Counted from the first letter of the stretch, positions 1 to 64,000 are shown. The stretch: DNA of 64,000 nt from Deltaproteobacteria bacterium (GCA_019310425.1 JAFDEI010000006.1:1034-65033), one strand, 5' to 3'. Translations and numbers: made by a program. The notes: generated by a model from the letters alone, not told the origin.

Positions 1-25
1 CCAATTGCGCTCTCCGGCGGTCACC

Positions 26-889
26 TCAGAGGATCAACTCGCTCGGGATCCGATGCTTGATCTCGGCATGGAATTCGGGCAACCGTGACCAGTGCAGATC
101 GGGATCGAGGTGGTGGGCCGTGTGATATCCGAGGTTGCAGGTGCGGAGGTTGTAGAGCGAGTCGAGATCATTGCGCGATGCGCGAAGTGGATCGTCGGAT
201 GCGAGGCCAGCGTGATGATAATGAGTGGCCTGGGCCTGGAGAAGGAGGGCTGCGGGAAGCGGAGCCACGAACACCAGCAGCGCGTTCACCGGGTCGACCA
301 CGATGAAGATGGCGAGTACCGCCATGCACACCCAGAACATGCGGAGGAATCTCCGAAAGATCGCCGGGTGGCTGCGTCCGATTCGGATCACATCTGGGTA
401 CATGTTCAGGAAGAGGACCCAGGCGAAGGCCCAGGGTTCCATCGTCGAACCGTCGTCACGGCGCCAACGGTTCGTGTCCTGTTCCTGGTCCATATAAGTT
501 TCATGATGTCCGATGTTGTGATGAAGCGTGTACCCGTAGGGCAACATGCCGAGTTGCAGGAACATCATCACTTCGAACGCGCGATTGAGAAGCGGGCTGC
601 GGAAGGTCTCCTGGTGATGGTGGTTGTGGCACATGCCGGCAAAATTGACCTGGATGCCCAGGAGGAGAACCACGGCCGCGATGACATGGACGGGGTCGTC
701 GATGAACAGCAAGATCGTCAACTGTGCTGTGAACACCGCCAGCATGAGGGTCGTGGGGAAGAAATCGACCGGGTAGCGATAGATTCGTGCGAGCCGCCTG
801 GAGCGCACAGTGCGAGACCACAGCTGGTGGGTGATTCGGTTCTCCGTGATCCAGTCGCAAAGTGCATCACTGCGGGAGGACGGGGTCAT
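26..889 (-). CDS. membrane fatty-acid desaturase family protein (287 aa)
   Basis: Last 287 codons of tracked ORF 26..1846. Three His boxes (HNHHH, HHNIGHH, HTAHH) are separated by hydrophobic spans. The ATG at 889 overlaps the upstream stop (ATGA at 886-889). The Arg/Pro-rich N-terminal part of the tracked ORF is treated as shadow. Confidence 0.8.
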   Translation of the reverse strand: MTPSSRSDALCDWITENRITHQLWSRTVRSRRLARIYRYPVDFFPTTLMLAVFTAQLTILLFIDDPVHVIAAVVLLLGIQVNFAGMCHNHHHQETFRSPLLNRAFEVMMFLQLGMLPYGYTLHHNIGHHETYMDQEQDTNRWRRDDGSTMEPWAFAWVLFLNMYPDVIRIGRSHPAIFRRFLRMFWVCMAVLAIFIVVDPVNALLVFVAPLPAALLLQAQATHYHHAGLASDDPLRASRNDLDSLYNLRTCNLGYHTAHHLDPDLHWSRLPEFHAEIKHRIPSELIL

Positions 890-2085
890 CGGCGTGGCCC
901 TTCGATTGCTTCCGTGGCCGGTCTGAAGCGCGCCACCAGGTGATAGGCCTGTGTTCGGCGATGCTGCAGGAAGTGATGAGATCCCCACAAATAGAGGAGA
1001 AAGGCCCGCACCGATTGCTCGCCGAATTTGCTCGCGAGGTCCTCCCGCGTCCCCTCCAGACGGTTGGCCCAATCTCGGACGGTGTGGGCGTAGGATGCCG
1101 TGTCGTCCACCAGTTCTTCGATGTCGAGACCGGCACGGAGCCAGGCGTCGAGGAGGCGTGGAACATTGACATAGCGCGCGGTCCCGGGCCACACGTAACG
1201 CCGCATGAATGCGCCCACCTGGAAGCTCTCGCGCTGGGAACAGAAGTCGGCGTAGACGCCGCCACCGGGTGCCAGTGAGCTCGAAACGAAACGAGCCACG
1301 AATTCGTAATCGGGGAGGTGTTCGAGACTGCCCATCATGACGATGGCGTCGAAGGCCCGCTCGGGCCGGAAGTCGACCAGGTCCACTTTCTCGACAGCGC
1401 AGGGGAGCTGATGGTCTCGCACGAGTTCGCGAACGAAACGGTGCTGCTGCTCCGAGATCGTGATTCCGTGAACCGAGATGCCCTGGCGTCCGGCGTATTC
1501 GAGGAATCCTCCCCAACCGGCACCGATGTCGAGCACGCGCATCCCGGGTGCCAGCTCGAGCGCGTCGATCGCATATTGGAACTTGCGTGCCTGGGCTTGT
1601 GCGGAATCGTCGGAGGGGCTCTGGTAGAAGCCGTGCGAATAGGAGCGCCAGCGTTCGAACCACGGAAGGAAGAAGTCTACCGGGCGATCGTAGTGGAACG
1701 CGATCGAGTGTTGCTGGAAGCGGCGCCGGTCGCCGAAGCGATATCGCAGGGCGAAGGAGAGCTTGGCGAGCATCGAGGCTTCGAGATCCAGGACCTCCGC
1801 CACACGCATCGCCTCGCTGAGATTGCCTCGAACATCCACATCGCAATGCAGGTAGGCCTCTGCGAGCGCGAGATGGTCACCGCGAACCAGAGACCGGAAC
1901 GCCGCACGCGTGGTGAATACCACCTTCGCTCGCTCCGGCGCCTGGCCGACGCGAATGGGTGCACCCTCCGGCGGCTCGATGAGTAGCCGAACGCCCATTC
2001 GTTCCAGCCGTCCGAGAAGATCGGCGAGTCGCGACACTTGGTTCACACTACACCACGTGGGCCGGTACGACTTCAATTGTGTCAC
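886..2085 (-). CDS. cyclopropane-fatty-acyl-phospholipid synthase (Cfa/mycolic acid methyltransferase) family SAM-dependent methyltransferase
   Basis: 399-aa ORF with the SAM motif VLDIGAGWGGF. Cfa-family blocks are present (HYDRPVDFF, YSHGFY, SLEHLP, FLLYLWGS). Confidence 0.85.
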   Translation of the reverse strand: MTQLKSYRPTWCSVNQVSRLADLLGRLERMGVRLLIEPPEGAPIRVGQAPERAKVVFTTRAAFRSLVRGDHLALAEAYLHCDVDVRGNLSEAMRVAEVLDLEASMLAKLSFALRYRFGDRRRFQQHSIAFHYDRPVDFFLPWFERWRSYSHGFYQSPSDDSAQAQARKFQYAIDALELAPGMRVLDIGAGWGGFLEYAGRQGISVHGITISEQQHRFVRELVRDHQLPCAVEKVDLVDFRPERAFDAIVMMGSLEHLPDYEFVARFVSSSLAPGGGVYADFCSQRESFQVGAFMRRYVWPGTARYVNVPRLLDAWLRAGLDIEELVDDTASYAHTVRDWANRLEGTREDLASKFGEQSVRAFLLYLWGSHHFLQHRRTQAYHLVARFRPATEAIEGPRR

Positions 2086-2259
2086 CGATCTCCAGATTCA
2101 AGTCACGGGTCGATTTTCGCACTCGGCCCGACCGCAGCCGCGATCACAGCAGACGGCGAGCGAGCCTCCCCTTTACGCGTGATGTCGGCCGGTGATGGCA
2201 CGGGCGATTCCCCCGACCAGCGTCCCGACCACCGCACCGGTGGCCAAATTCTGCTGCAT

Positions 2260-2568
2260 TCAGGGTGGCCCACAGCCGGGGGTCGCGAGAGCCACGAAGG
2301 TCACGGGGAGCATCGTGAGTCCACCGATCAACGGGCCGCGCAGCAACCACGAATTGGGCCAGCTGGTGATGCCGACCAGAAAGCCGATGAGCAGGCGGGC
2401 GGAATAGAAAGCCCAGACCATGACCGATCCGCGCAGATAGAAGACATCGAACTTCTCCGGGATCGGCCCGTGGAACAGCATCGGCAACCAGCCGAGTCCG
2501 AGACCGAGCATGGTGCAGACGAATGGGTAGCGACGCCACATCGGCTGCACGCCGTCTTCGCCTGCCAT
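2260..2568 (-). CDS. small hydrophobic membrane protein, unknown function
   Basis: 102-aa ORF with 3 predicted TM-like hydrophobic spans. No recognisable family. Confidence 0.4.
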   Translation of the reverse strand: MAGEDGVQPMWRRYPFVCTMLGLGLGWLPMLFHGPIPEKFDVFYLRGSVMVWAFYSARLLIGFLVGITSWPNSWLLRGPLIGGLTMLPVTFVALATPGCGPP

Positions 2569-2625
2569 TCACTCCCCCACGTCGACTCACCGCGTCCGAT
2601 GCGAGCGCCCAGCGCGAATCCCATC

Positions 2626-3021
2626 TTATGCCCGATCCGGAAGCCGTTTCAACAGTTTCCGTGACCCGGGTCGCGCGAAAGATCGAACCCGTCGGGTGGG
2701 GACGTGGGATGCCCCCTCGCTCACGTCCCCGGCCGGAAGATCCAGGACGCCGGCCGCGACCCAGGGTTCCACGGACGCGAAATGCTCCTGGTACGCGAGC
2801 ACGGCGGCGGCATCGACTCCCGTGTTTGCGCTGATGAGACCCTGCGAGCCATCATCGATGTGAGGACGGACGATGAGATTCGCTCCTCGGAGGTCGAGGG
2901 TCTCCACCAGGGCGTCGAGGAACTGCTGCCAGGCCGTGGGCCGGATCGCAGTCTCGTAGGCGAGGTCGATCAGATGCAGGAGGGATCCCGTGGAGTTCAC
3001 GATTCCCATAAGATATCCCAA
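2626..3021 (-). CDS. hypothetical protein resembling the N-terminal sensory region of LuxR-family regulators; no HTH, possibly a remnant
   Basis: 131-aa ORF. The LIDLAYETAIRPTAWQQFLDAL ... YQEHFASVEPW pattern is typical of the N-termini of a class of LuxR-type regulators. The expected C-terminal HTH half is absent. Confidence 0.35.
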   Translation of the reverse strand: MGYLMGIVNSTGSLLHLIDLAYETAIRPTAWQQFLDALVETLDLRGANLIVRPHIDDGSQGLISANTGVDAAAVLAYQEHFASVEPWVAAGVLDLPAGDVSEGASHVPTRRVRSFARPGSRKLLKRLPDRA

Positions 3022-3173
3022 CTGGCGACTCGAGTGGGCGGTCCGCCGGTGGGATCGTAGACCCTCGAGAACCGCCGCCAGTACTTCCCGAAAGGCACTG
3101 ACCCGTCCGGCATGCTCGCATGCAACAGGGCTGACGCGCCCAGCGGCTCGCTCGGCGCCGACGTCTCGGGAAA

Positions 3174-3986
3174 TCAGCCCTGCGAGCGTGCGCGCGTGAC
3201 TCCGACCCCCGCGAGTGTAAGCACGAGCAGCGAGAGGCCGAATGGCGCCAGTACGGGGACGGCGCTTACGACGGTGATCGGCTCGTAGAGGGAGGGGTTG
3301 TCATTCTCGTTGCCATTACCGTAGTAGGCGGGCGCCCAGTAGTTCGGTGCTCCGTAGTAATGAAGGTAGTGGCCCGACACCGAGATCGCGGTACCGGTCG
3401 GCACGGTCGAGCCGCTGAAGTTGCTGTAGGTCCGGCCGAAGGCATCCGCGAGGACGTCCATCGAGATGGCGACCTCGATCACCTGCGGACCGCCGAAGCT
3501 CCCCGAGCGACCCGTCGCGATCGTACCGGCACCGTAGAGTGTGTCCATGTCGGCGATCATCTGATCGCGAGTCTGCAGGGCCTCGCTGCCGTTGTCGTTG
3601 TACTTGAATTTCATCGCCGTGTCGTTTGTGAAATCCGAATAATCCTCGGCTGCGAAGCTCCAGGCTCCGTTGTGGGTTGTCCCACCAACGACCGGCACGC
3701 CCCCCACGAGTCCGACATTGACCGCGAGCCCGGCCGATCCGGTGGCGTTGTCGATTCCATAGCCGACATAAAGGAAGTCGTCGTCGGCGCGCACGTAGCC
3801 GACCAAGTCGGAGGCCGGAGTCCCGCCCGTGTCGGAGACCACGAGTGCGTTCGCGGGATCCCAGTCACCGAGATCTCCGTCGGGAGGCGATGCCGCCACC
3901 GTTGTCGCCAGCGTCAGCAGCGCAATCGCTGCCATTCGCGAGACTCCGCGAACCAGAATCCGTGTCCTTCGCATGATCGACTCCAC
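3174..3986 (-). CDS. secreted protein with a C-terminal motif-TM-basic tripartite sorting-signal-like tail
   Basis: 270-aa ORF with an N-terminal signal peptide (AAIALLTLATTVAAS). The C-terminus reads AVPVLAPFGLSLLVLTLAGVGVTRARSQG. Start may be an internal Met (3974). Confidence 0.6.
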   Translation of the reverse strand: MESIMRRTRILVRGVSRMAAIALLTLATTVAASPPDGDLGDWDPANALVVSDTGGTPASDLVGYVRADDDFLYVGYGIDNATGSAGLAVNVGLVGGVPVVGGTTHNGAWSFAAEDYSDFTNDTAMKFKYNDNGSEALQTRDQMIADMDTLYGAGTIATGRSGSFGGPQVIEVAISMDVLADAFGRTYSNFSGSTVPTGTAISVSGHYLHYYGAPNYWAPAYYGNGNENDNPSLYEPITVVSAVPVLAPFGLSLLVLTLAGVGVTRARSQG

Positions 3987-4184
3987 TCCTTCTTTCCACG
4001 CAGTCGTGAGGTCTCCGAGTCACCCGCCATCAGGTGAAGGGAAAACACTACAGAGCTATCGGCAGGCGGAGCTCGAATCTGACCAGTCTTTTCCCGCGGC
4101 GGCGGAGGACAGCGGGGAAGTGGGAGCAAATCTACGTCGACGTCAGCGTGCTCTATTACTCTCTCCCTAATTGCGAGGAAGCTC

Positions 4185-4694
4185 GTGCCCACGCAGATCA
4201 CCCCCGATTCACACGTCGAGAAGCTCGCCGCCTGCTATCGCGAACATCCCGCCTGGCGTGACGCGGCTGGGTGGTTGTCGGGGGATGCGTCGAGCGCGGT
4301 GTACTTCAGTCATCGACCGGGGGAGGCGTGGCACCTCAGCCAAGGGAACGATGGAGCGGTGCTGCAACCCGGTAGTGCGGACGATCCGGATCTCGCTTTC
4401 TGCTTCACGCCCGCCGCGATCGAGCGCGTGGCTTCGGTGCAGGGCGGAATCGGCGATTTCGCGGTCGCTCTGTTCGAGTGCATCACGTCGGAGGATCCGG
4501 AACTCCGGGTCGGATTCCGCGTGGTGGCGCCCCTCACTCGCCTGTTGCGCCGCGGTTATGTCGGGCTGATGCTCGCGGCGGGTCCGAAGGTTGCGGCGTA
4601 TGGGGCGCGGCACGGCATTCGCACGCTTGCTCAGCTGCGACGTCTGGTGCAGCAGTCACGCGCGGCGGGTCCGGCTGCGTGGGAGGTCCCGTGA
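4185..4694 (+). CDS. hypothetical protein
   Basis: 169-aa ORF with a GTG start. Its stop overlaps the GTG of the next gene (GTGA at 4691-4694), suggesting co-translation with the dehydrogenase. Confidence 0.5.
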   Translation: MPTQITPDSHVEKLAACYREHPAWRDAAGWLSGDASSAVYFSHRPGEAWHLSQGNDGAVLQPGSADDPDLAFCFTPAAIERVASVQGGIGDFAVALFECITSEDPELRVGFRVVAPLTRLLRRGYVGLMLAAGPKVAAYGARHGIRTLAQLRRLVQQSRAAGPAAWEVP

Positions 4695-5674
4695 AGGCGA
4701 TGCTGCTCGAGGCTCCGGGTTCACCCCTCGTGCTGCGGGATCTCCCGGAGCCGGTGCTCGGTGCGCATGACCTGCTGCTCGAGGTGCTCGCATGCGGCGT
4801 CTGCCGCACCGACTTGCACGTCGTCGATGGCGAACTGGAGCAGCCGAAGCTCCCGATCGTTCCCGGACACCAGATCGTCGGACGGGTTCTCGCACTTGGG
4901 GAGCGAGTCGAGGAGTTTGCGGCCGGTGAGCGTGTCGGCGTGCCGTGGCTCGGCGGCAGCTGTGGACGCTGCCGCTACTGCGAGAGTGAACGAGAGAACC
5001 TCTGCGACAGCGCCCGCTATACCGGCTACCAGCGCGACGGCGGCTTCGCCGAGCGCTGCGCTGCGGATGCCCGTTACTGCTTCTCGCTCCCCGACGACAC
5101 CCCCGACGCGCAGGCTGCGCCGTTGCTATGCGCGGGCTTGATCGGTTATCGCGCACTCCGCATGGTGGGTGATGCGCGCAGGCTCGGCTTCTACGGGTTC
5201 GGTGCGTCGGCCCACATCCTCGCGCAGATCGCGCGCTACGAAGGCCGCGAGGTCTTCGCGTTCACGCGTCCCGGTGACGAAGCGGCCCAGAATTTCGCGC
5301 GCGATCTCGGAGCCGTCTGGGCGGGCTCCGCTGAAGCCGCGCCACCGGAGGAGCTCGATGCCGCGATCGTATTCGCGCCGGTCGGAGCTCTCGTGCCGGC
5401 CGCATTGCAGGCGGTGTGCAAGGGCGGGGTGGTGGTGTGCGCGGGGATCCACATGAGCGACATCCCGTCGTTTCCGTATTCGATTCTCTGGGGCGAGCGG
5501 CAGCTGCGCTCGGTGGCGAATCTCACTCGCCGCGACGGCGTCGAGTTCTTCGAGATCGCGCCACGGGTGCCGATCCGGACGCAGGTTCAGATCTATCCGC
5601 TCGCAGACACGGGCCGCGCGCTCGATGATCTGCGCCACGGGCGCTTCAGTGGGGCAGCAGTCATCAGCGTTTGA
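4691..5674 (+). CDS. zinc-dependent alcohol dehydrogenase family oxidoreductase
   Basis: GVCRTDLH and PGHQIVG catalytic-Zn motifs. The structural-Zn cluster CGRCRYCESERENLC is present, followed by a Rossmann-like GFYGFGASAH. Alternative start is ATG 4700. Confidence 0.85.
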   Translation: MKAMLLEAPGSPLVLRDLPEPVLGAHDLLLEVLACGVCRTDLHVVDGELEQPKLPIVPGHQIVGRVLALGERVEEFAAGERVGVPWLGGSCGRCRYCESERENLCDSARYTGYQRDGGFAERCAADARYCFSLPDDTPDAQAAPLLCAGLIGYRALRMVGDARRLGFYGFGASAHILAQIARYEGREVFAFTRPGDEAAQNFARDLGAVWAGSAEAAPPEELDAAIVFAPVGALVPAALQAVCKGGVVVCAGIHMSDIPSFPYSILWGERQLRSVANLTRRDGVEFFEIAPRVPIRTQVQIYPLADTGRALDDLRHGRFSGAAVISV

Positions 5675-5866
5675 TCCTTTGGCCGCCGGGTTCGTGCCCG
5701 TGCCGGCGATCGATGCCGGCTCGGCAGGGCGAGGGGGGGGCGTGAATAGATTCCGGGTCGGTCCTTGAAACGTGCGAACCCGGGCTTACCTTACACTCGT
5801 TTACAACACCACGTCAGTGGCCGAGCCGGCTCGCCACAGACGTCGGCAGTCAGCGGCCGGGCCTCG

Positions 5867-6328
5867 ATGGAGGATCTTGTGGTAGCCAAGAAGAAGACGA
5901 CGCGGAAGAAGGCAACCCGGAAGAAGACCACGAAGCGGACGCCGCGAAAGAAGACGGCCAAACGGAATGCGGCAAAACTCCTCAAGGCGGCCGATCGCGA
6001 GCTGACGGCCCTCGCCAAGCGAATCGACAAGCAGATCGACCGCATGGGCAAGGAGATGAAGAAGGCCGAACGGCAGGCTGCGCGCGAGACTGCGAAGCTG
6101 CTGCGTCAGGCGCGCACCAAGCTGGACAAGCTGCCGGTCAAGGGCTCGAGCGATTGGAACAAGTTCCTGCGACAGAGCAAGAAGGACTTGTCGAAGACAC
6201 TCGGGAAACTCGAGCGCACGGTGAAGCCGAAGCCCGCGCGCAAGAAGAAGGCGACCAAGAAGAAGGCTGTGGCCAAGAAGCGGGCTCCGGCGAAGAAGAA
6301 GTCGACCCGAAAGAAGAAATCGGCCTAG
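5867..6328 (+). CDS. lysine-rich histone H1-like / phasin-like nucleoid-associated protein
   Basis: 153 aa. K/T/R-rich N-tail (KKKTTRKKATRKKTTKRTPRKK) and a K/A/P-rich C-tail (KPKPARKKKATKKKAVAKKRAPAKKK) flank a coiled-coil-like core. Confidence 0.6.
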   Translation: MEDLVVAKKKTTRKKATRKKTTKRTPRKKTAKRNAAKLLKAADRELTALAKRIDKQIDRMGKEMKKAERQAARETAKLLRQARTKLDKLPVKGSSDWNKFLRQSKKDLSKTLGKLERTVKPKPARKKKATKKKAVAKKRAPAKKKSTRKKKSA

Positions 6329-6395
6329 GCGGGAAACGCTTCGCGTTTCCGGGGGACGACACGGAAGCACCGGCCGCGGAGCGGCCGACGCGCGG

Positions 6396-6971
6396 CTAGA
6401 AGAGCTTTGCCGGGAAGGGCGTCCCGTAGCGGTTTCGTTGGGCGACCTTGACGACGGTCTGTCGAATGCGTCCGTCGAGTTCGGCCAGGTGCGTGAGCGC
6501 GCGTGCCTGGATGCGGTCTCCGTCCTGACCGAGGCCGCGGCTCTCGACGATACGCAGCAACACCATCTGCGTGTCGTACTTGACCGCAACGCGCATCCAA
6601 GTCTGTTCGCGCTCGTATTCGGCGAACACGAGACCCGGTTTTCGGCTCGCGAAGGCCCACGGATTGCCTGCGCGGCGCACCCCGGGTGGGTCGCCGACGA
6701 TCTTCGTCAGCAGGTCGTCGGAGATCTTCTGGCCGGGTGCGAGAGCCGGTGTTCGCTCGGGTGCGGCGATCGCCAGCAAGATCGCGAGCTCGATGTCGCG
6801 GGCGTGGATGCCATAGCGGACGTCGATCGGCTGGAGGCTGGTATTGAGGGTAGGCGTCTCGGGTGATAATGAGACGGGTGGGAGCCCGCACGCGAGCGCG
6901 CAGGCCGCCAGCAGGATTGCCGCCGTGTTGACGCGTTTTGCTCGACGTAGTGTCGTGAAATCGCTCGGCAC
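6396..6971 (-). CDS. putative lipoprotein, unknown function
   Basis: 191-aa ORF with a signal peptide and a lipobox-like ILLAAC/ALAC near residue 25. Confidence 0.55.
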   Translation of the reverse strand: MPSDFTTLRRAKRVNTAAILLAACALACGLPPVSLSPETPTLNTSLQPIDVRYGIHARDIELAILLAIAAPERTPALAPGQKISDDLLTKIVGDPPGVRRAGNPWAFASRKPGLVFAEYEREQTWMRVAVKYDTQMVLLRIVESRGLGQDGDRIQARALTHLAELDGRIRQTVVKVAQRNRYGTPFPAKLF

Positions 6972-7157
6972 GCTGCCTCCGTCTCCCGGTCGAGAATATG
7001 CCGGAACCCCGAGTCTGATTCAGCGGCCTTCCGGGATCGCTGCTGAAGGCCGCGATGCCGTCTTCGCGAGGACGCGGAAAATTGGGGCTAGAATAGAATG
7101 CCCGGCAACAGCGGTTGGTCCGAAATCTCGGATCGTCGCGGCTGAAAGAGGAAAGAC

Positions 7158-8195
7158 ATGAGCGCTCAGCGAATCTTGATCACCGGCGGTGCCGGCTTCC
7201 TGGGCCGGGCGATCCTACGTGAGCTCGCGCGCTCACCGCTCGAAGAAGTCCGGGTCTTCGATCTCGAACCGGTCGACGTTGCCGGAACTCCGGCCCTGGT
7301 CTCGATCGTGGGTGACGTCTGTGACCCCGAAGCATTGCTCGCGGCCTGCCGCGGCGTCGACGTGGTCGTGCACGCGGCCTCACTCGTCGACTGGGGCCAC
7401 TCGACGCCCGAGCGGCTCGCCGAGGTAAACGTCGGCGGCAGCAAGAACGTGGTGCGTGCCTGCCGGGAGGCCGGCGTTCGCGGGCTCGTCTACACCAGCT
7501 CGATGGACGTCGTCTGCGGTACCGGGCCCGTCGTGCGGGCGGACGAAACCACGCCGTATCCCGAGGTCTTCGCGAACGAGTACTCGCACAGCAAGGCGCT
7601 CGCCGAGCAGGTGGTGCTGCGGGCGAACGGTCCCGACCTGTCCGTCTGCGCGCTTCGGCCCTGCGGCATGTTCGGCGAAGCCGATCCCTATCATGTCGTG
7701 AACGTGCTGCGTCTGCTTCGCGACCGAGGGCTGCCGTTTCGGGTCGGCGACGGAAGTGCGGCGTTCCAGCACGTCTATGTCGGCAACGTCGCGCACGCAC
7801 ACGTGCTCGCGCTCCGACAGTTGCTCGATCCCGGTGCCGCCATCGCTGGGCAGAGCTATTTCATCACCGACGATTCGCCGGCCGTCAATTTCTTCGACTT
7901 CATGGATCCGATCGTCACGGGGCTGGGCTATTCGCTGCCTCCCAAATCACGCAGCATCCCGTATCCTGTCATGCTCGCACTCGGCGCCGTGGTCGAAGCT
8001 GCCGCCGCGGCGCTCCGCCCGATTCACCGCTTCACCCCAACGCTCACGCGATCGAGTGTGCGCTTCGTCTGCCACGACCACACCTTCGTCGGCGACAAGG
8101 CCCGGCGGGATCTTGGCTATGTGCCGATCTACTCCGAGGCCGATGCGATCAAGCGCACGATCGCATACTTCCAGGAGCACCCGGTCGGATCGTAG
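7158..8195 (+). CDS. 3-beta-hydroxysteroid dehydrogenase/isomerase-family NAD-dependent epimerase/dehydratase (extended SDR)
   Basis: ILITGGAGFLGRAI Rossmann motif and YSHSK catalytic motif. 345 aa. Confidence 0.85.
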   Translation: MSAQRILITGGAGFLGRAILRELARSPLEEVRVFDLEPVDVAGTPALVSIVGDVCDPEALLAACRGVDVVVHAASLVDWGHSTPERLAEVNVGGSKNVVRACREAGVRGLVYTSSMDVVCGTGPVVRADETTPYPEVFANEYSHSKALAEQVVLRANGPDLSVCALRPCGMFGEADPYHVVNVLRLLRDRGLPFRVGDGSAAFQHVYVGNVAHAHVLALRQLLDPGAAIAGQSYFITDDSPAVNFFDFMDPIVTGLGYSLPPKSRSIPYPVMLALGAVVEAAAAALRPIHRFTPTLTRSSVRFVCHDHTFVGDKARRDLGYVPIYSEADAIKRTIAYFQEHPVGS

Positions 8196-8207
8196 AGCGG
8201 CGCAGCA

Positions 8208-9191
8208 TCATCGCCCGAGCTGGTGATCGACGAAGTGCCCGATGCAGCGGTTGTACCAGGGCGAGTCTTCGCCTCGGTCGTGGAAGCCCACGTGCCCGCC
8301 GCCGCGGGGCAGCAGCGGCACGAGCCGCGCGTTCCGCTGCCACGGGTAGTCGGTGTAGGCGGTCTGCGGAATCCAGGGATCGTCGAGTGCGTGGATCAAG
8401 AGCGTCGGGACGTCGATTTTCGCGAGAAAACGCCGTGCGTGATTTTCGTGATAGTAGTGTTCGGCGTCGCGGTAGCCGTTGCGCGGTGCGACGATGTAGT
8501 CGTCGAATTCGTAGATGCTGCGAGCGGCCGTGAGGCGTTCGCGCTCGTGCTCGGAGACTGCGGTTGTGCCTCCGAAACACTCTGCCTTCATCGCTTTCAG
8601 CAGGTGGCGGTGGTACAAATGATTGCGCGGTGCGAGAAATCGCCGGGAGGCGGCCGCGAGGTCGATCGGTGCCGAGACCGAGGCCGCTGCACGCACCGGG
8701 AACTCACGGCCGTACTCGGCGAGGAATTTCAGCAGCATGTTGCCGCCGAGTGAGAAGCCGATCAGCACCAGGCCCGCCGCGACGAGTTCGTCCTCGAGCG
8801 TGCCCAGTGCGTCGTGCAGGTCGAGGCTGCGGCCGGCGTGGTATTGGTAGCGACAGTGTTCTCTCGATGGCCCGGCGCCGCGGAGATTGAGGCGAAGCAC
8901 GGGATGGCCCCGCGTCAACCAGAAGTGTGCGCTGAGCTGCATGTAGGGGCTCGCCTCGCAGCCCGAGAGTCCGTGGATCAACACCACGAGTGGGGCATGC
9001 CGTGGGGTGGGGGGAAGCTGGAGTCTCCCCGCGAGGGTATCGCCGGTGCCGTCGTGGAGCGGCAGAAGTACACGCCGGTCGCCGGCCGCGAGCTCGCTGT
9101 CGCGACGCTCGCGAACCGCATTTCGCAGGGTCTGGAGGTCCGGCCCCCACCAAGGGGCTCGCGGACGGAACTCGGGAAAGAGCAGGGTCAT
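8208..9191 (-). CDS. alpha/beta hydrolase (YheT-like)
   Basis: HGLSGCEASPY and a nucleophile elbow GFSLGGN, with Asp/His in the C-terminal part (DDPWIP, GGGHVGF). Confidence 0.8.
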   Translation of the reverse strand: MTLLFPEFRPRAPWWGPDLQTLRNAVRERRDSELAAGDRRVLLPLHDGTGDTLAGRLQLPPTPRHAPLVVLIHGLSGCEASPYMQLSAHFWLTRGHPVLRLNLRGAGPSREHCRYQYHAGRSLDLHDALGTLEDELVAAGLVLIGFSLGGNMLLKFLAEYGREFPVRAAASVSAPIDLAAASRRFLAPRNHLYHRHLLKAMKAECFGGTTAVSEHERERLTAARSIYEFDDYIVAPRNGYRDAEHYYHENHARRFLAKIDVPTLLIHALDDPWIPQTAYTDYPWQRNARLVPLLPRGGGHVGFHDRGEDSPWYNRCIGHFVDHQLGR

Positions 9192-9605
9192 GGGTCTCCG
9201 CGATGAGGTACCGGCCGGTGATTCACGACGCGGCGGCTCGTCGCCATGATGAGCCCGACGAAGCTACCGCGAATGCCATTGAATCGGTCGCACGCTGGCA
9301 CGTCTCCGCAGTGGAGTCGAGCGGGAGGCTGCGATCAGCGGCACGCGCCGGCTCGGCGTCGTGGAGTGTGGAAGCCCGCCCCGGCTCTCGTCCAGAACGG
9401 GGCAGCACTCGCCACCCGGGTGCGGAGGTTCCGGCGTTCGGGCTGCGATAGTGAGGGGTAGTCGTCGCGTTGGTGCGTCTCGTGGCGTATCAGCCGCTCG
9501 TTCGAGAACTTCGGCGGCCGTTCGACCAGCCGGCATACTGGTCCGGGAAGTGCAATCAGATGTCTCGGGGTCAGCCGATGATCTCGGGGACGAGGAGGAT
9601 CGGCC

Positions 9606-10397
9606 ATGTTGGTGCGGGGTGTCGAGCTGAACGTCGACATCCAGGGGAGCGAATCGAGCGACGCGTTCTTCTGGGGTCACGGGCTGATGGGCAGCATGGC
9701 GCAGGAGGACACGGCCGGGATGCTCCCCTGGGCGGGGCTCGAGGATGCACACCGGGTCGTTCGCTGGGATGCGCGGGGCCACGGGAGATCCGATTCGACT
9801 CCCGATCCGGAAGACTATCGCTGGGAAGAACTCGCGGCTGACCTCTGGGCTCTGGCCGACAAACTCGCGGTCGAGCGAGCCGTGATCGGCGGCGTGTCGA
9901 TGGGTGCTGCGACCGCGCTGCACGCTGCGGTCGCAGCACCCACGCGCGTGAGGGGCCTCGTGCTGATGGCGCCGCCGACTGCGTGGAACTCGCGCGCTCG
10001 CCAGGCACGGTTCTATCGCGGTCTGGCGCGGCTGGTGGGTACCATCGGACTCGGGCCGATCTCTTGGCTCGGCGATTTCGCCGCACGAGCGGTTTCGAAC
10101 CAGGGTCTCGCCGCGATCCAACGCTCCGTGACGCAGAACATGCGTCGCGCGGATGCACGATCCGTGCAGCTCGCACTGCGCGGTGCAGCGCTCTCGGACC
10201 TGCCCGAACTCGACCGGGTCGCCCGACTGCATGTCCCGACGCTGATCCTGGCCTGGAAGCAGGATCCGAGTCACCCGCTAGCGACCTCGCAGGCTCTCGC
10301 GGAGCGAATGCCCAACGCGGAGCTACACGTTGCGCAGAACTTCGACGACATTCGGTGCTGGTCGTCTCGTGTGCGAGCTTTTCTCGCGACCCTGTAG
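9606..10397 (+). CDS. alpha/beta hydrolase
   Basis: 263 aa. Nucleophile elbow GVSMGAA and an HG oxyanion region (WGHGLMGS). Confidence 0.8.
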   Translation: MLVRGVELNVDIQGSESSDAFFWGHGLMGSMAQEDTAGMLPWAGLEDAHRVVRWDARGHGRSDSTPDPEDYRWEELAADLWALADKLAVERAVIGGVSMGAATALHAAVAAPTRVRGLVLMAPPTAWNSRARQARFYRGLARLVGTIGLGPISWLGDFAARAVSNQGLAAIQRSVTQNMRRADARSVQLALRGAALSDLPELDRVARLHVPTLILAWKQDPSHPLATSQALAERMPNAELHVAQNFDDIRCWSSRVRAFLATL

Positions 10398-11594
10398 CAT
10401 CACCGTCGACAGCGCCGCTGCGCAGCACAGGCCCGCGACCGCGAAGACCTCTCGGTAGCCGGAGGTTTCTGCGAGCACTCCGAGCGCCGAGGCCGCGAGA
10501 GCAATGCCCAGGTTGAACCAGGCCTGGAGCAGCGCGAGCGCCTTGCCGCGCGCGCGTGCATCGAGTGGTTCGACTACCAGCGCGCTGAAGGTCGGATAGA
10601 AGATTCCATGCGCCAGGCCGAAGCCGGCGCCGATGATTCCGAGCCCGAGCGTCGAAAGTTCCATCATCGAGAACGCGGCGAGAGTGTAGAGCGCGAGCGA
10701 TACGATGGAGAGGCGTCGGCGACCCCAACGGTCGCCGACGGTTCCGAAGGCCAATCGCGCCACGACCGCTGCGAGTGCGTAGTTGACGAAGAACACGCGC
10801 ACCTGAAGGATGCCGAGTTCGAGCGCGTAGAGCTGGTGGTAGACGAAGAGCGCGGAAAACGCCGCGCCGATGCACGCCATGACCAATCCGCCCCGGCATT
10901 GGTCGGCGCGAAATGCGAGTGCCGCGGTCGACGTCGGCGCTCTGCGAATGTGTCGTGCCGGGCTCTCGCGGAACCCGAGTCCGAACAGCGCGCACACCAG
11001 TGCCGCAGCCGCGGCCGCAGCGAAGGCTGCGGGCCAGCCCGGACCCGCGGCGAGTTCTTCGACCACGGCTGGTGCGACTGCGTTGGCGGCGAGGCCGGTG
11101 AGCCCGAAATAGCCGAGGGCTTCGCCCAGTCGTTCGTCCGGCGCGAGGTCGACCGTCATCGCCGAGCCCGCGACGAACACCATCGCGAAGGCGATGGCCT
11201 GTACCATCCGCAGCGCGTAGACGAACGGGCCCATGGTATCCGCAACCGCAAACGCGATCGATGCGACGGCCATGAGCAGGCCGCCGACGATGATCAAGGG
11301 CTTGCGGGCGCAGCGATCGACCAGGATTCCCATCCCGATCATCAGGAATGCCGTCACGAAGCTCGTGACGGTGGCGAGCCTGCCGATTTCCGCCGCTCCG
11401 GCGGCGAGTTCGGTGGCGAGGAAGGTCGGCAACAGGAAGAACGCCGAGAATGCGAATCCGAAGCAGGCCTGGCACGCGAGCACCAGTGCGAAGCGCGGGG
11501 TCATCAGGGCCGGCCGGTCGCGCCGCGACCGGCCGGGCGGTGGTCGTTCGTGTGCACGGGATGTTGAGGGTAGGGGGGTGATTCGTTGCGACAT
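10323..11594 (-). CDS. MFS transporter
   Basis: 423 aa with about 12 hydrophobic spans. An MFS loop motif (GILVDRCARKP) follows TM2. The 3' end overlaps the convergent hydrolase gene by 75 nt. Confidence 0.8.
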   Translation of the reverse strand: MSQRITPLPSTSRAHERPPPGRSRRDRPALMTPRFALVLACQACFGFAFSAFFLLPTFLATELAAGAAEIGRLATVTSFVTAFLMIGMGILVDRCARKPLIIVGGLLMAVASIAFAVADTMGPFVYALRMVQAIAFAMVFVAGSAMTVDLAPDERLGEALGYFGLTGLAANAVAPAVVEELAAGPGWPAAFAAAAAAALVCALFGLGFRESPARHIRRAPTSTAALAFRADQCRGGLVMACIGAAFSALFVYHQLYALELGILQVRVFFVNYALAAVVARLAFGTVGDRWGRRRLSIVSLALYTLAAFSMMELSTLGLGIIGAGFGLAHGIFYPTFSALVVEPLDARARGKALALLQAWFNLGIALAASALGVLAETSGYREVFAVAGLCCAAALSTVMLQGREKSSHTRRPAPNVVEVLRNV

Positions 11595-11600
11595 GCTGGG

Positions 11601-11623
11601 CTCCGCGGTGCCGCCCCGCGGAG
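11601..11623 (-). promoter_or_regulatory. SD-sequestering hairpin immediately upstream of the MFS start codon
   Basis: The transcript reads CUCCGCGG-GGCGGCA-CCGCGGAG, a perfect 8-bp stem. The 3' arm contains the only GGAG, about 8 nt before the ATG at 11594. Confidence 0.45.
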
Positions 11624-11656
11624 TCGCCTCGCTTCTAGTCAGTGCCCCAGAATGCG

Positions 11657-11688
11657 AAAACCCCCTCCGTCGGATTGGCTGGAGAGGG
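11657..11688 (-). terminator. intrinsic-terminator-like hairpin inside the MFS 5' leader
   Basis: The transcript reads CCCUCUCC-(12-nt loop)-GGAGGGGG followed by UUUUCG. This is an 8-bp GC-rich stem with one G-U pair. It lies about 65-95 nt upstream of the MFS start. Confidence 0.5.
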
Positions 11689-11909
11689 TTGTGGTCTGGA
11701 CTCTGTGAATCTCGCTACAGCTCTCCGGCTCTTCCGTCGCACCAAATGGCGTGGGCGACGGTGACGTCGACGAACGACTTGAGACGGCGAGTCTGCATCC
11801 GATCCATGATCTCTGATTAGGGTACCCGCCGGTCGGCGTCAACGGCCGCGACGTGAGAAATCGTCTACCCTGGGTCGGTCCCCCTCCCTGATCTGGGAGA
11901 CCCGTTCCG

Positions 11910-12557
11910 ATGACCCGCACACTCTCTTTTACCTTGCTGGTACTCGTTGCGCTCGCGGCCTTCGCTGCGCATCGGCTGCTCGAGGCGAGCCTTGCCGCGG
12001 ACGTCTATCGTGAGCGCCTGATGGAGTTGTCCGCCGATTACGAGCAACTCCGCGGTCGCTATGACGAAGCCGTGCGGCGAACCGCGGTGACGGAGCTCGT
12101 GGTAGCCGACGGAAAGTTGTCTGTCGTGATTCGGACCGCGGAGGGAGAACTGAAGTCGTTCGAGTCGCCGTTCGATCCCAGCCGCGAAATCTATGTCGAC
12201 TATGTGGTTCGCGACGGGCGGCTCTGGATCCGCCGGCTATTCGACGACCGCACGCCACCGGGTGAGGGCATGTCGATCGATCCACGCCTCATCGATGTCG
12301 ACTGGGAGACGGTCGGCGAGGGCTACGGCAAAGCGGCCTATCGCGCACTCGGCGAGGGGCGGTGGGTCGTGGAGGTGACCGGCGATGGCTCGCTCGGACT
12401 CGCGCGGCGCGACCCCGAAGAGGTGGTGGAGCTCGCGCCCCCGCCGCCGGTGCGCGAATACGAGCCGGTGGCTGAGACGGTCGAGTCGGTACTGGGATCG
12501 ATTCGCGCGAGCGAGGCCTTCCGTGCTCTTGCGCGGCAGATCGAGCGCGGCGTCTAG
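11910..12557 (+). CDS. membrane-anchored hypothetical protein
   Basis: 215 aa. N-terminal TM/signal anchor (LSFTLLVLVALAAFAA). No recognisable family. Confidence 0.55.
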   Translation: MTRTLSFTLLVLVALAAFAAHRLLEASLAADVYRERLMELSADYEQLRGRYDEAVRRTAVTELVVADGKLSVVIRTAEGELKSFESPFDPSREIYVDYVVRDGRLWIRRLFDDRTPPGEGMSIDPRLIDVDWETVGEGYGKAAYRALGEGRWVVEVTGDGSLGLARRDPEEVVELAPPPPVREYEPVAETVESVLGSIRASEAFRALARQIERGV

Positions 12558-12566
12558 GTCGGGCTT

Positions 12567-12821
12567 CTAGGCGGCTTCGAGTGCCGCGACGACGGTGGGC
12601 TGCGGTACGCCGAGGATGCGTCCGATGTGCACCAGGCTCCTGCCGCAGCGTCGCATGCGGCGGGCTCGCGCGACCTCCCGTTGCCCCATCGGGCTCGGGT
12701 CGCTGGCGAGATTCGCCGCGAGGCAGACGGCGCACATGCCGAAGTTGCATTCGGCTTTGCCGCGCAGGCGGCCGTCCCCGATAGGGATTGCCATGCCGCA
12801 CCATGCGCAGAGGTTCTTCAT
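12567..12821 (-). CDS. small Cys-rich protein with a C-terminal HTH-like segment
   Basis: 84 aa. CxxC (CAWC) plus C..C..C (CNFGMCAVC), and a C-terminal SLVHIGRILGVPQPTVVAAL. Coding status is uncertain. Confidence 0.35.
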   Translation of the reverse strand: MKNLCAWCGMAIPIGDGRLRGKAECNFGMCAVCLAANLASDPSPMGQREVARARRMRRCGRSLVHIGRILGVPQPTVVAALEAA

Positions 12822-12990
12822 GGTGGGAAGGTGGCGGTGCGCGATCGTCGGGTGGCGGAGATTTCTTCGAAAACCTCGGCGGCGGCCTGTGGCTTACGCT
12901 GACGCACTTATGAGTCGAGTGTGCGGGGTTTTGGCATCAGATAGCCCGCTGGCTCGATGCGTTGTGGGCATGCGCGTGGGTGTCGCAGGA

Positions 12991-13299
12991 TCAGTAGCGG
13001 TTGGGGTCGACGCGTAGGTAGACGCCCTCGGCTTCCGCAACAACCGTTCCTGCGGCGTCGAGCGACGCGTTGCAGAAGACCTTGCGTCCATCGACACGCT
13101 CGATTCTACCGAAGCAGTGGAGTCCGTCGACCGCGAGCGTGATGCGCGGGCTACTCGCCAGGCGGTCCCGCAGTGGTTCCAGCGCCGCGGCGATTGCGGC
13201 GAAATCGCCGTCGTCTGCGTCGGCTGTGGTGATTTCGTGAACCAGCTCCCGCAGGCATTGGGCGGCTCGGCGGCGCTGGTCGAGAGGCTGGTCGGTCAT
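12991..13299 (-). CDS. hotdog-fold (PaaI-like) thioesterase-related protein, apparently truncated
   Basis: 102 aa from ATG 13299. The C-terminal block GRIERVDGRKVFCNASLDAAGTVVAEAEGVYL looks like the last strands of PaaI-type thioesterases. The central catalytic region seems missing. Confidence 0.35.
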   Translation of the reverse strand: MTDQPLDQRRRAAQCLRELVHEITTADADDGDFAAIAAALEPLRDRLASSPRITLAVDGLHCFGRIERVDGRKVFCNASLDAAGTVVAEAEGVYLRVDPNRY

Positions 13300-13462
13300 G
13301 GTCGCTCGCAACGGAAAATCATGGTTCCTCTCGCTCGTCGGGAGGCGCCGCAGGATACCAAAAGGGCGATCCGACGTTGCTGCCTGACGGAATTGCGCTT
13401 GACAGTCGCAGGTGGAGGACCGATTCAATGGTGTGTCCCGCGATCCTTCGGAAGCTCCGGCG

Positions 13463-14080
13463 ATGCCAGAAAAGACCAGCCCGTATGCACGCCTCATCGA
13501 TGCAGCGGAGGAGTGGATCTATCGGCTGAACGAGAGCGATCACTGGATCTTCCGAATCTACGATCGGTTCAACGAGCTGTACGCGTCGCTCTTCATGCGC
13601 GGGGTGCGCGAGCGCGGGTCGTGGCTGGATCGGGCGGTGGAGTGCAGCGACGGCTCGCCCGCACGCGTTCGTTTCCTGACGCCCGACGACGAAGAAGCGC
13701 TCGTGGGCCTGCTCGCGTCGCTGGCTGCACGTTACATGCCCCCCCATGCGCGCGACCGTGATACGGCTGCGCGTGCGCTGCGCCGTCGATCGTACCTGCC
13801 GTATGGCATCTTCATCGGCGACCGGATGGTCGGATACCTGCTGCTCCGGTTGTTCTTTCCGTGGCGTGTCGTCACGGGGATCTGGACACTTCCCGAAACG
13901 CACAACCTCGGGTTGGCGCAACTGTGTCTGCGGCAGACTTGTGACTTTTCGCGCAGCGAGAAGCTCGCCAATTACTGCACCATTCCCATCGACAACCACA
14001 ATTCCCTGCGGGTCGCGCTCGGCGTCGGCTGGTGGAAGTTGCGGACCAATCGCCGTTTTCACGTATTGGTGTGGAAGTAG
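13463..14080 (+). CDS. GNAT-like N-acetyltransferase family protein
   Basis: The VRFLTPDDEEAL ... IFIGDRMVGYLLLR ... NLGLAQLCL ... IDNHNSLRVALGVGW pattern resembles a GNAT fold. A GTG at 13412 is an alternative start. The overlapping minus-strand ORF 13319..14062 is judged to be shadow. Confidence 0.5.
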   Translation: MPEKTSPYARLIDAAEEWIYRLNESDHWIFRIYDRFNELYASLFMRGVRERGSWLDRAVECSDGSPARVRFLTPDDEEALVGLLASLAARYMPPHARDRDTAARALRRRSYLPYGIFIGDRMVGYLLLRLFFPWRVVTGIWTLPETHNLGLAQLCLRQTCDFSRSEKLANYCTIPIDNHNSLRVALGVGWWKLRTNRRFHVLVWK

Positions 14081-14223
14081 CTGGACGAATATCGCGACGG
14101 TCGGCGACTACTTCTGTTTCGAATGGTGGTAGTAGGCGGGTTGCAAGATGGGTCAGGCCGGGTCTGTGTGGGGGGGGGATCTCCGCGCGAGGTGTCGCCA
14201 CTCGATGGGGCGCAAGGCGTGTG

Positions 14224-14562
14224 TCAGCAGTCGATCGTGGTCGCACCGTGAAGGGCGCGGCATTCCGCGTCGAAGTACAGATCCATATAGGGCTGGTGGA
14301 ACGACTGAGGTTTGCCCGGCGTGCAGCTGCCGTTCATCTCGATGCCGAGGGCTTCCGCTTCGGCGAACGGCATGCCGAGCTTCAGCCGGCGCCAGGCGCT
14401 GCAGAAGCGATCCGGCGAGTCGTCGGCTTTGGCAGCAAGGAAGGCCTTCGCCTTTTCTCGGATCGCTTCTTCGTCGGATGCGATCGCAGACGCAGCGTTC
14501 AGCGGGCCAAGGGTCAGGAGGAACGCGAATGCCAGGGAAATCGTCTCGAAATTCCGCTTCAT
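14224..14562 (-). CDS. small secreted protein, unknown function
   Basis: 112 aa. Signal peptide (ISLAFAFLLTLGPLNAASA) and 4 Cys. Confidence 0.5.
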   Translation of the reverse strand: MKRNFETISLAFAFLLTLGPLNAASAIASDEEAIREKAKAFLAAKADDSPDRFCSAWRRLKLGMPFAEAEALGIEMNGSCTPGKPQSFHQPYMDLYFDAECRALHGATTIDC

Positions 14563-14595
14563 ATCATTCCTCTCGATGTCGCCCAGGCAGCGGGA

Positions 14596-15399
14596 TCAGT
14601 TCGGTGACGGTGCCGCCGGGGCCACGCCGGAGACCAGGTCGAGCTCGAGGTCGAACGACTGCCAGGCCTTGCCGCCTTTCTTGTCGACGACCTCGATCCG
14701 CGTCGAATGCGTTCCGGTCTGCTGCTTGCTCGGCTGCCAGGAAACGAGTCCGCTGGTTGCGTCGATCCGCATGCCTCCGGGGCCTTCGACCAGTCGATAC
14801 TCGAATCCCTTCTCGTCGTCCGGATCTTCGATCAAGACCTGGTATTGGAGCGCGCCCTGTTCGTCGAAGCCGCCCGGCGCTGAGGTGATCGTGGGTGCTG
14901 CGTTCGTCACCTCGAACGGTTTGCTCTCGAGTGGTTCGCTCGAAGAGCTACCATCCGAGGCCACGACGGTGAGGTCGATCCAGTCGCCGCGACGGAACTC
15001 ACTCTTCGGCAGCGTGTTTTCATCCGCGAAGGAACGGGCGCCGTTGATGCGCCAGGTGTAGCGGAATTCGATCTCGTCATTCTCGATGTCTTTCGCTCGT
15101 GGTTTCGCGACGATGTCGTGACGGACGGTTACCTCGCCGAACGGCTCGATCACGATTCCGACGATCACGGGAGCCTGGTTGCCGCGGTCGGTCCGCCTTT
15201 CGCTCGCCGGCTTTCGTGATTCGCCGAGTGCTTGGGGCGTCGTCTCCGTGGGTTCCGCTCGAGTCGTCTCGGTCGTGGCTGCGGGCGGCGGGGCTCCCAT
15301 GGCACGGCCTGGAGTGATGACGGTCACGTCGTCGGAGCCGCAGCCGCTGAGAGTGACGATCAGCAGCACGCTCGAGAGCACGATGCGATGGATGGCCAT
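14596..15399 (-). CDS. lipoprotein with tandem Ig/cadherin-like (He_PIG/CADG-like) domains
   Basis: Start ATG 15399 and lipobox LSGC. Two repeats each begin N(Q/A)AP(V/T)I, with DxDxD-like acidic blocks (IEDPDDEKGFEYRLVEGPGGMRIDATSGLVSWQP). Located 54 nt downstream of the pilX-like gene on the same strand. Confidence 0.65.
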   Translation of the reverse strand: MAIHRIVLSSVLLIVTLSGCGSDDVTVITPGRAMGAPPPAATTETTRAEPTETTPQALGESRKPASERRTDRGNQAPVIVGIVIEPFGEVTVRHDIVAKPRAKDIENDEIEFRYTWRINGARSFADENTLPKSEFRRGDWIDLTVVASDGSSSSEPLESKPFEVTNAAPTITSAPGGFDEQGALQYQVLIEDPDDEKGFEYRLVEGPGGMRIDATSGLVSWQPSKQQTGTHSTRIEVVDKKGGKAWQSFDLELDLVSGVAPAAPSPN

Positions 15400-15452
15400 C
15401 CTGATTCTCCCACGCGGACTTCCCCTCCGCGAGCTTGCGTGGCATCCGGCCA

Positions 15453-15947
15453 CTAGTTGTTGAATGCGTGGCAACGCTCGGCGCTCGCCTGGAGGTGAGC
15501 CGTCGCGCCGCCCGGAGCCGACCCCTGCACGCGCATGTTCCAGACGGTGTAGAGGTAGACCGCCTGCCCTTGCTCGATGCTCGAATCGAATTCGGCGCAG
15601 GGCTCGGCGGAAGCAATCATGCAGATCTCGTTGGTCGGCGCGTTCGGGTCGGCCCGATACGACACGCCGTCGCCCAGACTGGTGTCGGAAAGTGTGGCAT
15701 CGAGGCAGTCGTTGGGGGCGAGGGCGTTCCCGACGATCTCGCTGCGGAGGATGTTGAGGCTATCTGCGATGCCCGCATCCGCCGCGTAGATTGCCGAGCG
15801 CGACAGATTCTGAAAGCCCGCCGACTGGCGGTCGCGCATGACCGTGTCGAGCGATGCAAAACCGATCATGCCCATCAATACGGCGAAGATCATCGCAACG
15901 AGCAGGGCCGAGCCTGCTTCCCGCTTCTTCCGGTCCAGGTGTTCCAT
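15453..15947 (-). CDS. pilX: type IV pilus minor pilin PilX-like protein
   Basis: PilX_N-like N-terminus (REAGSALLVAMIFAVLMGMIG). Position follows the pilW-like gene. ATG 15947; alternative TTG 15959. Confidence 0.6.
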   Translation of the reverse strand: MEHLDRKKREAGSALLVAMIFAVLMGMIGFASLDTVMRDRQSAGFQNLSRSAIYAADAGIADSLNILRSEIVGNALAPNDCLDATLSDTSLGDGVSYRADPNAPTNEICMIASAEPCAEFDSSIEQGQAVYLYTVWNMRVQGSAPGGATAHLQASAERCHAFNN

Positions 15948-15955
15948 GTCCAACC

Positions 15956-16960
15956 TCAATCCGCCTGGATGTTTCGCAGGCGCACGGTCGTGGTGTGCAG
16001 CCGGCGTCGACGTCCGTCGTCTCCGGCAATGTCGGTGTCCCGGTTTTCGGTCTGCTGCCCGGTTCCGGCGTTGTTCGGGCGGTGCAGGTCGTCGGAGCCG
16101 GTACGGAGAATGAGGTTGAATCGAATCTCTCTCAGATTCTCTCCTACGGAAGCTGACGGGTCGTAGTCGACTGTCGAGGTGCCGCGGTACTCGCCGGCAT
16201 CGACCTGTCCGTCTTCGTCGTCATCGTAGAAATACGCCACCTGAAGATCCTCGACGTTGGTCGCCATCAATTGGCCGTTGCGGCGCAACTGGGGCGGCGG
16301 GCCATCGCTCTGGATGTAGGCATGCGCGGGCACGAGAATGAGGTTCTCTCCGATCGTTGCGGCTGCGCCGAAATCGTTCAGGAAGTTGACGCTGACATTC
16401 TGAGGCGTGGAGGTCTTGATCGCGGTGATGCTGCCGCAGCGCACGCCGCGGTCGGTGTTTGCGGTATCGACCAGGATTGCACCGCCACCGACCTGGAAAT
16501 CGCTGTCGGTGGTGCCGTCCGCGTCGATGTCGTAGGTCGCCTGTCCGTCGATCACGACGTCGTCCACCGAGACCACATCGGGTGTTCCCGACACGATGCT
16601 GGACACGTCGGCACCGAGATCACCCGTAGCCAGCGTGCTGGTCAGCTCGTCGATGTTGCGGATCGCGTCTGCATCGCTCAAGAAGAGCTGGTCGCTGCCG
16701 TCGTCGGCGTCGGCACCGCAAGCTGCCGCAGCGGGGGGAACCATGAAGCCCGCGTTGCGGATGTCGCGCTCGATCAGCGATCCGATGGCGCGGCTGTTCT
16801 GCTGTGTCTCGGAGATCTGCTCGACGTTGAGGTAGGTCTGCTGCTGAAAGGTGAACGTCGCCGTGGTGTAGAGGATGATCATGAACGTGATCGCCACCGC
16901 GACGAGCAGTTCGATCAGGCTGAAGCCCTCGGAATTTCGCTGTCGGTCGCGGTTCAACAA
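15956..16960 (-). CDS. pilW: type IV pilus minor pilin PilW-like protein
   Basis: Prepilin N-terminus NSEG/FSLIELLVAVAI (G-1, E+5). TTG start at 16960/16957 overlaps the stop of the pilV-like gene. The upstream part of tracked ORF 15956..17194 is shadow. Confidence 0.7.
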   Translation of the reverse strand: MLNRDRQRNSEGFSLIELLVAVAITFMIILYTTATFTFQQQTYLNVEQISETQQNSRAIGSLIERDIRNAGFMVPPAAAACGADADDGSDQLFLSDADAIRNIDELTSTLATGDLGADVSSIVSGTPDVVSVDDVVIDGQATYDIDADGTTDSDFQVGGGAILVDTANTDRGVRCGSITAIKTSTPQNVSVNFLNDFGAAATIGENLILVPAHAYIQSDGPPPQLRRNGQLMATNVEDLQVAYFYDDDEDGQVDAGEYRGTSTVDYDPSASVGENLREIRFNLILRTGSDDLHRPNNAGTGQQTENRDTDIAGDDGRRRRLHTTTVRLRNIQAD

Positions 16961-17487
16961 CTGGCGTCTCCCCAGTTGAATCGCCGGGTCTTCAGCTCGA
17001 GCGTCTTGGGGGCCGGGCGGTCGGTTTCCTCCCAGCTCACGCGAACCGAGACGTCGCGCAGACACGGATCCGGGTTGCCCCCGACGACGACATCGCTGAC
17101 GAGCCACTGGATATTGTAAGAGTGCTCGGTTGTGGTACCCCCGCCACCGGGGACGTTCACCGTCCGGTTGACAGTCGAAGCTGCGCCGTTCCATGAGGGG
17201 TTGGTCCAGGTTCCGATCGCCTCGGCGGTGTCGAGCTCGCTCCAGGGGATGCGCCGTATCTGCTCGATGTAGGCTCCCGCGGTTGTTGAGGCATCCTGGC
17301 TATGTCGGCCGGCCGAGCCCTGCCGGAATGCCTGGAGCTGCATCGCCGCGAGCGTCAGCAAGCCGAACGCGAGTACCGTCATCGCGATCATCGCCTCGAT
17401 CAGAGTGAATCCGCCGGCGTGCCGGACTCCGCGCAACATCAGCCGTGGCTGCTCGATATGAGTCGAAGCTCGCATCATTTCTTCCAT
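16954..17487 (-). CDS. pilV: type IV pilus minor pilin PilV-like protein
   Basis: Prepilin N-terminus AGG/FTLIEAMIAMTVL. Candidate starts are ATG 17487/17478/17475 (ATGATGA overlap with the fimT-like stop) or the later Met of MLRGVRHAGG. Confidence 0.7.
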   Translation of the reverse strand: MEEMMRASTHIEQPRLMLRGVRHAGGFTLIEAMIAMTVLAFGLLTLAAMQLQAFRQGSAGRHSQDASTTAGAYIEQIRRIPWSELDTAEAIGTWTNPSWNGAASTVNRTVNVPGGGGTTTEHSYNIQWLVSDVVVGGNPDPCLRDVSVRVSWEETDRPAPKTLELKTRRFNWGDASC

Positions 17488-18140
17488 TGGCCGGCGCTCG
17501 GAATCCAAACATGGGTTCGCGTGGTTCCGACATTCGAGAGCACGATCGCGTAGTCCCGGAGCGTGTTCGTCAGATAGATCGCGCCACCGCCGAGCCCGAG
17601 CAGGCCGATCGCGTCGCAGGCTCCGGCGTTCGGAGTGAAGAGACGAGGGATTCCATCGGGCTGGAACAGCACCCAGGTGGCGGGATTGCTGGCGCTGAGC
17701 GACGCGTCGGTGAAGCTCGAGCCGGTATCGACCTCGCCGGATGCGGCGCCTGAGTCGTAGGGCGCCGCGGTGCCGTTTGCGAGCGTCGACGTAGTGCCCC
17801 ACACGACACCGTTCACCGCGGTGATGGAGTGCCGGACTTCACCCGCGTCGATGGTGCAGTTCGCAGTGGCGGGCAGGCCATCGTCGACGATGACGATCGG
17901 ATCGGTGGCACCCAGGCTCTGCTGGAAGATGACGAGATGCGTGTTGCCGCTTCGGATCGCTTCCGAGCGCGCGAGAAAGAACGCGTCCGCGACTGCGCGC
18001 GCGGCTCCCTTCAACCGCTGGTTGCTGATGGCTCCGTTGAAGGCGGGCAGTGCGACCACGACCAGGGCACTGACGATCGCGAGTACGATCCCGAGTTCGA
18101 TCAGGGTCATGCCTGATTGCCGTCGTGTCTCCACACTCAT
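17475..18140 (-). CDS. fimT: GspH/FimT-family type IV minor pseudopilin
   Basis: Prepilin N-terminus RRQSG/MTLIELGIVLAI. A GspH-like body follows (RLKGAARAVADAFFLARSEAIRSGNTHLV). Confidence 0.7.
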   Translation of the reverse strand: MSVETRRQSGMTLIELGIVLAIVSALVVVALPAFNGAISNQRLKGAARAVADAFFLARSEAIRSGNTHLVIFQQSLGATDPIVIVDDGLPATANCTIDAGEVRHSITAVNGVVWGTTSTLANGTAAPYDSGAASGEVDTGSSFTDASLSASNPATWVLFQPDGIPRLFTPNAGACDAIGLLGLGGGAIYLTNTLRDYAIVLSNVGTTRTHVWIPSAGQWKK

Positions 18141-18508
18141 CCTCCAGCACCGGGGGACCCCTCGGCCGAACGCGGCCGGTCAAGGACTCCACGCAGCTAG
18201 TTTCGGCCGGACGGCCGAGATTCTTGATGTTTCGAGCGACTCGCAGCGAGCGGCGCCCGACGGACCGCGAGCGTCTCTCATTGACGCGATTCGCCCCTAG
18301 TTGCACATGCGCGACGCTGTAGCGCTGCGAACTGCGGGTCAGGCGGGTTTCGTCGCTCACGCACACGCAACTGTTGTGCGGAATCCCGGAGGGCCGAGCG
18401 GAGAAGGCGTTTCAGTGATTGAGGCGTTCGCCCCTCACTTCGGGCTCTAGTTGCCCGAAAGGACGGCCGATATGAGAGGAGCCCTCAACGCACCTCGAGG
18501 AAGAAATC

Positions 18509-21500
18509 ATGTTCGGCACCCGATCGACCCCCCGGATCCCCTCGACCCCGCGCTCGACCGCACTCGCGGCCCTCGCACTCGCGCTGCTCTTTCCCGGCCC
18601 GGACGGACGCGCGAGCGACACAGATCTCTTTCGCGTCAGCGTCCCGCCCAACATCCTGCTGATGGTCGACAACTCGAGTTCGATGTCGAATCAGGTATGG
18701 CATTCCGATTTCAATAGCCTGATCGTCGAGAGCGGTGTCACCAAGCCCGCGAGCGAGCAGACGGAGTGTGAGTACTTTCGCAACACGGTCGGTGTGGGCA
18801 AGTACAAGATCTACATCACCGCCAAGCGGTTCTCCTACAAGGACACGAACGGCAGGACCATGCGCTACCGCTCGGGTACCGATAAATGGTGGGAACTACT
18901 GTTCCCGATCATGCACCCCGACGGCAGCGAGATGTACAACGACATCGATGCAGACGGTGTTCAGGACGCCGGCGAAGAAGACCTGTACTACCGCTTCCCC
19001 GATCCAACGCAGAGTGACACCAATTGGAATAACCAGACCAACAGCGAAATGAAACCAGTCGTCGACTGGCAGGGAAATCATCTCTGGTACGACGCCGACG
19101 GTGACGGAATCCAGGAAGCCGGCGACCGCGACCTCTACTACCACCTCAAAGCCAGCAACGCTATCAGGGGCACGGCTGCGAAGATCGTCTCGCGAATTAC
19201 GAGTGTGGGCGAAGCCCTCGCCGCGCGCATCGATCCGATGACGCTCGAGATCCAGAATTCGGACATCTGCGGCACCGATGCAACGGGATGGTCGCTCTGG
19301 GACGGCAACGACCCGCTCGCCGCGACTCCGGGCGGCAAGGTGATGAATATCAGCGGCGAATATCTCGACTTCCTCTTCAGCTCCTTTGGCGCGACCGCTC
19401 GGGCGGGGACATTTGCGCCGACCGTGGGCAACGACGGCATCCGCACCAAGACCGATTGCGTGACGCTGATCGGGTCGGAGACCTCGACTTACGAGACTTA
19501 TCGCAGGAGCCGAATCCAGGCTCTCACATTGATCCTTCGGACGGTGATCTGTGAGGTGAATCAAGTCGGCAATGTGCGTTTCGGCTTCGCGCAGTTCCGA
19601 TTCGCGGGCAAGTCCGGCGACGACAATGGGGGCTACGTCGCCGTGCCGATCGAGGATTGGTTCGAGTCCGACGGGGTAACGCAGAAGACTTACTCGCTTC
19701 ACGGAAGCACCGACACGCACGAGAACCACCTGCGCCGCGTGATCCGCACCTCGGCCCCGGACGCCCAGACGCCGCTCGCCGAATCGATGTTCCAACTCTA
19801 CAGCTACTTCATGAGCCGCGAGGTGGACGAACTGCCCGAGGGCCGGGATTGGGAGGGCAATACCACCGGCGTGACGTTCCCGGTCTACAACTACGACATG
19901 TCGCTCTACGACGCGCTCGCGGGTTACGACGCCGACGTTGACTCCTTCCCCCCGAATCTCGAGGATGTCGGAGGCCGCTACGTCGGCCCGGTCCCTCTCG
20001 ATCCGACCGATGACGCGGATAGCGACGCAGCGCCTGATCCGTTGCTCTACCCGTGCCAGAAGAACTTCGTGCTGTTCATTACGGACGGGGAATCAGCCGG
20101 TGACGATTTCACCGACAACGACGACAAGATCAACGCGCACTTCAACCCCACCCCGGCAATCGACACTCACACCGATATCGGCTACTCGGACTTCCTGGAC
20201 CTGATCGGAGATCACTACCGCGCCGATGCCATCGGTACGGCGGACGAGGACGAAACGCCGAGCGGCACGAAGACCGCGTACATGGACGACATCGCCTACT
20301 TCATGAACCGCTGGGACTTCCGGCCGGACGAAGACGACATGCCGGGCGTGCAGACGATCGACACCTACACGGTCGGTTACTCGCTCGATTCCTCCTTGAC
20401 CGGCGTCGTAACGACCGCAGAGAAGGCCGCGCTTCGCGGCAACGGCAGCTATTTCGAGAGTTCGGATGCAGACGCCCTGGCCGATGACATCATCGAGGCG
20501 ATCACCGAGATGATCGACAAGGCCCAGTCCTTCACCTCGGCGACGGTTCCCGCCAGCCGCACGACCGATGGCAACAATTTCTATTCGAGTTACTTCCTGC
20601 CCAAGGACGATTCCGGCTTCTGGGAAGGCCACCTGAAAAATTTTGAGTTCTCGGCGTCGGGCGACATCCTGACGCCCACGGGCACCTGCGCGACGGGCTC
20701 GGACATCGCTGCGACGCCGCCCTGCGACAGTGGCTCGCTGCGAACGTTCGAGGACGGCTTCTGGGATGCCGCGGAAGAGGTCCCCGATCCCGCCGATCGG
20801 AAGCTATTCATCGGGTTCGGCGGCACCGACTTCCTGGTGCAGCCGTACGAACTGGATCCCGCCTCGGGGACCGAAGCGGTCTGGGCGATCCTGCACGAAC
20901 TCGCCGTTGGGGCGGACGACCTCGTATCTCCATACGATTCCCTGGGCTCTCCGACGGCGATCGAAATGATGGAGGCGCTCCACGAGGTCATGCGTGGCTG
21001 CGAATTCGGCAGCTCGCCATGCGCGCCACGGGTCAACGACGCCGGCAAGAAGATCTATCTCGGTGACATCTTCCACTCGAACCCCGCTGTCGTCGGCTCG
21101 CCGAACGCTCCGATCAACGAGGCGTCGTATCGGGAGTTTGCGCGCTACTACCGTAAACGGACGCGGGTGATCTACGCCGGCGCCAACGACGGTTTCCTTC
21201 ACGGCTTCCACGCCGGCACCTGGCAGGACTACGAGGACGACGGCATCACGCCCCTCATTCCGCCGCGCCACGACCGCGGCACGGGCGAGGAACTGATGGG
21301 CTTCATTCCGGACGGTGTCCGAACGAAGATCAAGAATCTCCCCAAGGTGGATTCGTTCCCGCGGACGATGGAGACGGTCGACGGCTCGCCGATCGTCGCG
21401 GATGCGTGGTTCTATCGCGACGTGACGGCGGGTGAGATGGGCGCTGTGAACCCCTTGTCGACACCGGACAACCTCGAGAAGGCGCGCTGGCGAACCGTGC

Positions 21501-22942
21501 TGATGGTCGGCCTGCGCGACGGAGGCATGTCCTATTCCGCGATCGACATCACCGAGCCGACCACGGCTGCCAGTGATACGAGCACCCGCTACCCGCGTTA
21601 CCTCTGGGGCTTCCCCTGTGAGTACTGTGGTTGGGCCGAGAACAGTGACACGGGATCCGAGACGGACCACATGGGCTACACCTGGTCGGAGCCGGTCATC
21701 ACACGCGTCCGCGTGAAGGTGGACGGCGGGGCGGACCCGCGCGGTTACGACCGCTGGGTCGCGATCTTCGGCGCGGGTTACCACGCCTGGGGCGATCCGA
21801 ACGGTTCGGACTACAAGGAGTCGTCGGACGCGGGATTCATGCCCTACGGCCGAGCGATCTACATGGTCGACATCACGACCGGCGAGGTGCTGGCGAAGAA
21901 GGTGTTCGACAGCAGTGCGTCCGCACTCTCGAGCACCCGGACCCCGCAGGTGGGCGTGAAGGAGTTCCACTATGCGTTTGCCTCCGCGCCGGCCGTCTTC
22001 GATCTGGACTTCGACGGCTATGCCGACGTGATCTACATCGGGGACCTCGGCGGCAATCTCTGGAAGTGGGTCGTGACGGCGCAGGGAGACGACCCGATCA
22101 ACAACGTCTCGCTCAACAAGGACGTGGCGCAGCCGAACTGGCCGTTCCGGCGGATCTTCCGCGCCGGGACCAGCCTCGAGCCGACGCTGCCGAACGAACA
22201 GCTCGGGAGCAGTTACTCTTCGTCGGTGCACTATCAAAGCTTCTTCTTCCCACCGACGGGAGTCCTGCGGCAGGGGAGGTTGGTCATCGCTTTCGGTGCG
22301 GGTGAGCGCGAGAGCCCGAAGGGGCCGGACGCGATGTACGGCGATGATGATGCGACGAACAACAATCACTACTACGTCCTCAAGGACGTCAATCCGACGG
22401 AGTCGGGTTCGGTCGATCCGCATCCGATCAACGATTCCTTCGATGAAAGTGATCTGGATGATCTCGACGACGGGACGGTTCTCACATGTTCCCAGATGCA
22501 TGCCACCACCAGTGGCTATTTCATGACCGCCAGAGATGCGGAGAAGTTCATCACCAATAGTGTGATCTTCCTCGGAACCGTCTTCACGGGCTCCTTCATG
22601 CCCCCGGATCCCGCCAACTCAGCCGATATCTGTGACGCGTCGGGGAGCGCATACCTGTATGCATTCGACCTCGACTGCGGCACCGGGTTGTTCAGCAGCA
22701 CTCCGGGGGTCGCGATCGAGCAGCGTCGAAAGGCCATCGGCAGCGGCATTCCGACGCGACCGCGGGTCTCGGTCGGCCAGATCAACCAGGGCGGTGGCGG
22801 TGGTGGCGGCGGCGGCGGTGGCGGCGGTGGCCCGTGTGCCAACCGGGTTCTGATCATCACCAGTGATGGCGACATGGTCAACGACTGCCCGGGCACCGCG
22901 GCCTCCAGCGGCGTGAATGTCCGATCGTGGCGAGAACGATGA
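18509..22942 (+). CDS. pilY1: PilY1-family type IV pilus tip adhesin / biogenesis factor with N-terminal vWA domain (1477 aa)
   Basis: Signal peptide. vWA MIDAS VPPNILLMVDNSSSMS, with FVLFITDGES about 470 aa later. PilY1 blocks YAGANDGFLHGF and DLDFDGYADVIYIGDLGGNLWKW (calcium-site-like). SD GAGGA lies 9 nt upstream of the ATG. Confidence 0.85.
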   Translation: MFGTRSTPRIPSTPRSTALAALALALLFPGPDGRASDTDLFRVSVPPNILLMVDNSSSMSNQVWHSDFNSLIVESGVTKPASEQTECEYFRNTVGVGKYKIYITAKRFSYKDTNGRTMRYRSGTDKWWELLFPIMHPDGSEMYNDIDADGVQDAGEEDLYYRFPDPTQSDTNWNNQTNSEMKPVVDWQGNHLWYDADGDGIQEAGDRDLYYHLKASNAIRGTAAKIVSRITSVGEALAARIDPMTLEIQNSDICGTDATGWSLWDGNDPLAATPGGKVMNISGEYLDFLFSSFGATARAGTFAPTVGNDGIRTKTDCVTLIGSETSTYETYRRSRIQALTLILRTVICEVNQVGNVRFGFAQFRFAGKSGDDNGGYVAVPIEDWFESDGVTQKTYSLHGSTDTHENHLRRVIRTSAPDAQTPLAESMFQLYSYFMSREVDELPEGRDWEGNTTGVTFPVYNYDMSLYDALAGYDADVDSFPPNLEDVGGRYVGPVPLDPTDDADSDAAPDPLLYPCQKNFVLFITDGESAGDDFTDNDDKINAHFNPTPAIDTHTDIGYSDFLDLIGDHYRADAIGTADEDETPSGTKTAYMDDIAYFMNRWDFRPDEDDMPGVQTIDTYTVGYSLDSSLTGVVTTAEKAALRGNGSYFESSDADALADDIIEAITEMIDKAQSFTSATVPASRTTDGNNFYSSYFLPKDDSGFWEGHLKNFEFSASGDILTPTGTCATGSDIAATPPCDSGSLRTFEDGFWDAAEEVPDPADRKLFIGFGGTDFLVQPYELDPASGTEAVWAILHELAVGADDLVSPYDSLGSPTAIEMMEALHEVMRGCEFGSSPCAPRVNDAGKKIYLGDIFHSNPAVVGSPNAPINEASYREFARYYRKRTRVIYAGANDGFLHGFHAGTWQDYEDDGITPLIPPRHDRGTGEELMGFIPDGVRTKIKNLPKVDSFPRTMETVDGSPIVADAWFYRDVTAGEMGAVNPLSTPDNLEKARWRTVLMVGLRDGGMSYSAIDITEPTTAASDTSTRYPRYLWGFPCEYCGWAENSDTGSETDHMGYTWSEPVITRVRVKVDGGADPRGYDRWVAIFGAGYHAWGDPNGSDYKESSDAGFMPYGRAIYMVDITTGEVLAKKVFDSSASALSSTRTPQVGVKEFHYAFASAPAVFDLDFDGYADVIYIGDLGGNLWKWVVTAQGDDPINNVSLNKDVAQPNWPFRRIFRAGTSLEPTLPNEQLGSSYSSSVHYQSFFFPPTGVLRQGRLVIAFGAGERESPKGPDAMYGDDDATNNNHYYVLKDVNPTESGSVDPHPINDSFDESDLDDLDDGTVLTCSQMHATTSGYFMTARDAEKFITNSVIFLGTVFTGSFMPPDPANSADICDASGSAYLYAFDLDCGTGLFSSTPGVAIEQRRKAIGSGIPTRPRVSVGQINQGGGGGGGGGGGGGGPCANRVLIITSDGDMVNDCPGTAASSGVNVRSWRER
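22790..22831 (+). repeat. GGY trinucleotide tract encoding 14 consecutive glycines in PilY1
   Basis: ggc ggt ggc ggt ggt ggc ggc ggc ggc ggt ggc ggc ggt ggc, read directly from the sequence. Confidence 0.95.
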
Positions 22943-23289
22943 GAAGGGGACGCAGCATGCGAATTCGTCTGTGGATCGGAACCCTGGCGATCGTCGCCGC
23001 GCTGGTGGTGGCGGCGGGAACCGCAACCGCCGAGGAGGATCGCTGGATCGTGGCCGGAAGGCTCGAATCCGTTGATTCGGAGGGGCAGCGGATCCAGGTG
23101 AACGGACGCTTGCTCCACGTCGGGTCACGCGCGACGATCAAGCTCGCTGGAGGTGAGCCCGGAAGCTGGGCCGACATCGTCGATCGCGAGGATGAGTACG
23201 TGAGCGCGCTGGTGCGAAGGGGCTACCAAGGCGCAGACGAGGTCTTCACGATCGTACTCGAGGACGAGATCGAAGACGGCGGCGAGTAG
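22939..23289 (+). CDS. small secreted protein translationally coupled to pilY1
   Basis: ATG 22939 overlaps the pilY1 stop (ATGA). Signal peptide IRLWIGTLAIVAALVVAAGTATA and an acidic C-tail. Alternative start ATG 22957. Confidence 0.5.
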   Translation: MRRGRSMRIRLWIGTLAIVAALVVAAGTATAEEDRWIVAGRLESVDSEGQRIQVNGRLLHVGSRATIKLAGGEPGSWADIVDREDEYVSALVRRGYQGADEVFTIVLEDEIEDGGE

Positions 23290-23369
23290 AGCGCCGGCTG
23301 CGGCTTGCCGGTGTGGCCGGGACTGGCTCCAGGCCAGTTCATCGGACCCGAAGCCAATGTCGGGCCGTG

Positions 23370-24770
23370 TCATTCGACGTAGCCCAGCGCTTCGAGGCCG
23401 CGTCGTACCTCCGTGCTCGGTGCGACCTCGAGGGTGCGGTCCGGATGGCGCGCGAGCGCCTCGTCGAGCAGTGCTGCGAGCCGCTCGCTGACGTTGGGCT
23501 GCGTGGTGAAGAGATTGCTGCGCTCGCTCGGATCCGCGGCGAGATCGTAGAGCTCGTCCTCATTTTCGGTTGCTCGGATCAGTTTCCAGTAACCGTCGCG
23601 CACGAAGAAGAGGGTTCCGCGGTGCCCCTGGTAGGGCCGGGGGTAGTTTCGGCGCCGGCCGAAGATCGGTCTCGGCTCGGCCACGCTTCCGCTCTCGAGC
23701 GCCGCCAGGAGTGATCGCCCGTCTGGTCGGCCGTCGAATGCGAGCGAGGCCGCCGCCGCGATCGTTGGGGCCAGGTCGATCAGCCCGACCGGCTCGGCGA
23801 TCCGTCGCCCCGCAGGAACATGCTTCGGCCAGCGAATCAGCAGCGGCACTCGGAGTTGTTCCTCGTAGATATTGGGTGCGTGATCGAGTGTGCCGTGCTG
23901 ACCGAGCCCCTCGCCGTGATCCGCGGTTACGACCACCAGGGTGCGATTCCCGAGCCCGCGCGACTCGAGGCCCGCGAGCAGGCGCCCCAGCGCCGCGTCC
24001 ACCGCCAGGACCTCGGCCTGGTAATTGCGGAGTGCGAGGACGAGCGCTTCGAGCGTCAGTCCAGGCAGTGTCTTCCTCAACGCTTCGATTCGTTCACTGG
24101 CGGCTGCGCGAGCGAATCCGCTCGGCAGCCGTGCGGCGCCAGCGGGGAGTGCCGCGTAGGGGGCGTGCGGGTCGAAGTAGTGGACGAACAGGAAGAACGG
24201 CTCGTCGACTGATTCGAGCCAGGGCAGGGCGCGTGAGTTGGTCGCGGCTGCGCGTCGATCGAATCCGTCGAACTCGTACTTGCGCCACTGGCCGCCGCGG
24301 CTGCGCAGTGTTTCGCCGCTGCGCGGAAATTCTGCGTCGTAGTGGTCGAATCCCTGGTTCCAGCCGAAGCGCGGGTCGAGCACGAAGCTGGAGGCGAAGG
24401 CCGCGGTGGCGTAGCCGTTGCGCTGGAAGACCTCGGCGAGGGTTTCGGCGGTATTGGCGAGCGGGATGCCGTTGCGGAGCGCGCCGTGGTGCAGCACCTC
24501 CTGGCCCGTGAAGAGCGTCGCGTGGCTCGGCGTGGTCTGGGAAGCGGGCGCGATCGCCTGTTCGAAGAGGGTGCCTTCGCGGGCGAGACGGTCGAGCGTA
24601 GGCGTTGCGACCGGCCCCCCGTAGGCCCCGACCGCATCCGCGCGAAGCGTGTCGATCGTGACGAGCAGGATATTGGGAGGCGGTGGTGGCCCGCAGCCCG
24701 CCGACCCGATGAGCGCGAGCAGGGCGAGCAGGATTCCGAGCTGCCTCCCCGATCGGCCGATCGTCCTCAC
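23370..24770 (-). CDS. sulfatase-fold (alkaline phosphatase superfamily) lipoprotein with Thr at the nucleophile position
   Basis: LLVTIDTLRADA metal-site block. The signature position reads TTPSHATLFTG instead of C/S-x-P-x-R. VVVTADHGEGLGQHG is present. Lipobox-like SAGC. Confidence 0.8.
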   Translation of the reverse strand: MRTIGRSGRQLGILLALLALIGSAGCGPPPPPNILLVTIDTLRADAVGAYGGPVATPTLDRLAREGTLFEQAIAPASQTTPSHATLFTGQEVLHHGALRNGIPLANTAETLAEVFQRNGYATAAFASSFVLDPRFGWNQGFDHYDAEFPRSGETLRSRGGQWRKYEFDGFDRRAAATNSRALPWLESVDEPFFLFVHYFDPHAPYAALPAGAARLPSGFARAAASERIEALRKTLPGLTLEALVLALRNYQAEVLAVDAALGRLLAGLESRGLGNRTLVVVTADHGEGLGQHGTLDHAPNIYEEQLRVPLLIRWPKHVPAGRRIAEPVGLIDLAPTIAAAASLAFDGRPDGRSLLAALESGSVAEPRPIFGRRRNYPRPYQGHRGTLFFVRDGYWKLIRATENEDELYDLAADPSERSNLFTTQPNVSERLAALLDEALARHPDRTLEVAPSTEVRRGLEALGYVE

Positions 24771-24912
24771 CTCACCTCCGTGTTCGGGACTGCGACGGGC
24801 GGTGTTTCAGCGGACGCCGGTCGCAGCCGCCTGGAGAAGGTATCAACTTTGCTTTCGGGATCCGCCCGTCTGCCGTTATGCTCCGGCTGTCGTCCACCGC
24901 GGGGTTTCGAGT

Positions 24913-25605
24913 ATGCGCCTGATCCCGACTTCTGCCAGCTACACCGGCCTGCTCGGTCTGTTGGCGACCGCACTGATCGTGCCCCGCATCGCTCCGGTCG
25001 GTGCGGGGCTGCAGTTCGCGATCGAGCTCGCGATCGTGGCTGCGATGGTAGAGGCGGTCCGGCGGCTGCAGGCGCGCGTCGAACTGGTGATCGTCGTTGC
25101 GGTGGTAGCGGTACTGGCTCAGTCGGCGGCGGTGATGAAAGTCATCAGCGACATGCCGGTCTGGGTGGTGCTGAACCACGCTTCATCGGTCGTATTCCTC
25201 TTTCTGGTTCTGGGCTGCATCCTGGTCAACGTCTGGCGCCAGCAGAGTGTCGAGACGGACACGATCGTCGGCGGCGTTGTGGTCTATCTGATGTTGGGGG
25301 TCGCGTTCGCCGGCCTGTACCAGCTGGTCGAGTTCCTCGCACCCGGATCATTCGTGGTCTCGAACCCGGAGGCCGGAAACTGGGGGCCGTGGGAGCCTGA
25401 AGTGGGGGTCTATCCGCGGCTGTTCTTCTTCAGCTTCGTGACGCTCACAACCCTGGGCTATGGCGACCTCGTGCCCGCCGGCGAAACTGCCGGGGCGTTG
25501 ACGAGTTTCGAAGCTGTGACCGGTTCGTTGTATCTGACGATTCTGATTTCGCGACTCGTCGGACTCCATATCGCCGGAAGCCGGGAGAAGGCGGCCCGGG
25601 GCTAA
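24913..25605 (+). CDS. two-TM-type potassium channel family protein
   Basis: Selectivity filter TLTTLGYGD between hydrophobic helices. Additional N-terminal TM helices are present. Confidence 0.75.
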   Translation: MRLIPTSASYTGLLGLLATALIVPRIAPVGAGLQFAIELAIVAAMVEAVRRLQARVELVIVVAVVAVLAQSAAVMKVISDMPVWVVLNHASSVVFLFLVLGCILVNVWRQQSVETDTIVGGVVVYLMLGVAFAGLYQLVEFLAPGSFVVSNPEAGNWGPWEPEVGVYPRLFFFSFVTLTTLGYGDLVPAGETAGALTSFEAVTGSLYLTILISRLVGLHIAGSREKAARG

Positions 25606-25732
25606 AGGCAGCGGATGCGCTGGGCCGGATCCAAACAGCGTCTCGCTCGCCGCGGTAGCGGCCGCCGGTCGATCCGCTTGCATATGGGGCGATTCCGCGG
25701 CATCTCTCCGCCCGGGAGGGGGGAAGAGGTCC

Positions 25733-27550
25733 ATGGCACGAACGAAGGTCGCGTACGACGAGAAGGCGATCCAGACCCTGGACGCGCTCGAGCACATCCG
25801 TCTGCGCAGCGGGATGTACATCGGCCGTCTGGGCGACGGCAGCCATCCGCTCGACGGCATCTACGTGATGCTGAAGGAGGTGATCGACAATGCAGTCGAC
25901 GAATTCATCATGGGCTGCGGCAGGCGCGTCGAAGTCGAGCGCGACGGCGATTCGATCACTGTGCGTGATTTCGGCCGGGGCATCCCGCTCGGGAAGCTCG
26001 TCGATTGCGTCAGCCAGATCAACACGGGTGGCAAGTACAACGACGACGTATTCCAGTTCTCCGTCGGCCTGAACGGTGTCGGTAGCAAGGCCGTGAACGC
26101 GCTCTCGGCCGACTTCGAGGTGACGAGTTGGCGGGACGGGAAGAGCCGAAAGGCGACTTTCGAGCGTGGGCGTCTGAAGACCAACAAGCCGGGTCGGGAC
26201 GCGGATGCAACGCCCGGCACCCGGGTGCGCTTCACCCCGGACCGCGAGATATTCTCCGATTTTGCTTGGAACGAGGAGTTCATCGCGCACCGTCTGAACT
26301 ACTACGCGTTCCTGAACGCGGGTCTCACGCTTCATTACAACGGCACGCGTTTCCACAGCAAGGGTGGGCTGGCCGACCTGCTCGCCCAGGAAATCGGCGA
26401 TGACCCGCCGCTCTACGATCCGATCCACTGTCGCCTCGAACGGATCGAATTCGCGATCACCCACGCCAATAGCTATGGCGAGACCTACTACAGCTTCGTG
26501 AATGGCCAGTACACGAACGACGGTGGCACGCACCAGAGCGCGTTTCGCGAGGGCTTTCTCAAGGGAGTGAACGAATTCGCGAAGCAGAACTTTGCGGGCG
26601 AGGACGTGCGGGACGGCATCATCGGGGCGATCGCGCTGAAGCTGCAGGATCCAGTCTTCGATAGCCAGACCAAGAACAAATTGGGTTCGACCGAGGTCCG
26701 AGCGTGGGTCGTGCCGCTCGTCAAGGACGAGATCGTGCTGTGGTTGCACAAGAACCCCGAGGCTGCCGAGCGGCTGGTCGGCAAGATCAAGACGAACGAG
26801 CGCATCCGGAAGGAGTTGGCTTCGATCAAGAAGGAGGCGCGAGAGCGGGCCAGGAAGGTCGCGATCCGAATCCCGAAGCTGACCGACTGCAAGTTCCACT
26901 TCGACGATGCCAAGGCGAAGCGGCGTTCCGAGACGTCGCTCTTCATCACCGAGGGCGATTCGGCCGGTGGTGTGATGGTCCAGTGTCGCGACGTCTACAC
27001 TCAGGCGATCTTCGCGCTCAAGGGGAAGCCGCTCAATTGCCACGGGCTCAAGCGCGACGCGATCTACAAGAATGAAGAACTCTACAATCTGATGCGCGCG
27101 CTCGGCATCGAGGAAGGTGTCGAGGGCTTGCGATACAACAAGATCGTGATCGCGACCGACGCCGATGTCGACGGCATGCACATCCGCAATCTGCTGCTCA
27201 CCTACTTTCTTCGCTACTTCGAGGACCTCGTGATCAAGGGCCACGTCTATATCCTCGAAACGCCATTGTTTCGGGTGAGGAACAAGCAGGTGACCCGCTA
27301 CTGCTATTCGGATGTCGAAAAAGAATCGGCGGAGGCTGAGATTCGGGGCGCCGAGGTCACGCGTTTCAAAGGGCTCGGAGAGATCAGTCCGAACGAATTC
27401 GGTCAGTTCATCGGCGACGAGGGGCGGCTCTCGCCCGTGAGTGTCCAGAACATCAGCGAAGTGAGCCACTGCCTCGATTTCTTCATGGGCAAGAATACGC
27501 CCGAGCGCAAGGCGTTCATCATCGACAACCTCGTGACGAGCGTCGTCTAG
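25733..27550 (+). CDS. parE: type IIA DNA topoisomerase subunit B (ParE/GyrB-like, 605 aa)
   Basis: GHKL ATPase motifs (EVIDNAVDE, DFGRGIP, GLNGVGSKAVNALS). Toprim motifs EGDSAGG and IATDADVDGMHI. Confidence 0.85.
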   Translation: MARTKVAYDEKAIQTLDALEHIRLRSGMYIGRLGDGSHPLDGIYVMLKEVIDNAVDEFIMGCGRRVEVERDGDSITVRDFGRGIPLGKLVDCVSQINTGGKYNDDVFQFSVGLNGVGSKAVNALSADFEVTSWRDGKSRKATFERGRLKTNKPGRDADATPGTRVRFTPDREIFSDFAWNEEFIAHRLNYYAFLNAGLTLHYNGTRFHSKGGLADLLAQEIGDDPPLYDPIHCRLERIEFAITHANSYGETYYSFVNGQYTNDGGTHQSAFREGFLKGVNEFAKQNFAGEDVRDGIIGAIALKLQDPVFDSQTKNKLGSTEVRAWVVPLVKDEIVLWLHKNPEAAERLVGKIKTNERIRKELASIKKEARERARKVAIRIPKLTDCKFHFDDAKAKRRSETSLFITEGDSAGGVMVQCRDVYTQAIFALKGKPLNCHGLKRDAIYKNEELYNLMRALGIEEGVEGLRYNKIVIATDADVDGMHIRNLLLTYFLRYFEDLVIKGHVYILETPLFRVRNKQVTRYCYSDVEKESAEAEIRGAEVTRFKGLGEISPNEFGQFIGDEGRLSPVSVQNISEVSHCLDFFMGKNTPERKAFIIDNLVTSVV

Positions 27551-27560
27551 GAGAGGCGGG

Positions 27561-29567
27561 ATGGCACAGCTCGACTCCCTGATGCGCCAGAATTTCATCG
27601 ATTACGCCAGCTATTCGATCCTCGATCGTGCGATTCCGGATGTGCGCGACGGGCTCAAGCCCGTCCAGCGGCGCATTCTCCACACGCTGTTCGAGATGCA
27701 CGACGGTCGTTATCACAAGGTCGCGAATACGATCGGCGAGACGATGAAGTTGCACCCGCACGGCGATGCCTCGATCGGCAGCGCGTTGGTGGTGCTCGCC
27801 AACAAGGACTACTTCATCGACAAGCAGGGAAACTACGGCAGCGTTCTGACCGGGCACCCCGCCGCAGCGGCTCGCTACATCGAGTGCCGGCTCACGCCAC
27901 TCGCGCTCGCGACGATCTTCAACACCGACCTCACGGATTTCGTCGACAGTTACGATGGGCGCAGCCGTGAGCCGGTCTTCCTGCCCGCGAAGCTGCCGGT
28001 GGCGCTGATGCTCGGCACCGAGGGAATCGCGGTCGGAATGGCGACCCGAATCCTGCCGCATAATCTCGTCGAACTCTGGCAGGCGCAGATTGCCTGCTTG
28101 CGCGAAGAGCCGTTCGCCCTGTTCCCGGACTTCCCGCAGGGCGGGCAGATGGATGCGTCGGAGTATGCAGACGGTTTTGGAAAGGTCGAGATTCGGGCGA
28201 AGATCGAAGCGGCCGGCGATAAATGCATCGTGATTCGCGAAGTTCCATATGGAACGACGAGCGAGAGTCTGATTGCCTCGATCGAGGCGGCCGTGCAGAA
28301 GGGCCGTGTGAAGGTCGCATCCATCGACGATTTCACCACCGACACGATCGAGATCGAGCTGAAGCTGCCGCGGGGCGTGACTTCCGACGAGGTGATTCCC
28401 CAGCTCTACGCCTACACCGATTGTGGCCTGTCGGTGTCTTCGAACATGGTGCTCATCCGCGGCGACCGGCCGGTGCAGACGACGGTCAGTGAAGTGCTCG
28501 TGGGCCACACCGCGCAGCTGCGCGAGCAGATTCGTGCTGAGTTCGAGCTGGAGCAGCGTCGGATCACGGATCGCAAACACTGGCTCACGCTCGAACAGCT
28601 CTTCGTCGAAAAGCGTGTCTACAAGAAGATCGAGAAGGCCAAGACCGAGAAGGCGGTGAAGAGCGCAGTCGCGAGTGGAATGAAGGAGCATGCGGCGCTC
28701 TTTATTCGGCAGATGGTCGACGCTGACATCAAGCGCCTGCTCGAGCTGCGGATTCGTCGGATCTCATTGTTCGACATCGAGCAGAACCGCGGTGAGATCG
28801 AGGAGTGCGATCATCGCCTTGCCGAGATCGACAAGCTGCTCTCCGATCTGACCGGCACGACGATCGATTACCTCGAGGGGCTGATCGAGCGCTTCGGCGG
28901 CGAGTATCCGCGTCGCACGCAGCATACGAGCTTCGAGGTGATCGAGAAGAAGGCCGTCGCGCAACAGACGATCAAGCTGATGTACGACCGTGAGTCGGGA
29001 TTCTTCGGAACGGCGGTGAAGAGCGGGAATCGAGAGATGAGAGTCAGCGAATTCGACCTGGTCCTCGCGATTACAGACGACGGCGTCTACCGGATCATGA
29101 CACCGCCCGAAAAGCTGCTGTTGTCGGGCAAGTTGCTCTACCTGGAGGTATTCGATCCAGAGGTCGGACTCGAATTCATCGTCATCTACCGCGACCTACA
29201 GAAGAACGCGTTCGGCAAGCGTGTGCACGTTCACAAGTTCATCCGAAATCGTGAGTATCGGCTGGTCAAGGAGAAGGCCGGCAAGGTCGATCTGCTGTTG
29301 ACGAAAGGTGAGGGCGGCACGTTGATGCTCGATTATGTCCGTGCACCGCGGCAGCGGATCCGCAGCGGGAAGTTCGACCTGGCGAAGCTGGTACCGATGG
29401 GCGTATCGGCCCGCGGTGTGCGGCTGGCACCGAAACCGGTCAGCAAGCTCAGATTGGTGCCCAAGAAGGCGCCGCGGTCGAAGCCGAAGCCGGGGAAGGG
29501 CTCCGGCGGCAAATCATCGGAGAGCTCGAGCGGGCAAGGCGTCGGGCGTCAGACTTCGCTCTTTTGA
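27561..29567 (+). CDS. parC: type IIA DNA topoisomerase subunit A (ParC/GyrA-like, 668 aa)
   Basis: DGLKPVQRRIL, HPHGDASI and the active-site region AAARYIECRL. No GyrA-box seen. Short C-terminal region ends in a K/S/G-rich tail. Confidence 0.85.
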   Translation: MAQLDSLMRQNFIDYASYSILDRAIPDVRDGLKPVQRRILHTLFEMHDGRYHKVANTIGETMKLHPHGDASIGSALVVLANKDYFIDKQGNYGSVLTGHPAAAARYIECRLTPLALATIFNTDLTDFVDSYDGRSREPVFLPAKLPVALMLGTEGIAVGMATRILPHNLVELWQAQIACLREEPFALFPDFPQGGQMDASEYADGFGKVEIRAKIEAAGDKCIVIREVPYGTTSESLIASIEAAVQKGRVKVASIDDFTTDTIEIELKLPRGVTSDEVIPQLYAYTDCGLSVSSNMVLIRGDRPVQTTVSEVLVGHTAQLREQIRAEFELEQRRITDRKHWLTLEQLFVEKRVYKKIEKAKTEKAVKSAVASGMKEHAALFIRQMVDADIKRLLELRIRRISLFDIEQNRGEIEECDHRLAEIDKLLSDLTGTTIDYLEGLIERFGGEYPRRTQHTSFEVIEKKAVAQQTIKLMYDRESGFFGTAVKSGNREMRVSEFDLVLAITDDGVYRIMTPPEKLLLSGKLLYLEVFDPEVGLEFIVIYRDLQKNAFGKRVHVHKFIRNREYRLVKEKAGKVDLLLTKGEGGTLMLDYVRAPRQRIRSGKFDLAKLVPMGVSARGVRLAPKPVSKLRLVPKKAPRSKPKPGKGSGGKSSESSSGQGVGRQTSLF

Positions 29568-30208
29568 GCGGGCGTCGTCTGGTGCTCGTGGGTCGTGTCG
29601 TCGCGGGGCTGCTGCGACTACTGGGGGCGAGCTGGCGGGTTCGCAGCGAAGGCATAGCGCCGAGTGCAACGCGCAGCCTGGGGGCAACCTGGCACGGAGG
29701 CCTGGTGCCCGTCGCACACCGATTTCGTGACAGTGGAATTGCGGTTGCCATCAGCCGTAGCCGCGACGGGGATCTTGCGGCCGCAGTGCTCGAGGGACTC
29801 GGATACCCGGACCCGCCGCGCGGGTCGAGTTCACGCGGCGGAGTGGTTGCCCTGCGCGCCTTGCTGAATCGCCAAACCGCGGGCGACACCGTAGGGATCG
29901 TCACTGACGGCCCTCGTGGCCCTGCTCGTGTATCGAAGCCCGGCATCATCGGGCTCGCGCGTCTGGCTAGGGCGCCGATCGTACCGATCGGCGTCGCCGC
30001 TCGGCCGGCCCTGCGGATCGGCAGCTGGGACCGGTTGATGTTGCCCTTGCCGTTCGCGGCCGTCGCGTTCCACTTCGGTGCCCCGGTCGTCGTGCCGCGG
30101 GATTCCGACCCGGAAGCGGTCGATCAGGCCCGGCAGGCGCTCGACCGTGCGCTGGCTGAATCGACGAAGCGCGCTTCGGATTCTCTCGCTCGCCGCCGGA
30201 TGGCGTAG
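29564..30208 (+). CDS. DUF374-like lysophospholipid acyltransferase (LPLAT) superfamily protein
   Basis: TTG start overlaps the parC stop. The SRSRDGDLAA ... VTDGPRGPARVSKPGII ... PIVPIG pattern is typical of DUF374 proteins. Confidence 0.6.
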   Translation: MSGRRLVLVGRVVAGLLRLLGASWRVRSEGIAPSATRSLGATWHGGLVPVAHRFRDSGIAVAISRSRDGDLAAAVLEGLGYPDPPRGSSSRGGVVALRALLNRQTAGDTVGIVTDGPRGPARVSKPGIIGLARLARAPIVPIGVAARPALRIGSWDRLMLPLPFAAVAFHFGAPVVVPRDSDPEAVDQARQALDRALAESTKRASDSLARRRMA

Positions 30209-30266
30209 ACTCGGCCGTCCGTATTTCACTGCGGCCGAAGTCGGAGCCGGAAAGGACGGGGGTGGT

Positions 30267-31241
30267 ATGAAGGTGGACAGCTCGATCCTGGTTTCGAATC
30301 CGCACGACGCAGGGGCGGTTGCGCGGGGTCTCGAGGAACTCGGTTACGACGGGGGATTCACGTTCGAGGGTCGGCACGACCCGTTCCTGCCGCTCTCCAT
30401 CGCGGCGGAACACACCGAGTCGCTCACGCTTGCGACCGCGGTCGCGATCGCGTTCGCGCGCAATCCGATGCTGCTCGCGAACCTCGGTTACGACCTGCAG
30501 CTGCAATCCGGCGGTCGTTTCATTCTCGGCCTCGGATCGCAGATCCGGCCCCATATCGAGCGCCGCTTCAGCGCCGTGTGGTCGCGCCCGGCCGATCGAA
30601 TGCGCGAGATGGTGCTCGCGATTCGGGCGATCTGGCGTAGCTGGCACGACGACGCCAAGCTGGATTTTCGCGGTGATTTCTACACCCACACGCTGATGAC
30701 GCCGGTCTTCAACCCAGGGCCGAACCCCCATGGGCTGCCGCCGATCTTCGTGGCGGGAATCGGGCCGAAGATGACGGCGGCCGTGGGAGAGGTGGCGGAC
30801 GGATTCTTCGTGCATCCGTTCCACACGCCGAAATTCATCGAAGAGGTGACCTTGCCCGCACTCGAGCGGGGCTTTGCGGCGTCGGGACGGACGCGTGATG
30901 AGGAGTTCGAGAACGCGAAGAACGTGGCTCGTGCCCAGTTGTCCTTCTATGGCTCGACGCCCGCCTACAGGGGTGTGCTCGATTGTCACGGTTGGGGGGA
31001 TCTGCATCTCGAGCTGAATCGGTTGTCGAAGACCGGGGGCTGGCTCCAGATGGCCGCCTTGATCGACGACGAGGTACTCGAGACGATCGCTGTCGTCGGT
31101 GAACCCCACGAGATTGCGGGGAAACTGCTCGATCGTTGCGGCTCGTTCGCCGATCGACTGAGTCTGGTCGCGGTTTACGCTCCCGACGCGGGGCGCTGGC
31201 TGGATGTAGTTCGTGCGATCCAGGGGGCGGAGCGGACGTGA
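30267..31241 (+). CDS. luciferase-like monooxygenase (LLM) class F420-dependent oxidoreductase
   Basis: 324 aa from ATG 30267. LLM blocks (LATAVAIAFARNP, RFILGLGSQ) and the typical C-terminal AVVGEPHEIAGKL. Confidence 0.75.
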   Translation: MKVDSSILVSNPHDAGAVARGLEELGYDGGFTFEGRHDPFLPLSIAAEHTESLTLATAVAIAFARNPMLLANLGYDLQLQSGGRFILGLGSQIRPHIERRFSAVWSRPADRMREMVLAIRAIWRSWHDDAKLDFRGDFYTHTLMTPVFNPGPNPHGLPPIFVAGIGPKMTAAVGEVADGFFVHPFHTPKFIEEVTLPALERGFAASGRTRDEEFENAKNVARAQLSFYGSTPAYRGVLDCHGWGDLHLELNRLSKTGGWLQMAALIDDEVLETIAVVGEPHEIAGKLLDRCGSFADRLSLVAVYAPDAGRWLDVVRAIQGAERT

Positions 31242-31278
31242 AGGGCGACGACGTTGTCGTAACGATGCGGGGGGGGCG

Positions 31279-32295
31279 ATGCGAATCCTGGTGACCGGGG
31301 GGACCGGGATGGTGGGCTGCCACACCGTGGCGGCGCTCTCGGCGGCGGGGCACGACGTGCGCTTGCTGGTTCGGAACCCCGATCGTGTCGGGCGGGCGCT
31401 GGATCCGCTCGGAGTCCGGGGTCTCGATCAGGTCGTCGGTGATGTCACGGACCCGGAGGCGGTGGAACGGGCCGTGTCGGGCTGTGACGCGGTCGTCCAC
31501 GCGGCTGCGGTTTTTACACTCGATCGGCGACGCGACGACGAGATGATGCACGTGAACGTGCGTGGTGCCGAGATCGTGTTCGACGCGGCTCTGCGTGCGA
31601 AGCTCGATCCGATCGTCCATGTCTCGAGCGTTTCGGCGCTGTTCCCGCCGGCGGGCGACCGCTTCGACCCGGACGAAGCAGTGAAGTGCCCCAAGGACGC
31701 CTACGCGCGGTCGAAGGCCGAGGCCGAGCGAATCGCCCGCCATCACCAGGATGCCGGTGCCCCGATCGTCTGCGTCTATCCGGGAAGCGTCTGGGGGCCT
31801 TGCGACCCGACCCTGGCTGACGGGATCGAAGTCCTGATGGGATTCGTGAAACTGGGCATCATCCCGATCGTCCCGGGTGGAATTCCGATCGTCGACGTCC
31901 GCGACCTCGCGGCCTTGCACCTCGCGGCGATGGAGCCGGGCCGTGGGCCGCGGCGCTACATGGCAGGTGGCAGCTTCCTCAATACTGCGGAACTGACCGA
32001 CACGCTGAACGAACTGACCGGTCGCAGGCTGCGCAAGTTTCACCTCTCGGGCGCCTTGTTTCGCGGCATCGGGCGTGTCGGGGATGCCGTCCGGCGCAGC
32101 ATCGGCTTCGACATCGGGCTCACCTACGAAGCAACGGTCACGTTGACGCGCGGAGTGCCCTGCGACGACTCGCGGGTCTTCGAGGATTTCGGCATCCGCT
32201 TTCGGCCCGTGGCGGAGACGTTTCGCGACTCGCTGCGATGGATGTACGCCGAGGGGATACTGAGCCGGCGACAGGCGGGCGACCTGGCGGGGTGA
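31279..32295 (+). CDS. NAD-dependent epimerase/dehydratase family SDR
   Basis: MRILVTGGTGMVGCH Rossmann motif and YARSK catalytic motif. Confidence 0.8.
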   Translation: MRILVTGGTGMVGCHTVAALSAAGHDVRLLVRNPDRVGRALDPLGVRGLDQVVGDVTDPEAVERAVSGCDAVVHAAAVFTLDRRRDDEMMHVNVRGAEIVFDAALRAKLDPIVHVSSVSALFPPAGDRFDPDEAVKCPKDAYARSKAEAERIARHHQDAGAPIVCVYPGSVWGPCDPTLADGIEVLMGFVKLGIIPIVPGGIPIVDVRDLAALHLAAMEPGRGPRRYMAGGSFLNTAELTDTLNELTGRRLRKFHLSGALFRGIGRVGDAVRRSIGFDIGLTYEATVTLTRGVPCDDSRVFEDFGIRFRPVAETFRDSLRWMYAEGILSRRQAGDLAG

Positions 32296-32298
32296 GCC

Positions 32299-33108
32299 TC
32301 AGTCGGGCCACTCGGGCCAGTCCTTCGTGACGCTCGATGTCCACTCCGGGGTCCGGCGTTCGAGGAATGCCATCACGCCCTCGATTGCATCGGGGCGGCC
32401 CATCAGGTGATGATGCAGCTCGGTCTCGCGGTGCCCGACCTGCTGCCAGCTGAGTCCGGGGCTCTCCCACAGCAAGCGCTTGGCGATCGCGACCGAAAGC
32501 GGGGCCGTCGCTCTGGCGATCTCTGCCGCGATGACCCGCGCGGCCGGGAGCACCTCTGCGGCGGGTAGAATGCGGCTCGCGATGCCGATCGTTCCGGCCT
32601 CTTCACCCGAGAGTTTTCGGCCCGTGAGCAGCAGGTCTGCGGCGCGTTCGATTCCCACCAGGCGTGGAAGCGTCCAATGCGAGTAGCCGTCGGGCATCAT
32701 GCCGCGTCTGACCTGGAGCACGCCGTATTTCCCCTCTGTGGCGAGGATTCGGAGGTCGCATTGGAGCGCCAACGTGAGCCCGATGCCGATTGCGTGCCCG
32801 TTGACCGCTGCGATCACCGGTTTGCGCACCATCCATGCGGGCGGATCGACACCCGCCGCACTGAAGCCTTCCGGATCCTGTTTCGCGAAGGTCTCCTCGC
32901 CTGCGCTCATGTCCGCGCCTACACAAAACGCTTTGCCGGCGCCGGTGAGGACGATCGCGCGCACCGCGTCGTCTTCGTCGCATTCGCGGTAGGCCCGGCC
33001 GAGTTCTTCACCCATCAGACCGCTGAACGCATTCGATGCCTCGGGCCGGTGTAGTTCGATGATCGCGACCCCAGCATCGATATTTACTCGGATATCCGAG
33101 TAGCTCAT
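32299..33108 (-). CDS. enoyl-CoA hydratase/isomerase (crotonase) family protein
   Basis: Crotonase blocks (LHRPEASNAF, LTGAGKAFCVGADM, PVIAAVNGHAIGIG). ATG 33108 overlaps the upstream stop (ATGA). Confidence 0.85.
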   Translation of the reverse strand: MSYSDIRVNIDAGVAIIELHRPEASNAFSGLMGEELGRAYRECDEDDAVRAIVLTGAGKAFCVGADMSAGEETFAKQDPEGFSAAGVDPPAWMVRKPVIAAVNGHAIGIGLTLALQCDLRILATEGKYGVLQVRRGMMPDGYSHWTLPRLVGIERAADLLLTGRKLSGEEAGTIGIASRILPAAEVLPAARVIAAEIARATAPLSVAIAKRLLWESPGLSWQQVGHRETELHHHLMGRPDAIEGVMAFLERRTPEWTSSVTKDWPEWPD

Positions 33109-34166
33109 GCCGGGTTCTCCGTTCTCGCGGATCTTCGCCAATGGAAAGCCGCGAATGCGAGAGCGAATAGCACGGTGGCTGCGGCTGCTGTGAGAATGAT
33201 GCGGGCTTGAGGATCCGTTCGGGGTTCAGCCCCGGGCACGATTGCGACATTTCGCGGAAGGCGAAGTTTGTCGCCGGTACCGATGTCTTTCGAGGAAATC
33301 GCGCTGCGGTCGCCACTGCTCAGGTCTACGCGATAGACGGCCCAGGTTCCGAGGTCGACCACGATCAGGTTGCCGTCGGCGGACTGCTCGATTCCCCAAG
33401 GGTCCTTCAGCACCGGCCCTTCGCCGCGTTCAGCTGAAGCGATGAGTCGGCGGTCACCGGTCTCGGTATCGATGAAGACGATTTCGGCGTTCTTGCGATC
33501 GCTGATCGCGATATTGCCGTCGGCGAGCAGCGCCATCCCGAAGGGTGCCTTGAGCGGGTGTCCGGTGCCGACTTCGTTCGAGGAGACGGTCGATCGATCT
33601 CCGGTCTTCGGATCGACCCGAATCACCATCGAGTTGGCCTTCGAATTAACGAGTAGTGTTCCCACGATCTCGAGCGCGATCTCGTGTGGGAAGATCAGCG
33701 GCACTCCAGAACCCACGCCGTCTCCGGTCACGACGCGTCGTGCACCGGAGGTGAGGTCGACATGGAGGATGCGGTGGGGTTTGGTCTCGGCCGCGTAGGC
33801 GCCTCCAGCGCCATCGGGTGTGATGCCCCGCATGGCACCGATCGGGGGGCCGCTACCGATGTTGCGGTCGGTCAGGCGCGTGCGCGTGCCGGTGGTTGGA
33901 TCGATTTCGACGATCGCGCCCTGGTTCATGTCGGCGACCAGGATGCGCCCCTGCTCGTCGATTTTGATGTCCCACGGAAACCCGATTCTCGCGACCCCAT
34001 TTCGTTCCCACTTCGAGATCGTCTGTCGCGCGCCGGTATCGGGGTCGACGTGGACGATCGCCTTCGCATTGGTGTCGATCACGACGAGGTCGCCCGGGCT
34101 CAGCGTGATCGCGGCCGCGGGGGCGGTGACGAGCAATAGAGCCAGGCTGGCAGCGGCGATGCGCAT
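33105..34166 (-). CDS. NHL/beta-propeller repeat protein with signal peptide and C-terminal TM anchor
   Basis: Repeated ...P.GI..D..G.I.V.D... units (about 6). N-terminal signal AASLALLLVTAPAAA. C-terminal ILTAAAATVLFALAFAAFHWRRSAR. Confidence 0.6.
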   Translation of the reverse strand: MRIAAASLALLLVTAPAAAITLSPGDLVVIDTNAKAIVHVDPDTGARQTISKWERNGVARIGFPWDIKIDEQGRILVADMNQGAIVEIDPTTGTRTRLTDRNIGSGPPIGAMRGITPDGAGGAYAAETKPHRILHVDLTSGARRVVTGDGVGSGVPLIFPHEIALEIVGTLLVNSKANSMVIRVDPKTGDRSTVSSNEVGTGHPLKAPFGMALLADGNIAISDRKNAEIVFIDTETGDRRLIASAERGEGPVLKDPWGIEQSADGNLIVVDLGTWAVYRVDLSSGDRSAISSKDIGTGDKLRLPRNVAIVPGAEPRTDPQARIILTAAAATVLFALAFAAFHWRRSARTENPA

Positions 34167-34238
34167 TCGAGGTTCCTCGTCGTAGGCGGTGTCGGGTCGT
34201 GGCATAATACACGCAAGCAGTGAACATGGAGAAAGCCG

Positions 34239-34565
34239 ATGTTGGATCGCTTGAATCAGCGCGAGCGCATGCGCCTGATGAAATTCGTGTGCTCGTTCGC
34301 ATGGGCGGATCTCGAAATCCGGCCCGAGGAGCGAGATTTCGTCAAGAACCTGATCGGACGCCTCACGCTGGACGACGACGAGCAGGTGAGGGTATCTGGT
34401 TGGCTCGAAGTACCTCCCGATATCGAGTCGATCGACCCGACATTGGTGCCTCCCGAACACCGGCGGATCTTTCTCGAGGAAATCGAGGGAGTGATCGAAT
34501 CCGACGGCGAGATCGCACCCGAAGAACGCGAGAACTTTCGGATCTTCGAGGCGCTGATCGGGTGA
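34239..34565 (+). CDS. TerB-like (tellurite-resistance TerB family) small protein
   Basis: 108 aa. The FVCSFAWADLEIRPEERDFV ... VIESDGEIAPEEREN pattern is typical of TerB-type two-repeat helical proteins. Confidence 0.5.
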   Translation: MLDRLNQRERMRLMKFVCSFAWADLEIRPEERDFVKNLIGRLTLDDDEQVRVSGWLEVPPDIESIDPTLVPPEHRRIFLEEIEGVIESDGEIAPEERENFRIFEALIG

Positions 34566-34580
34566 CCGTGCGCCTGCGTG

Positions 34581-35165
34581 TCAGCGAATCCAACCCGGTA
34601 GGCAGCCTGCCCTGCGGCACTCGCGTTGCAGGCCGCTGTCGAGGTATTCGCGGATCGGTTGCTGCCGCTCGAGGTTCTGCTGGTATTCGGCCCGAATCTT
34701 GTCGCACGAGACGGTTCGCTTGATACCTGTTTCGTCGCGCCCGACGACAACTGCGCCGCGATTGCAGCCCGTCACGAAACGCGAGAGGTACTCGCTGCGT
34801 TCCTCGAGCACGCGTAGCTCGCGTTCCTTCACGATCTTCTTCTCCTGCCAGTGATGCCTCATCGCCGTCTGTTCGTTTGCGGGGGAGAGGTTCGGGCGAC
34901 GCTTGACCCATGGTGAATCGGCGGCGTGAGAAGGCGGTGCTTCGGAACGGTGCGTCTGGAGTGCACCGGAAGGTTCGTACGTGGCTGCCCCCGGGCATAT
35001 CGACTCGTTGTCGGTAAAGACCAGACCGCCATCGGGTCCAATGCAGCGATACAGGTCCGCATGCGCGGGTGCCGCTTCCCACAGCAGCGCAGCGAAGCTG
35101 AGCGCTAAGACGCTCTTGACGCGTTGCTTCAGCGCTCTTCGCTCGGAGCTACGGCTCAGCGCCAC
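34581..35165 (-). CDS. DUF4124 domain-containing exported protein
   Basis: After a signal peptide comes LYRCIGPDGGLVFTD, the DUF4124 signature. The proposed GTG 35165 start overlaps the upstream gene end by 10 nt; start uncertain. Confidence 0.5.
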   Translation of the reverse strand: MALSRSSERRALKQRVKSVLALSFAALLWEAAPAHADLYRCIGPDGGLVFTDNESICPGAATYEPSGALQTHRSEAPPSHAADSPWVKRRPNLSPANEQTAMRHHWQEKKIVKERELRVLEERSEYLSRFVTGCNRGAVVVGRDETGIKRTVSCDKIRAEYQQNLERQQPIREYLDSGLQRECRRAGCLPGWIR

Positions 35166-35983
35166 GACTGCGGAACCAGTGCGCGATTGGCTTCGATCTC
35201 GAGGTCCTGCAGGGAGTCCTTCATCGAGACCAGATTTCCCTCGAGTTCCCGGCGTCTGCGGTCGCGTGTGATATTTCGCGACCCGAGGTAGCCCTCGAGT
35301 CGGTCGATCGACGATCGCAGGCTTCGGAAGCGTTCGCGCCACTGGTCCGCAGCTGCTCCACCGCGAACCGCATCATTCGGCATCAGTGTGATGACCCCGG
35401 CTGCCGCGTCGACCGAATAGTGGAAGTTGTTGAAGAAACTCCCGCCGAGCAGCCCGACCTTCATGGTCGGATTCACCGTGGCGCTGAGGTTCTCGACGCG
35501 TGCGGGGCCGAGCTGAACCGAATCGACATCGATCAGCGGTACCCGAACGAGGCCGTTGGCGGTGTTCACCGTGACCCGGGGTGTCCCCGCGTGAATCGGA
35601 ATCCCGAGGTCCGCAACGATCTGGGCGGGTAGCGACACTCCGCTGGCTCCGGTATCGATGAGAAACGGGACACGGGTGCGGTCGTTTACCGTCGCTTGAA
35701 CCCACATCAGCGAACCGCGGCGTTCGAACGGAATCTGAATCACGCTGCTCGAGCCGAAAGAGGATCTGGATCGAGGCTCGACGCTGGTGGAATCGTAGAT
35801 CTGGATCCGATTGTTGGCGTTGGCCGGCGTCGCGGCGGACTCGCGATGTTGCGACGGTACCTGGCTCAAGTCCTGCGTGAAGTGGACCGTGCCGCCTTCA
35901 TCCGTCCAGCGGTAGATCTCTGCGACCGCTGCAGAAGCGATCAGCAGCGACGAGGCGATGCATGCGATTGCGCGCTCGAACAT
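35156..35983 (-). CDS. DUF4124 + retropepsin-like (clan AA) aspartic protease domain protein
   Basis: ATG 35983. N-terminal IYRWTDEGGTVHFTQ (DUF4124). The FLIDTGASGVSLP active-site motif is present, followed by a C-terminal coiled-coil-like tail. Confidence 0.65.
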   Translation of the reverse strand: MFERAIACIASSLLIASAAVAEIYRWTDEGGTVHFTQDLSQVPSQHRESAATPANANNRIQIYDSTSVEPRSRSSFGSSSVIQIPFERRGSLMWVQATVNDRTRVPFLIDTGASGVSLPAQIVADLGIPIHAGTPRVTVNTANGLVRVPLIDVDSVQLGPARVENLSATVNPTMKVGLLGGSFFNNFHYSVDAAAGVITLMPNDAVRGGAAADQWRERFRSLRSSIDRLEGYLGSRNITRDRRRRELEGNLVSMKDSLQDLEIEANRALVPQSWR

Positions 35984-36123
35984 CTTCGGACTCCCCCGAC
36001 CTTTCTTGAATCGGCGGAATCGCTGGTTTGCTTGATCGCTGCGAGCTCGAGTTGCACGAGAGTTGCCGCACGCTTGCGCAGCACCTGCCGTTGGTCCGGC
36101 AGGTGCTGCGCAAGTCCGGTAGA

Positions 36124-37449
36124 TCAGGTGTAGGCGCTCTCGCTGTGCTCTGCCTGGTCGAGGCCCATCGACTCGGCTTCTTCGTCGACGCGCAGGTCGC
36201 CCATCACCGCTCGCAGCACCATCAGGATCACAATCGTCATCACGCAGGCGAAGACCGCGGTGAAGCCGACACTGGTGAGCTGCTTCAGGATCTGATCGCC
36301 GCGGCTCAGGCCCTCGGGCATCGCGAAGTCGGCGATGAAGAGGCCGGTTGCGATGGCGCCCCAGGCGCCGCCGACGCCGTGGACGCCGAAGACGTCGAGC
36401 GAGTCGTCGTAGCCCAGCATGGGCTTCATGATCGTGACGGCCCCATAGCAGATCACCGCGGCTCCGAAGCCGATGAGGAGGGCACCGCCCGGTGCGACGA
36501 ACGCGCAGGCCGGGGTGATTGCAACCAGGCCTGCAACTGCGCCGGTTGCGGCACCGAGTACGGTGGCCTTGCCTCGGTGGCCCCACTCGATCAGCACCCA
36601 GAACAGCGTGGCCGTGGCGGCAGCGGTGTTGGTTGTGAGGAAGGCGAGGCCTGCGGTGCCGTCGGCCGCGAGTTGGCTGCCGGCGTTGAAGCCGAACCAG
36701 CCGACCCAGAGCAGCGCCGCGCCGATCACGGTCAGCGGGACGCTATGCGGCGGCATCGGCTGGACGCCGAAACCCTTGCGCTTGCCGAGGAAGATCGCCG
36801 CGACCAGCGCGGAGAATCCGCTCGACATGTGGACCACCAGGCCGCCCGCGAAGTCGAGTGCGCCGAGGTCGGCGCCGATCCAGCCGCCGCCCCATACCAT
36901 GTGGGCGAGCGGGACGTAGACGAGGAAGAGCCAGATCGTGATGAAGACCATGTAGGGCCCGAAGCGCATCCGCTCCGCGAACGCGCCGAGCATCAGCGCG
37001 GGTGTGATGATCGCGAACATCCCCTGGAACATCACGAAGACATAGGTCGGGATCGTGCCGGAAACGGAATCAGGTGTGATGCCCGATAGCAGCAGCATGC
37101 TGGTGTCACCGATGAACTGGTTGCCTTCTCCGAATGCCAGGCTGTAGCCGGCGACGATCCACAGGACTCCCATCAGACCCGCGGAAATCAGGCACTGCAT
37201 CAGGATCGAGAGCACGTTCTTGGAGCGGACCAATCCACCGTAGAAGAGCGCCAGGCCGGGAAGGGTCATCATCAACACGAGTGCTGAGCAGGTCAATATC
37301 CAGGCCGTGTCACCGGTGTCGATGGTTTCGACCTCCTCGATGACGACCTCTGCGACCACTTCTGCGTCCTGGCCGAATGCGGCCTGCGACAGCAGCAGCA
37401 TGGCAACGAAGGCCAACGCTCCCAGCGAGTTGCGAATTCCGATGTTCAT
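36124..37449 (-). CDS. amt: ammonium transporter (Amt family)
   Basis: Amt blocks (LVLMMTLPGLALFYGGLVR, GAIAERMRF-like AFAERMRF, DFAGGLVVHMSSG, VFGVHGVGGAWG). Signal peptide present. ATG 37449 lies 6-7 nt after AGGGGA; alternative ATG 37455. Confidence 0.9.
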   Translation of the reverse strand: MNIGIRNSLGALAFVAMLLLSQAAFGQDAEVVAEVVIEEVETIDTGDTAWILTCSALVLMMTLPGLALFYGGLVRSKNVLSILMQCLISAGLMGVLWIVAGYSLAFGEGNQFIGDTSMLLLSGITPDSVSGTIPTYVFVMFQGMFAIITPALMLGAFAERMRFGPYMVFITIWLFLVYVPLAHMVWGGGWIGADLGALDFAGGLVVHMSSGFSALVAAIFLGKRKGFGVQPMPPHSVPLTVIGAALLWVGWFGFNAGSQLAADGTAGLAFLTTNTAAATATLFWVLIEWGHRGKATVLGAATGAVAGLVAITPACAFVAPGGALLIGFGAAVICYGAVTIMKPMLGYDDSLDVFGVHGVGGAWGAIATGLFIADFAMPEGLSRGDQILKQLTSVGFTAVFACVMTIVILMVLRAVMGDLRVDEEAESMGLDQAEHSESAYT

Positions 37450-37516
37450 TTGCATTTCCCCTATCGTCGGCAGACATCCGTCCAAGTGAGTGTGGAGGCT
37501 CGGCTGGTAGTGGAAA

Positions 37517-37531
37517 GCAAACTGTGTGCCA
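37517..37531 (-). promoter_or_regulatory. sigma-54 (-24/-12) promoter for amt
   Basis: The minus strand reads TGGCAC-ACAGT-TTGC, an exact match to TGGCAC-N5-TTGC. It lies about 70 nt upstream of the amt start. Confidence 0.65.
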
Positions 37532-37599
37532 GCTTCGACCCAGTTCGGCAGGCGCGGAGGCAGCGTATTCGGGTGATTCGGGCTTCCAGCGTGATCTGG

Positions 37600-37618
37600 C
37601 TGCCCGTCATATGGGCAG
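37600..37618. promoter_or_regulatory. perfect inverted repeat, candidate enhancer-binding-protein (NtrC-like) site
   Basis: CTGCCC-GTCATAT-GGGCAG, about 70-100 nt upstream of the sigma-54 promoter. Confidence 0.3.
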
Positions 37619-37648
37619 TGGCTGAACAAGAATTAGGCAGGCCGCCCG

Positions 37649-37780
37649 TCAGTCCAGCGTGATCACTCGAATGGTGTCGGTGCTGCCCGTAGTCCGATCG
37701 ATCCCGGTCGTGACGACGACCACGTCGCCGCCTTGCAGGCAGCCGAGTTCGCGGCCGCGCTGAACCGCGAATTCGATCAT
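37649..37780 (-). CDS. detached pyruvate kinase C-terminal fragment (43 codons) in the +1-shifted frame
   Basis: My translation gives MIEFAVQRGRELGCLQGGDVVVVTTGIDRTTGSTDTIRVITLD. This matches the conserved PK C-terminal GD.VV.T.G....G.TN..RV motif. Its ATG overlaps the pyk TGA (ATGA at 37777-37780). Confidence 0.6.
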   Translation of the reverse strand: MIEFAVQRGRELGCLQGGDVVVVTTGIDRTTGSTDTIRVITLD

Positions 37781-39042
37781 GGCACGCCCCAATTCAGCGA
37801 CAGCTGGCTCACGACTTCCGGCCAGTTGGTGACTGCGAGAATCGGGCAGGGTGGTCGGTATTTCGAGATCGACCGGGTGGTGAATCCGCTCTCGGTCAGA
37901 GTGATCATTGCCGCAGCTTCGAGGTGGGTTGCCATCGTCATGGCGGCCTGGCTGATCGCTTCCGTCATCAGATTCGACGGTTCTGGCAGGATGTGTTGCA
38001 GAACTCCGTATTCCGGTAGCGACGACTCCGCCTCGAGTGCGAGCATCGCCATCGTCCGGACCGCCTCCACCGGGTAGGCACCGCCCGCCGTTTCTCCGGA
38101 GAGCATTACTGCCGAGGTTCCGTCGAGAATCGCGTTCGCGACGTCACTGACTTCGGCGCGTGTCGGTGTCGGATTCCGTTGCATCGAGTCGAGCATCTGC
38201 GTGGCTGTGATCACCGGCTTGCCGTTCATTACGGTCGCCAGGATGATCTTCTTCTGAGCCATGGGAACCTGCTGGAGCGGGATCTCTACGCCGAGATCGC
38301 CGCGTGCGACCATCGTCCCGTCGGCGACCGTGATGATCTCATCCAGGTTCTCGACCCCTTCCTTGTTCTCGATCTTCGCGATGATTGGAATCCGCGCATC
38401 GCGATCCTGCAGGAAGTGCCGGATGTCGAGGACGTCGGCAGCATTGCGGACGAACGAGGCGGCGATGTAGGTCACGTCGTGCTCGATCGCGAAGAGCAGG
38501 TCATCGCGGTTTTCGGGGGTCAGGGACTGGAGACTCAGGGATGTGCCCGGGACGTTCACCCCCTTTCGATCGCCGAGGCGCCCGCCGCGTGCAACCCGGC
38601 AGCGGATCACGTCGCCCGCGATTTCTCGCACCCGCAGCTCGATGACGCCGTCGTCGAGAAGAATGGCCACGCCTTCGGAAACTTCCTCGAATAATTCGCG
38701 GTGGGAGACCGACACGCCGGAGGCGTCGCCGAAACGGTCGTCGCTGAACAGGTTGAACGGCTCGCCGGTGATGAGGTCCGCGATGCCCCCAGTGAGTCGC
38801 CCTGTGCGAACCTCGACGCCCCGGGTGTCGAGCATGATGCCGATATTCGCGGAAGATTCGTCGGCGGCCTGCCGGATCATCTCGAGGCGCTTATGGTGTT
38901 CGGCGTGGGTGCCGTGTGAGAAATTCAAGCGGGCGACGTTCATCCCCGCCCGGATCATCGCCTTCAGTGTGTCGAGCGAATCGCATGCGGGCCCGATCGT
39001 TGCAACTACTTTGGTCTTTCTGAGGATTCGTCTGCCCGTCAT
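37777..39042 (-). CDS. pyk: pyruvate kinase, ends prematurely (lacks the last ~45 residues in frame)
   Basis: TKVVATIGPA, MNVARLNFSHG, MVARGDLGVEIP and the C-terminal-domain region up to LSLNWGVP, then a TGA. ATG 39042 overlaps the stop of the CDF gene (ATGA). Confidence 0.8.
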   Translation of the reverse strand: MTGRRILRKTKVVATIGPACDSLDTLKAMIRAGMNVARLNFSHGTHAEHHKRLEMIRQAADESSANIGIMLDTRGVEVRTGRLTGGIADLITGEPFNLFSDDRFGDASGVSVSHRELFEEVSEGVAILLDDGVIELRVREIAGDVIRCRVARGGRLGDRKGVNVPGTSLSLQSLTPENRDDLLFAIEHDVTYIAASFVRNAADVLDIRHFLQDRDARIPIIAKIENKEGVENLDEIITVADGTMVARGDLGVEIPLQQVPMAQKKIILATVMNGKPVITATQMLDSMQRNPTPTRAEVSDVANAILDGTSAVMLSGETAGGAYPVEAVRTMAMLALEAESSLPEYGVLQHILPEPSNLMTEAISQAAMTMATHLEAAAMITLTESGFTTRSISKYRPPCPILAVTNWPEVVSQLSLNWGVP

Positions 39043-39950
39043 CGAGTGGCCAGTGCGGAAGCATCCGCGCACACCGAGCCAGGCTCTTCGAAATCACTCG
39101 CCTCGACCTGGATGGTGGTGTGGTCGATGCCCAGATGGTCGTGCAAGTGATCGCAGATCAGCTGGAGCAACGGGCCGTGCGCCTGATCATCGGCCGCGAC
39201 CACGTGACCCGATAGTGCGACGAGTCCGCTCGTGATGGTCCAGATGTGGAGGTCGTGTACCGCTTCGACGCCTGGCAGACTCGCAATCTCGCGGTGGATC
39301 GCGGGCACGTCGATGTGGGCGGGCGCAGCTTCCATGAGAATGTCGAGAGCCTCGCGCAGAAGTGCCCACGAAGAGTGGATCACGAGCAGGCCGATCGTGA
39401 TCGATGCTGCGGTGTCGGCCCAACTCCAGCCCCAGGCCCAGATCGCGAATCCGGCAGCCATCGCGCCGAGGCTGCCGAGCGCATCGCTCAACACGTGCAA
39501 CCAGGCACCGCGCACGTTCAGGTTCTCGTGCTTGCCGTGGCTCAGGATCGCCAGCCCAATCAGATTGACGACCAGGCCGCCAGTGGCCACCACCAGCATC
39601 GGGCCGGCCATGATTTCGCGTACCTGGCCGATCCGCTCCCAGGCCTCCCAGAAGATCGCCAATGAAACACAGACCAGCAGTATGCCGTGGCCGAGCGCAG
39701 CGAGGATCTCGCTGCGGTAGTAGCCGTAGGTCCGGCTCGCGGTGGGTGGGCGCTGCGCGATACGAATTGCGACCGCGCTCATCGCCAGCGCAAAGACGTC
39801 GGAGAGCATGTGGCCGGCGTCGGCGAGAAGCGCGAGCGAACCCGTCCACAAGCCGCCGATGACTTCGGCAACCATGTAGCTCGCGGCCAGTGCGAGCGCG
39901 AGCATCAGCCGGCGTTGATTGGCTGCTCCGTCTCCGCGGTGGTCGTGCAT
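39039..39950 (-). CDS. cation diffusion facilitator family metal exporter (CzcD/ZitB-like)
   Basis: Six TM helices with SLALLADAGHMLSD and AWLHVLSDALGS metal-site motifs, plus a C-terminal cytoplasmic domain. Confidence 0.85.
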   Translation of the reverse strand: MHDHRGDGAANQRRLMLALALAASYMVAEVIGGLWTGSLALLADAGHMLSDVFALAMSAVAIRIAQRPPTASRTYGYYRSEILAALGHGILLVCVSLAIFWEAWERIGQVREIMAGPMLVVATGGLVVNLIGLAILSHGKHENLNVRGAWLHVLSDALGSLGAMAAGFAIWAWGWSWADTAASITIGLLVIHSSWALLREALDILMEAAPAHIDVPAIHREIASLPGVEAVHDLHIWTITSGLVALSGHVVAADDQAHGPLLQLICDHLHDHLGIDHTTIQVEASDFEEPGSVCADASALATR

Positions 39951-40017
39951 CGTGGTTGGATTCTAACGCGTGACCGGGTGTCGCGAGCGGTAGAGTGATG
40001 TGAAGACCGCGAGGCGG

Positions 40018-40512
40018 TCAGGGAGCCTTCACGAGGAAGGTCAGGATCTTCTCGAATTCGAGCCCACGGCCCGAGAACGCGACCTCGTAGGCGTAGACAC
40101 CCGGCTCGGCAGCTTCCGGGATCTCGACGAACGCATCCACCACCCAACGCCCGGGCAGGATCTCATAGCCTTCTTCGGTCGAGTGGACGATGGGTGCGCC
40201 CTTGAATCGGATCCGAGTGGAGAGCAGGCCCGATACGACTTCGGTCGGTCCGGGAGGGCACATCACATAGACCATCCGGTGGTTGAATTCGCCGCCGGCT
40301 TTGATTCTCGGCGGCACGAGTTCGTTCTTCTCGACGATGAAGAAGGGGCGTTTCTGGGTCTCGCAGTCGTACTCTTCCCACACCAGGTCGGGCAGCGACC
40401 TGTTGACCGTTCCCTCTTTGCGAATTGCCTTCTGGAAGGTCCAGCGCACGCTGGCACAGCCGCTGAAGAGACCGGCGATCAGCAGTAACGCGACTATCTT
40501 CGAATGACCCAC
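40018..40512 (-). CDS. lipoprotein, unknown function
   Basis: Lipobox LFSGC. 164 aa. The start overlaps the end of the upstream kinase gene by 19 nt. Confidence 0.55.
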
Positions 40513-42017
40513 CCTTGCTCCTTCGGCGCCTCATCGGCTGGTTCTTGATGTGTCTTCCAGCCGCTGGACTGCGGCTTGCTCCGTGTCGACGCCTTCTTCG
40601 ATCTCGTCGTCGGTTTCGATTCGGTCTTCGCCGCCGCCTGCTTCGACGCAGGCGGATCGGAATTCGTCGCCGCTTTTGCTTCATCGTTGCCGATGGGCGG
40701 AGCGGCGGGTCGTTTCGCCTGCCGCTCCGCCTCGGAGACGACGATCTCGGCCAGAGCCGCGGCTGCGGTTGCGTTGCCGGATCGATCGCTGCCCTGGAGC
40801 GTGGCCGCCGGAGCCGGGAGCGGCGGATGCGGTTCGATCGGCGCCACCGCGGGGTGTTCGAAGTCCGCCCCGAGAATTGGATTCGTCGCGGTCTCGATCA
40901 CATCGCGGCGGTGAGCGAACAGCACATTTGCGGCGATGGCGAGCAGCAGGATTGCGGCAGCGATCGAGGTGGTTTGCCAGCTGAACCGGGGCGCGCCGCG
41001 GCCAGGCTCGGCAGGGCTGCGCTGAGTGTCGCCTACGCTCTTCGATGCCGATGTTCGCGCGGGGATGGGTCGGTCGGTCGTTCTGGCTTCCGATGCAGGG
41101 CCGGATCCGGTCATCACGTGCGTGGCTTCGACCATTGCCGCGGGAGTGTCGAGATCGAGTCGCGGCCGCTCGCCGGTGATCGACGTGGTTCGCTCGAGAG
41201 TGATTCCTTCGGCACCGGCTTCGAGTGCTGCGCGAAATTCGTCGGTCGAGGCGAAGCGTGCGGCTGGTGTTTTCTCCAGTGCGCGCAGCACGGCGTCGGA
41301 GATCGCCTCGGGAATGCTCGGTTCGAGTGTGCGCGGCGATGGCGGACACTTTGCGATCTGGTCCTGCATCAGCTCGAAATCGGTCTTGCGCTTGAACGGG
41401 ACACAGCCGGTGAGCATGTCGAACAGCAGAATGCCGAGTGAGTAGATGTCGGATCGTGCGTCGCTGTCCTTGCCGCGAACCTGTTCGGGCGACATGTACT
41501 GGAGGGTTCCGACCATGTGGCCATGCCGCGTGAGCCGGTCGGAACCGAGTGCGCGGGCGATGCCGAAGTCCATCACCTTCACGACTTCCTGCTGGTTCAG
41601 CATCATGTTCGAGCCCTTGATGTCGCGGTGGATGATCCCGCGTGCGTGGGCGTAGCCGATTCCTTCGAGGGCCTGGAAGAAGAGGGGCAGGGCACAGGCC
41701 ACGGGCAGACGACCCAGACGGCGGATCATCTCCGCGAAGGTTTCCCCCTCGACATACTCGAGCACCATCCAAAACGCGTCGTTCTCGTGGATCAGGGTGT
41801 AGAGGGTCGCGATGTTGGGGTGGTTCAGCTGCGCGAGGGTTTGCGCCTCGGTGCGAAAGCGCTCCAAGAGTTTTGGCTGGGAGGCGAGATCCGCCCGCAG
41901 GGCCTTCATTGCGACCGGACGATGCAGGAGCAGGTCGGTGGCCTTGTAGACCTCGCCGACGCCCCCCTCGCCAATCTTCTCTAGAAACAGATAGTTTCCG
42001 ACGCTCTTGCCGATCAT
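40494..42017 (-). CDS. serine/threonine protein kinase with C-terminal TM segment and Lys/Ala/Ser-rich tail
   Basis: From ATG 42017: [11 protein letters not shown] glycine loop, [14 protein letters not shown] catalytic loop, DFG, SPEQ. A TM segment ([20 protein letters not shown]) follows. Confidence 0.85.
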
Positions 42018-42148
42018 TCCGAGCCAGCCCCAGGCGATGCAAATCACACGTATGCGGCATGGATATCGGTCTGTCGCGACAGGGTCTTTACGCGGAGCTG
42101 TACGCTCAGCGCGGCGCGGGCGGTGCCTGGGTCTCCCCGTGGGGGGCG

Positions 42149-45100
42149 TCAGGCCATCAGGTCGCCCATTTTCGACAGGATTCGGACGGTTTCTTCGGGG
42201 AGCACCGGTGGTTCCCGACCGACCGCGTAGCAACCGAGGATGACCTCCGCGGTGCGCTCGATGATTTCAGCCATATCGGCCGCCCGGCGCAGACTCCGGC
42301 CGGCTACGAGCACACCGTGGTTCTGCATCAGCACCGCCCAGCCGTCCCCCATCGCCTCGACGACGGCAGTCGCGAGATCGGCGGTACCCGGCATCACGAA
42401 CGGGATCCGGCCGATGTTGACGAGGAAGGCAGCCTCGGTCGAAATCGGGAGAAAGGGCAAGCCCGTATTGGCGAGGATGGTCGCGTTCGGCGCGTGGCAG
42501 TGGATGATTGCCTGGGCTTCGGGCTTGGCCTCGAACACCGCGGTGTGCATCGGAGCCTCGCTCGAAGGCGAACGGGCGGCTGGATCGAGTGCGCGGCCGT
42601 CCATGCCGATTCGGACCAGGATCTCCGGAGCCAGGTCGCCCTTGAAGAGTTGGCTCGGCGTGATCCAGGCCTCCCCCGGCGTTCCCGTGCGCACGCTGAC
42701 ATTGCCGCCGGTCGCGGTGATGAGTTGGGTTGCGTAGAGCTCGTTCACGATTTCGACGAGCTGGTGTCGTGCGTCACTCGCCGGAATTCCGCTCACTGGC
42801 GTTCCCGTGCGCACGCTGACGGTGGCGGAATCCGCGGGCGTGGCCCCGGTCGCGGGGCCCGATTCGTCCGGCCGGGGAATCGACGACAGATCTCCGGGTT
42901 CGCCGACCTCGGCAATCGCGGCGCGATAGACCCGCTCCATGTCGGCCTGAATTTCGGTGAGGGTCATGGCTTTCGCGGTATCGCCGCTGAACGAGATATC
43001 CCCCTCCATGGCGGCCTGCATCGGGTTGGTGCGGCCCGTGAACATCCCGTCGAACATGTCGGCACGCATCTTCAGCTGCACGTCGGCAAGGTCGTCGGGT
43101 GCCCCGATTCCGCCGATCAACCCGCCAGGCGCGAAACCGAAATGGATCTCCAGGTCGAGGTCGATGATGATGAAATGGAGTACGACTTCGCGGCCGGAGC
43201 CGGCCTCGCGCAGCGCTTCGTCGTTTACGAGGCCGTGCGCGAAGGCGGTCAGAACGCGCTCCATCGAGCTGCGCAGTTCGACGAGGTTGCTGTCGGGTAT
43301 CGGGGACGAGGGGCCGATGGCGCTCGGCGCGGCTGCCGGAGCGGCACTCGTCCTCGTGCTCGCATGGCCCTTCTTCTCGAGGTCGGTAACGGCCGGTGGC
43401 GGCCGCTGCAGCAGCCGCCTCTTCTGCTCAGCGGTTGGTGGCGTTCGCGGCTGCGTCCAGTCGAAGTCGGCCAGCACGTCCGGGTTCAGCAGGCACAGCG
43501 CGGGAACCCCCGCGCGCATGCGTTCGAGGTCGGCCGCGATGATGCGACCCTGGTGTGATGCAACCTCGGCGGTGTTGCCGCCGATGTGCGGGGTCGCGAT
43601 CACGTTGTCGAGAGCGAGCAGCGGGTCGTCGGAAGCGGGTGGTTCGACGGAGAAGACGTCCATTGCCGCACCAGCGAGATGGCCCGCCTCGAGCGCGTCG
43701 ACGAGCGCGTCCTGGTCGATGAGGGCAGCGCGTGCCGTGTTGACGAGACAGCTCCCCGCGCGCATTCGCGCGATCTCGGCAGCGCCGATCATTCCGGTCG
43801 TCTCGTCGCTCACCGCCGCGTGCAGCGAGACGAAGTCGCTCCTTTCGAGGACTTCCGCGAGTGAAGCGGGCTCGGCGCCGGCGAGTCGGATTCGGTCCGC
43901 ATCGACGTACGGATCGTGTACCAGGCAGTGCACTCCGAACGGACGCAGCCTTTCGATCACTTTGCGCCCAACGGCCCCCATGCCGACGAGCCCAATCGTC
44001 TTGCGCCAGAGCTCGCGGCCCTGAAGCTGCTTGAATGCACGACCCATTCGGCCCATGTCGCCGGCTTCGCCACCGGGCTCGCGCAGGAATGCGGCGGCCT
44101 CCGGCATCCTGCGGGCGAGCATCAGCAGATAGGTGAGCGTCAGATCCGCGACTGCGTCGGCATTGCGGCCCGGCGCGTTCAGCACCGGAATCCCGAGGTC
44201 GCTACAAGCCGCGATATCGACATTCACCGCATCGCCACGGCAAGTGGCGACGATGCGCAGATCGTCTGCTTCGGAAAGTGCGACGGCGTCGACGACGTCG
44301 ATCTCGGTTACGAAGACCTCGACCCCGGCGAGTGCCTCTGCGAGTGTGCGACCGGTGAGCAGGCGCATCGCCTTTTTGAAAGGAACATGCTCGACATCGC
44401 CGATTCGCTGCAATCCCGCGAGTCCAGCTTCGTCCATCTCCGCGGTGACGAGGATTCTGGGTCTGGCGTCATTCGAGGTTTCGGCCTGTCTGACAGGTTG
44501 GGGCTGGGACAGCAGCCCCTTGATCGCGAGCGCCGAAGCCGCGGCATCCGATTCGGCCCGTGCGAGGCGAAGTCCGTTCCAGTCGCCGTAGAGCTCGGAG
44601 TAGATCGTGGCAGCGGCGGTCGGTTCGCAGCTGCGGTCGCTGGTGGCGAGTGCGGCGGCCCCCGCGGCGAGGTCGGGGTAGACCCCGGCCGCGACACCGG
44701 CGCAGATCGCCGCGCCCAACGCGGTGGCTTCGGGAGTACCGCCGACGTCGACCGGGCGGTCGAGCACATCGCTGAGCGTCTGAGTGAAGAAGGCACTGCG
44801 TGCGAGGCCGCCGGCGACATGGATACGCGTCGCTGCGCAACCCGCCACGGCCTCGGCCTGTTCGATGTTTGCGCGCAGGCCGAACGCGATGCCCTCGACG
44901 ATCGAACGCGCGAGGTGCTGTCGGCGCTCGCGTGAATCGCCGGGGCCCATGGGGCTGAGTGTCAGGTTGCCGATCGGCAGGCCGAGCTTTCGCGCGTCCA
45001 TGACGTCTGCGCCGAGAGTCGACACCATTCCGGCTGCTCCGGGAAGCGAGCACTCGGCTTCCGCGAACAGGTGCCCGAGGGGCCAGGGCGTGTCGGGGAA

Positions 45101-46048
45101 CAGCAGCCCCGCCACCCATTCGGCTGCGGTTCCGACCCCGCCGGCGTTGCTCTCGATGACCCACTGCCCGGGTATCATGTGATGTGCCGACCACAGCCGT
45201 GCGGAGTCGTCGAGCAAGGGGCGGTCGACGACGAGCTGGACGGGCGCGGTGGTTCCGAGAATCACCCCCATCTCGCCGGGCCGTGTGACCCCAGCGCCAA
45301 GCAGGCCGCATTGTGTGTCGCCGCCGCCGACCCCGACCGGAATACCCGCTGGCAGGCCGAGATCGGCCGCTGCGCGTTCAGCGAGTTCGCCGAGTCGGCT
45401 GCCCGGAGTACATACCTCTGGGAACAGGCTGCGCGGAAGCTCGAGACGATCGATCAGATCCCAGGCCCAATCGCCTTCGGCGAGGTCGAGGAGCAGGGTT
45501 TCGCTCGCCTGCGAGGGATCGGTCGCGAGTTCGCCACAGAGGCGGAAGCCAAGCCAGTCGCCGAGGCTCAGGTGCGTCGCCGCGCGGTCCCAGCCGGCGT
45601 TCGCCTGTTGTTTGAGCCAGAGCAGTCGACCTGCGGCCTGGACGGGATTCGGCCAGTGGCCGGTGCGACGGTGCAGTTCCTCGCCGGATTCGGCGCCCAG
45701 GCGGAGTGCCTCGGCGAGTCCGCGTGCGTCACGGTTCGAGGTCGCGAGCAGTAGGTTGCCGTCTGAGTCCAGCACCGCGCTGGCATGACGCATGCTCGTC
45801 GCGGCGATTCCCACGACTTGCTCGGGCTTGGCGCCCGACCGCTCCAGGACCTCGCGTACGCACTCGCAGAGCAGTTCCCAGCATCGTTCGGCGTCGACAT
45901 CCGACGCGGTCGGCAGATCGGAGGGGCTCTCGAAGGTCCAGGTCCGAAACGCGACCGTCATTGCTCGGCTCTCGACATCGATGACGAGGCAACGGCCGCC
46001 ACCACCCCCGAAATCGAGTCCGATCAAGAATCTGGAGTCCATCGTCAC
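42149..46048 (-). CDS. four-domain fusion protein: FGGY (LsrK-like) carbohydrate kinase / D-isomer 2-hydroxyacid dehydrogenase / SCP2 / class II aldolase-adducin
   Basis: One uninterrupted 1299-codon ORF (GTG 46048 or ATG 46042). Motifs: LDFGGGGGR and [13 protein letters not shown] (FGGY); [36 protein letters not shown] (2-HADH); [26 protein letters not shown] (SCP2); PSSE, HCHAP, MQNHG (class II aldolase). Confidence 0.8.
42678..42820. repeat. 23-bp perfect direct repeat, copies exactly 120 bp apart, inside the fusion gene
   Basis: ggcgttcccgtgcgcacgctgac occurs at 42678-42700 and 42798-42820. Both copies encode VSVRTGTP in frame. Confidence 0.9.
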
Positions 46049-46247
46049 CCCCGGTCAGCGAACCTCGATTCTACCTGCGTGCGGGCCGGAATTGCGAGGG
46101 GGACCGACAGGGAGAGGACAGCGCGGAGCGTTTTACGCGACAACGCGGGAGCCTTGGACGCAAAGTGTCCAGTGTGCGGCATCGCGCTTTCCTGGCGGGC
46201 GCGGCTGTGTTGTAGTTCGCATCGGACAGTCACGGAAGGAATCGGGC

Positions 46248-47201
46248 ATGCTGCTGCGAATTGTCGGGCTCTTGCTTTCGGTCGTCACCTGGCTCGTGCC
46301 GGTCGGCGCGTCGGCCGAAGACGCCGTTCCGGGTCTGGCGCTGCGCTGGCTCGGGGTCGCGGGTTTCAGTGTTTCCGATGGCGAAACGGTACTGCTGCAC
46401 GATCCGTATCTGAGCCGGCCGGGTTTGCTGGCGACACTCTTCACGCGTTTCCGGCCGGACGAGGGGCTATTGGAGCGCTGGCTCGACCCGGGCGGGCCAG
46501 CGCCGGAGGCTGTGTCCGCGCGGACCATCCTGATCGGTCACAGTCACTTCGATCACCTCGGCGACAGCCCCTGGATCGCCGATCGAATCGGTGCCACGAT
46601 CGTGGGTTCAGGCACCACGGTTGCCATCGCGCAGGCTTACGGGCTGCCTGGGGAACGGACCCGCCTGTTGGACCCGGGCGATGAAATCGATGTCGGGCCA
46701 TTCGAGATCCGCGTCGTTGCGAGCCGCCATGCTGCCGTCATGTTCGGCCGCGTGCCGCTCACTGGCCATGTGCTCGAGCCGCCCGTCGGGCCGATTCACG
46801 CGCTGTCATTCAAGCTCGGCGATGCGCGGGGCTACCTGATCAGGCACCTGCCGAGTGGGGTGCGGGTGTACGTGACCAGCAGCGCGGCCGTCGATCGCCC
46901 CGCGCTCGAGGCACTACGCGATGCCGGCATCGAGGTCGACGTACTGCTGGCTGCGATCCCGGGGCGTGCTCCGGACTACGTTCCGAGCCTGATCGAGCTG
47001 TTGCGGCCGCGAATCGTCGTGCCCCATCATTTCGACGACTTCTTCGTCCCGATCTCGGAGCCGGCGGCGGGAACGGCGACTTCACCCGAGGATCTCGAGC
47101 TGTTCGAGGAGGAGGTTCGCGCCGCCTCGGAGCGTTTCGGGACCGACACGGAAGTGCGCCGCGTCGCCTTGTTCGAGCGCTTCGAGCTCGTTTCCGACTG
47201 A
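46248..47201 (+). CDS. MBL-fold metallo-hydrolase with signal peptide
   Basis: ATG 46248 and signal LLLSVVTWLVPVGASA. HSHFDH metal motif and a later VPHHFDDF. Confidence 0.7.
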   Translation: MLLRIVGLLLSVVTWLVPVGASAEDAVPGLALRWLGVAGFSVSDGETVLLHDPYLSRPGLLATLFTRFRPDEGLLERWLDPGGPAPEAVSARTILIGHSHFDHLGDSPWIADRIGATIVGSGTTVAIAQAYGLPGERTRLLDPGDEIDVGPFEIRVVASRHAAVMFGRVPLTGHVLEPPVGPIHALSFKLGDARGYLIRHLPSGVRVYVTSSAAVDRPALEALRDAGIEVDVLLAAIPGRAPDYVPSLIELLRPRIVVPHHFDDFFVPISEPAAGTATSPEDLELFEEEVRAASERFGTDTEVRRVALFERFELVSD

Positions 47202-47252
47202 AGTCGCTCCGGCTTCAAGGGGGCCCGACGTCGAGCCGATGGTACTCCCGAG

Positions 47253-48197
47253 ATGTGGCTCGACATCCTCGCGCTGATGATCCTCGCGGGCTTTGCGGTG
47301 GCTGGTCTGCTGCGGGGCGGACTCGCGACCGGAATGGGTCTGCTTTCACTGCTGGTCGCGTACGCGGTCGGGTTTGGCTGCGCGAGAGCATTCGGCGCGG
47401 AGGCTGCAGCGCAGCTCGATCTCCCCGCTCTGCTCGGTCCCCCACTGATGGGTGCCGTGTCGTTCGTGCTGGCCTACATCGCGATGGGTTGGCTTTCGGC
47501 ACTGCTGAAACGACATGAAAAACGGCACCGGGCGGGTGCTCGAAGCGCACGTGACCGCTTCATCGGGGCTTGCCTGGGTTTCGCTCGCGGCGGTCTGGTG
47601 TTGTTGTTGCTGTGTCTGCTCGCAATCTGGCTGGATGCGCTTCGCTCGAGTGGACAGGCTGAATTTCTGCCCGCAATCGGAGATTCGCGGGCCGCAGCCG
47701 TGACGGGCGACCTGGTCGAGGCCGGCGTCACGGCGGCGCTCTCGGACGCTGGCCCCAGCGCGCGCGTGGCGGCCCGGTTGGTGGCTCGCCCCGCGACTTC
47801 CCTCGCTGATTTGCAGGCCGTGCTCGAGAACCCCCACATCGCGAGGCTGCAGCAGGACCAGCTGTTCTGGACCTATGTCGAGACCGGGGCCGTCGATGCG
47901 GCGCTCAACCGCGGCAGCTTCATCGATGTGATGCACGATCGTGATCTGCAGCAGGGATTCGCGTCACTCGGTGTGATCGAGCGCGATGTGGTCGATGATC
48001 CGAGCGCGTTTCGAGACCTCGCCGAGCGCGCGTTGCGCGCAATCGGCCCGCGAATTCGTGGACTGCGAGACGATCCGGAGCTGAAGCGTCTGATGTCCGA
48101 CCCGGAGGTGCTTTCGATGCTCGAGTCGGGCGATACGCTGTCGCTGCTGATGCATTCCGACTTCCGCTCATTCGTCTCGAACGTCGCCAGTCGCTGA
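47253..48197 (+). CDS. CvpA-family membrane protein with extended soluble C-terminal region
   Basis: The N-terminal WLDILALMILAGFAVAGLLRG plus 3-4 TM helices are typical of CvpA. Confidence 0.6.
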   Translation: MWLDILALMILAGFAVAGLLRGGLATGMGLLSLLVAYAVGFGCARAFGAEAAAQLDLPALLGPPLMGAVSFVLAYIAMGWLSALLKRHEKRHRAGARSARDRFIGACLGFARGGLVLLLLCLLAIWLDALRSSGQAEFLPAIGDSRAAAVTGDLVEAGVTAALSDAGPSARVAARLVARPATSLADLQAVLENPHIARLQQDQLFWTYVETGAVDAALNRGSFIDVMHDRDLQQGFASLGVIERDVVDDPSAFRDLAERALRAIGPRIRGLRDDPELKRLMSDPEVLSMLESGDTLSLLMHSDFRSFVSNVASR

Positions 48198-48219
48198 TGC
48201 ATTCCGTGACGGTGCCGGT

Positions 48220-48927
48220 TCAGGGAGCCGGCGTCTCGCTCTCGCCCGCCTCGCGTGTTTCGTGCTTCGAGCGGGCGGACTCCGGCGTGACGAGGCCGGC
48301 AGACATCACGATCTTGAACGCGTCCTCGACGCTCAGATCGAGGTTGATGATCTCCTCCTCGGGAACCAGCAGATAGAATCCGGAGGTCGGATTCGGCGTC
48401 GTCGGCAGGAAGCAGTTGATCATCCTCGAGCCGGTCTTCCTCTGGAGTTCGCCGCTCGCCTCACCCGTGACGAACGCAAGTGCGAAGACGTCTTTGCGCG
48501 GATATTCGATCATCACGACGCGGTTGAAGCGCTGCCCCTGCTGGCTGCTGAAGATCGCTTCGAGGAGCTGTTTTACTCCGGCGTAGATGCTGCGCGCGAC
48601 CGGCACCTGAGAGAGCAGGCGTTCCCAGGCGCGCTGGAATTCGGTGCCGAAGAAATGCCGCGCGATCACGCCGAGCACGATGATGACGAAGAACGTGAAC
48701 AGCATGCCCACGAGCGGCAGCGCCGGCGGGTCTTCGAGCCCTGGGATCACGAGTTGTAGGAATCTGGGCAGGATCAGGTTGTCGAGCCAGACGACGATCG
48801 ATGCGATTGCCCAGATCGTGATGCCGATCGGTGCGAAGAAGAGAATGCCCGCGACGAAGTAACGACGCACCGCTTCGCGCAGGAGTAGGAGGATCCGCCG
48901 GCCCATCAGTAGGCAGGGATATAGCAA
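48220..48927 (-). CDS. DUF502 family membrane protein
   Basis: FFAPIGITIWAI...WLD, then IPGLG-like and PTTPNPTSGFYLLVP motifs typical of DUF502. Alternative start 48906. Confidence 0.65.
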   Translation of the reverse strand: MLYPCLLMGRRILLLLREAVRRYFVAGILFFAPIGITIWAIASIVVWLDNLILPRFLQLVIPGLEDPPALPLVGMLFTFFVIIVLGVIARHFFGTEFQRAWERLLSQVPVARSIYAGVKQLLEAIFSSQQGQRFNRVVMIEYPRKDVFALAFVTGEASGELQRKTGSRMINCFLPTTPNPTSGFYLLVPEEEIINLDLSVEDAFKIVMSAGLVTPESARSKHETREAGESETPAP

Positions 48928-48969
48928 TTGCCCGCTGGAGCCGCCCGGCCGGCCGGGTGCGCGGCCCTC

Positions 48970-49983
48970 TCAGCGCAGCAGCACGTCGCAGGCGGTGCGG
49001 AACTTCCGGATCAGTCGGCCGAACGCGTTGTGGTGGATGTTCCGCCGCAGCAGCACCAGCAGCTTGCGTTGTGCGGTGTAGCGCGTCAGGGCTGCGCGCT
49101 TCGGGCGGGCGCCGTCGATATCGACCGAATCGAGCTGCAAGCTGAGTTCCTGCCGGGAATAGCCCCAGGTCGCGAGGTCCTCGTCGAGCAGCGAGTCGAG
49201 TATCCGGCGTGCGAGCGCAACGGAATCGGGATTGCCGGCCAGGTCCGAGGTCCATTTCTCGATCGACTTCGTGGTCGGGCGAGTTTCCTTCGCAACCGTG
49301 ATCGGATCGCCGAGTCCGTCCACGGCGCGTTCCTGCCCCTCGGGCCGACCGCCGTACTCGATCATCTCCGGGTCGAATTCGAGGTCTGCGAAGTCGCAGA
49401 TCCGCCGCAGCTGGGTGTCGGGGTCGGCGACGAGTTCTTCGTAGCGAACGTGGCAGCATGGCATGGGGCGTTCGCGCAGGAAGCGTGCGATCGCGGGCAC
49501 GTAGCGCTCGAGCAGCGGGTTGTGGGCGTGGGCCGCGCTGTGATCGCCGTCGAAGAACGAGTTCCCGAATGACGACCACACCGCGATGGGATTGCGCGTG
49601 AGCACGATGGCGGGTGCGCTCGGGTAGAGCTTCGCGACGAAGTCGAGCACCAGCGCGTACGCGGGGGTCTTGTCGAGCAGCCGCGTTTGCCCGCTCGGTG
49701 CGAGCAGCCGCTGATAGAGCGTGTCGGAGCACGCGCGCAGTGCGTCGAGATAGTCGTTCTCGCCACCTGGCAGGGCGCCGACGAGTTCGCGCATTGCGGC
49801 CTGCGTGATCGCCGCGTCGTAGGGGGCCTTTTCGACCGAGGCGTAGTAGCCGAGATGCGCCAGCGGTGTCAGCAGGTGGGGCTCTTGGGGTGCAAAGACT
49901 TCCGGGTGGCCTCCGAGCATCCGAGTGAGCAGGGTGGACCCCGAACGCGGTGGGCCGATCAAGAACAGCAGCTTCTTTTCCAC
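48970..49983 (-). CDS. sulfotransferase family protein
   Basis: PAPS 5'-phosphosulfate-binding loop GPPRSGSTLL. The downstream RNP...S block resembles the 3'-phosphate-binding motif. GTG start. Confidence 0.75.
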   Translation of the reverse strand: MEKKLLFLIGPPRSGSTLLTRMLGGHPEVFAPQEPHLLTPLAHLGYYASVEKAPYDAAITQAAMRELVGALPGGENDYLDALRACSDTLYQRLLAPSGQTRLLDKTPAYALVLDFVAKLYPSAPAIVLTRNPIAVWSSFGNSFFDGDHSAAHAHNPLLERYVPAIARFLRERPMPCCHVRYEELVADPDTQLRRICDFADLEFDPEMIEYGGRPEGQERAVDGLGDPITVAKETRPTTKSIEKWTSDLAGNPDSVALARRILDSLLDEDLATWGYSRQELSLQLDSVDIDGARPKRAALTRYTAQRKLLVLLRRNIHHNAFGRLIRKFRTACDVLLR

Positions 49984-49993
49984 AGGGTCTTCC

Positions 49994-51306
49994 TCAGCTT
50001 TCGAAGCCGTTGTCGGCCGCGACCTGGCCGTACCAGTGGCCCGATGCCTTCAAAGTCCGGTCGGCGCTCGGGAAATCGACGTAGGTCAGGCCGAAGCGCT
50101 GGCGGTACCCCTCGGACCACTCGAAGTTGTCGAGTAGGGTCCAGGCGTGGTACCCGCGCACGTCGGCGTTGCCTTCGATCGCCCGAGCGACGGCGGCCAG
50201 GTAACCGCGGAAGAATTCGATCCGGCGTTGGTCGTTGATGACACCGTTCGAGTCGGGGCCATCCGAGTAGGAGCAGCCGTTCTCGGTGACTTCGAGTACG
50301 GGGCGGTCGTAGTCCGCGGTGACGCGCATCAACATGTCGTAGAGAGCGTCGGGCCAGACCTCCCAGCCGAAGTCCGTCCTCGGCCCCTGCTCGCCGCCCT
50401 GTGCCATCACGTGTTGGGCATCGAGACCGAGCGGCCCGCCCTCGCAGGCGGCTACGTGCGAGCGCGAGTGAGGTCGTCGTCCCGCACGCCCATGAGTTCT
50501 ACGGGTAGGCCGCCCGGAAACGCGTCGGGGTAATGGCCGAGCAGCGCGGGCTCGAGGAACCAGCAGTTGGTGTAGCGGTGCCAGCGCTCGGCAGCCTCCG
50601 AATCGGCTTCGGTGTCGCCCGCGGGCTCGCACGGGGCCATGCTGAACGCGGTCCCGACCCGGCTCTCGGGGTACTCGGACTTGATCGCGCGGAAGCCCTC
50701 GCCTTGGGCGAGGTTCACGGTGTGGCTGGCCCGCAGGAGTGCGTCGCGGTCGCGGCGACCGGGGGCGTGCATCCCAAAGCCGTAACCGAGCGAGGTGAAG
50801 ACCTGGGGCTCGTTGAAGAGGATCCAGTCGTGGACGCGGTCACCGATCGCGCGCGCGACGATATGGGCGTAGTCGGCGAAGCGCCCAGCGGTGTCGCGAT
50901 TCGGCCAGCCCCCGCGATCCTCGAGTGCCTGTGGCAGATCCCAGTGATACAGCGTGGGGAAGGGCCGGATCCCGGCCGCGAGCAGGTCGTCGACCAGGCG
51001 GCGGTAGTAGTCGACTCCCTTCGCATTCACGCTGCCGTCGCCCTCCGGCAGGATGCGGGGCCAGGCGATCGAGAAGCGGTAGCTGTTGAGGTTCATCTCG
51101 CGCATCAGCGCGATGTCTTCAGCATGGCGGTGGTAGGAATCGCACGCGACATCGCCGGTGTCGCCACTCGAGATATTCCCCTCGGTATGGGCGAATCGAT
51201 CCCATATCGATTCACCCTTGCCGTCCTCGCGCGCGGCTCCCTCGATTTGATACGAAGCGGTCGCGGTGCCCCAGTGGAAACCATCGGGGAAGTGAATGCG
51301 CGCCAT
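49994..51306 (-). pseudogene. GH1 beta-glucosidase interrupted by a frameshift near 50450-50480
   Basis: The N-terminal ORF (50452..51306) has FHWGTATASYQIEG, YRFSIAWPRI and LFNEP (acid/base Glu). The C-terminal part (frame of ORF 49994..50632) has VTENG (nucleophile Glu), HAWTLLDNFEW and YRQRFGLTYVD. The two parts are in different frames. Confidence 0.75.
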
Positions 51307-51426
51307 TGAGGGTCCTCCTGATCAGCGGCTGAAGTCGGCCATGATAGCCGGGTCGCTGGAAATGGGGTCGCTTCGTGTGTCGCCTTGACCCGATGCGGGC
51401 GGGCGGTAGCGTGCAAGGGGCCTGCG

Positions 51427-52515
51427 ATGTCCGTTGCATCTTCCTTCAGTGCCGCGAAGAATCTCGCTGAACGAGCCCGGGGCCTCGGGCTCGCGATCGG
51501 TTTCGATCTCGTGGGTGTCTCGCGCGCCGAGCCGACGCGCGAGAGCGAGTTCCTGCGCGACTGGATCGCGCGCGGATACGCGGGTGAGATGCATTATCTC
51601 GAGCGTCGCCTCGAGCAGCGTGTCGACCCGCGGCGTGTGCTGGAGGGCGCTCGTAGCATCGTGGCCGTGGGTCTCGTCTACGATCCCGGCCCGCGTGACG
51701 AACCGCTCCCGGGACATGTGCGAGTGGCGCGGTACGCCGGCGGCGAGGACTACCACGAAGTCCTGTGGGAGCGACTGCGCGCGCTCGAAGCCGCGCTCGA
51801 GACGCTGACGTCCGAGCCGGTCCGCACGCGCTCGTTCTGCGACACCGGTCCTGTGTCCGAGCGGGTCTACGCGGCGCGGGCCGGGCTCGGTTGGCAGGGC
51901 AAGAATACCTGTCTGATCCATCCGCGGCTCGGTTCTTATCTGTTTCTCGGCGTCGTACTGACCGACCTGGAACTCGAGCCCGACACTCCCGAGCCGGACC
52001 ACTGCGGCAGCTGCCGCGCTTGTCTGGACGCGTGCCCGACCGACGCCTTCCCCGAAGCCTACCTGCTCGACGCCACGCGTTGCTTGTCATACACGACGAT
52101 CGAGTCGCGCGGAGCGATCGATGTCGGGTTGCGCAGCGACCACGGTGATCGGGTATTCGGCTGTGACATCTGCCAGGAGGTCTGCCCGTGGAATCGGCGC
52201 CGGGGTCGCGAGATTCCCGACGATCCGCTCGGATTGCGCGCCCGCCTGCGCCCGCGACCCGAGTGGCTGCAGCCGTCGTTGCGGTGGATTCTCGAGCTGG
52301 ACGAGGCCCGCTGGCGGGCGGCCACGAAGGGCACCGCGTTGCGGCGAAGCAAGTACCGCGGGCTGATCCGCAACGCGCTGATCGTGGCAGGTAATTCCGG
52401 ATGCTCCGAGCTGCTTCCGCTGGTTCGGCGTTGGACCCGGTCCGACGACGCGCTGCTTGCCGAGCACGCGGGCTGGGCGCTGGCCAAGCTCGAAGCGGCG
52501 CCAGCGAGTCGCTAG
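51427..52515 (+). CDS. queG: tRNA epoxyqueuosine(34) reductase
   Basis: YARGEDYHEVL-like block (YAGGEDYHEVL). 4Fe-4S motifs CGSCRACLDACPT and CDICQEVCPWN. C-terminal HEAT-like region. Confidence 0.8.
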   Translation: MSVASSFSAAKNLAERARGLGLAIGFDLVGVSRAEPTRESEFLRDWIARGYAGEMHYLERRLEQRVDPRRVLEGARSIVAVGLVYDPGPRDEPLPGHVRVARYAGGEDYHEVLWERLRALEAALETLTSEPVRTRSFCDTGPVSERVYAARAGLGWQGKNTCLIHPRLGSYLFLGVVLTDLELEPDTPEPDHCGSCRACLDACPTDAFPEAYLLDATRCLSYTTIESRGAIDVGLRSDHGDRVFGCDICQEVCPWNRRRGREIPDDPLGLRARLRPRPEWLQPSLRWILELDEARWRAATKGTALRRSKYRGLIRNALIVAGNSGCSELLPLVRRWTRSDDALLAEHAGWALAKLEAAPASR

Positions 52516-53057
52516 CTGGGCTTGTAGGCTGCGAGGTGGGCGAGGGCGGTCGGACGTTCGCTTCCGACCACGTCTTCATAGAACGACGCCACTCGGAGCG
52601 CAGTGAACAGGGTCGGCAGCTCACCGGCGCCAAGCAGATGGGCGGGGTTTCGCGGTCCGGCGCCGAACTCGAGCTGCGTGAGCGTGAAGGTCTCGTAGAG
52701 CAACAGGCCGCCCGGGACCAGCGCGGCCTCGATCTTCGGAGCGAGTGGGCGATAGAGAAAGCGAAACACCAGGATTGCGCCGCAAGAATTTGGTTTCAAA
52801 GGGATTTCCGCCGGGTTTTCGATGTCTGCCCGGATGCTTTCGAGCGCCAGTCCGCGTGAACGGGCGAGCGATTGCAGGCCGGCCAGGGAGTCGCGGTTGC
52901 GGTCGATTCCGATCACCCGAAATCCAGCCTCGGCGGCAGCGATGCTGTGGCGACCCCGGCCGCAGGCCAGGTCCAAGATCGGACCGTGTTGGGCCGCTTT
53001 GGTCAACGCCTGGACATGCTCGACGAAGAACCTCGAGGGCGGCGAGGGGTCGCTCAA
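52512..53057 (-). CDS. class I SAM-dependent methyltransferase
   Basis: ILDLACGRGRHS motif I and VIGIDRN motif II. 181 aa. The start overlaps the GDPD stop (ATGA). Confidence 0.7.
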   Translation of the reverse strand: MSDPSPPSRFFVEHVQALTKAAQHGPILDLACGRGRHSIAAAEAGFRVIGIDRNRDSLAGLQSLARSRGLALESIRADIENPAEIPLKPNSCGAILVFRFLYRPLAPKIEAALVPGGLLLYETFTLTQLEFGAGPRNPAHLLGAGELPTLFTALRVASFYEDVVGSERPTALAHLAAYKPS

Positions 53058-53872
53058 TGGGCCGCTCTCGTGCGCCGTCGCTCGATCAGGTCTGCGAGGC
53101 GTTGGGGGTGGTCGGTGATGATGCCGTCGACGCCGAGGTCGAGCAGCGCACTCATTTCCTCTTCATCGTTGATGGTCCAGACGTGTACTTGGATTCCATG
53201 TCTATGCGCATGTGCGATGAGTGCCTCCGTGACCAACGGACGGTTCGCGAATTCGAGTGGGATCTGGAGCACCATTGCGGGTGTCTCGGGCGGCGATCCG
53301 TCCGCTGCACTCTGGATCACTGCGAGAACATCTTCGGTACTCGCGCCGTGTGCGATGCCGAGCCTTCGTTCAGCCAGGTGGCGCCGCAGGCACCGCATGG
53401 CTTCTCCGCTCTCTGCGGTCAACAGGGTGAGGGCGGCGCGCTCCATCCGAGAGATGACGCTCGCGGTTGCTGCAATCGCAGCCTCTCCAGGCGTCTTGAT
53501 CTCGAGGTTGAAGCGAGCCCCCGGGAATGCATTCAACGATTCCTCGAGTGTTGGCACCCGAAGTCCCTGTCCACGAAAAGGAAAATCCTGTCCCGATTCT
53601 GATCTGAAACGGCATCCGGCGTCGAGTTCCTGCAATTCGTTCAGCGGCAGGTTCGCGACGGGTCCGCTGCCATCGGTGACCCGATCGACATCCGGATCGT
53701 GCAGCAGCACCGGCACGCCGTCTCGCGTGAGATGGACATCCGATTCGAGGATCGCGGCACCCGCGGCGAGGCCGCGCTCGAAAGCGAACAGTGTGTTCTC
53801 CGGCGCGCTGCCCGCGCAGCCGCGGTGGCCGATGACGATCGGAGTGGGGAGGGAGAAGTAGGGGTGCCGCAC
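53054..53872 (-). CDS. glycerophosphodiester phosphodiesterase
   Basis: IGHRG...PENT, ESDVHLTRDGVPVLLHD and a C-terminal GVDGIITD. GTG start. Confidence 0.85.
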   Translation of the reverse strand: MRHPYFSLPTPIVIGHRGCAGSAPENTLFAFERGLAAGAAILESDVHLTRDGVPVLLHDPDVDRVTDGSGPVANLPLNELQELDAGCRFRSESGQDFPFRGQGLRVPTLEESLNAFPGARFNLEIKTPGEAAIAATASVISRMERAALTLLTAESGEAMRCLRRHLAERRLGIAHGASTEDVLAVIQSAADGSPPETPAMVLQIPLEFANRPLVTEALIAHAHRHGIQVHVWTINDEEEMSALLDLGVDGIITDHPQRLADLIERRRTRAAH

Positions 53873-53899
53873 AGCGCGTACGGTACCATGCAGCGTTCC

Positions 53900-54412
53900 A
53901 TGTCCGTGCTCACGCGTGATGCCATCTTTGCTGAAATCGATGCCGGGCGGTTGAAGCTCTCACCCTTCTCGCGCGATCAAGTCGGTGCGGCTTCGATCGA
54001 CCTGACCCTCGGTGACGAGATTCGCGTGATCGAGATGGGTGAGGGTCCGATCGAAGTCGAGAACGGGGCGGACTTCCGCGACCATACCCAGGTCCAATCC
54101 CTTTCCAGCCCGTATGACCTTTCTCCCGGTTCGACGATCCACGGGATCACCCGGGAGCGCATCGAGCTGCCGCCGAACCTGTGCGGATTTCTCGAAGGTC
54201 GCAGCCGGTTCGCGCGCCTGGGTCTGATGATCCACGTGACCTCCGCGTTCGTGCAGCCCGGGGTTGCCAACCGCCAGGTCCTCGAGATGAGCAATGTCTC
54301 GGCGCGGACGTTGCGGATCCACTCAGGGGTTCGTCTGTGCCAGATCGTGTTGATGCGCACCGAGGGGGAATCTCACTACCGCGGTCGGTTCGCCGACCAG
54401 GATGCGATCTGA
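53900..54412 (+). CDS. dcd: dCTP deaminase family protein
   Basis: ASIDLTLG, the GRSRFARLGL loop and a VLEMSN-type active-site block. Alternative start 53888. Confidence 0.8.
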   Translation: MSVLTRDAIFAEIDAGRLKLSPFSRDQVGAASIDLTLGDEIRVIEMGEGPIEVENGADFRDHTQVQSLSSPYDLSPGSTIHGITRERIELPPNLCGFLEGRSRFARLGLMIHVTSAFVQPGVANRQVLEMSNVSARTLRIHSGVRLCQIVLMRTEGESHYRGRFADQDAI

Positions 54413-54872
54413 GGCGCCGGTCGTGCGCGCGGTCGCACAGCGGGTTTCGTCGGCGGAAGTCCGGGTGGACGGAGAGCGCATCTCGGAGATGGGCGAGGGC
54501 CTGCTCGCGTTCGTCGGGGTGGGGCGCGAAGACGATGCCCGACAGGCCGACGAACTCGCGCGACGCCTCGTTCGCCTGCGCATCTTCAATGACGATGCCG
54601 GGCGCATGAACCACTCGCTGCTCGACGTCGGCGGCACTCTCGGAGTGGTGTCGCAGTTCACGTTGTTCGGCGACGCCCGGCAGGGGCGAAGACCGTTCTT
54701 CGGCGACGCCGCTCCGGCCGACCAGGCTGCGCCGCTGATCGAGCGACTGATCGCGTCCGCCGAATTGCTCGGTGCGCGCACCGCTCGCGGTCGCTTCCAG
54801 GCCACGATGGAAGTCGAACTCGTAAATGTGGGCCCGGTCACATTGCTGCTCGACACCGACAAGCGTTTCTGA
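54402..54872 (+). CDS. dtd: D-aminoacyl-tRNA deacylase
   Basis: VAQRV..A.V, SQFTL(F)GD, and the C-terminal NVGPVTLLLD motif. Alternative start GTG 54423. Confidence 0.85.
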   Translation: MRSEAPVVRAVAQRVSSAEVRVDGERISEMGEGLLAFVGVGREDDARQADELARRLVRLRIFNDDAGRMNHSLLDVGGTLGVVSQFTLFGDARQGRRPFFGDAAPADQAAPLIERLIASAELLGARTARGRFQATMEVELVNVGPVTLLLDTDKRF

Positions 54873-55011
54873 TCGATTCGCCACTTCGCCTTGCTCAGCT
54901 TCGCTTGTAGCGTCATCATCCCTAGGGGGCCAACGGGAAATCGGGACGGGATCACCAACGATGGTGCTCTCCGGATCTTGGCGACCTTTGGCGAAGATGA
55001 TGGGAGAAAGC

Positions 55012-55416
55012 ATGACAATTTCGGTGAATTCCTTGGGTGGAGCGCGTCAGGGCCTTCGCCGGGTGGGGATGCTCGTCGCATTGACGATCGCGTTCCAGGC
55101 AAGCCCGGGACTGGCAGCGAATGACACTGCGCGAGAAGCGGGTGTTGGAGTGGGGGCGGCGTTTGGCAGCCTGCTCTATGCCCCGGCGAAGCTCGTGTAC
55201 GCGACGCTCGGCCTGGTGCTCGGCGGGATGGCCTGGGGCCTGTCCGGCGGCGACGCGGACGTGAAGGATGCGGTGATCATGCCCGCGGTACGTGGCGACT
55301 ACGTGATCACGCCCTCGATCATCCGAGGGGAGGAAAAGCTCGAGTTCGTCGGCCGCCGACCCGGCTACGGGCGGGACGACCAGATCGTCGCTGAAGAGAT
55401 CGAAGAAGGCTTCTAG
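55012..55416 (+). CDS. hypothetical exported/membrane protein
   Basis: 134 aa. Signal-like VGMLVALTIAFQASPGLAA plus a Gly-rich hydrophobic segment. No family recognised. Confidence 0.4.
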   Translation: MTISVNSLGGARQGLRRVGMLVALTIAFQASPGLAANDTAREAGVGVGAAFGSLLYAPAKLVYATLGLVLGGMAWGLSGGDADVKDAVIMPAVRGDYVITPSIIRGEEKLEFVGRRPGYGRDDQIVAEEIEEGF

Positions 55417-55533
55417 TCGAGTTCGTCGGCTGAGTGTTGTCGGCTCGGATGCGAGGCGTTTGGTGCCGCGACCTGTCCCCGTGGGGCAGGTGTGGCGGAT
55501 GTGGGGATGACCCGCGATTCTTGAGTCAATCGC

Positions 55534-56307
55534 ATGATTGAACTCGGCTCCCACGGCTATCTCGCGTTCGCGGCTGGGCTGCTCTCGGTGTTATCACCGT
55601 GCGTGTTGCCTTTGATGCCCGCATACCTCTCGCTGATCTCCGGCATTTCGGTCGAAGAGATGCGCGAGGGCGCGGACGATGCGCGGATGCGAAGCCAGGT
55701 GATGCGCGCCTGCTTCGGCTTCGTTTCGGGATTCTCGATCGTATTCGTGATCCTGGGCGTCGGCGCGGTGGCGGCGGGGCAGATCATCCGCACCTGGCAA
55801 ATGCAGGTGTTCGGCATCGGCATCGGCATCTCCCAGATCGCGGGCGTAGTGATCATCCTGTTCGGTCTGCACATGACCGGCTTGATTCCCATCCGAGCGC
55901 TGTATCGCGACACCCGCTTCCAGTTCCAGATCAACCACCATAGTTTCGTCAGCTCGTTGCTGATCGGTGCGGGCTTCGCGCTGGGCTGGTCGCCCTGCAT
56001 CGGGCCGATCCTCGCGACGATCCTCACGCTCGCCGGCAGCCAGGAGACGATGATGCAAGGCGTGGGACTGTTGTTGATCTACTCGGGGGGGCTCGCGGTC
56101 CCGTTCCTGATCGCGGGTTGGAGCATCGAGTACTTCTTCGAGGCCTTCCACCGGATCAAACACCATTTCCGAGTGTTCGAGATCGTTTCCGGCCTGATCC
56201 TGGTGGCGGTCGGGGCGCTGCTCGTCACCGATCGCCTGACGTTGTTGAACCGGCAGTTCCAGTTCATGTCGGAGTGGGTCAATACCATCGAAAACGCACT
56301 TCAGTGA
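55534..56307 (+). CDS. ccdA: cytochrome c biogenesis protein CcdA (DsbD-family thiol-disulfide transporter)
   Basis: Two conserved Cys motifs (LSPCVLPLMPAYLS and WSPCIGPIL) in a 6-TM protein. Confidence 0.8.
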   Translation: MIELGSHGYLAFAAGLLSVLSPCVLPLMPAYLSLISGISVEEMREGADDARMRSQVMRACFGFVSGFSIVFVILGVGAVAAGQIIRTWQMQVFGIGIGISQIAGVVIILFGLHMTGLIPIRALYRDTRFQFQINHHSFVSSLLIGAGFALGWSPCIGPILATILTLAGSQETMMQGVGLLLIYSGGLAVPFLIAGWSIEYFFEAFHRIKHHFRVFEIVSGLILVAVGALLVTDRLTLLNRQFQFMSEWVNTIENALQ

Positions 56308-56312
56308 TCTGC

Positions 56313-56897
56313 ATGGCGAGACGGAACAGTGGCGTCGCAAGAGGGGAGGATGAAGACGTGAGGGCCTGGAAGCCGTTTTTCGCCGCATTGTTCGTGTGGT
56401 CTGCGGCGACACTCATGGGCTGTGGCGCCGAGACACCGGGCGAGTCGGACGCCACCGGCCCGGATGCGGGATCTGCCGAGTACGTCGACTTCACGCTGCC
56501 CGATCTCGAGGGCCAGCCGGTTCGTCTCGCCGACTACCGCGGCAAGATCGTGATCGTCGATTTCTGGGCGACCTGGTGCCCGCCGTGCATCTTCCAGGTT
56601 CCCGAGCTGAACGCATTCTGGGAAACCCACCAGGCAGCCGGCGAGGTGATGGTGATCGGCGTCGCGGTCGACGTCGAGGGCGCCGAAGTCGTCGGGCCTT
56701 GGGCGGAAGAACACGGCATCAGCTATTCGCTCGTGATCGGGGACGAAAACGTTGCCCGGGAATTCGGCGCGATGGGGTTTCCGACCCTGGTGATCGTCCG
56801 ACCCGATGGGTCGGTCGATTCCCGCCACGTGGGATTGGTCGAGGCCGAGGAGCTCGAAGAGCTGGTTGCGGCCGCGACGGGAGTCGGCGCTACATGA
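56313..56897 (+). CDS. TlpA/ResA-family thioredoxin-like lipoprotein (thiol:disulfide oxidoreductase)
   Basis: Lipobox LMGC. FWATWCPPC active site and GFPTLVIV. Confidence 0.8.
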   Translation: MARRNSGVARGEDEDVRAWKPFFAALFVWSAATLMGCGAETPGESDATGPDAGSAEYVDFTLPDLEGQPVRLADYRGKIVIVDFWATWCPPCIFQVPELNAFWETHQAAGEVMVIGVAVDVEGAEVVGPWAEEHGISYSLVIGDENVAREFGAMGFPTLVIVRPDGSVDSRHVGLVEAEELEELVAAATGVGAT

Positions 56898-57057
56898 CCG
56901 AGGCCGGGAAGGGCAGAACGCGCGTCGAGGGGGCCTTCCGCGTGCTCCCGCCATCGGTTGCGGTGTCCCGCTAAAGCCGGCCGTAGGAACCGTCGAAAAG
57001 TACCCGGGGGGGGGAGTCCGCGCGTGCGTGGGGTCGCGCCCCTTGGGAGGGCGGTAA

Positions 57058-57693
57058 TTGGGTGCCAGCGAAGGTGAGACGACCGCGATTCGGGTCCGCA
57101 GTTCGTTTCAGCGAACCGTCGAGCCTGGTGAGACCGTCTTTGACGAAGGCGACGCCGGCGATCGGCTCTATGTAATCCAGAGCGGTGAGATCGAGTTGGT
57201 TCGCGAAGGGGTCGGGGCGAGTCGCGTGGTGGCGCGGGTCGGGCCGGGCGATTTCTTCGGTGAACTCGGCGTCGTACTCGGCCGTCCTTGTACGACTCGC
57301 GCGGTCGCGGTGCGTGCAACGCGGGTGCTGGAACTCGATCGCGAGACCCTCGAATCCATGTGCCTCGAGCAACCCGAGATCGCGATCCGGCTGCTGCGGG
57401 TGGTTGTTTCGCGCTTGATCGAGGCCGAGACCCGGCTGTCCGCGCTCGGGGTCGACGACCTGCTGCGACCCGTCGTTCGGGGCCTGGTGCGTCGTTCGGA
57501 GCCCGACCCGGAAAACGGGATACGAATCCCGATCAGCCTGCGCGGACTCGCGAGAGACGCGGGGCTTTCGATGTTCGAGACCCATCGAGCACTGCACCAC
57601 CTGATCGACCGCAAGATCGTCCGCATGGAGGACGATTGCCTCTTCGCAGCCGATGTCGACACCCTGTCGGCCGCGGTCGATTTGACCGAATAG
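57058..57693 (+). CDS. Crp/Fnr-family cyclic-nucleotide-binding transcriptional regulator
   Basis: cNMP-binding blocks (FDEGDAGDRLYVIQSGEI, GPGDFFGELG). C-terminal HTH-like LRGLARDAGLSMFETHRALHHL. TTG start lies 7 nt after GGGAGGG. Confidence 0.7.
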   Translation: MGASEGETTAIRVRSSFQRTVEPGETVFDEGDAGDRLYVIQSGEIELVREGVGASRVVARVGPGDFFGELGVVLGRPCTTRAVAVRATRVLELDRETLESMCLEQPEIAIRLLRVVVSRLIEAETRLSALGVDDLLRPVVRGLVRRSEPDPENGIRIPISLRGLARDAGLSMFETHRALHHLIDRKIVRMEDDCLFAADVDTLSAAVDLTE

Positions 57694-57835
57694 TCCGAAT
57701 CCTCGCGCGAGTGGATTGACCCGTCGCAAGCCCGTTTGTTAGCGTGGACCCGGCTCACCGGGCCTGCGATGTGCTGCCCGGAGTTCGCGTCGGACGCACG
57801 GCAGGCGATCGGTTCGAGGCCATTCGGAGGCTCGG

Positions 57836-60286
57836 GTGTCGCGGAAGATCGGCATGGTCGCGGGAGTCGTTGCCTGGTTGCTGGTGGCGGGCGTTCCCGG
57901 AGCCCTGGCGGCCAGTCTCCCGGGGCAGAGTCAGACATTCGAACTCACCGCCGACTCGGTCGAATACGAGCAGAGGCGCAGCCTCTACATCGCGCGCGGA
58001 AACGTCCGAATCAGCTCGAAGGACACCGAACTCACCGCCGACTGGATGGTGTTCAACCACGAGATCAGTCGCGGCGCGGCGACCGGGAACATCGTGTTCT
58101 CGACCTCCGACGATGTGCTGCGCGCGCGCTTCATCGAGTTCAATATCGACACTCAGCGCGGCATTCTATTCGGGGCCGCCTTTGATTCGGAGAAGGACCA
58201 GTTCCGGTTGCAGGGCGAGGAGATCGTCAAGCACAGCGACGATACCTACTCGTTCGAGCGCGGGAGATTTACGACCTGCGAATGTCCCGATCCCGACGAT
58301 CGCGACCCATGGGCGATCAAGGCCGAGAGTGCCCAGATCGATGTCGGTGGCTACGGGACCGCGCGCAACTCGACCTTCGAAATACTCGGCGTACCCGTCG
58401 TGTGGCTGCCCTGGATGACCTATCCGCTCAAGACCGAGCGCGAGAGCGGCCTGCTGTTTCCAGTGTTCGGTTTCAGCGGACGAAATGGCGCCGAACTGGG
58501 GCTCCCGGTCTTCTGGGCCGCGCACGAGAGCGTGAACGTGATCGCCACACCGGGCTGGATGAGCAAGCGTGGCCCGACGGCTGATCTCGCGGTCGAATAC
58601 CTCTTCGGTGAGCGTTCGAAGGGGGAAATCTCCGGGCACTTCGTCTACGACCAGAGCATCGACCCCGACTCGAAAGAGGATCCGTTTGGGCGAGAACGCT
58701 GGGCCATTCAAGGTGAGAAGGATTTCTTCCTGCCCTGGGATCTGCGGTTCAAGAGCGACTTCGCCGCCATCTCCGACAACGAGTATCTGTCCGACTTCAA
58801 CGACCTCCCGCAGAAGGACGACGACCGCTTCCTGGTCTCGACCGCTTTCCTGGGCCGGTCGTTTGCGGCCGACGGCCGGTTTGGTGCGCTGACGGCGCTC
58901 GTCTTTTCGAACGACTTGCAGAACCCGAACGACCAGGACCGCGACCGTTTCCTGCTGCAGCGGCTCCCCACTGTCGCGGCCGTGGTGCTTCCGGCTGTGG
59001 TAGCGGATTCGATTCCCATCCTCGATCGAATCGTCCCGTCGCTCGGTCTCGAGTACTCGTTCTTCACCCCGCGGCGCCGAGCCGTCGACAAGTACGACGG
59101 CCTCGACGCGGCGTACTACGCGAATGCGGCATTCATCGATACGGGTATCGACGCCCTGCCGAGCTCGAGCGAGCGCGGTTTTCCGGGCGATCCGGATCCG
59201 CACGGTGACGATGCGACCACCAGCTCCGGCGGCCTCGAGCTGAATGGCCGCTTCGAAGAGGGTGAGCCGCTAGCGGACGACGGCCACCGCATCGATATCC
59301 ATCCGCGTCTCGCGGTGCCGTTCCGAATCAGCGACTATGTCGAGGTCTACCCGGAAGTCGGTTGGCACCAGACCTTCTACGAGTCGCACTTCATGGGTTC
59401 GAACCAGCGGCATCTGCTGACCACGCAGGTCGACCTGCGTTCGCGGCTCCGCCGGCACTATTCGAGTGGGCTGACCCATCTGATCGAACCGCATCTGTCA
59501 TACGGATATATTTCCGACCTCGGTTCGAACCAGGATGACAATCCGCTGTTCGTGCCGAATACCGCAGTGCCGCAGGAGCGGATCCGGCAGCTCGAACTCG
59601 GGAACGTGATGCTCGACGACGCGGACCGCGTCCGGAAGTTCAACGGCTTCACGTACGGCGTGAGCAATCGCTTTTACACGCGGGTCGAGGGTGAGGGGGC
59701 GCAGCTGATCGCAGACGTCTACCTGTCGAATGGCGTCGACGTGGAAGAGGGTGAATTCGGGCCCATCTACCTGGGCGCTACCGCGTACCCGTTGGATCGC
59801 ACGAGCATCCTCGCGAATTTCGGCTTCGACCCCGAGGGCGTCGCGGTTTCGGAGGCCACCGCCCAGATTGCTTTTCTCCATGATCGAGGCCACGAATTCG
59901 CGCTCCGCTACCGGTACCTGAGGAAGACCCCGAAGTTCTTCGAGGATTTCGAGAACTCGTCGGAGCGCTTCGACAATTTCGAGAGTCGGGTCGAGCGGAT
60001 CAACCAGATCAGTGCCTACGCCCGCATTGCAATCACGCATCAGTGGTGGATCCACTATCGCGGCGCCTACACCTTCGAGGACGGCTTGATGTTGAAGAAC
60101 ATCGGCGGCATCGAATACGTCTCGGACTGTCGCTGTTGGGCGGCGGGCTTCCAACTCGGGCACAGTCGTTCGAAAGGGATCCGGTTCAACCTGACCTACA
60201 CCTTCCTCGGACTCGGCGACGATCTGAAGAAGACCGGTCCGACGAGCTTCGGCACCGGCGACATCAGCTTGCTTGACTCTCTCTGA
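57836..60286 (+). CDS. lptD: LPS-assembly outer-membrane protein LptD (OstA family)
   Basis: Signal peptide. OstA_N-like start (LTADSVEYE...ARGNVRI...ADWMVFN). The RGRFTTCEC block is followed by a long beta-barrel-type region. 816 aa. Confidence 0.8.
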   Translation: MSRKIGMVAGVVAWLLVAGVPGALAASLPGQSQTFELTADSVEYEQRRSLYIARGNVRISSKDTELTADWMVFNHEISRGAATGNIVFSTSDDVLRARFIEFNIDTQRGILFGAAFDSEKDQFRLQGEEIVKHSDDTYSFERGRFTTCECPDPDDRDPWAIKAESAQIDVGGYGTARNSTFEILGVPVVWLPWMTYPLKTERESGLLFPVFGFSGRNGAELGLPVFWAAHESVNVIATPGWMSKRGPTADLAVEYLFGERSKGEISGHFVYDQSIDPDSKEDPFGRERWAIQGEKDFFLPWDLRFKSDFAAISDNEYLSDFNDLPQKDDDRFLVSTAFLGRSFAADGRFGALTALVFSNDLQNPNDQDRDRFLLQRLPTVAAVVLPAVVADSIPILDRIVPSLGLEYSFFTPRRRAVDKYDGLDAAYYANAAFIDTGIDALPSSSERGFPGDPDPHGDDATTSSGGLELNGRFEEGEPLADDGHRIDIHPRLAVPFRISDYVEVYPEVGWHQTFYESHFMGSNQRHLLTTQVDLRSRLRRHYSSGLTHLIEPHLSYGYISDLGSNQDDNPLFVPNTAVPQERIRQLELGNVMLDDADRVRKFNGFTYGVSNRFYTRVEGEGAQLIADVYLSNGVDVEEGEFGPIYLGATAYPLDRTSILANFGFDPEGVAVSEATAQIAFLHDRGHEFALRYRYLRKTPKFFEDFENSSERFDNFESRVERINQISAYARIAITHQWWIHYRGAYTFEDGLMLKNIGGIEYVSDCRCWAAGFQLGHSRSKGIRFNLTYTFLGLGDDLKKTGPTSFGTGDISLLDSL

Positions 60287-60355
60287 GGCGTTTGATAACA
60301 ACACGGAATTACAGGGTTTTCTCCACGCGCCCAACGCACCCTGCCCGAGGCCGAG

Positions 60356-61843
60356 TTGCATCGCCCCTCCCTGGAAGTCTTCGAGGCACTCGCGACACGC
60401 GGGAACCTGATTCCGGTCGTGCGCGAAGTCATGGCCGATCTCGACACTCCGCTTTCGTTGTTCCAGCGACTCGATGACGGTCGAACCTCGTTCCTGCTCG
60501 AATCCGTCGAGGGTGGTGAGAAGTGGGCGCGTTACAGCTTCATCGGCACCGGCTCGCGCGCGATCTTCCGGGCTCGTGGTCGCGCAGCAGAATGGAGTGA
60601 GAACGGAGAGACCGAGCACTTCGAGGTCGAGGGCGATCCGCTCGAAATCCTGCGTGAGCGGCTCGCGCGTCTGCACCCGGCAGTCCCCGATGATCTCTCC
60701 CTGCCGCGTTTCGTCGGCGGCGCGGTCGGTATGGTCAGCTACGACTGGGTGCGCTTCGTTGAGCAGATACCGGACGAGAACCCCGACGAAATTGGTGTAC
60801 CGGATCTCTGGTTCTCACTGCCCGAGACGGTCGTGGTGTACGACAATGTGAGACATTCGGCGCTGATCGTTCAGCAGGTCGAAGTGGGGGAGGGCGCCGA
60901 ACTCGGGGCTCTTTACGCCGAAGCCGTTGCTGCGATCGACTCGACCTTGGCACAGATGCGTACTCCGCTCGATCTGTCGCCGCCTGCGCAACCGGTGCGG
61001 GCGCCGATGGACGTGCAGCGCAGCATGGAACGCGAAGTCTTCCACGATGTCGTCAAGCAGGCGAAGGAGTACATCGAGGCCGGCGACATCTTCCAGGTGG
61101 TGCTGTCGCAGCAGTTTCGGATACCGCTCCAGGTCGATCCGTTCACGATCTACCGCCACTTGCGGCTCGTGAACCCGAGCCCGTATCTGTTCTTTCTGCG
61201 TTGCGAGGGGCCCGTAATCCTCGGATCTTCGCCGGAGGCGTTGGTGCGGCTCGACCATGGCCGGATCGACGTACGGCCGATTGCGGGTACTCGCCGGCGC
61301 GGCACGAATGCCGAGGAAGACGAGCGGCTCGAGGCCGAGTTGCTGGCGGACACAAAGGAGCGAGCCGAGCATCTGATGCTGGTCGATCTCGGCCGCAACG
61401 ACGTGGGCCGGGTCGCGGAGATCGGTTCGGTCGAGGTGAACGAGTACGCGGTGATCGAACGCTACTCCCACGTCATCCACATCGTTTCAAACGTGACCGG
61501 GACGCTGCGGCCGGGACTCGATTGGCTCGACCTGCTGCGCGCGACCTTTCCGGCCGGGACGTTGTCGGGTGCGCCCAAGGTGCGCGCGATGGAGATCATC
61601 GATGAGCTGGAGAATCAGCGGCGTGGCCCCTATGGGGGCTGTGTGGGCTACATCGACTACTCGGGGAACATGGACACCGCAATCGCGATTCGTACGCTCG
61701 TGATCAACAAAGGAGAAATCTTCCTGCGGGCCGGCGCGGGCATCGTCGCCGACTCGGACCCGGAATCGGAATACCAGGAATGTCTCAACAAGGCGGGTGC
61801 ACTGGTTCAGGCGATCGACCTCTCGCGGGAGGGGATCGAATGA
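60356..61843 (+). CDS. trpE: anthranilate synthase component I
   Basis: LESVEGGEKWARYSF, NPSPYLFFL, IAGTRRRG, GTLSGAPKVRAMEII and RGPYGG motifs. TTG start. Confidence 0.9.
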   Translation: MHRPSLEVFEALATRGNLIPVVREVMADLDTPLSLFQRLDDGRTSFLLESVEGGEKWARYSFIGTGSRAIFRARGRAAEWSENGETEHFEVEGDPLEILRERLARLHPAVPDDLSLPRFVGGAVGMVSYDWVRFVEQIPDENPDEIGVPDLWFSLPETVVVYDNVRHSALIVQQVEVGEGAELGALYAEAVAAIDSTLAQMRTPLDLSPPAQPVRAPMDVQRSMEREVFHDVVKQAKEYIEAGDIFQVVLSQQFRIPLQVDPFTIYRHLRLVNPSPYLFFLRCEGPVILGSSPEALVRLDHGRIDVRPIAGTRRRGTNAEEDERLEAELLADTKERAEHLMLVDLGRNDVGRVAEIGSVEVNEYAVIERYSHVIHIVSNVTGTLRPGLDWLDLLRATFPAGTLSGAPKVRAMEIIDELENQRRGPYGGCVGYIDYSGNMDTAIAIRTLVINKGEIFLRAGAGIVADSDPESEYQECLNKAGALVQAIDLSREGIE

Positions 61844-61891
61844 GCTGTGTGAATGGCTGCTTCGAAGGTTGCAGGTGACGGACGAGCGACG

Positions 61892-62482
61892 ATGCAGCTG
61901 TTGATGATCGACAACTACGATTCCTTCACCTTCAACCTCGTCCAGTATCTGGGAGAACTCGGAGCGAAGGTCGACGTGGTTCGCAACGATCAGGCGACGA
62001 TCGACGAACTGCTCGAGCGGGAGCCGATCGGGGTGGTGATCTCGCCGGGGCCCGGCGAGCCGACCGCAGCCGGAATTTCACTCGACAGCGTTCGGGCTTG
62101 CGCCTCACGAGAGCTACCTCTGCTCGGTGTCTGTCTGGGTCATCAGGCGATCGGAGCGGCATTCGGTGGTCGCATCGTGCGCGCGCGTTCGATCATGCAC
62201 GGCAAGGTCTCGTCGATCGAGCACGATGGGCGCGGGATCTTCGCGGGGGCGCCACAGCCTTTCGACGCGACGCGCTACCACTCGTTGGTGGTCGAGGAGG
62301 AGTCCTTCCCGGACGAACTGGAGATCACCGCGCGCACGGCGGATCGCGAAATCATGGGGCTGCGTCATCGCGCGCTTCCCATCGAGGGGGTTCAGTTTCA
62401 CCCCGAATCGATTCTCACCAGCGTCGGCAAGCATCTGCTGCGGAACTTCCTCGTTCTCTGCGAGTCGAGAAGGGCCGCATGA
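61892..62482 (+). CDS. trpG: anthranilate synthase component II (glutamine amidotransferase)
   Basis: LMIDNYDSFTFNL, GVCLGHQ (catalytic Cys) and GVQFHPES. Confidence 0.9.
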   Translation: MQLLMIDNYDSFTFNLVQYLGELGAKVDVVRNDQATIDELLEREPIGVVISPGPGEPTAAGISLDSVRACASRELPLLGVCLGHQAIGAAFGGRIVRARSIMHGKVSSIEHDGRGIFAGAPQPFDATRYHSLVVEEESFPDELEITARTADREIMGLRHRALPIEGVQFHPESILTSVGKHLLRNFLVLCESRRAA

Positions 62483-63501
62483 GTCTGCGCGAGGCGGTGG
62501 AGACGGCGGTGGCGGGTCGGGAGGTTCCGGCCGACATCCTCGAAGGCTCGTTCGACGAGATCATGTCGGGTGCGGCTTCGGAACTGCTGATCACCGCGTT
62601 GCTCGTTGCGCTGCACACGAAGGGAGAGACCGTTGGTGAGATCGTCGCCGCTGCTCGTTCGCTGCGAGCACACGCAGTGACGGCCGAAATTGGCGACCCG
62701 CGGACGGTCGACACCTGCGGGACCGGCGGCGACGGTGCGGATACCTTCAATATCTCCACGACCGCCGCATTCGTTGTCGCGGGTGCCGGCTTGCCGGTTG
62801 CGAAGCACGGCAATCGCGCCGCCTCGAGCCGAACCGGTAGTGTCGATGTGCTCGAGGCGCTCGGTGTCCGAGTCGACTTGCCGGTGGCCGCCTCGGCGCA
62901 GGTGCTCGCCGATGTCGGCATCGCGTTGTTCTTTGCACGTCGGGCTCATCCTGCGATGAAGCACGTTGCAAAGGTGCGCCAGGCGCTCGGTTTCCGGACG
63001 ATGATGAACTGCCTGGGGCCGCTCGTGAATCCGATGGGCGTGCGATTCCAGGTCATCGGGGTCTACAGCGATCCGCTCGTCGAGACGATCGCGAGCGCGC
63101 TGGGTGAGCTCGGGGCCAAACGTGCGCTGGTGGTACATGGCAGCGATGGACTGGACGAAGTCACCACCACCGGCCCGACCCGGGCGGCGTTGTTCGCGAA
63201 CGGTGCTGTGAGCACGATGACACTCGACCCATCGGAGCACGGCATTCCGAGGCCGGCGAGCGGTGCACTCGCGGGAGGAGATGCGGCTGAGAACGCCTCG
63301 ATTCTACGCGGAGTGCTCGATGGTGAAGCAGGCGCACGGCGTGACATCACCTGCGTGAACGCGGCTGCCGCTCTGTGGGTCGGCGGTGCGGCGGAAGACT
63401 TCGCCGGCGGAATCGATCTCGCGCAGCGGAGCATCGACTCCGGTGCCGCGCGACAGCGCCTCGACGATTTCGTCGAGGCGACGAATGCCGTTGCGGCATG
63501 A
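62479..63501 (+). CDS. trpD: anthranilate phosphoribosyltransferase
   Basis: ATG overlaps the trpG stop (ATGA). [27 protein letters not shown] and NCLGPLVNP motifs. Confidence 0.9.
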
Positions 63502-63520
63502 TGATCCGAGGAAGCGGAAC

Positions 63521-64000
63521 GTGACGATCCTCGATGAAATCCTGGCGCGGAAGCGGGATGAAGTGGCCGCCGCGCGGGCCGCGGTCCCGGCGGGCGAACT
63601 GGCTGCGCGAGCGCGAAAACGCAGCGATTCACCCCGTGGCTTCCGGGAGGCGCTGCGCTCGGGGCCGTCACCACGCGTGATCGCCGAAGTGAAACGGCGA
63701 TCACCGAGTCGAGGCGAGATCCGCGCCGACTTCGATCCGGTCGCGATCGCGACCGCGTACGTCGATGCCGGTGCCGCCGCGATCTCCGTCCTGACCGACG
63801 GACACCATTTCGGTGGGCATCTCGAGCATCTCGAGGCGGTGCGGGCGGCGACCCCAGTGCCGGTGTTGCGCAAGGACTTCATCGTCGACTCGTATCAGAT
63901 CGACGAGGCTGTCGCGCGCGGCGCGGACGCGGTGTTGTTGATCGTGGCGGCATTCAACGGCGCCGCCGGATCAGCTGAGCTTCGGGCGCTGCAGGGCTAC
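63521..64000 (+). CDS. trpC: indole-3-glycerol phosphate synthase (5' partial, runs off the window)
   Basis: My translation from GTG 63521 gives [13 protein letters not shown] ... [13 protein letters not shown] ... [13 protein letters not shown] ... [10 protein letters not shown]. The frame is open to position 64000. Confidence 0.85.

Follow-up and report, generated by a model that had tools for sequence, protein, structure and literature searches.

The locus considered here raises two questions: whether one reading frame really encodes a single protein in which an FGGY kinase, a D-2-hydroxyacid dehydrogenase, an SCP2 domain and a class II aldolase are joined, as proposed by a sequence-only reading, and what reaction such a protein may carry out. 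It lies within a stretch of 64,000 nucleotides from a Deltaproteobacteria bacterium, analysed as a whole and hereafter called the window. The features involved are the following.

40494-42047, reverse strand: Ser/Thr kinase gene, co-directional with the four-domain gene and 101 nt downstream of it.
42149-46048, reverse strand: four-domain protein gene, a continuous reading frame that opens with the GTG at 46048, comprises 1299 codons and translates without stops; stop codon at 42149-42151.
44576-46036, reverse strand: FGGY carbohydrate-kinase domain, LsrK-like, residues ~5-491 (Pfam, LsrK model).
43472-44464, reverse strand: D-isomer 2-hydroxyacid dehydrogenase domain, residues ~529-859 (Pfam, HMM, conservation).
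42905-43294, reverse strand: SCP2 (sterol-carrier-protein-2 fold) domain, residues ~919-1048 (Pfam, AlphaFold2, Foldseek).
42173-42775, reverse strand: class II (metal-dependent) aldolase/adducin-fold domain, residues ~1092-1292 (Pfam, PDB, conservation).
46248-47201, forward strand: MBL-fold gene, divergent, 205 nt upstream of the four-domain gene.

All motif strings quoted in the sequence-only reading are found in the translation, and the chain is indeed encoded by one ORF. Its proposed length of 1299 residues, however, depends on the GTG start: the protein probably begins at the ATG at 46042, two codons further in, and is 1297 aa long. Both a 100% identical database copy (P0001) and the gene call in contig L091 start there. 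The placement between a Ser/Thr kinase gene and a divergent MBL-fold gene is correct. The description as monocistronic-looking is not affirmed: no terminator-like site is present in the 101-nt gap before the co-directional Ser/Thr kinase gene, which leaves monocistronic status uncertain, and the same pairing is seen again in 13 related loci. The neighbours within the window (Ser/Thr kinase, MBL hydrolase, CvpA) are uninformative on function. Elsewhere in the window, frameshift-type defects affect a pyruvate kinase gene (around 37783) and a GH1 gene (around 50469).

The gene is a genuine single-chain fusion rather than a product of misassembly. L091, an independent contig (DNA identity 99.97%), encodes an identical protein, and L004, 89.6% identical at the nucleotide level, also preserves the whole reading frame. 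All four domains are under purifying selection, with dN/dS values of 0.125 for the kinase, 0.064 for the dehydrogenase, 0.136 for SCP2 and 0.074 for the aldolase; the linkers, at 0.36-0.83, are less constrained and evolve in frame. The architecture is common to more than 160 protein clusters and to 78 genome loci, from at least 7 phyla, including four Mycobacterium species and the cultured Bellilinea caldifistulae. Among the best 120 clusters listed for the window protein as query, all but a few incomplete entries show the same six Pfam domains; a distant query gave 46 further matches, mostly with the same domains. That sequencing or assembly errors joined adjacent genes, as the defects elsewhere in the window might suggest, is effectively refuted by this recurrence in many assemblies and isolate genomes and by the in-frame evolution of the linkers. 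The protein is a real, widely conserved, unstudied giant enzyme: the architecture had not been recognised from the sequence as a described one, and no paper describing this four-domain fusion was found in the literature.

In the Pfam search every domain scores above its gathering score, in the order kinase-dehydrogenase-SCP2-aldolase along the chain, and the boundaries first proposed are correct to within ~30 residues. The catalytic signatures, anticipated to be intact, are so: across 57 full-length homologues the motifs of each of the three enzymes hardly vary. None of the domains attains a curated equivalog cut-off.

The kinase domain comprises FGGY_N (residues 8-251, 130.7 bits, cut-off 28.8) and FGGY_C (residues 365-454, 74.8 bits, cut-off 27). 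Its conserved residues are D12, G14, D244-T-Q, G265-T-T, E299-S-N and G413-G414; D12, D244, G265-T-T and G413-G414 are kept in 54-57 of the 57 homologues, as befits an FGGY family member. LsrK had been named as its closest characterised relative, and rightly so: the LsrK model NF008187 is the best-scoring one, and the LsrK structure 5ya0 the best PDB match (207 bits; runner-up 129). Yet the match to this model, spanning residues 5-491, reaches 262 bits where 528 are required, which leaves the domain outside the LsrK equivalog.

The dehydrogenase domain matches 2-Hacid_dh (residues 533-843, 46.3 bits) and 2-Hacid_dh_C (residues 639-823, 177.9 bits). Its Rossmann motif is G686xxGxGxxG, accompanied by D712, and R773, E802 and H821 form the catalytic set; all 57 homologues keep G686, G689, G691 and these three catalytic residues, identifying a D-isomer 2-hydroxyacid dehydrogenase. 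C603-R604, P626-G-R-N-A and an insertion, E661-A-G-D-M-G-R-M-G, are specific to this family. D-3-phosphoglycerate dehydrogenase (PGDH) models score 206-210 bits (cut-off 454) and glyoxylate reductase models 200-205 (cut-off 455), so that the domain falls in neither equivalog; the nearest PDB entry is M. tuberculosis PGDH (157 bits), relative to which a 10-residue insertion is present.

The aldolase domain (Aldolase_II, residues 1096-1270, 149.9 bits) features G1114-G-N-x-S and S1162-S-E1164, in which E1164 is the catalytic Glu; H1183, H1185 and H1244 are its metal ligands. Conservation of E1164 (55 of 57 homologues), H1183 (56), H1185 (54) and H1244 (55) places it in the class II aldolase/adducin superfamily; T1204-[E/D]1205 stands at the position of FucA Tyr113. 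The nearest PDB entry is 6btd (DrdA, 94 bits), followed by FucA structures. DrdA cleaves 5-deoxy-D-ribulose-1-phosphate (PMC6079011). The HMM scores, 102 bits for FucA (cut-off 264), 94.7 for the 3-oxo-tetronate-4-phosphate decarboxylase OtnC (cut-off 250), 96.4 for the epimerase subfamily and 95 for ribulose-1-phosphate aldolase, all far under cut-off, do not separate aldolase from decarboxylase or epimerase, and the domain belongs to none of the FucA, OtnC and AraD epimerase equivalogs.

The SCP2 domain is flanked by low-complexity linkers (residues ~860-918 and 1049-1091). Its Pfam match covers residues 955-1033 (37.9 bits, cut-off 21.3), and the AlphaFold2 model of residues 915-1050 has a mean pLDDT of 94. 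When this model is compared to the PDB by Foldseek, the best 46 matches are all SCP2-fold lipid-binding modules, confirming the fold. In a Clostridia clade the domain is duplicated. A hydrophobic ligand, as suggested by the sequence-only reading, is predicted from its dN/dS, the duplication and the lipid- and aldehyde-related genes found near the fusion.

The fusion gene has no universal neighbour: the commonest co-directional family accounts for only 7 of 120 neighbouring ORFs, in raw counts without background control. Neighbours that recur have aldehydes or hydrophobic acids as substrates. Genes for aldehyde:ferredoxin oxidoreductase (AOR) adjoin the fusion or lie near it in 7 Anaerolineae and delta-type loci; an aldehyde dehydrogenase (ALDH) follows it directly in 4 Mycobacterium species and occurs close by in L071; an SDR is directly 3' of the fusion in four Clostridia loci. 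These genes point to an aldehyde as intermediate, and an aldol cleavage into dihydroxyacetone phosphate (DHAP) and an aldehyde may be predicted from them.

Other contexts have a lipid character. In 4-6 loci the gene is enclosed in a DUF1329-[fusion]-BNR-RND-DUF1302 transport cluster, a type tied to the use of Tween and fatty esters and of monoterpenes (bioRxiv 10.1101/2020.07.04.188060; PMC6394551). Further neighbours are DegV with an ERG2-like protein, thiolase/DUF35, ACADs, MaoC and a KshA-like Rieske protein; the Mycobacterium loci contain an AMP-ligase, a PlsC-type acyltransferase, thioester-reductase-like extended SDRs and two WS/DGAT genes. Together with the SCP2 fold and its duplication, these clusters and neighbours suggest a hydrophobic substrate. 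In L090 a HpnA-family gene (TIGR03466, 438.5 bits, cut-off 367.65) lies 48 nt upstream of the fusion, with orthologues in L026, L032, L053, L055 and L068. A module of class-III aminotransferase, M28 peptidase and HpnA flanks the fusion in 6 loci, from two phyla and in two gene orders; the nearest relative of the aminotransferase is PigE, an enzyme of a lipid-like aldehyde. The ligase immediately following the fusion in L024, L017, L019 and L048 scores 684 bits on the steroid-24-oyl-CoA synthetase CasG, its best match, and 360 on the second-best family. C32 hopanoic acid ends in a side chain, ring-CH(CH3)-CH2-CH2-COOH, that corresponds in form to the C24 side chain of cholanoate. The HpnA neighbour, the aminotransferase/M28/HpnA module, the CasG-like ligase and DrdA as nearest aldolase structure give the putative substrate a hopanoid or steroid flavour, the hopanoid side chain being a 5'-deoxyribose adduct (PMC12583986).

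From these data we infer, with a confidence somewhat short of even, that the fusion acts catabolically, in the order kinase, dehydrogenase, aldolase, on a polyol at the end of a hydrophobic molecule, bacteriohopanetetrol being the leading candidate. The N-terminal kinase would phosphorylate the terminal primary hydroxyl of the polyol chain (R-CHOH-CHOH-CHOH-CH2OH); the PGDH-like dehydrogenase, with NAD(P)+, would oxidise the adjacent secondary alcohol to a ketose-1-phosphate-type end (R-CHOH-CHOH-CO-CH2OP); the C-terminal FucA/DrdA-type aldolase would then cut the C3-C4 bond, releasing DHAP and R-CHO. The hydrophobic part R may be held by the SCP2 module, sited just before the aldolase, and R-CHO would be oxidised, reduced or CoA-activated by the separately encoded neighbours. 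For bacteriohopanepolyols, whose C35 side chain would be the polyol, this predicts DHAP and a C32 hopanoid aldehyde from bacteriohopanetetrol. The sequence-only reading had placed the aldolase before the dehydrogenase; the order of the domains, the PGDH-like chemistry (a CHOH beside a CH2-O-phosphate) and the presence of separate aldehyde-oxidising enzymes fit the present order better. To our knowledge, all characterised D-2-hydroxyacid dehydrogenases act on carboxylates or other anions; since the carboxylate-binding R773 is invariant here, oxidation of a non-acid polyol phosphate would, if true, be a novelty for the family.

Several observations count against this proposal: the invariant R773 itself, the lack of separation between aldolase, decarboxylase and epimerase by HMMs, the variable neighbourhood, the uninformative surroundings in the window, and some soluble-sugar contexts. 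Against the hopanoid link, no squalene-hopene cyclase (Shc)-like ORF is found in any locus, and the delta-type cluster's RND protein does not resemble HpnN.

The soluble-sugar contexts bear on the alternative that survives best, although it appears unlikely: catabolism of a soluble sugar or sugar acid, where a small ketose or keto-uronate (for instance fructuronate from UxaC) would be phosphorylated and cleaved to DHAP and an aldehyde-acid (tartronate semialdehyde, hydroxypyruvate or glyoxylate), to be reduced by the dehydrogenase, with SCP2 as a spacer. This is close to the kinase-aldolase-dehydrogenase order first proposed, and FucK/FucA and RhaB/RhaD are precedents for kinase plus aldolase sugar routes. 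In L070 the fusion overlaps the end of the UxaC gene by 4 bp, within an AraC/UxaC/KduI/KduD/GH88/MFS_2 uronate operon, but the uronate context is found in this locus only. SorC/DeoR-type phosphosugar regulators are directly upstream in seven Chloroflexota loci, a GPH-family symporter is near the fusion in Clostridia, and the dehydrogenase, which keeps its carboxylate-binding Arg, scores equally on glyoxylate reductase and PGDH. Sugar isomerases, glycosidases and sugar ABC transporters, in contrast, do not figure among the commonest families in the neighbour census; CasG-like ligases, AOR, ALDH and thiolase/ACAD would be unneeded for C2-C3 products; and a mere spacer is hard to reconcile with purifying selection on SCP2 as strong as that on the kinase, and with its duplication in one clade.

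Biosynthesis is improbable. Here SCP2 would bring a fatty or isoprenoid aldehyde to the aldolase for condensation with DHAP, and the resulting long-chain polyhydroxy-ketone phosphate would be reduced by the dehydrogenase; alternatively, kinase and dehydrogenase would supply DHAP from glycerol. The lipid genes of the Mycobacterium loci agree with such a route, HpnA otherwise belongs to biosynthesis clusters, and the equilibrium of class II aldolases lies toward condensation (PMC6079011). A dedicated kinase, however, has no obvious role in condensation, because DHAP is already present in cells; many carriers are anaerobic fermenters or degraders with no lipid-biosynthetic genes nearby; and AOR, ALDH and CoA-ligase neighbours fit aldehyde removal better. 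We know of no natural product of the predicted polyhydroxy-ketone type from the carrier taxa.

The chances are lower still that the aldolase-like domain is a decarboxylase, isomerase or epimerase (OtnC-, LerI- or AraD-like), in a tetronate- or tetrulose-type route where a sugar acid is phosphorylated, oxidised in the manner of PdxB and decarboxylated to DHAP. The near-equal OtnC, epimerase and FucA scores, the T-[E/D] replacing FucA Tyr113 and the resemblance of the dehydrogenase to PGDH and PdxB, enzymes of phospho-hydroxy-acids, are compatible with it. No such model comes near its cut-off, though, the catalytic Glu and three metal-binding His of true aldolases are all kept, and the recurrent aldehyde-oxidising neighbours and SCP2 would be left unexplained.

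Very improbable, finally, is processing or quenching of autoinducer-2 (AI-2, DPD), with phospho-DPD made by the kinase and degraded by the fused domains. Apart from the LsrK matches, the sole Lsr-related feature is the SorC-family, LsrR-type regulator upstream in Chloroflexota, which scores higher on Bacillus DeoR than on LsrR. LsrF, LsrG and LsrACDB are absent from the window neighbourhood and 11 other Pfam-annotated loci, and SCP2 and aldehyde oxidoreductases would be superfluous for phospho-DPD chemistry; the AI-2-like substrate of the sequence-only reading is not upheld.

Compared with known systems, the kinase domain can be aligned with LsrK over its full length and shares its catalytic Asp and phosphate-binding Gly motifs; scoring half the equivalog cut-off, being fused to three domains and lacking lsr operon partners, it very likely acts on a different substrate. 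SerA (PGDH) and PdxB, the best HMM and PDB matches of the dehydrogenase, share the Arg-Glu-His set and the Rossmann motif and oxidise a CHOH beside a CH2-O-phosphate. Here, unlike in these enzymes, scores are under half the cut-offs, the 'VRS' and 'RAG' substrate loops of PGDH are replaced by invariant T-E and C-R-G, and the family-specific 10-residue insertion (EAGDMGRMG) is present. MFE-2/HSD17B4, SCPx, UbiJ and the alkylsulfatases SdsA1 and Pisa1, the top Foldseek matches of the SCP2 module, also join this fold to catalytic domains for hydrophobic substrates; in them SCP2 is C-terminal and paired with beta-oxidation, sulfatase or quinone enzymes, and in none does it lie between a dehydrogenase and a sugar-type aldolase. 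FucK/FucA, RhaB/RhaD and DrdK/DrdI/DrdA follow the same logic as proposed here, phosphorylation and then metal-dependent aldol cleavage into DHAP and an aldehyde, oxidised or reduced by a further enzyme (PMC6079011), and DrdA and FucA are nearest to the present aldolase, which keeps their Glu and three His. Those routes, however, use separate small proteins on soluble deoxy-sugars and obtain the ketose from an isomerase, while here a dehydrogenase replaces the isomerase, SCP2 is inserted, FucA Tyr113 is replaced and all is in a single chain. RhaEW, a rhamnulose-1-phosphate aldolase/lactaldehyde dehydrogenase fusion, likewise joins a class II aldolase to a dehydrogenase in catabolism; its dehydrogenase is an SDR acting on the aldehyde product, and it has neither kinase nor SCP2. 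An analogous strategy is that of sphingosine kinase and sphingosine-1-phosphate lyase, where the polar end of a lipid is phosphorylated and a C-C bond cut, so that a fatty aldehyde and a small phosphorylated product are set free, through unrelated families (a DAGK-like kinase and a PLP lyase) and with phosphoethanolamine, rather than DHAP, as the small product.

The fusion gene is a single open reading frame (ORF), whose position and Pfam domains are reported below; residue numbers refer to the protein read from GTG.

Window 42149-46048, minus strand: fusion ORF, 1299 codons from GTG, no internal stop
Residues 8-251: FGGY_N (Pfam)
Residues 365-454: FGGY_C (Pfam)
Residues 533-843: 2-Hacid_dh, enclosing 2-Hacid_dh_C at 639-823 (Pfam)
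Residues 955-1033: SCP2 (Pfam)
Residues 1096-1270: Aldolase_II (Pfam)

The G+C content at the three codon positions of the ORF (72/51/79%) follows the pattern of a coding frame, in a window of 64.5% G+C. The start used in the database copy and by an independent gene call is an ATG two codons in (window 46042), giving a protein of 1297 aa. All six Pfam domain models score well over their gathering scores, and each motif quoted in the sequence-only reading is located in the translation. Because SCP2 is the weakest of the domain calls, and a sequence search of this region against the PDB gives E = 0.085 at best, its fold was checked by structure. The AlphaFold2 model of residues 915-1050, built from 32 homologues, has a mean pLDDT of 94; its best 46 Foldseek PDB matches are all SCP2-fold lipid-binding modules, including Thermus SCP2, alkylsulfatase C-terminal domains, UbiJ and the SCP-2L domain of MFE-2. 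The four-domain anatomy originally described is therefore correct, by Pfam for all domains and by structure also for SCP2. Scanning for promoters and terminators around the gene gave nothing over chance.

An origin of the fusion as an assembly artefact is ruled out by comparison with two other loci. The contig L091 belongs to another JGI sample record; over 11 kb it matches the window at 99.97% identity, and it encodes an identical fusion protein, with unchanged neighbours. In the L004 genome bin, where nucleotide identity across the region is 89.6%, the ORF is kept intact, at 91% amino-acid identity. Between window and L004, dN/dS is 0.125 for the kinase, 0.064 for the dehydrogenase, 0.136 for SCP2 and 0.074 for the aldolase, with 0.83, 0.36 and 0.45 for the three linkers: selection maintains each domain, SCP2 included, and drift is confined to the linkers. 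The finding is real, and beyond chance.

Errors are present elsewhere in the window, in the following genes.

Window 37655-39072, minus strand: pyruvate kinase gene, frame change near 37783 by comparison with the L002 orthologue
Window 49994-51306, minus strand: GH1 beta-glucosidase gene, two overlapping ORFs, one base short near 50469 by comparison with L091

For pyruvate kinase, residues 3-420 of the orthologue from the related locus L002 match frame -2, and residues 433-475 frame -1, so that the gene has either become a pseudogene by frameshift or acquired an indel in assembly. Near 50469 L091, otherwise identical, has one base more, which makes a one-base error of assembly or sequencing, or else variation within the population, the probable cause of the GH1 split.

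Among 5.8 billion proteins searched, 423 match the window fusion protein. The best 120 of the 423, bar a few truncated entries, are of full or near-full length and contain the same six Pfam domains. When a 36%-identical Clostridia member was used as the query, 46 further matches were found, most with six domains and many about 1480-1530 aa long. With one genome scanned for each species, the fusion is found at 78 loci; they are labelled as Myxococcota/"Deltaproteobacteria", Thermodesulfobacteriota, Desulfomonilia, Bacteriovoracaceae, Chloroflexota (among them the cultured Bellilinea caldifistulae GOMI-1), Thermoleophilia and other Actinomycetota, Christensenellales/Clostridiales and a few others. 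Within the Mycobacterium kansasii complex, the fusion is found in four species. The architecture is conserved and widespread and, as far as we found, undescribed: literature searches on its domains and on hopanoid degradation gave no relevant paper. The four domains are familiar, yet together they form a conserved, widely spread enzyme family. Its members go under inconsistent database names ("autoinducer 2 kinase", "NAD(P)-dependent oxidoreductase", "class II aldolase/adducin family protein"), a clear case for annotation correction. Two variant forms are reported below.

L067 4103-8545, also L082, L088, L089, L086 and L090: two tandem SCP2 domains (Pfam), about 1480-1530 aa, Clostridia/Chloroflexi type
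L058 8621-12262: kinase-less variant, dehydrogenase-SCP2-aldolase

In Clostridia, the form with two SCP2 domains lies within a conserved unit, composed of MarR or a GPH symporter, the fusion and an SDR. In L058 no FGGY domain is recognisable, the N-terminal 460 residues are without a Pfam match, and no kinase gene is present inside 10 kb. L073, considered as a domain-lacking variant, proved full length and was rejected. Frame changes in the fusion of four long-read bins (L053, L055, L068, L080) may be long-read errors.

The function of the family is not readable from a single conserved operon, since there is no universal neighbour: all-against-all clustering of the ORFs of about 80 loci revealed no partner shared by more than 10 loci, and among 120 co-directional neighbours classified by Pfam, no family has more than 7 members. 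The surroundings of the window fusion, whose synteny is common to relatives such as L002 and L004, say little. A divergent MBL-fold hydrolase and CvpA are found upstream; downstream, on the same strand, a Ser/Thr kinase gene is followed by a small ORF (164 aa), a CDF transporter and pyruvate kinase.

Window 40494-42047, minus strand: Ser/Thr protein kinase gene, 101 nt 3' of the fusion

No terminator-like site is found in the 101 nt separating the two genes, and their pairing is observed in 13 loci (including L002, L004, L007, L010, L020, L031, L046, L051 and L052). A regulatory link between Ser/Thr kinase and fusion enzyme is possible. Other features of the window are the following.

Window 18509-22942, plus strand: 1477-aa ORF, whose sole match is short (PilY1-like, E = 2e-10, about 55 residues)
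Window 25733-29567, plus strand: GyrB/ParE-like and GyrA/ParC-like pair (type II topoisomerase subunits), adjoining a sulfatase and an ion-channel gene
Window 31213-32295, plus strand: extended SDR, about 10 kb from the fusion, adjoining a luciferase-like monooxygenase

The surroundings of the topoisomerase pair look like ordinary chromosomal context. The extended SDR is 30% identical to an HpnA-family protein of the Anaerolineae locus L090; for both, the best PDB match is 3wj7.

Despite the lack of a universal neighbour, a consistent set of partners recurs across lineages. Of the 86 unique loci, 46 have one or more redox or lipid partners, a count that, made without a background control, is suggestive but no statistic. 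Aldehyde:ferredoxin oxidoreductase (AOR) lies immediately upstream of the fusion in L033 and L086; L090, L026 and L032 have both genes in one operon, and in L064 and L069 both belong to one same-strand cluster. In four Mycobacterium species the gene immediately following the fusion encodes aldehyde dehydrogenase, which L071 has close by; an orthologous SDR directly follows the fusion in four Clostridia loci. The larger units are reported below.

L090 2454-7952; L026 3608-9981; L032 970-6495: aminotransferase-M28-SDR module, upstream of the fusion, Anaerolineae
L053, L055, L068, about 14000-17800: the same module, downstream of the fusion, Thermoleophilia
L021, L023, L064, L069, about 8500-21000: DUF1329-fusion-BNR-RND-DUF1302 cluster, AmeABCD-like, then AOR
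L070 7568-23447: uronate/unsaturated-glycuronide operon (AraC, UxaC, KduI, KduD, GH88, MFS_2), Christensenellales bin

The three-gene module flanking the fusion, found in two gene orders and two phyla and, in Anaerolineae, together with AOR, is composed of a class-III aminotransferase, an M28 metallopeptidase and an extended SDR of the HpnA family. In L090 the latter scores 438.5 bits, against an NCBI trusted cut-off of 367.65; the second-best family is the sterol demethylase reductase SdmB, and among structures it is closest to Gox2253 and to the cinnamoyl-CoA and dihydroflavonol reductases. The aminotransferase is closest to PigE, an enzyme that aminates a lipid-like aldehyde. In L024, L017, L019 and L048 an acyl-CoA ligase follows the fusion at a distance of 13-49 nt, and in L022 and L027 it lies about 1 kb off; the copies are 63-77% identical among themselves, and the L024 one scores 684 bits on the steroid-24-oyl-CoA synthetase CasG (cut-off 750; next family 360). 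Thiolase-like/DUF35 pairs, ACADs, MaoC, CoA-transferase and a KshA-like Rieske protein are also found as neighbours, with WS/DGAT, a PlsC-type acyltransferase and an AMP-ligase in Mycobacterium; DegV and an ERG2/sigma-1-like protein are found directly upstream. The DUF1329/BNR/RND/DUF1302 cluster is partial in L040 and L065; such clusters are required for growth on Tween or fatty esters in Pseudomonas (bioRxiv 10.1101/2020.07.04.188060), and on monoterpenes in Castellaniella (PMC6394551). Neighbouring regulators are mostly MarR and TetR.

Contrary signals point to sugars: SorC/DeoR-type regulators in seven Chloroflexota loci, GPH symporters in Clostridia and, above all, the L070 operon, the main context arguing for a soluble sugar-acid substrate. 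There a 4-bp overlap couples translation of the fusion to that of UxaC; at this locus two large ORFs (812 and 706 aa) are without a family match.

Compared with known families, the kinase best matches LsrK, both among NCBIfam models (262 bits over residues 5-491, cut-off 528; then XylB, 194) and, by sequence, among structures (5ya0, 207 bits; second 129); the score leaves the proposed AI-2-like substrate unsupported. The dehydrogenase scores 210 bits on D-3-phosphoglycerate dehydrogenase (PGDH) and 205 on glyoxylate reductase, with cut-offs of about 455 for both; its nearest structure is the PGDH of M. tuberculosis. For the aldolase, the scores on FucA, an epimerase subfamily, haloarchaeal ribulose-1-phosphate aldolase and the OtnC decarboxylase range from 95 to 102 bits (cut-offs 250-300), and do not discriminate the reaction type; the nearest structure, 6btd, is DrdA, a 5-deoxy-D-ribulose-1-phosphate aldolase (PMC6079011). 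As all three score below the equivalog cut-offs, the protein is placed by these comparisons within the FGGY, 2-hydroxyacid dehydrogenase, SCP2 and class II aldolase superfamilies, and in none of their characterised equivalogs.

For every step of the reaction, we infer the simplest scheme using the three catalytic domains in N-to-C order. The kinase would phosphorylate a terminal CH2OH, as FGGY kinases do on polyols and ketoses; the dehydrogenase would oxidise the CHOH adjoining the phosphorylated end, as in the PGDH substrate, where a CHOH is oxidised beside CH2-O-phosphate; the aldolase would split the ketose-1-phosphate-like end into dihydroxyacetone phosphate (DHAP) and an aldehyde. FucA and DrdA cleave (3R,4R) ketose-1-phosphates, tolerating many aldehydes (PMC6079011). 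A true aldolase is favoured over a decarboxylase or epimerase because the recurrent AOR, aldehyde dehydrogenase, SDR and aminotransferase neighbours all use aldehydes. SCP2, just before the aldolase, is under selection and duplicated in one clade; with neighbours for CoA ligation, beta-oxidation and transport considered as well, the aldehyde, and hence the substrate, would be hydrophobic, strengthening an earlier hint at such a ligand. The order kinase-aldolase-dehydrogenase, proposed from the sequence, is not supported, the domain order fitting kinase, dehydrogenase, aldolase better. That this series acts on a hydrophobic polyol is a tentative proposal, to which we give somewhat less than an even chance. 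The dehydrogenase step is its weakest link: to our knowledge, characterised D-2-hydroxyacid dehydrogenases all act on a carboxylate or other anion, and R773 is invariant in the fusion family.

An unlikely, but specific, candidate role is that of the missing enzyme degrading the polyol side chain of bacteriohopanepolyols. The C32-C35 tail of bacteriohopanetetrol, CHOH-CHOH-CHOH-CH2OH, is exactly the one that the scheme needs. The fusion would phosphorylate the C35 hydroxyl, then oxidise C34; cleavage between C32 and C33, as by a 5-substituted D-ribulose-1-phosphate aldolase, would release DHAP and leave a C32 hopanoid aldehyde. The tail comes from the ribose of 5'-deoxyadenosine (PMC12583986), so that C34 oxidation of the 35-phosphate would yield a 5-substituted D-ribulose-1-phosphate, of the DrdA/FucA substrate class. 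An adjacent AOR, aldehyde dehydrogenase or SDR would turn the aldehyde into C32 hopanoic acid or hopanol. Where the organism can go further, the CasG-like ligase would start beta-oxidation: the side chain of C32 hopanoic acid, ring-CH(CH3)-CH2-CH2-COOH, is that of C24 bile acids, activated by CasG. The aminotransferase-M28-HpnA module would convert aminotriols and N-acyl forms, via ribosylhopane, to the tetrol; an unproven proposal assigns HpnA to the ribosylhopane-to-tetrol step. In natural biofilms C32 hopanoic acid, hopanol and hopanone occur alongside bacteriohopanetetrol. The Firmicutes and Bellilinea contexts, which look sugar-related, count against this candidate. Also against it, a motif scan (DxDDTA and QW repeats) of all loci and the window detected no squalene-hopene cyclase, and hopanoid-synthesis genes are absent from all loci; the RND protein of the delta-type cluster does not match HpnN, giving only a weak generic efflux-pump match.

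If true, the phosphorylate-oxidise-cleave scheme would be a new route to a glycolytic C3 unit from polyol-tailed lipids. Were the substrate bacteriohopanepolyol, the conversion of C35 hopanoids into C32 acids and alcohols, a long-standing geochemical question, would become directly testable: cultured carriers exist (B. caldifistulae GOMI-1, Mycobacterium persicum). The C32 hopanoic acids and hopanols dominant in sediments would then have an enzymatic origin, and HpnA-type reductases would gain a substrate.

Residue conservation was evaluated on an alignment of 57 full-length homologues. Near-invariant are, in the kinase, D12, D244-T-Q, G265-T-T, E299-S-N and G413-G414; in the dehydrogenase, the GxGxxG motif, D712, H743, R773, E802 and H821; in the aldolase, G1114-G-N-x-S, S-S-E1164 and the metal ligands H1183, H1185 and H1244. 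All three active sites are accordingly predicted to be functional, and the signatures of the family indicate that their specificity is probably new. In the dehydrogenase, "PGRNA" is invariant; the "VRS" and "RAG" substrate loops of PGDH are replaced by an invariant T-E and C-R-G, and a 10-residue insertion relative to PGDH, EAGDMGRMG, is almost invariant. If the proposed mechanism is true, the D-2-hydroxyacid dehydrogenases would gain a reaction of a new type. In the aldolase, the position of Tyr113 of FucA is occupied by T1204-[E/D]1205.
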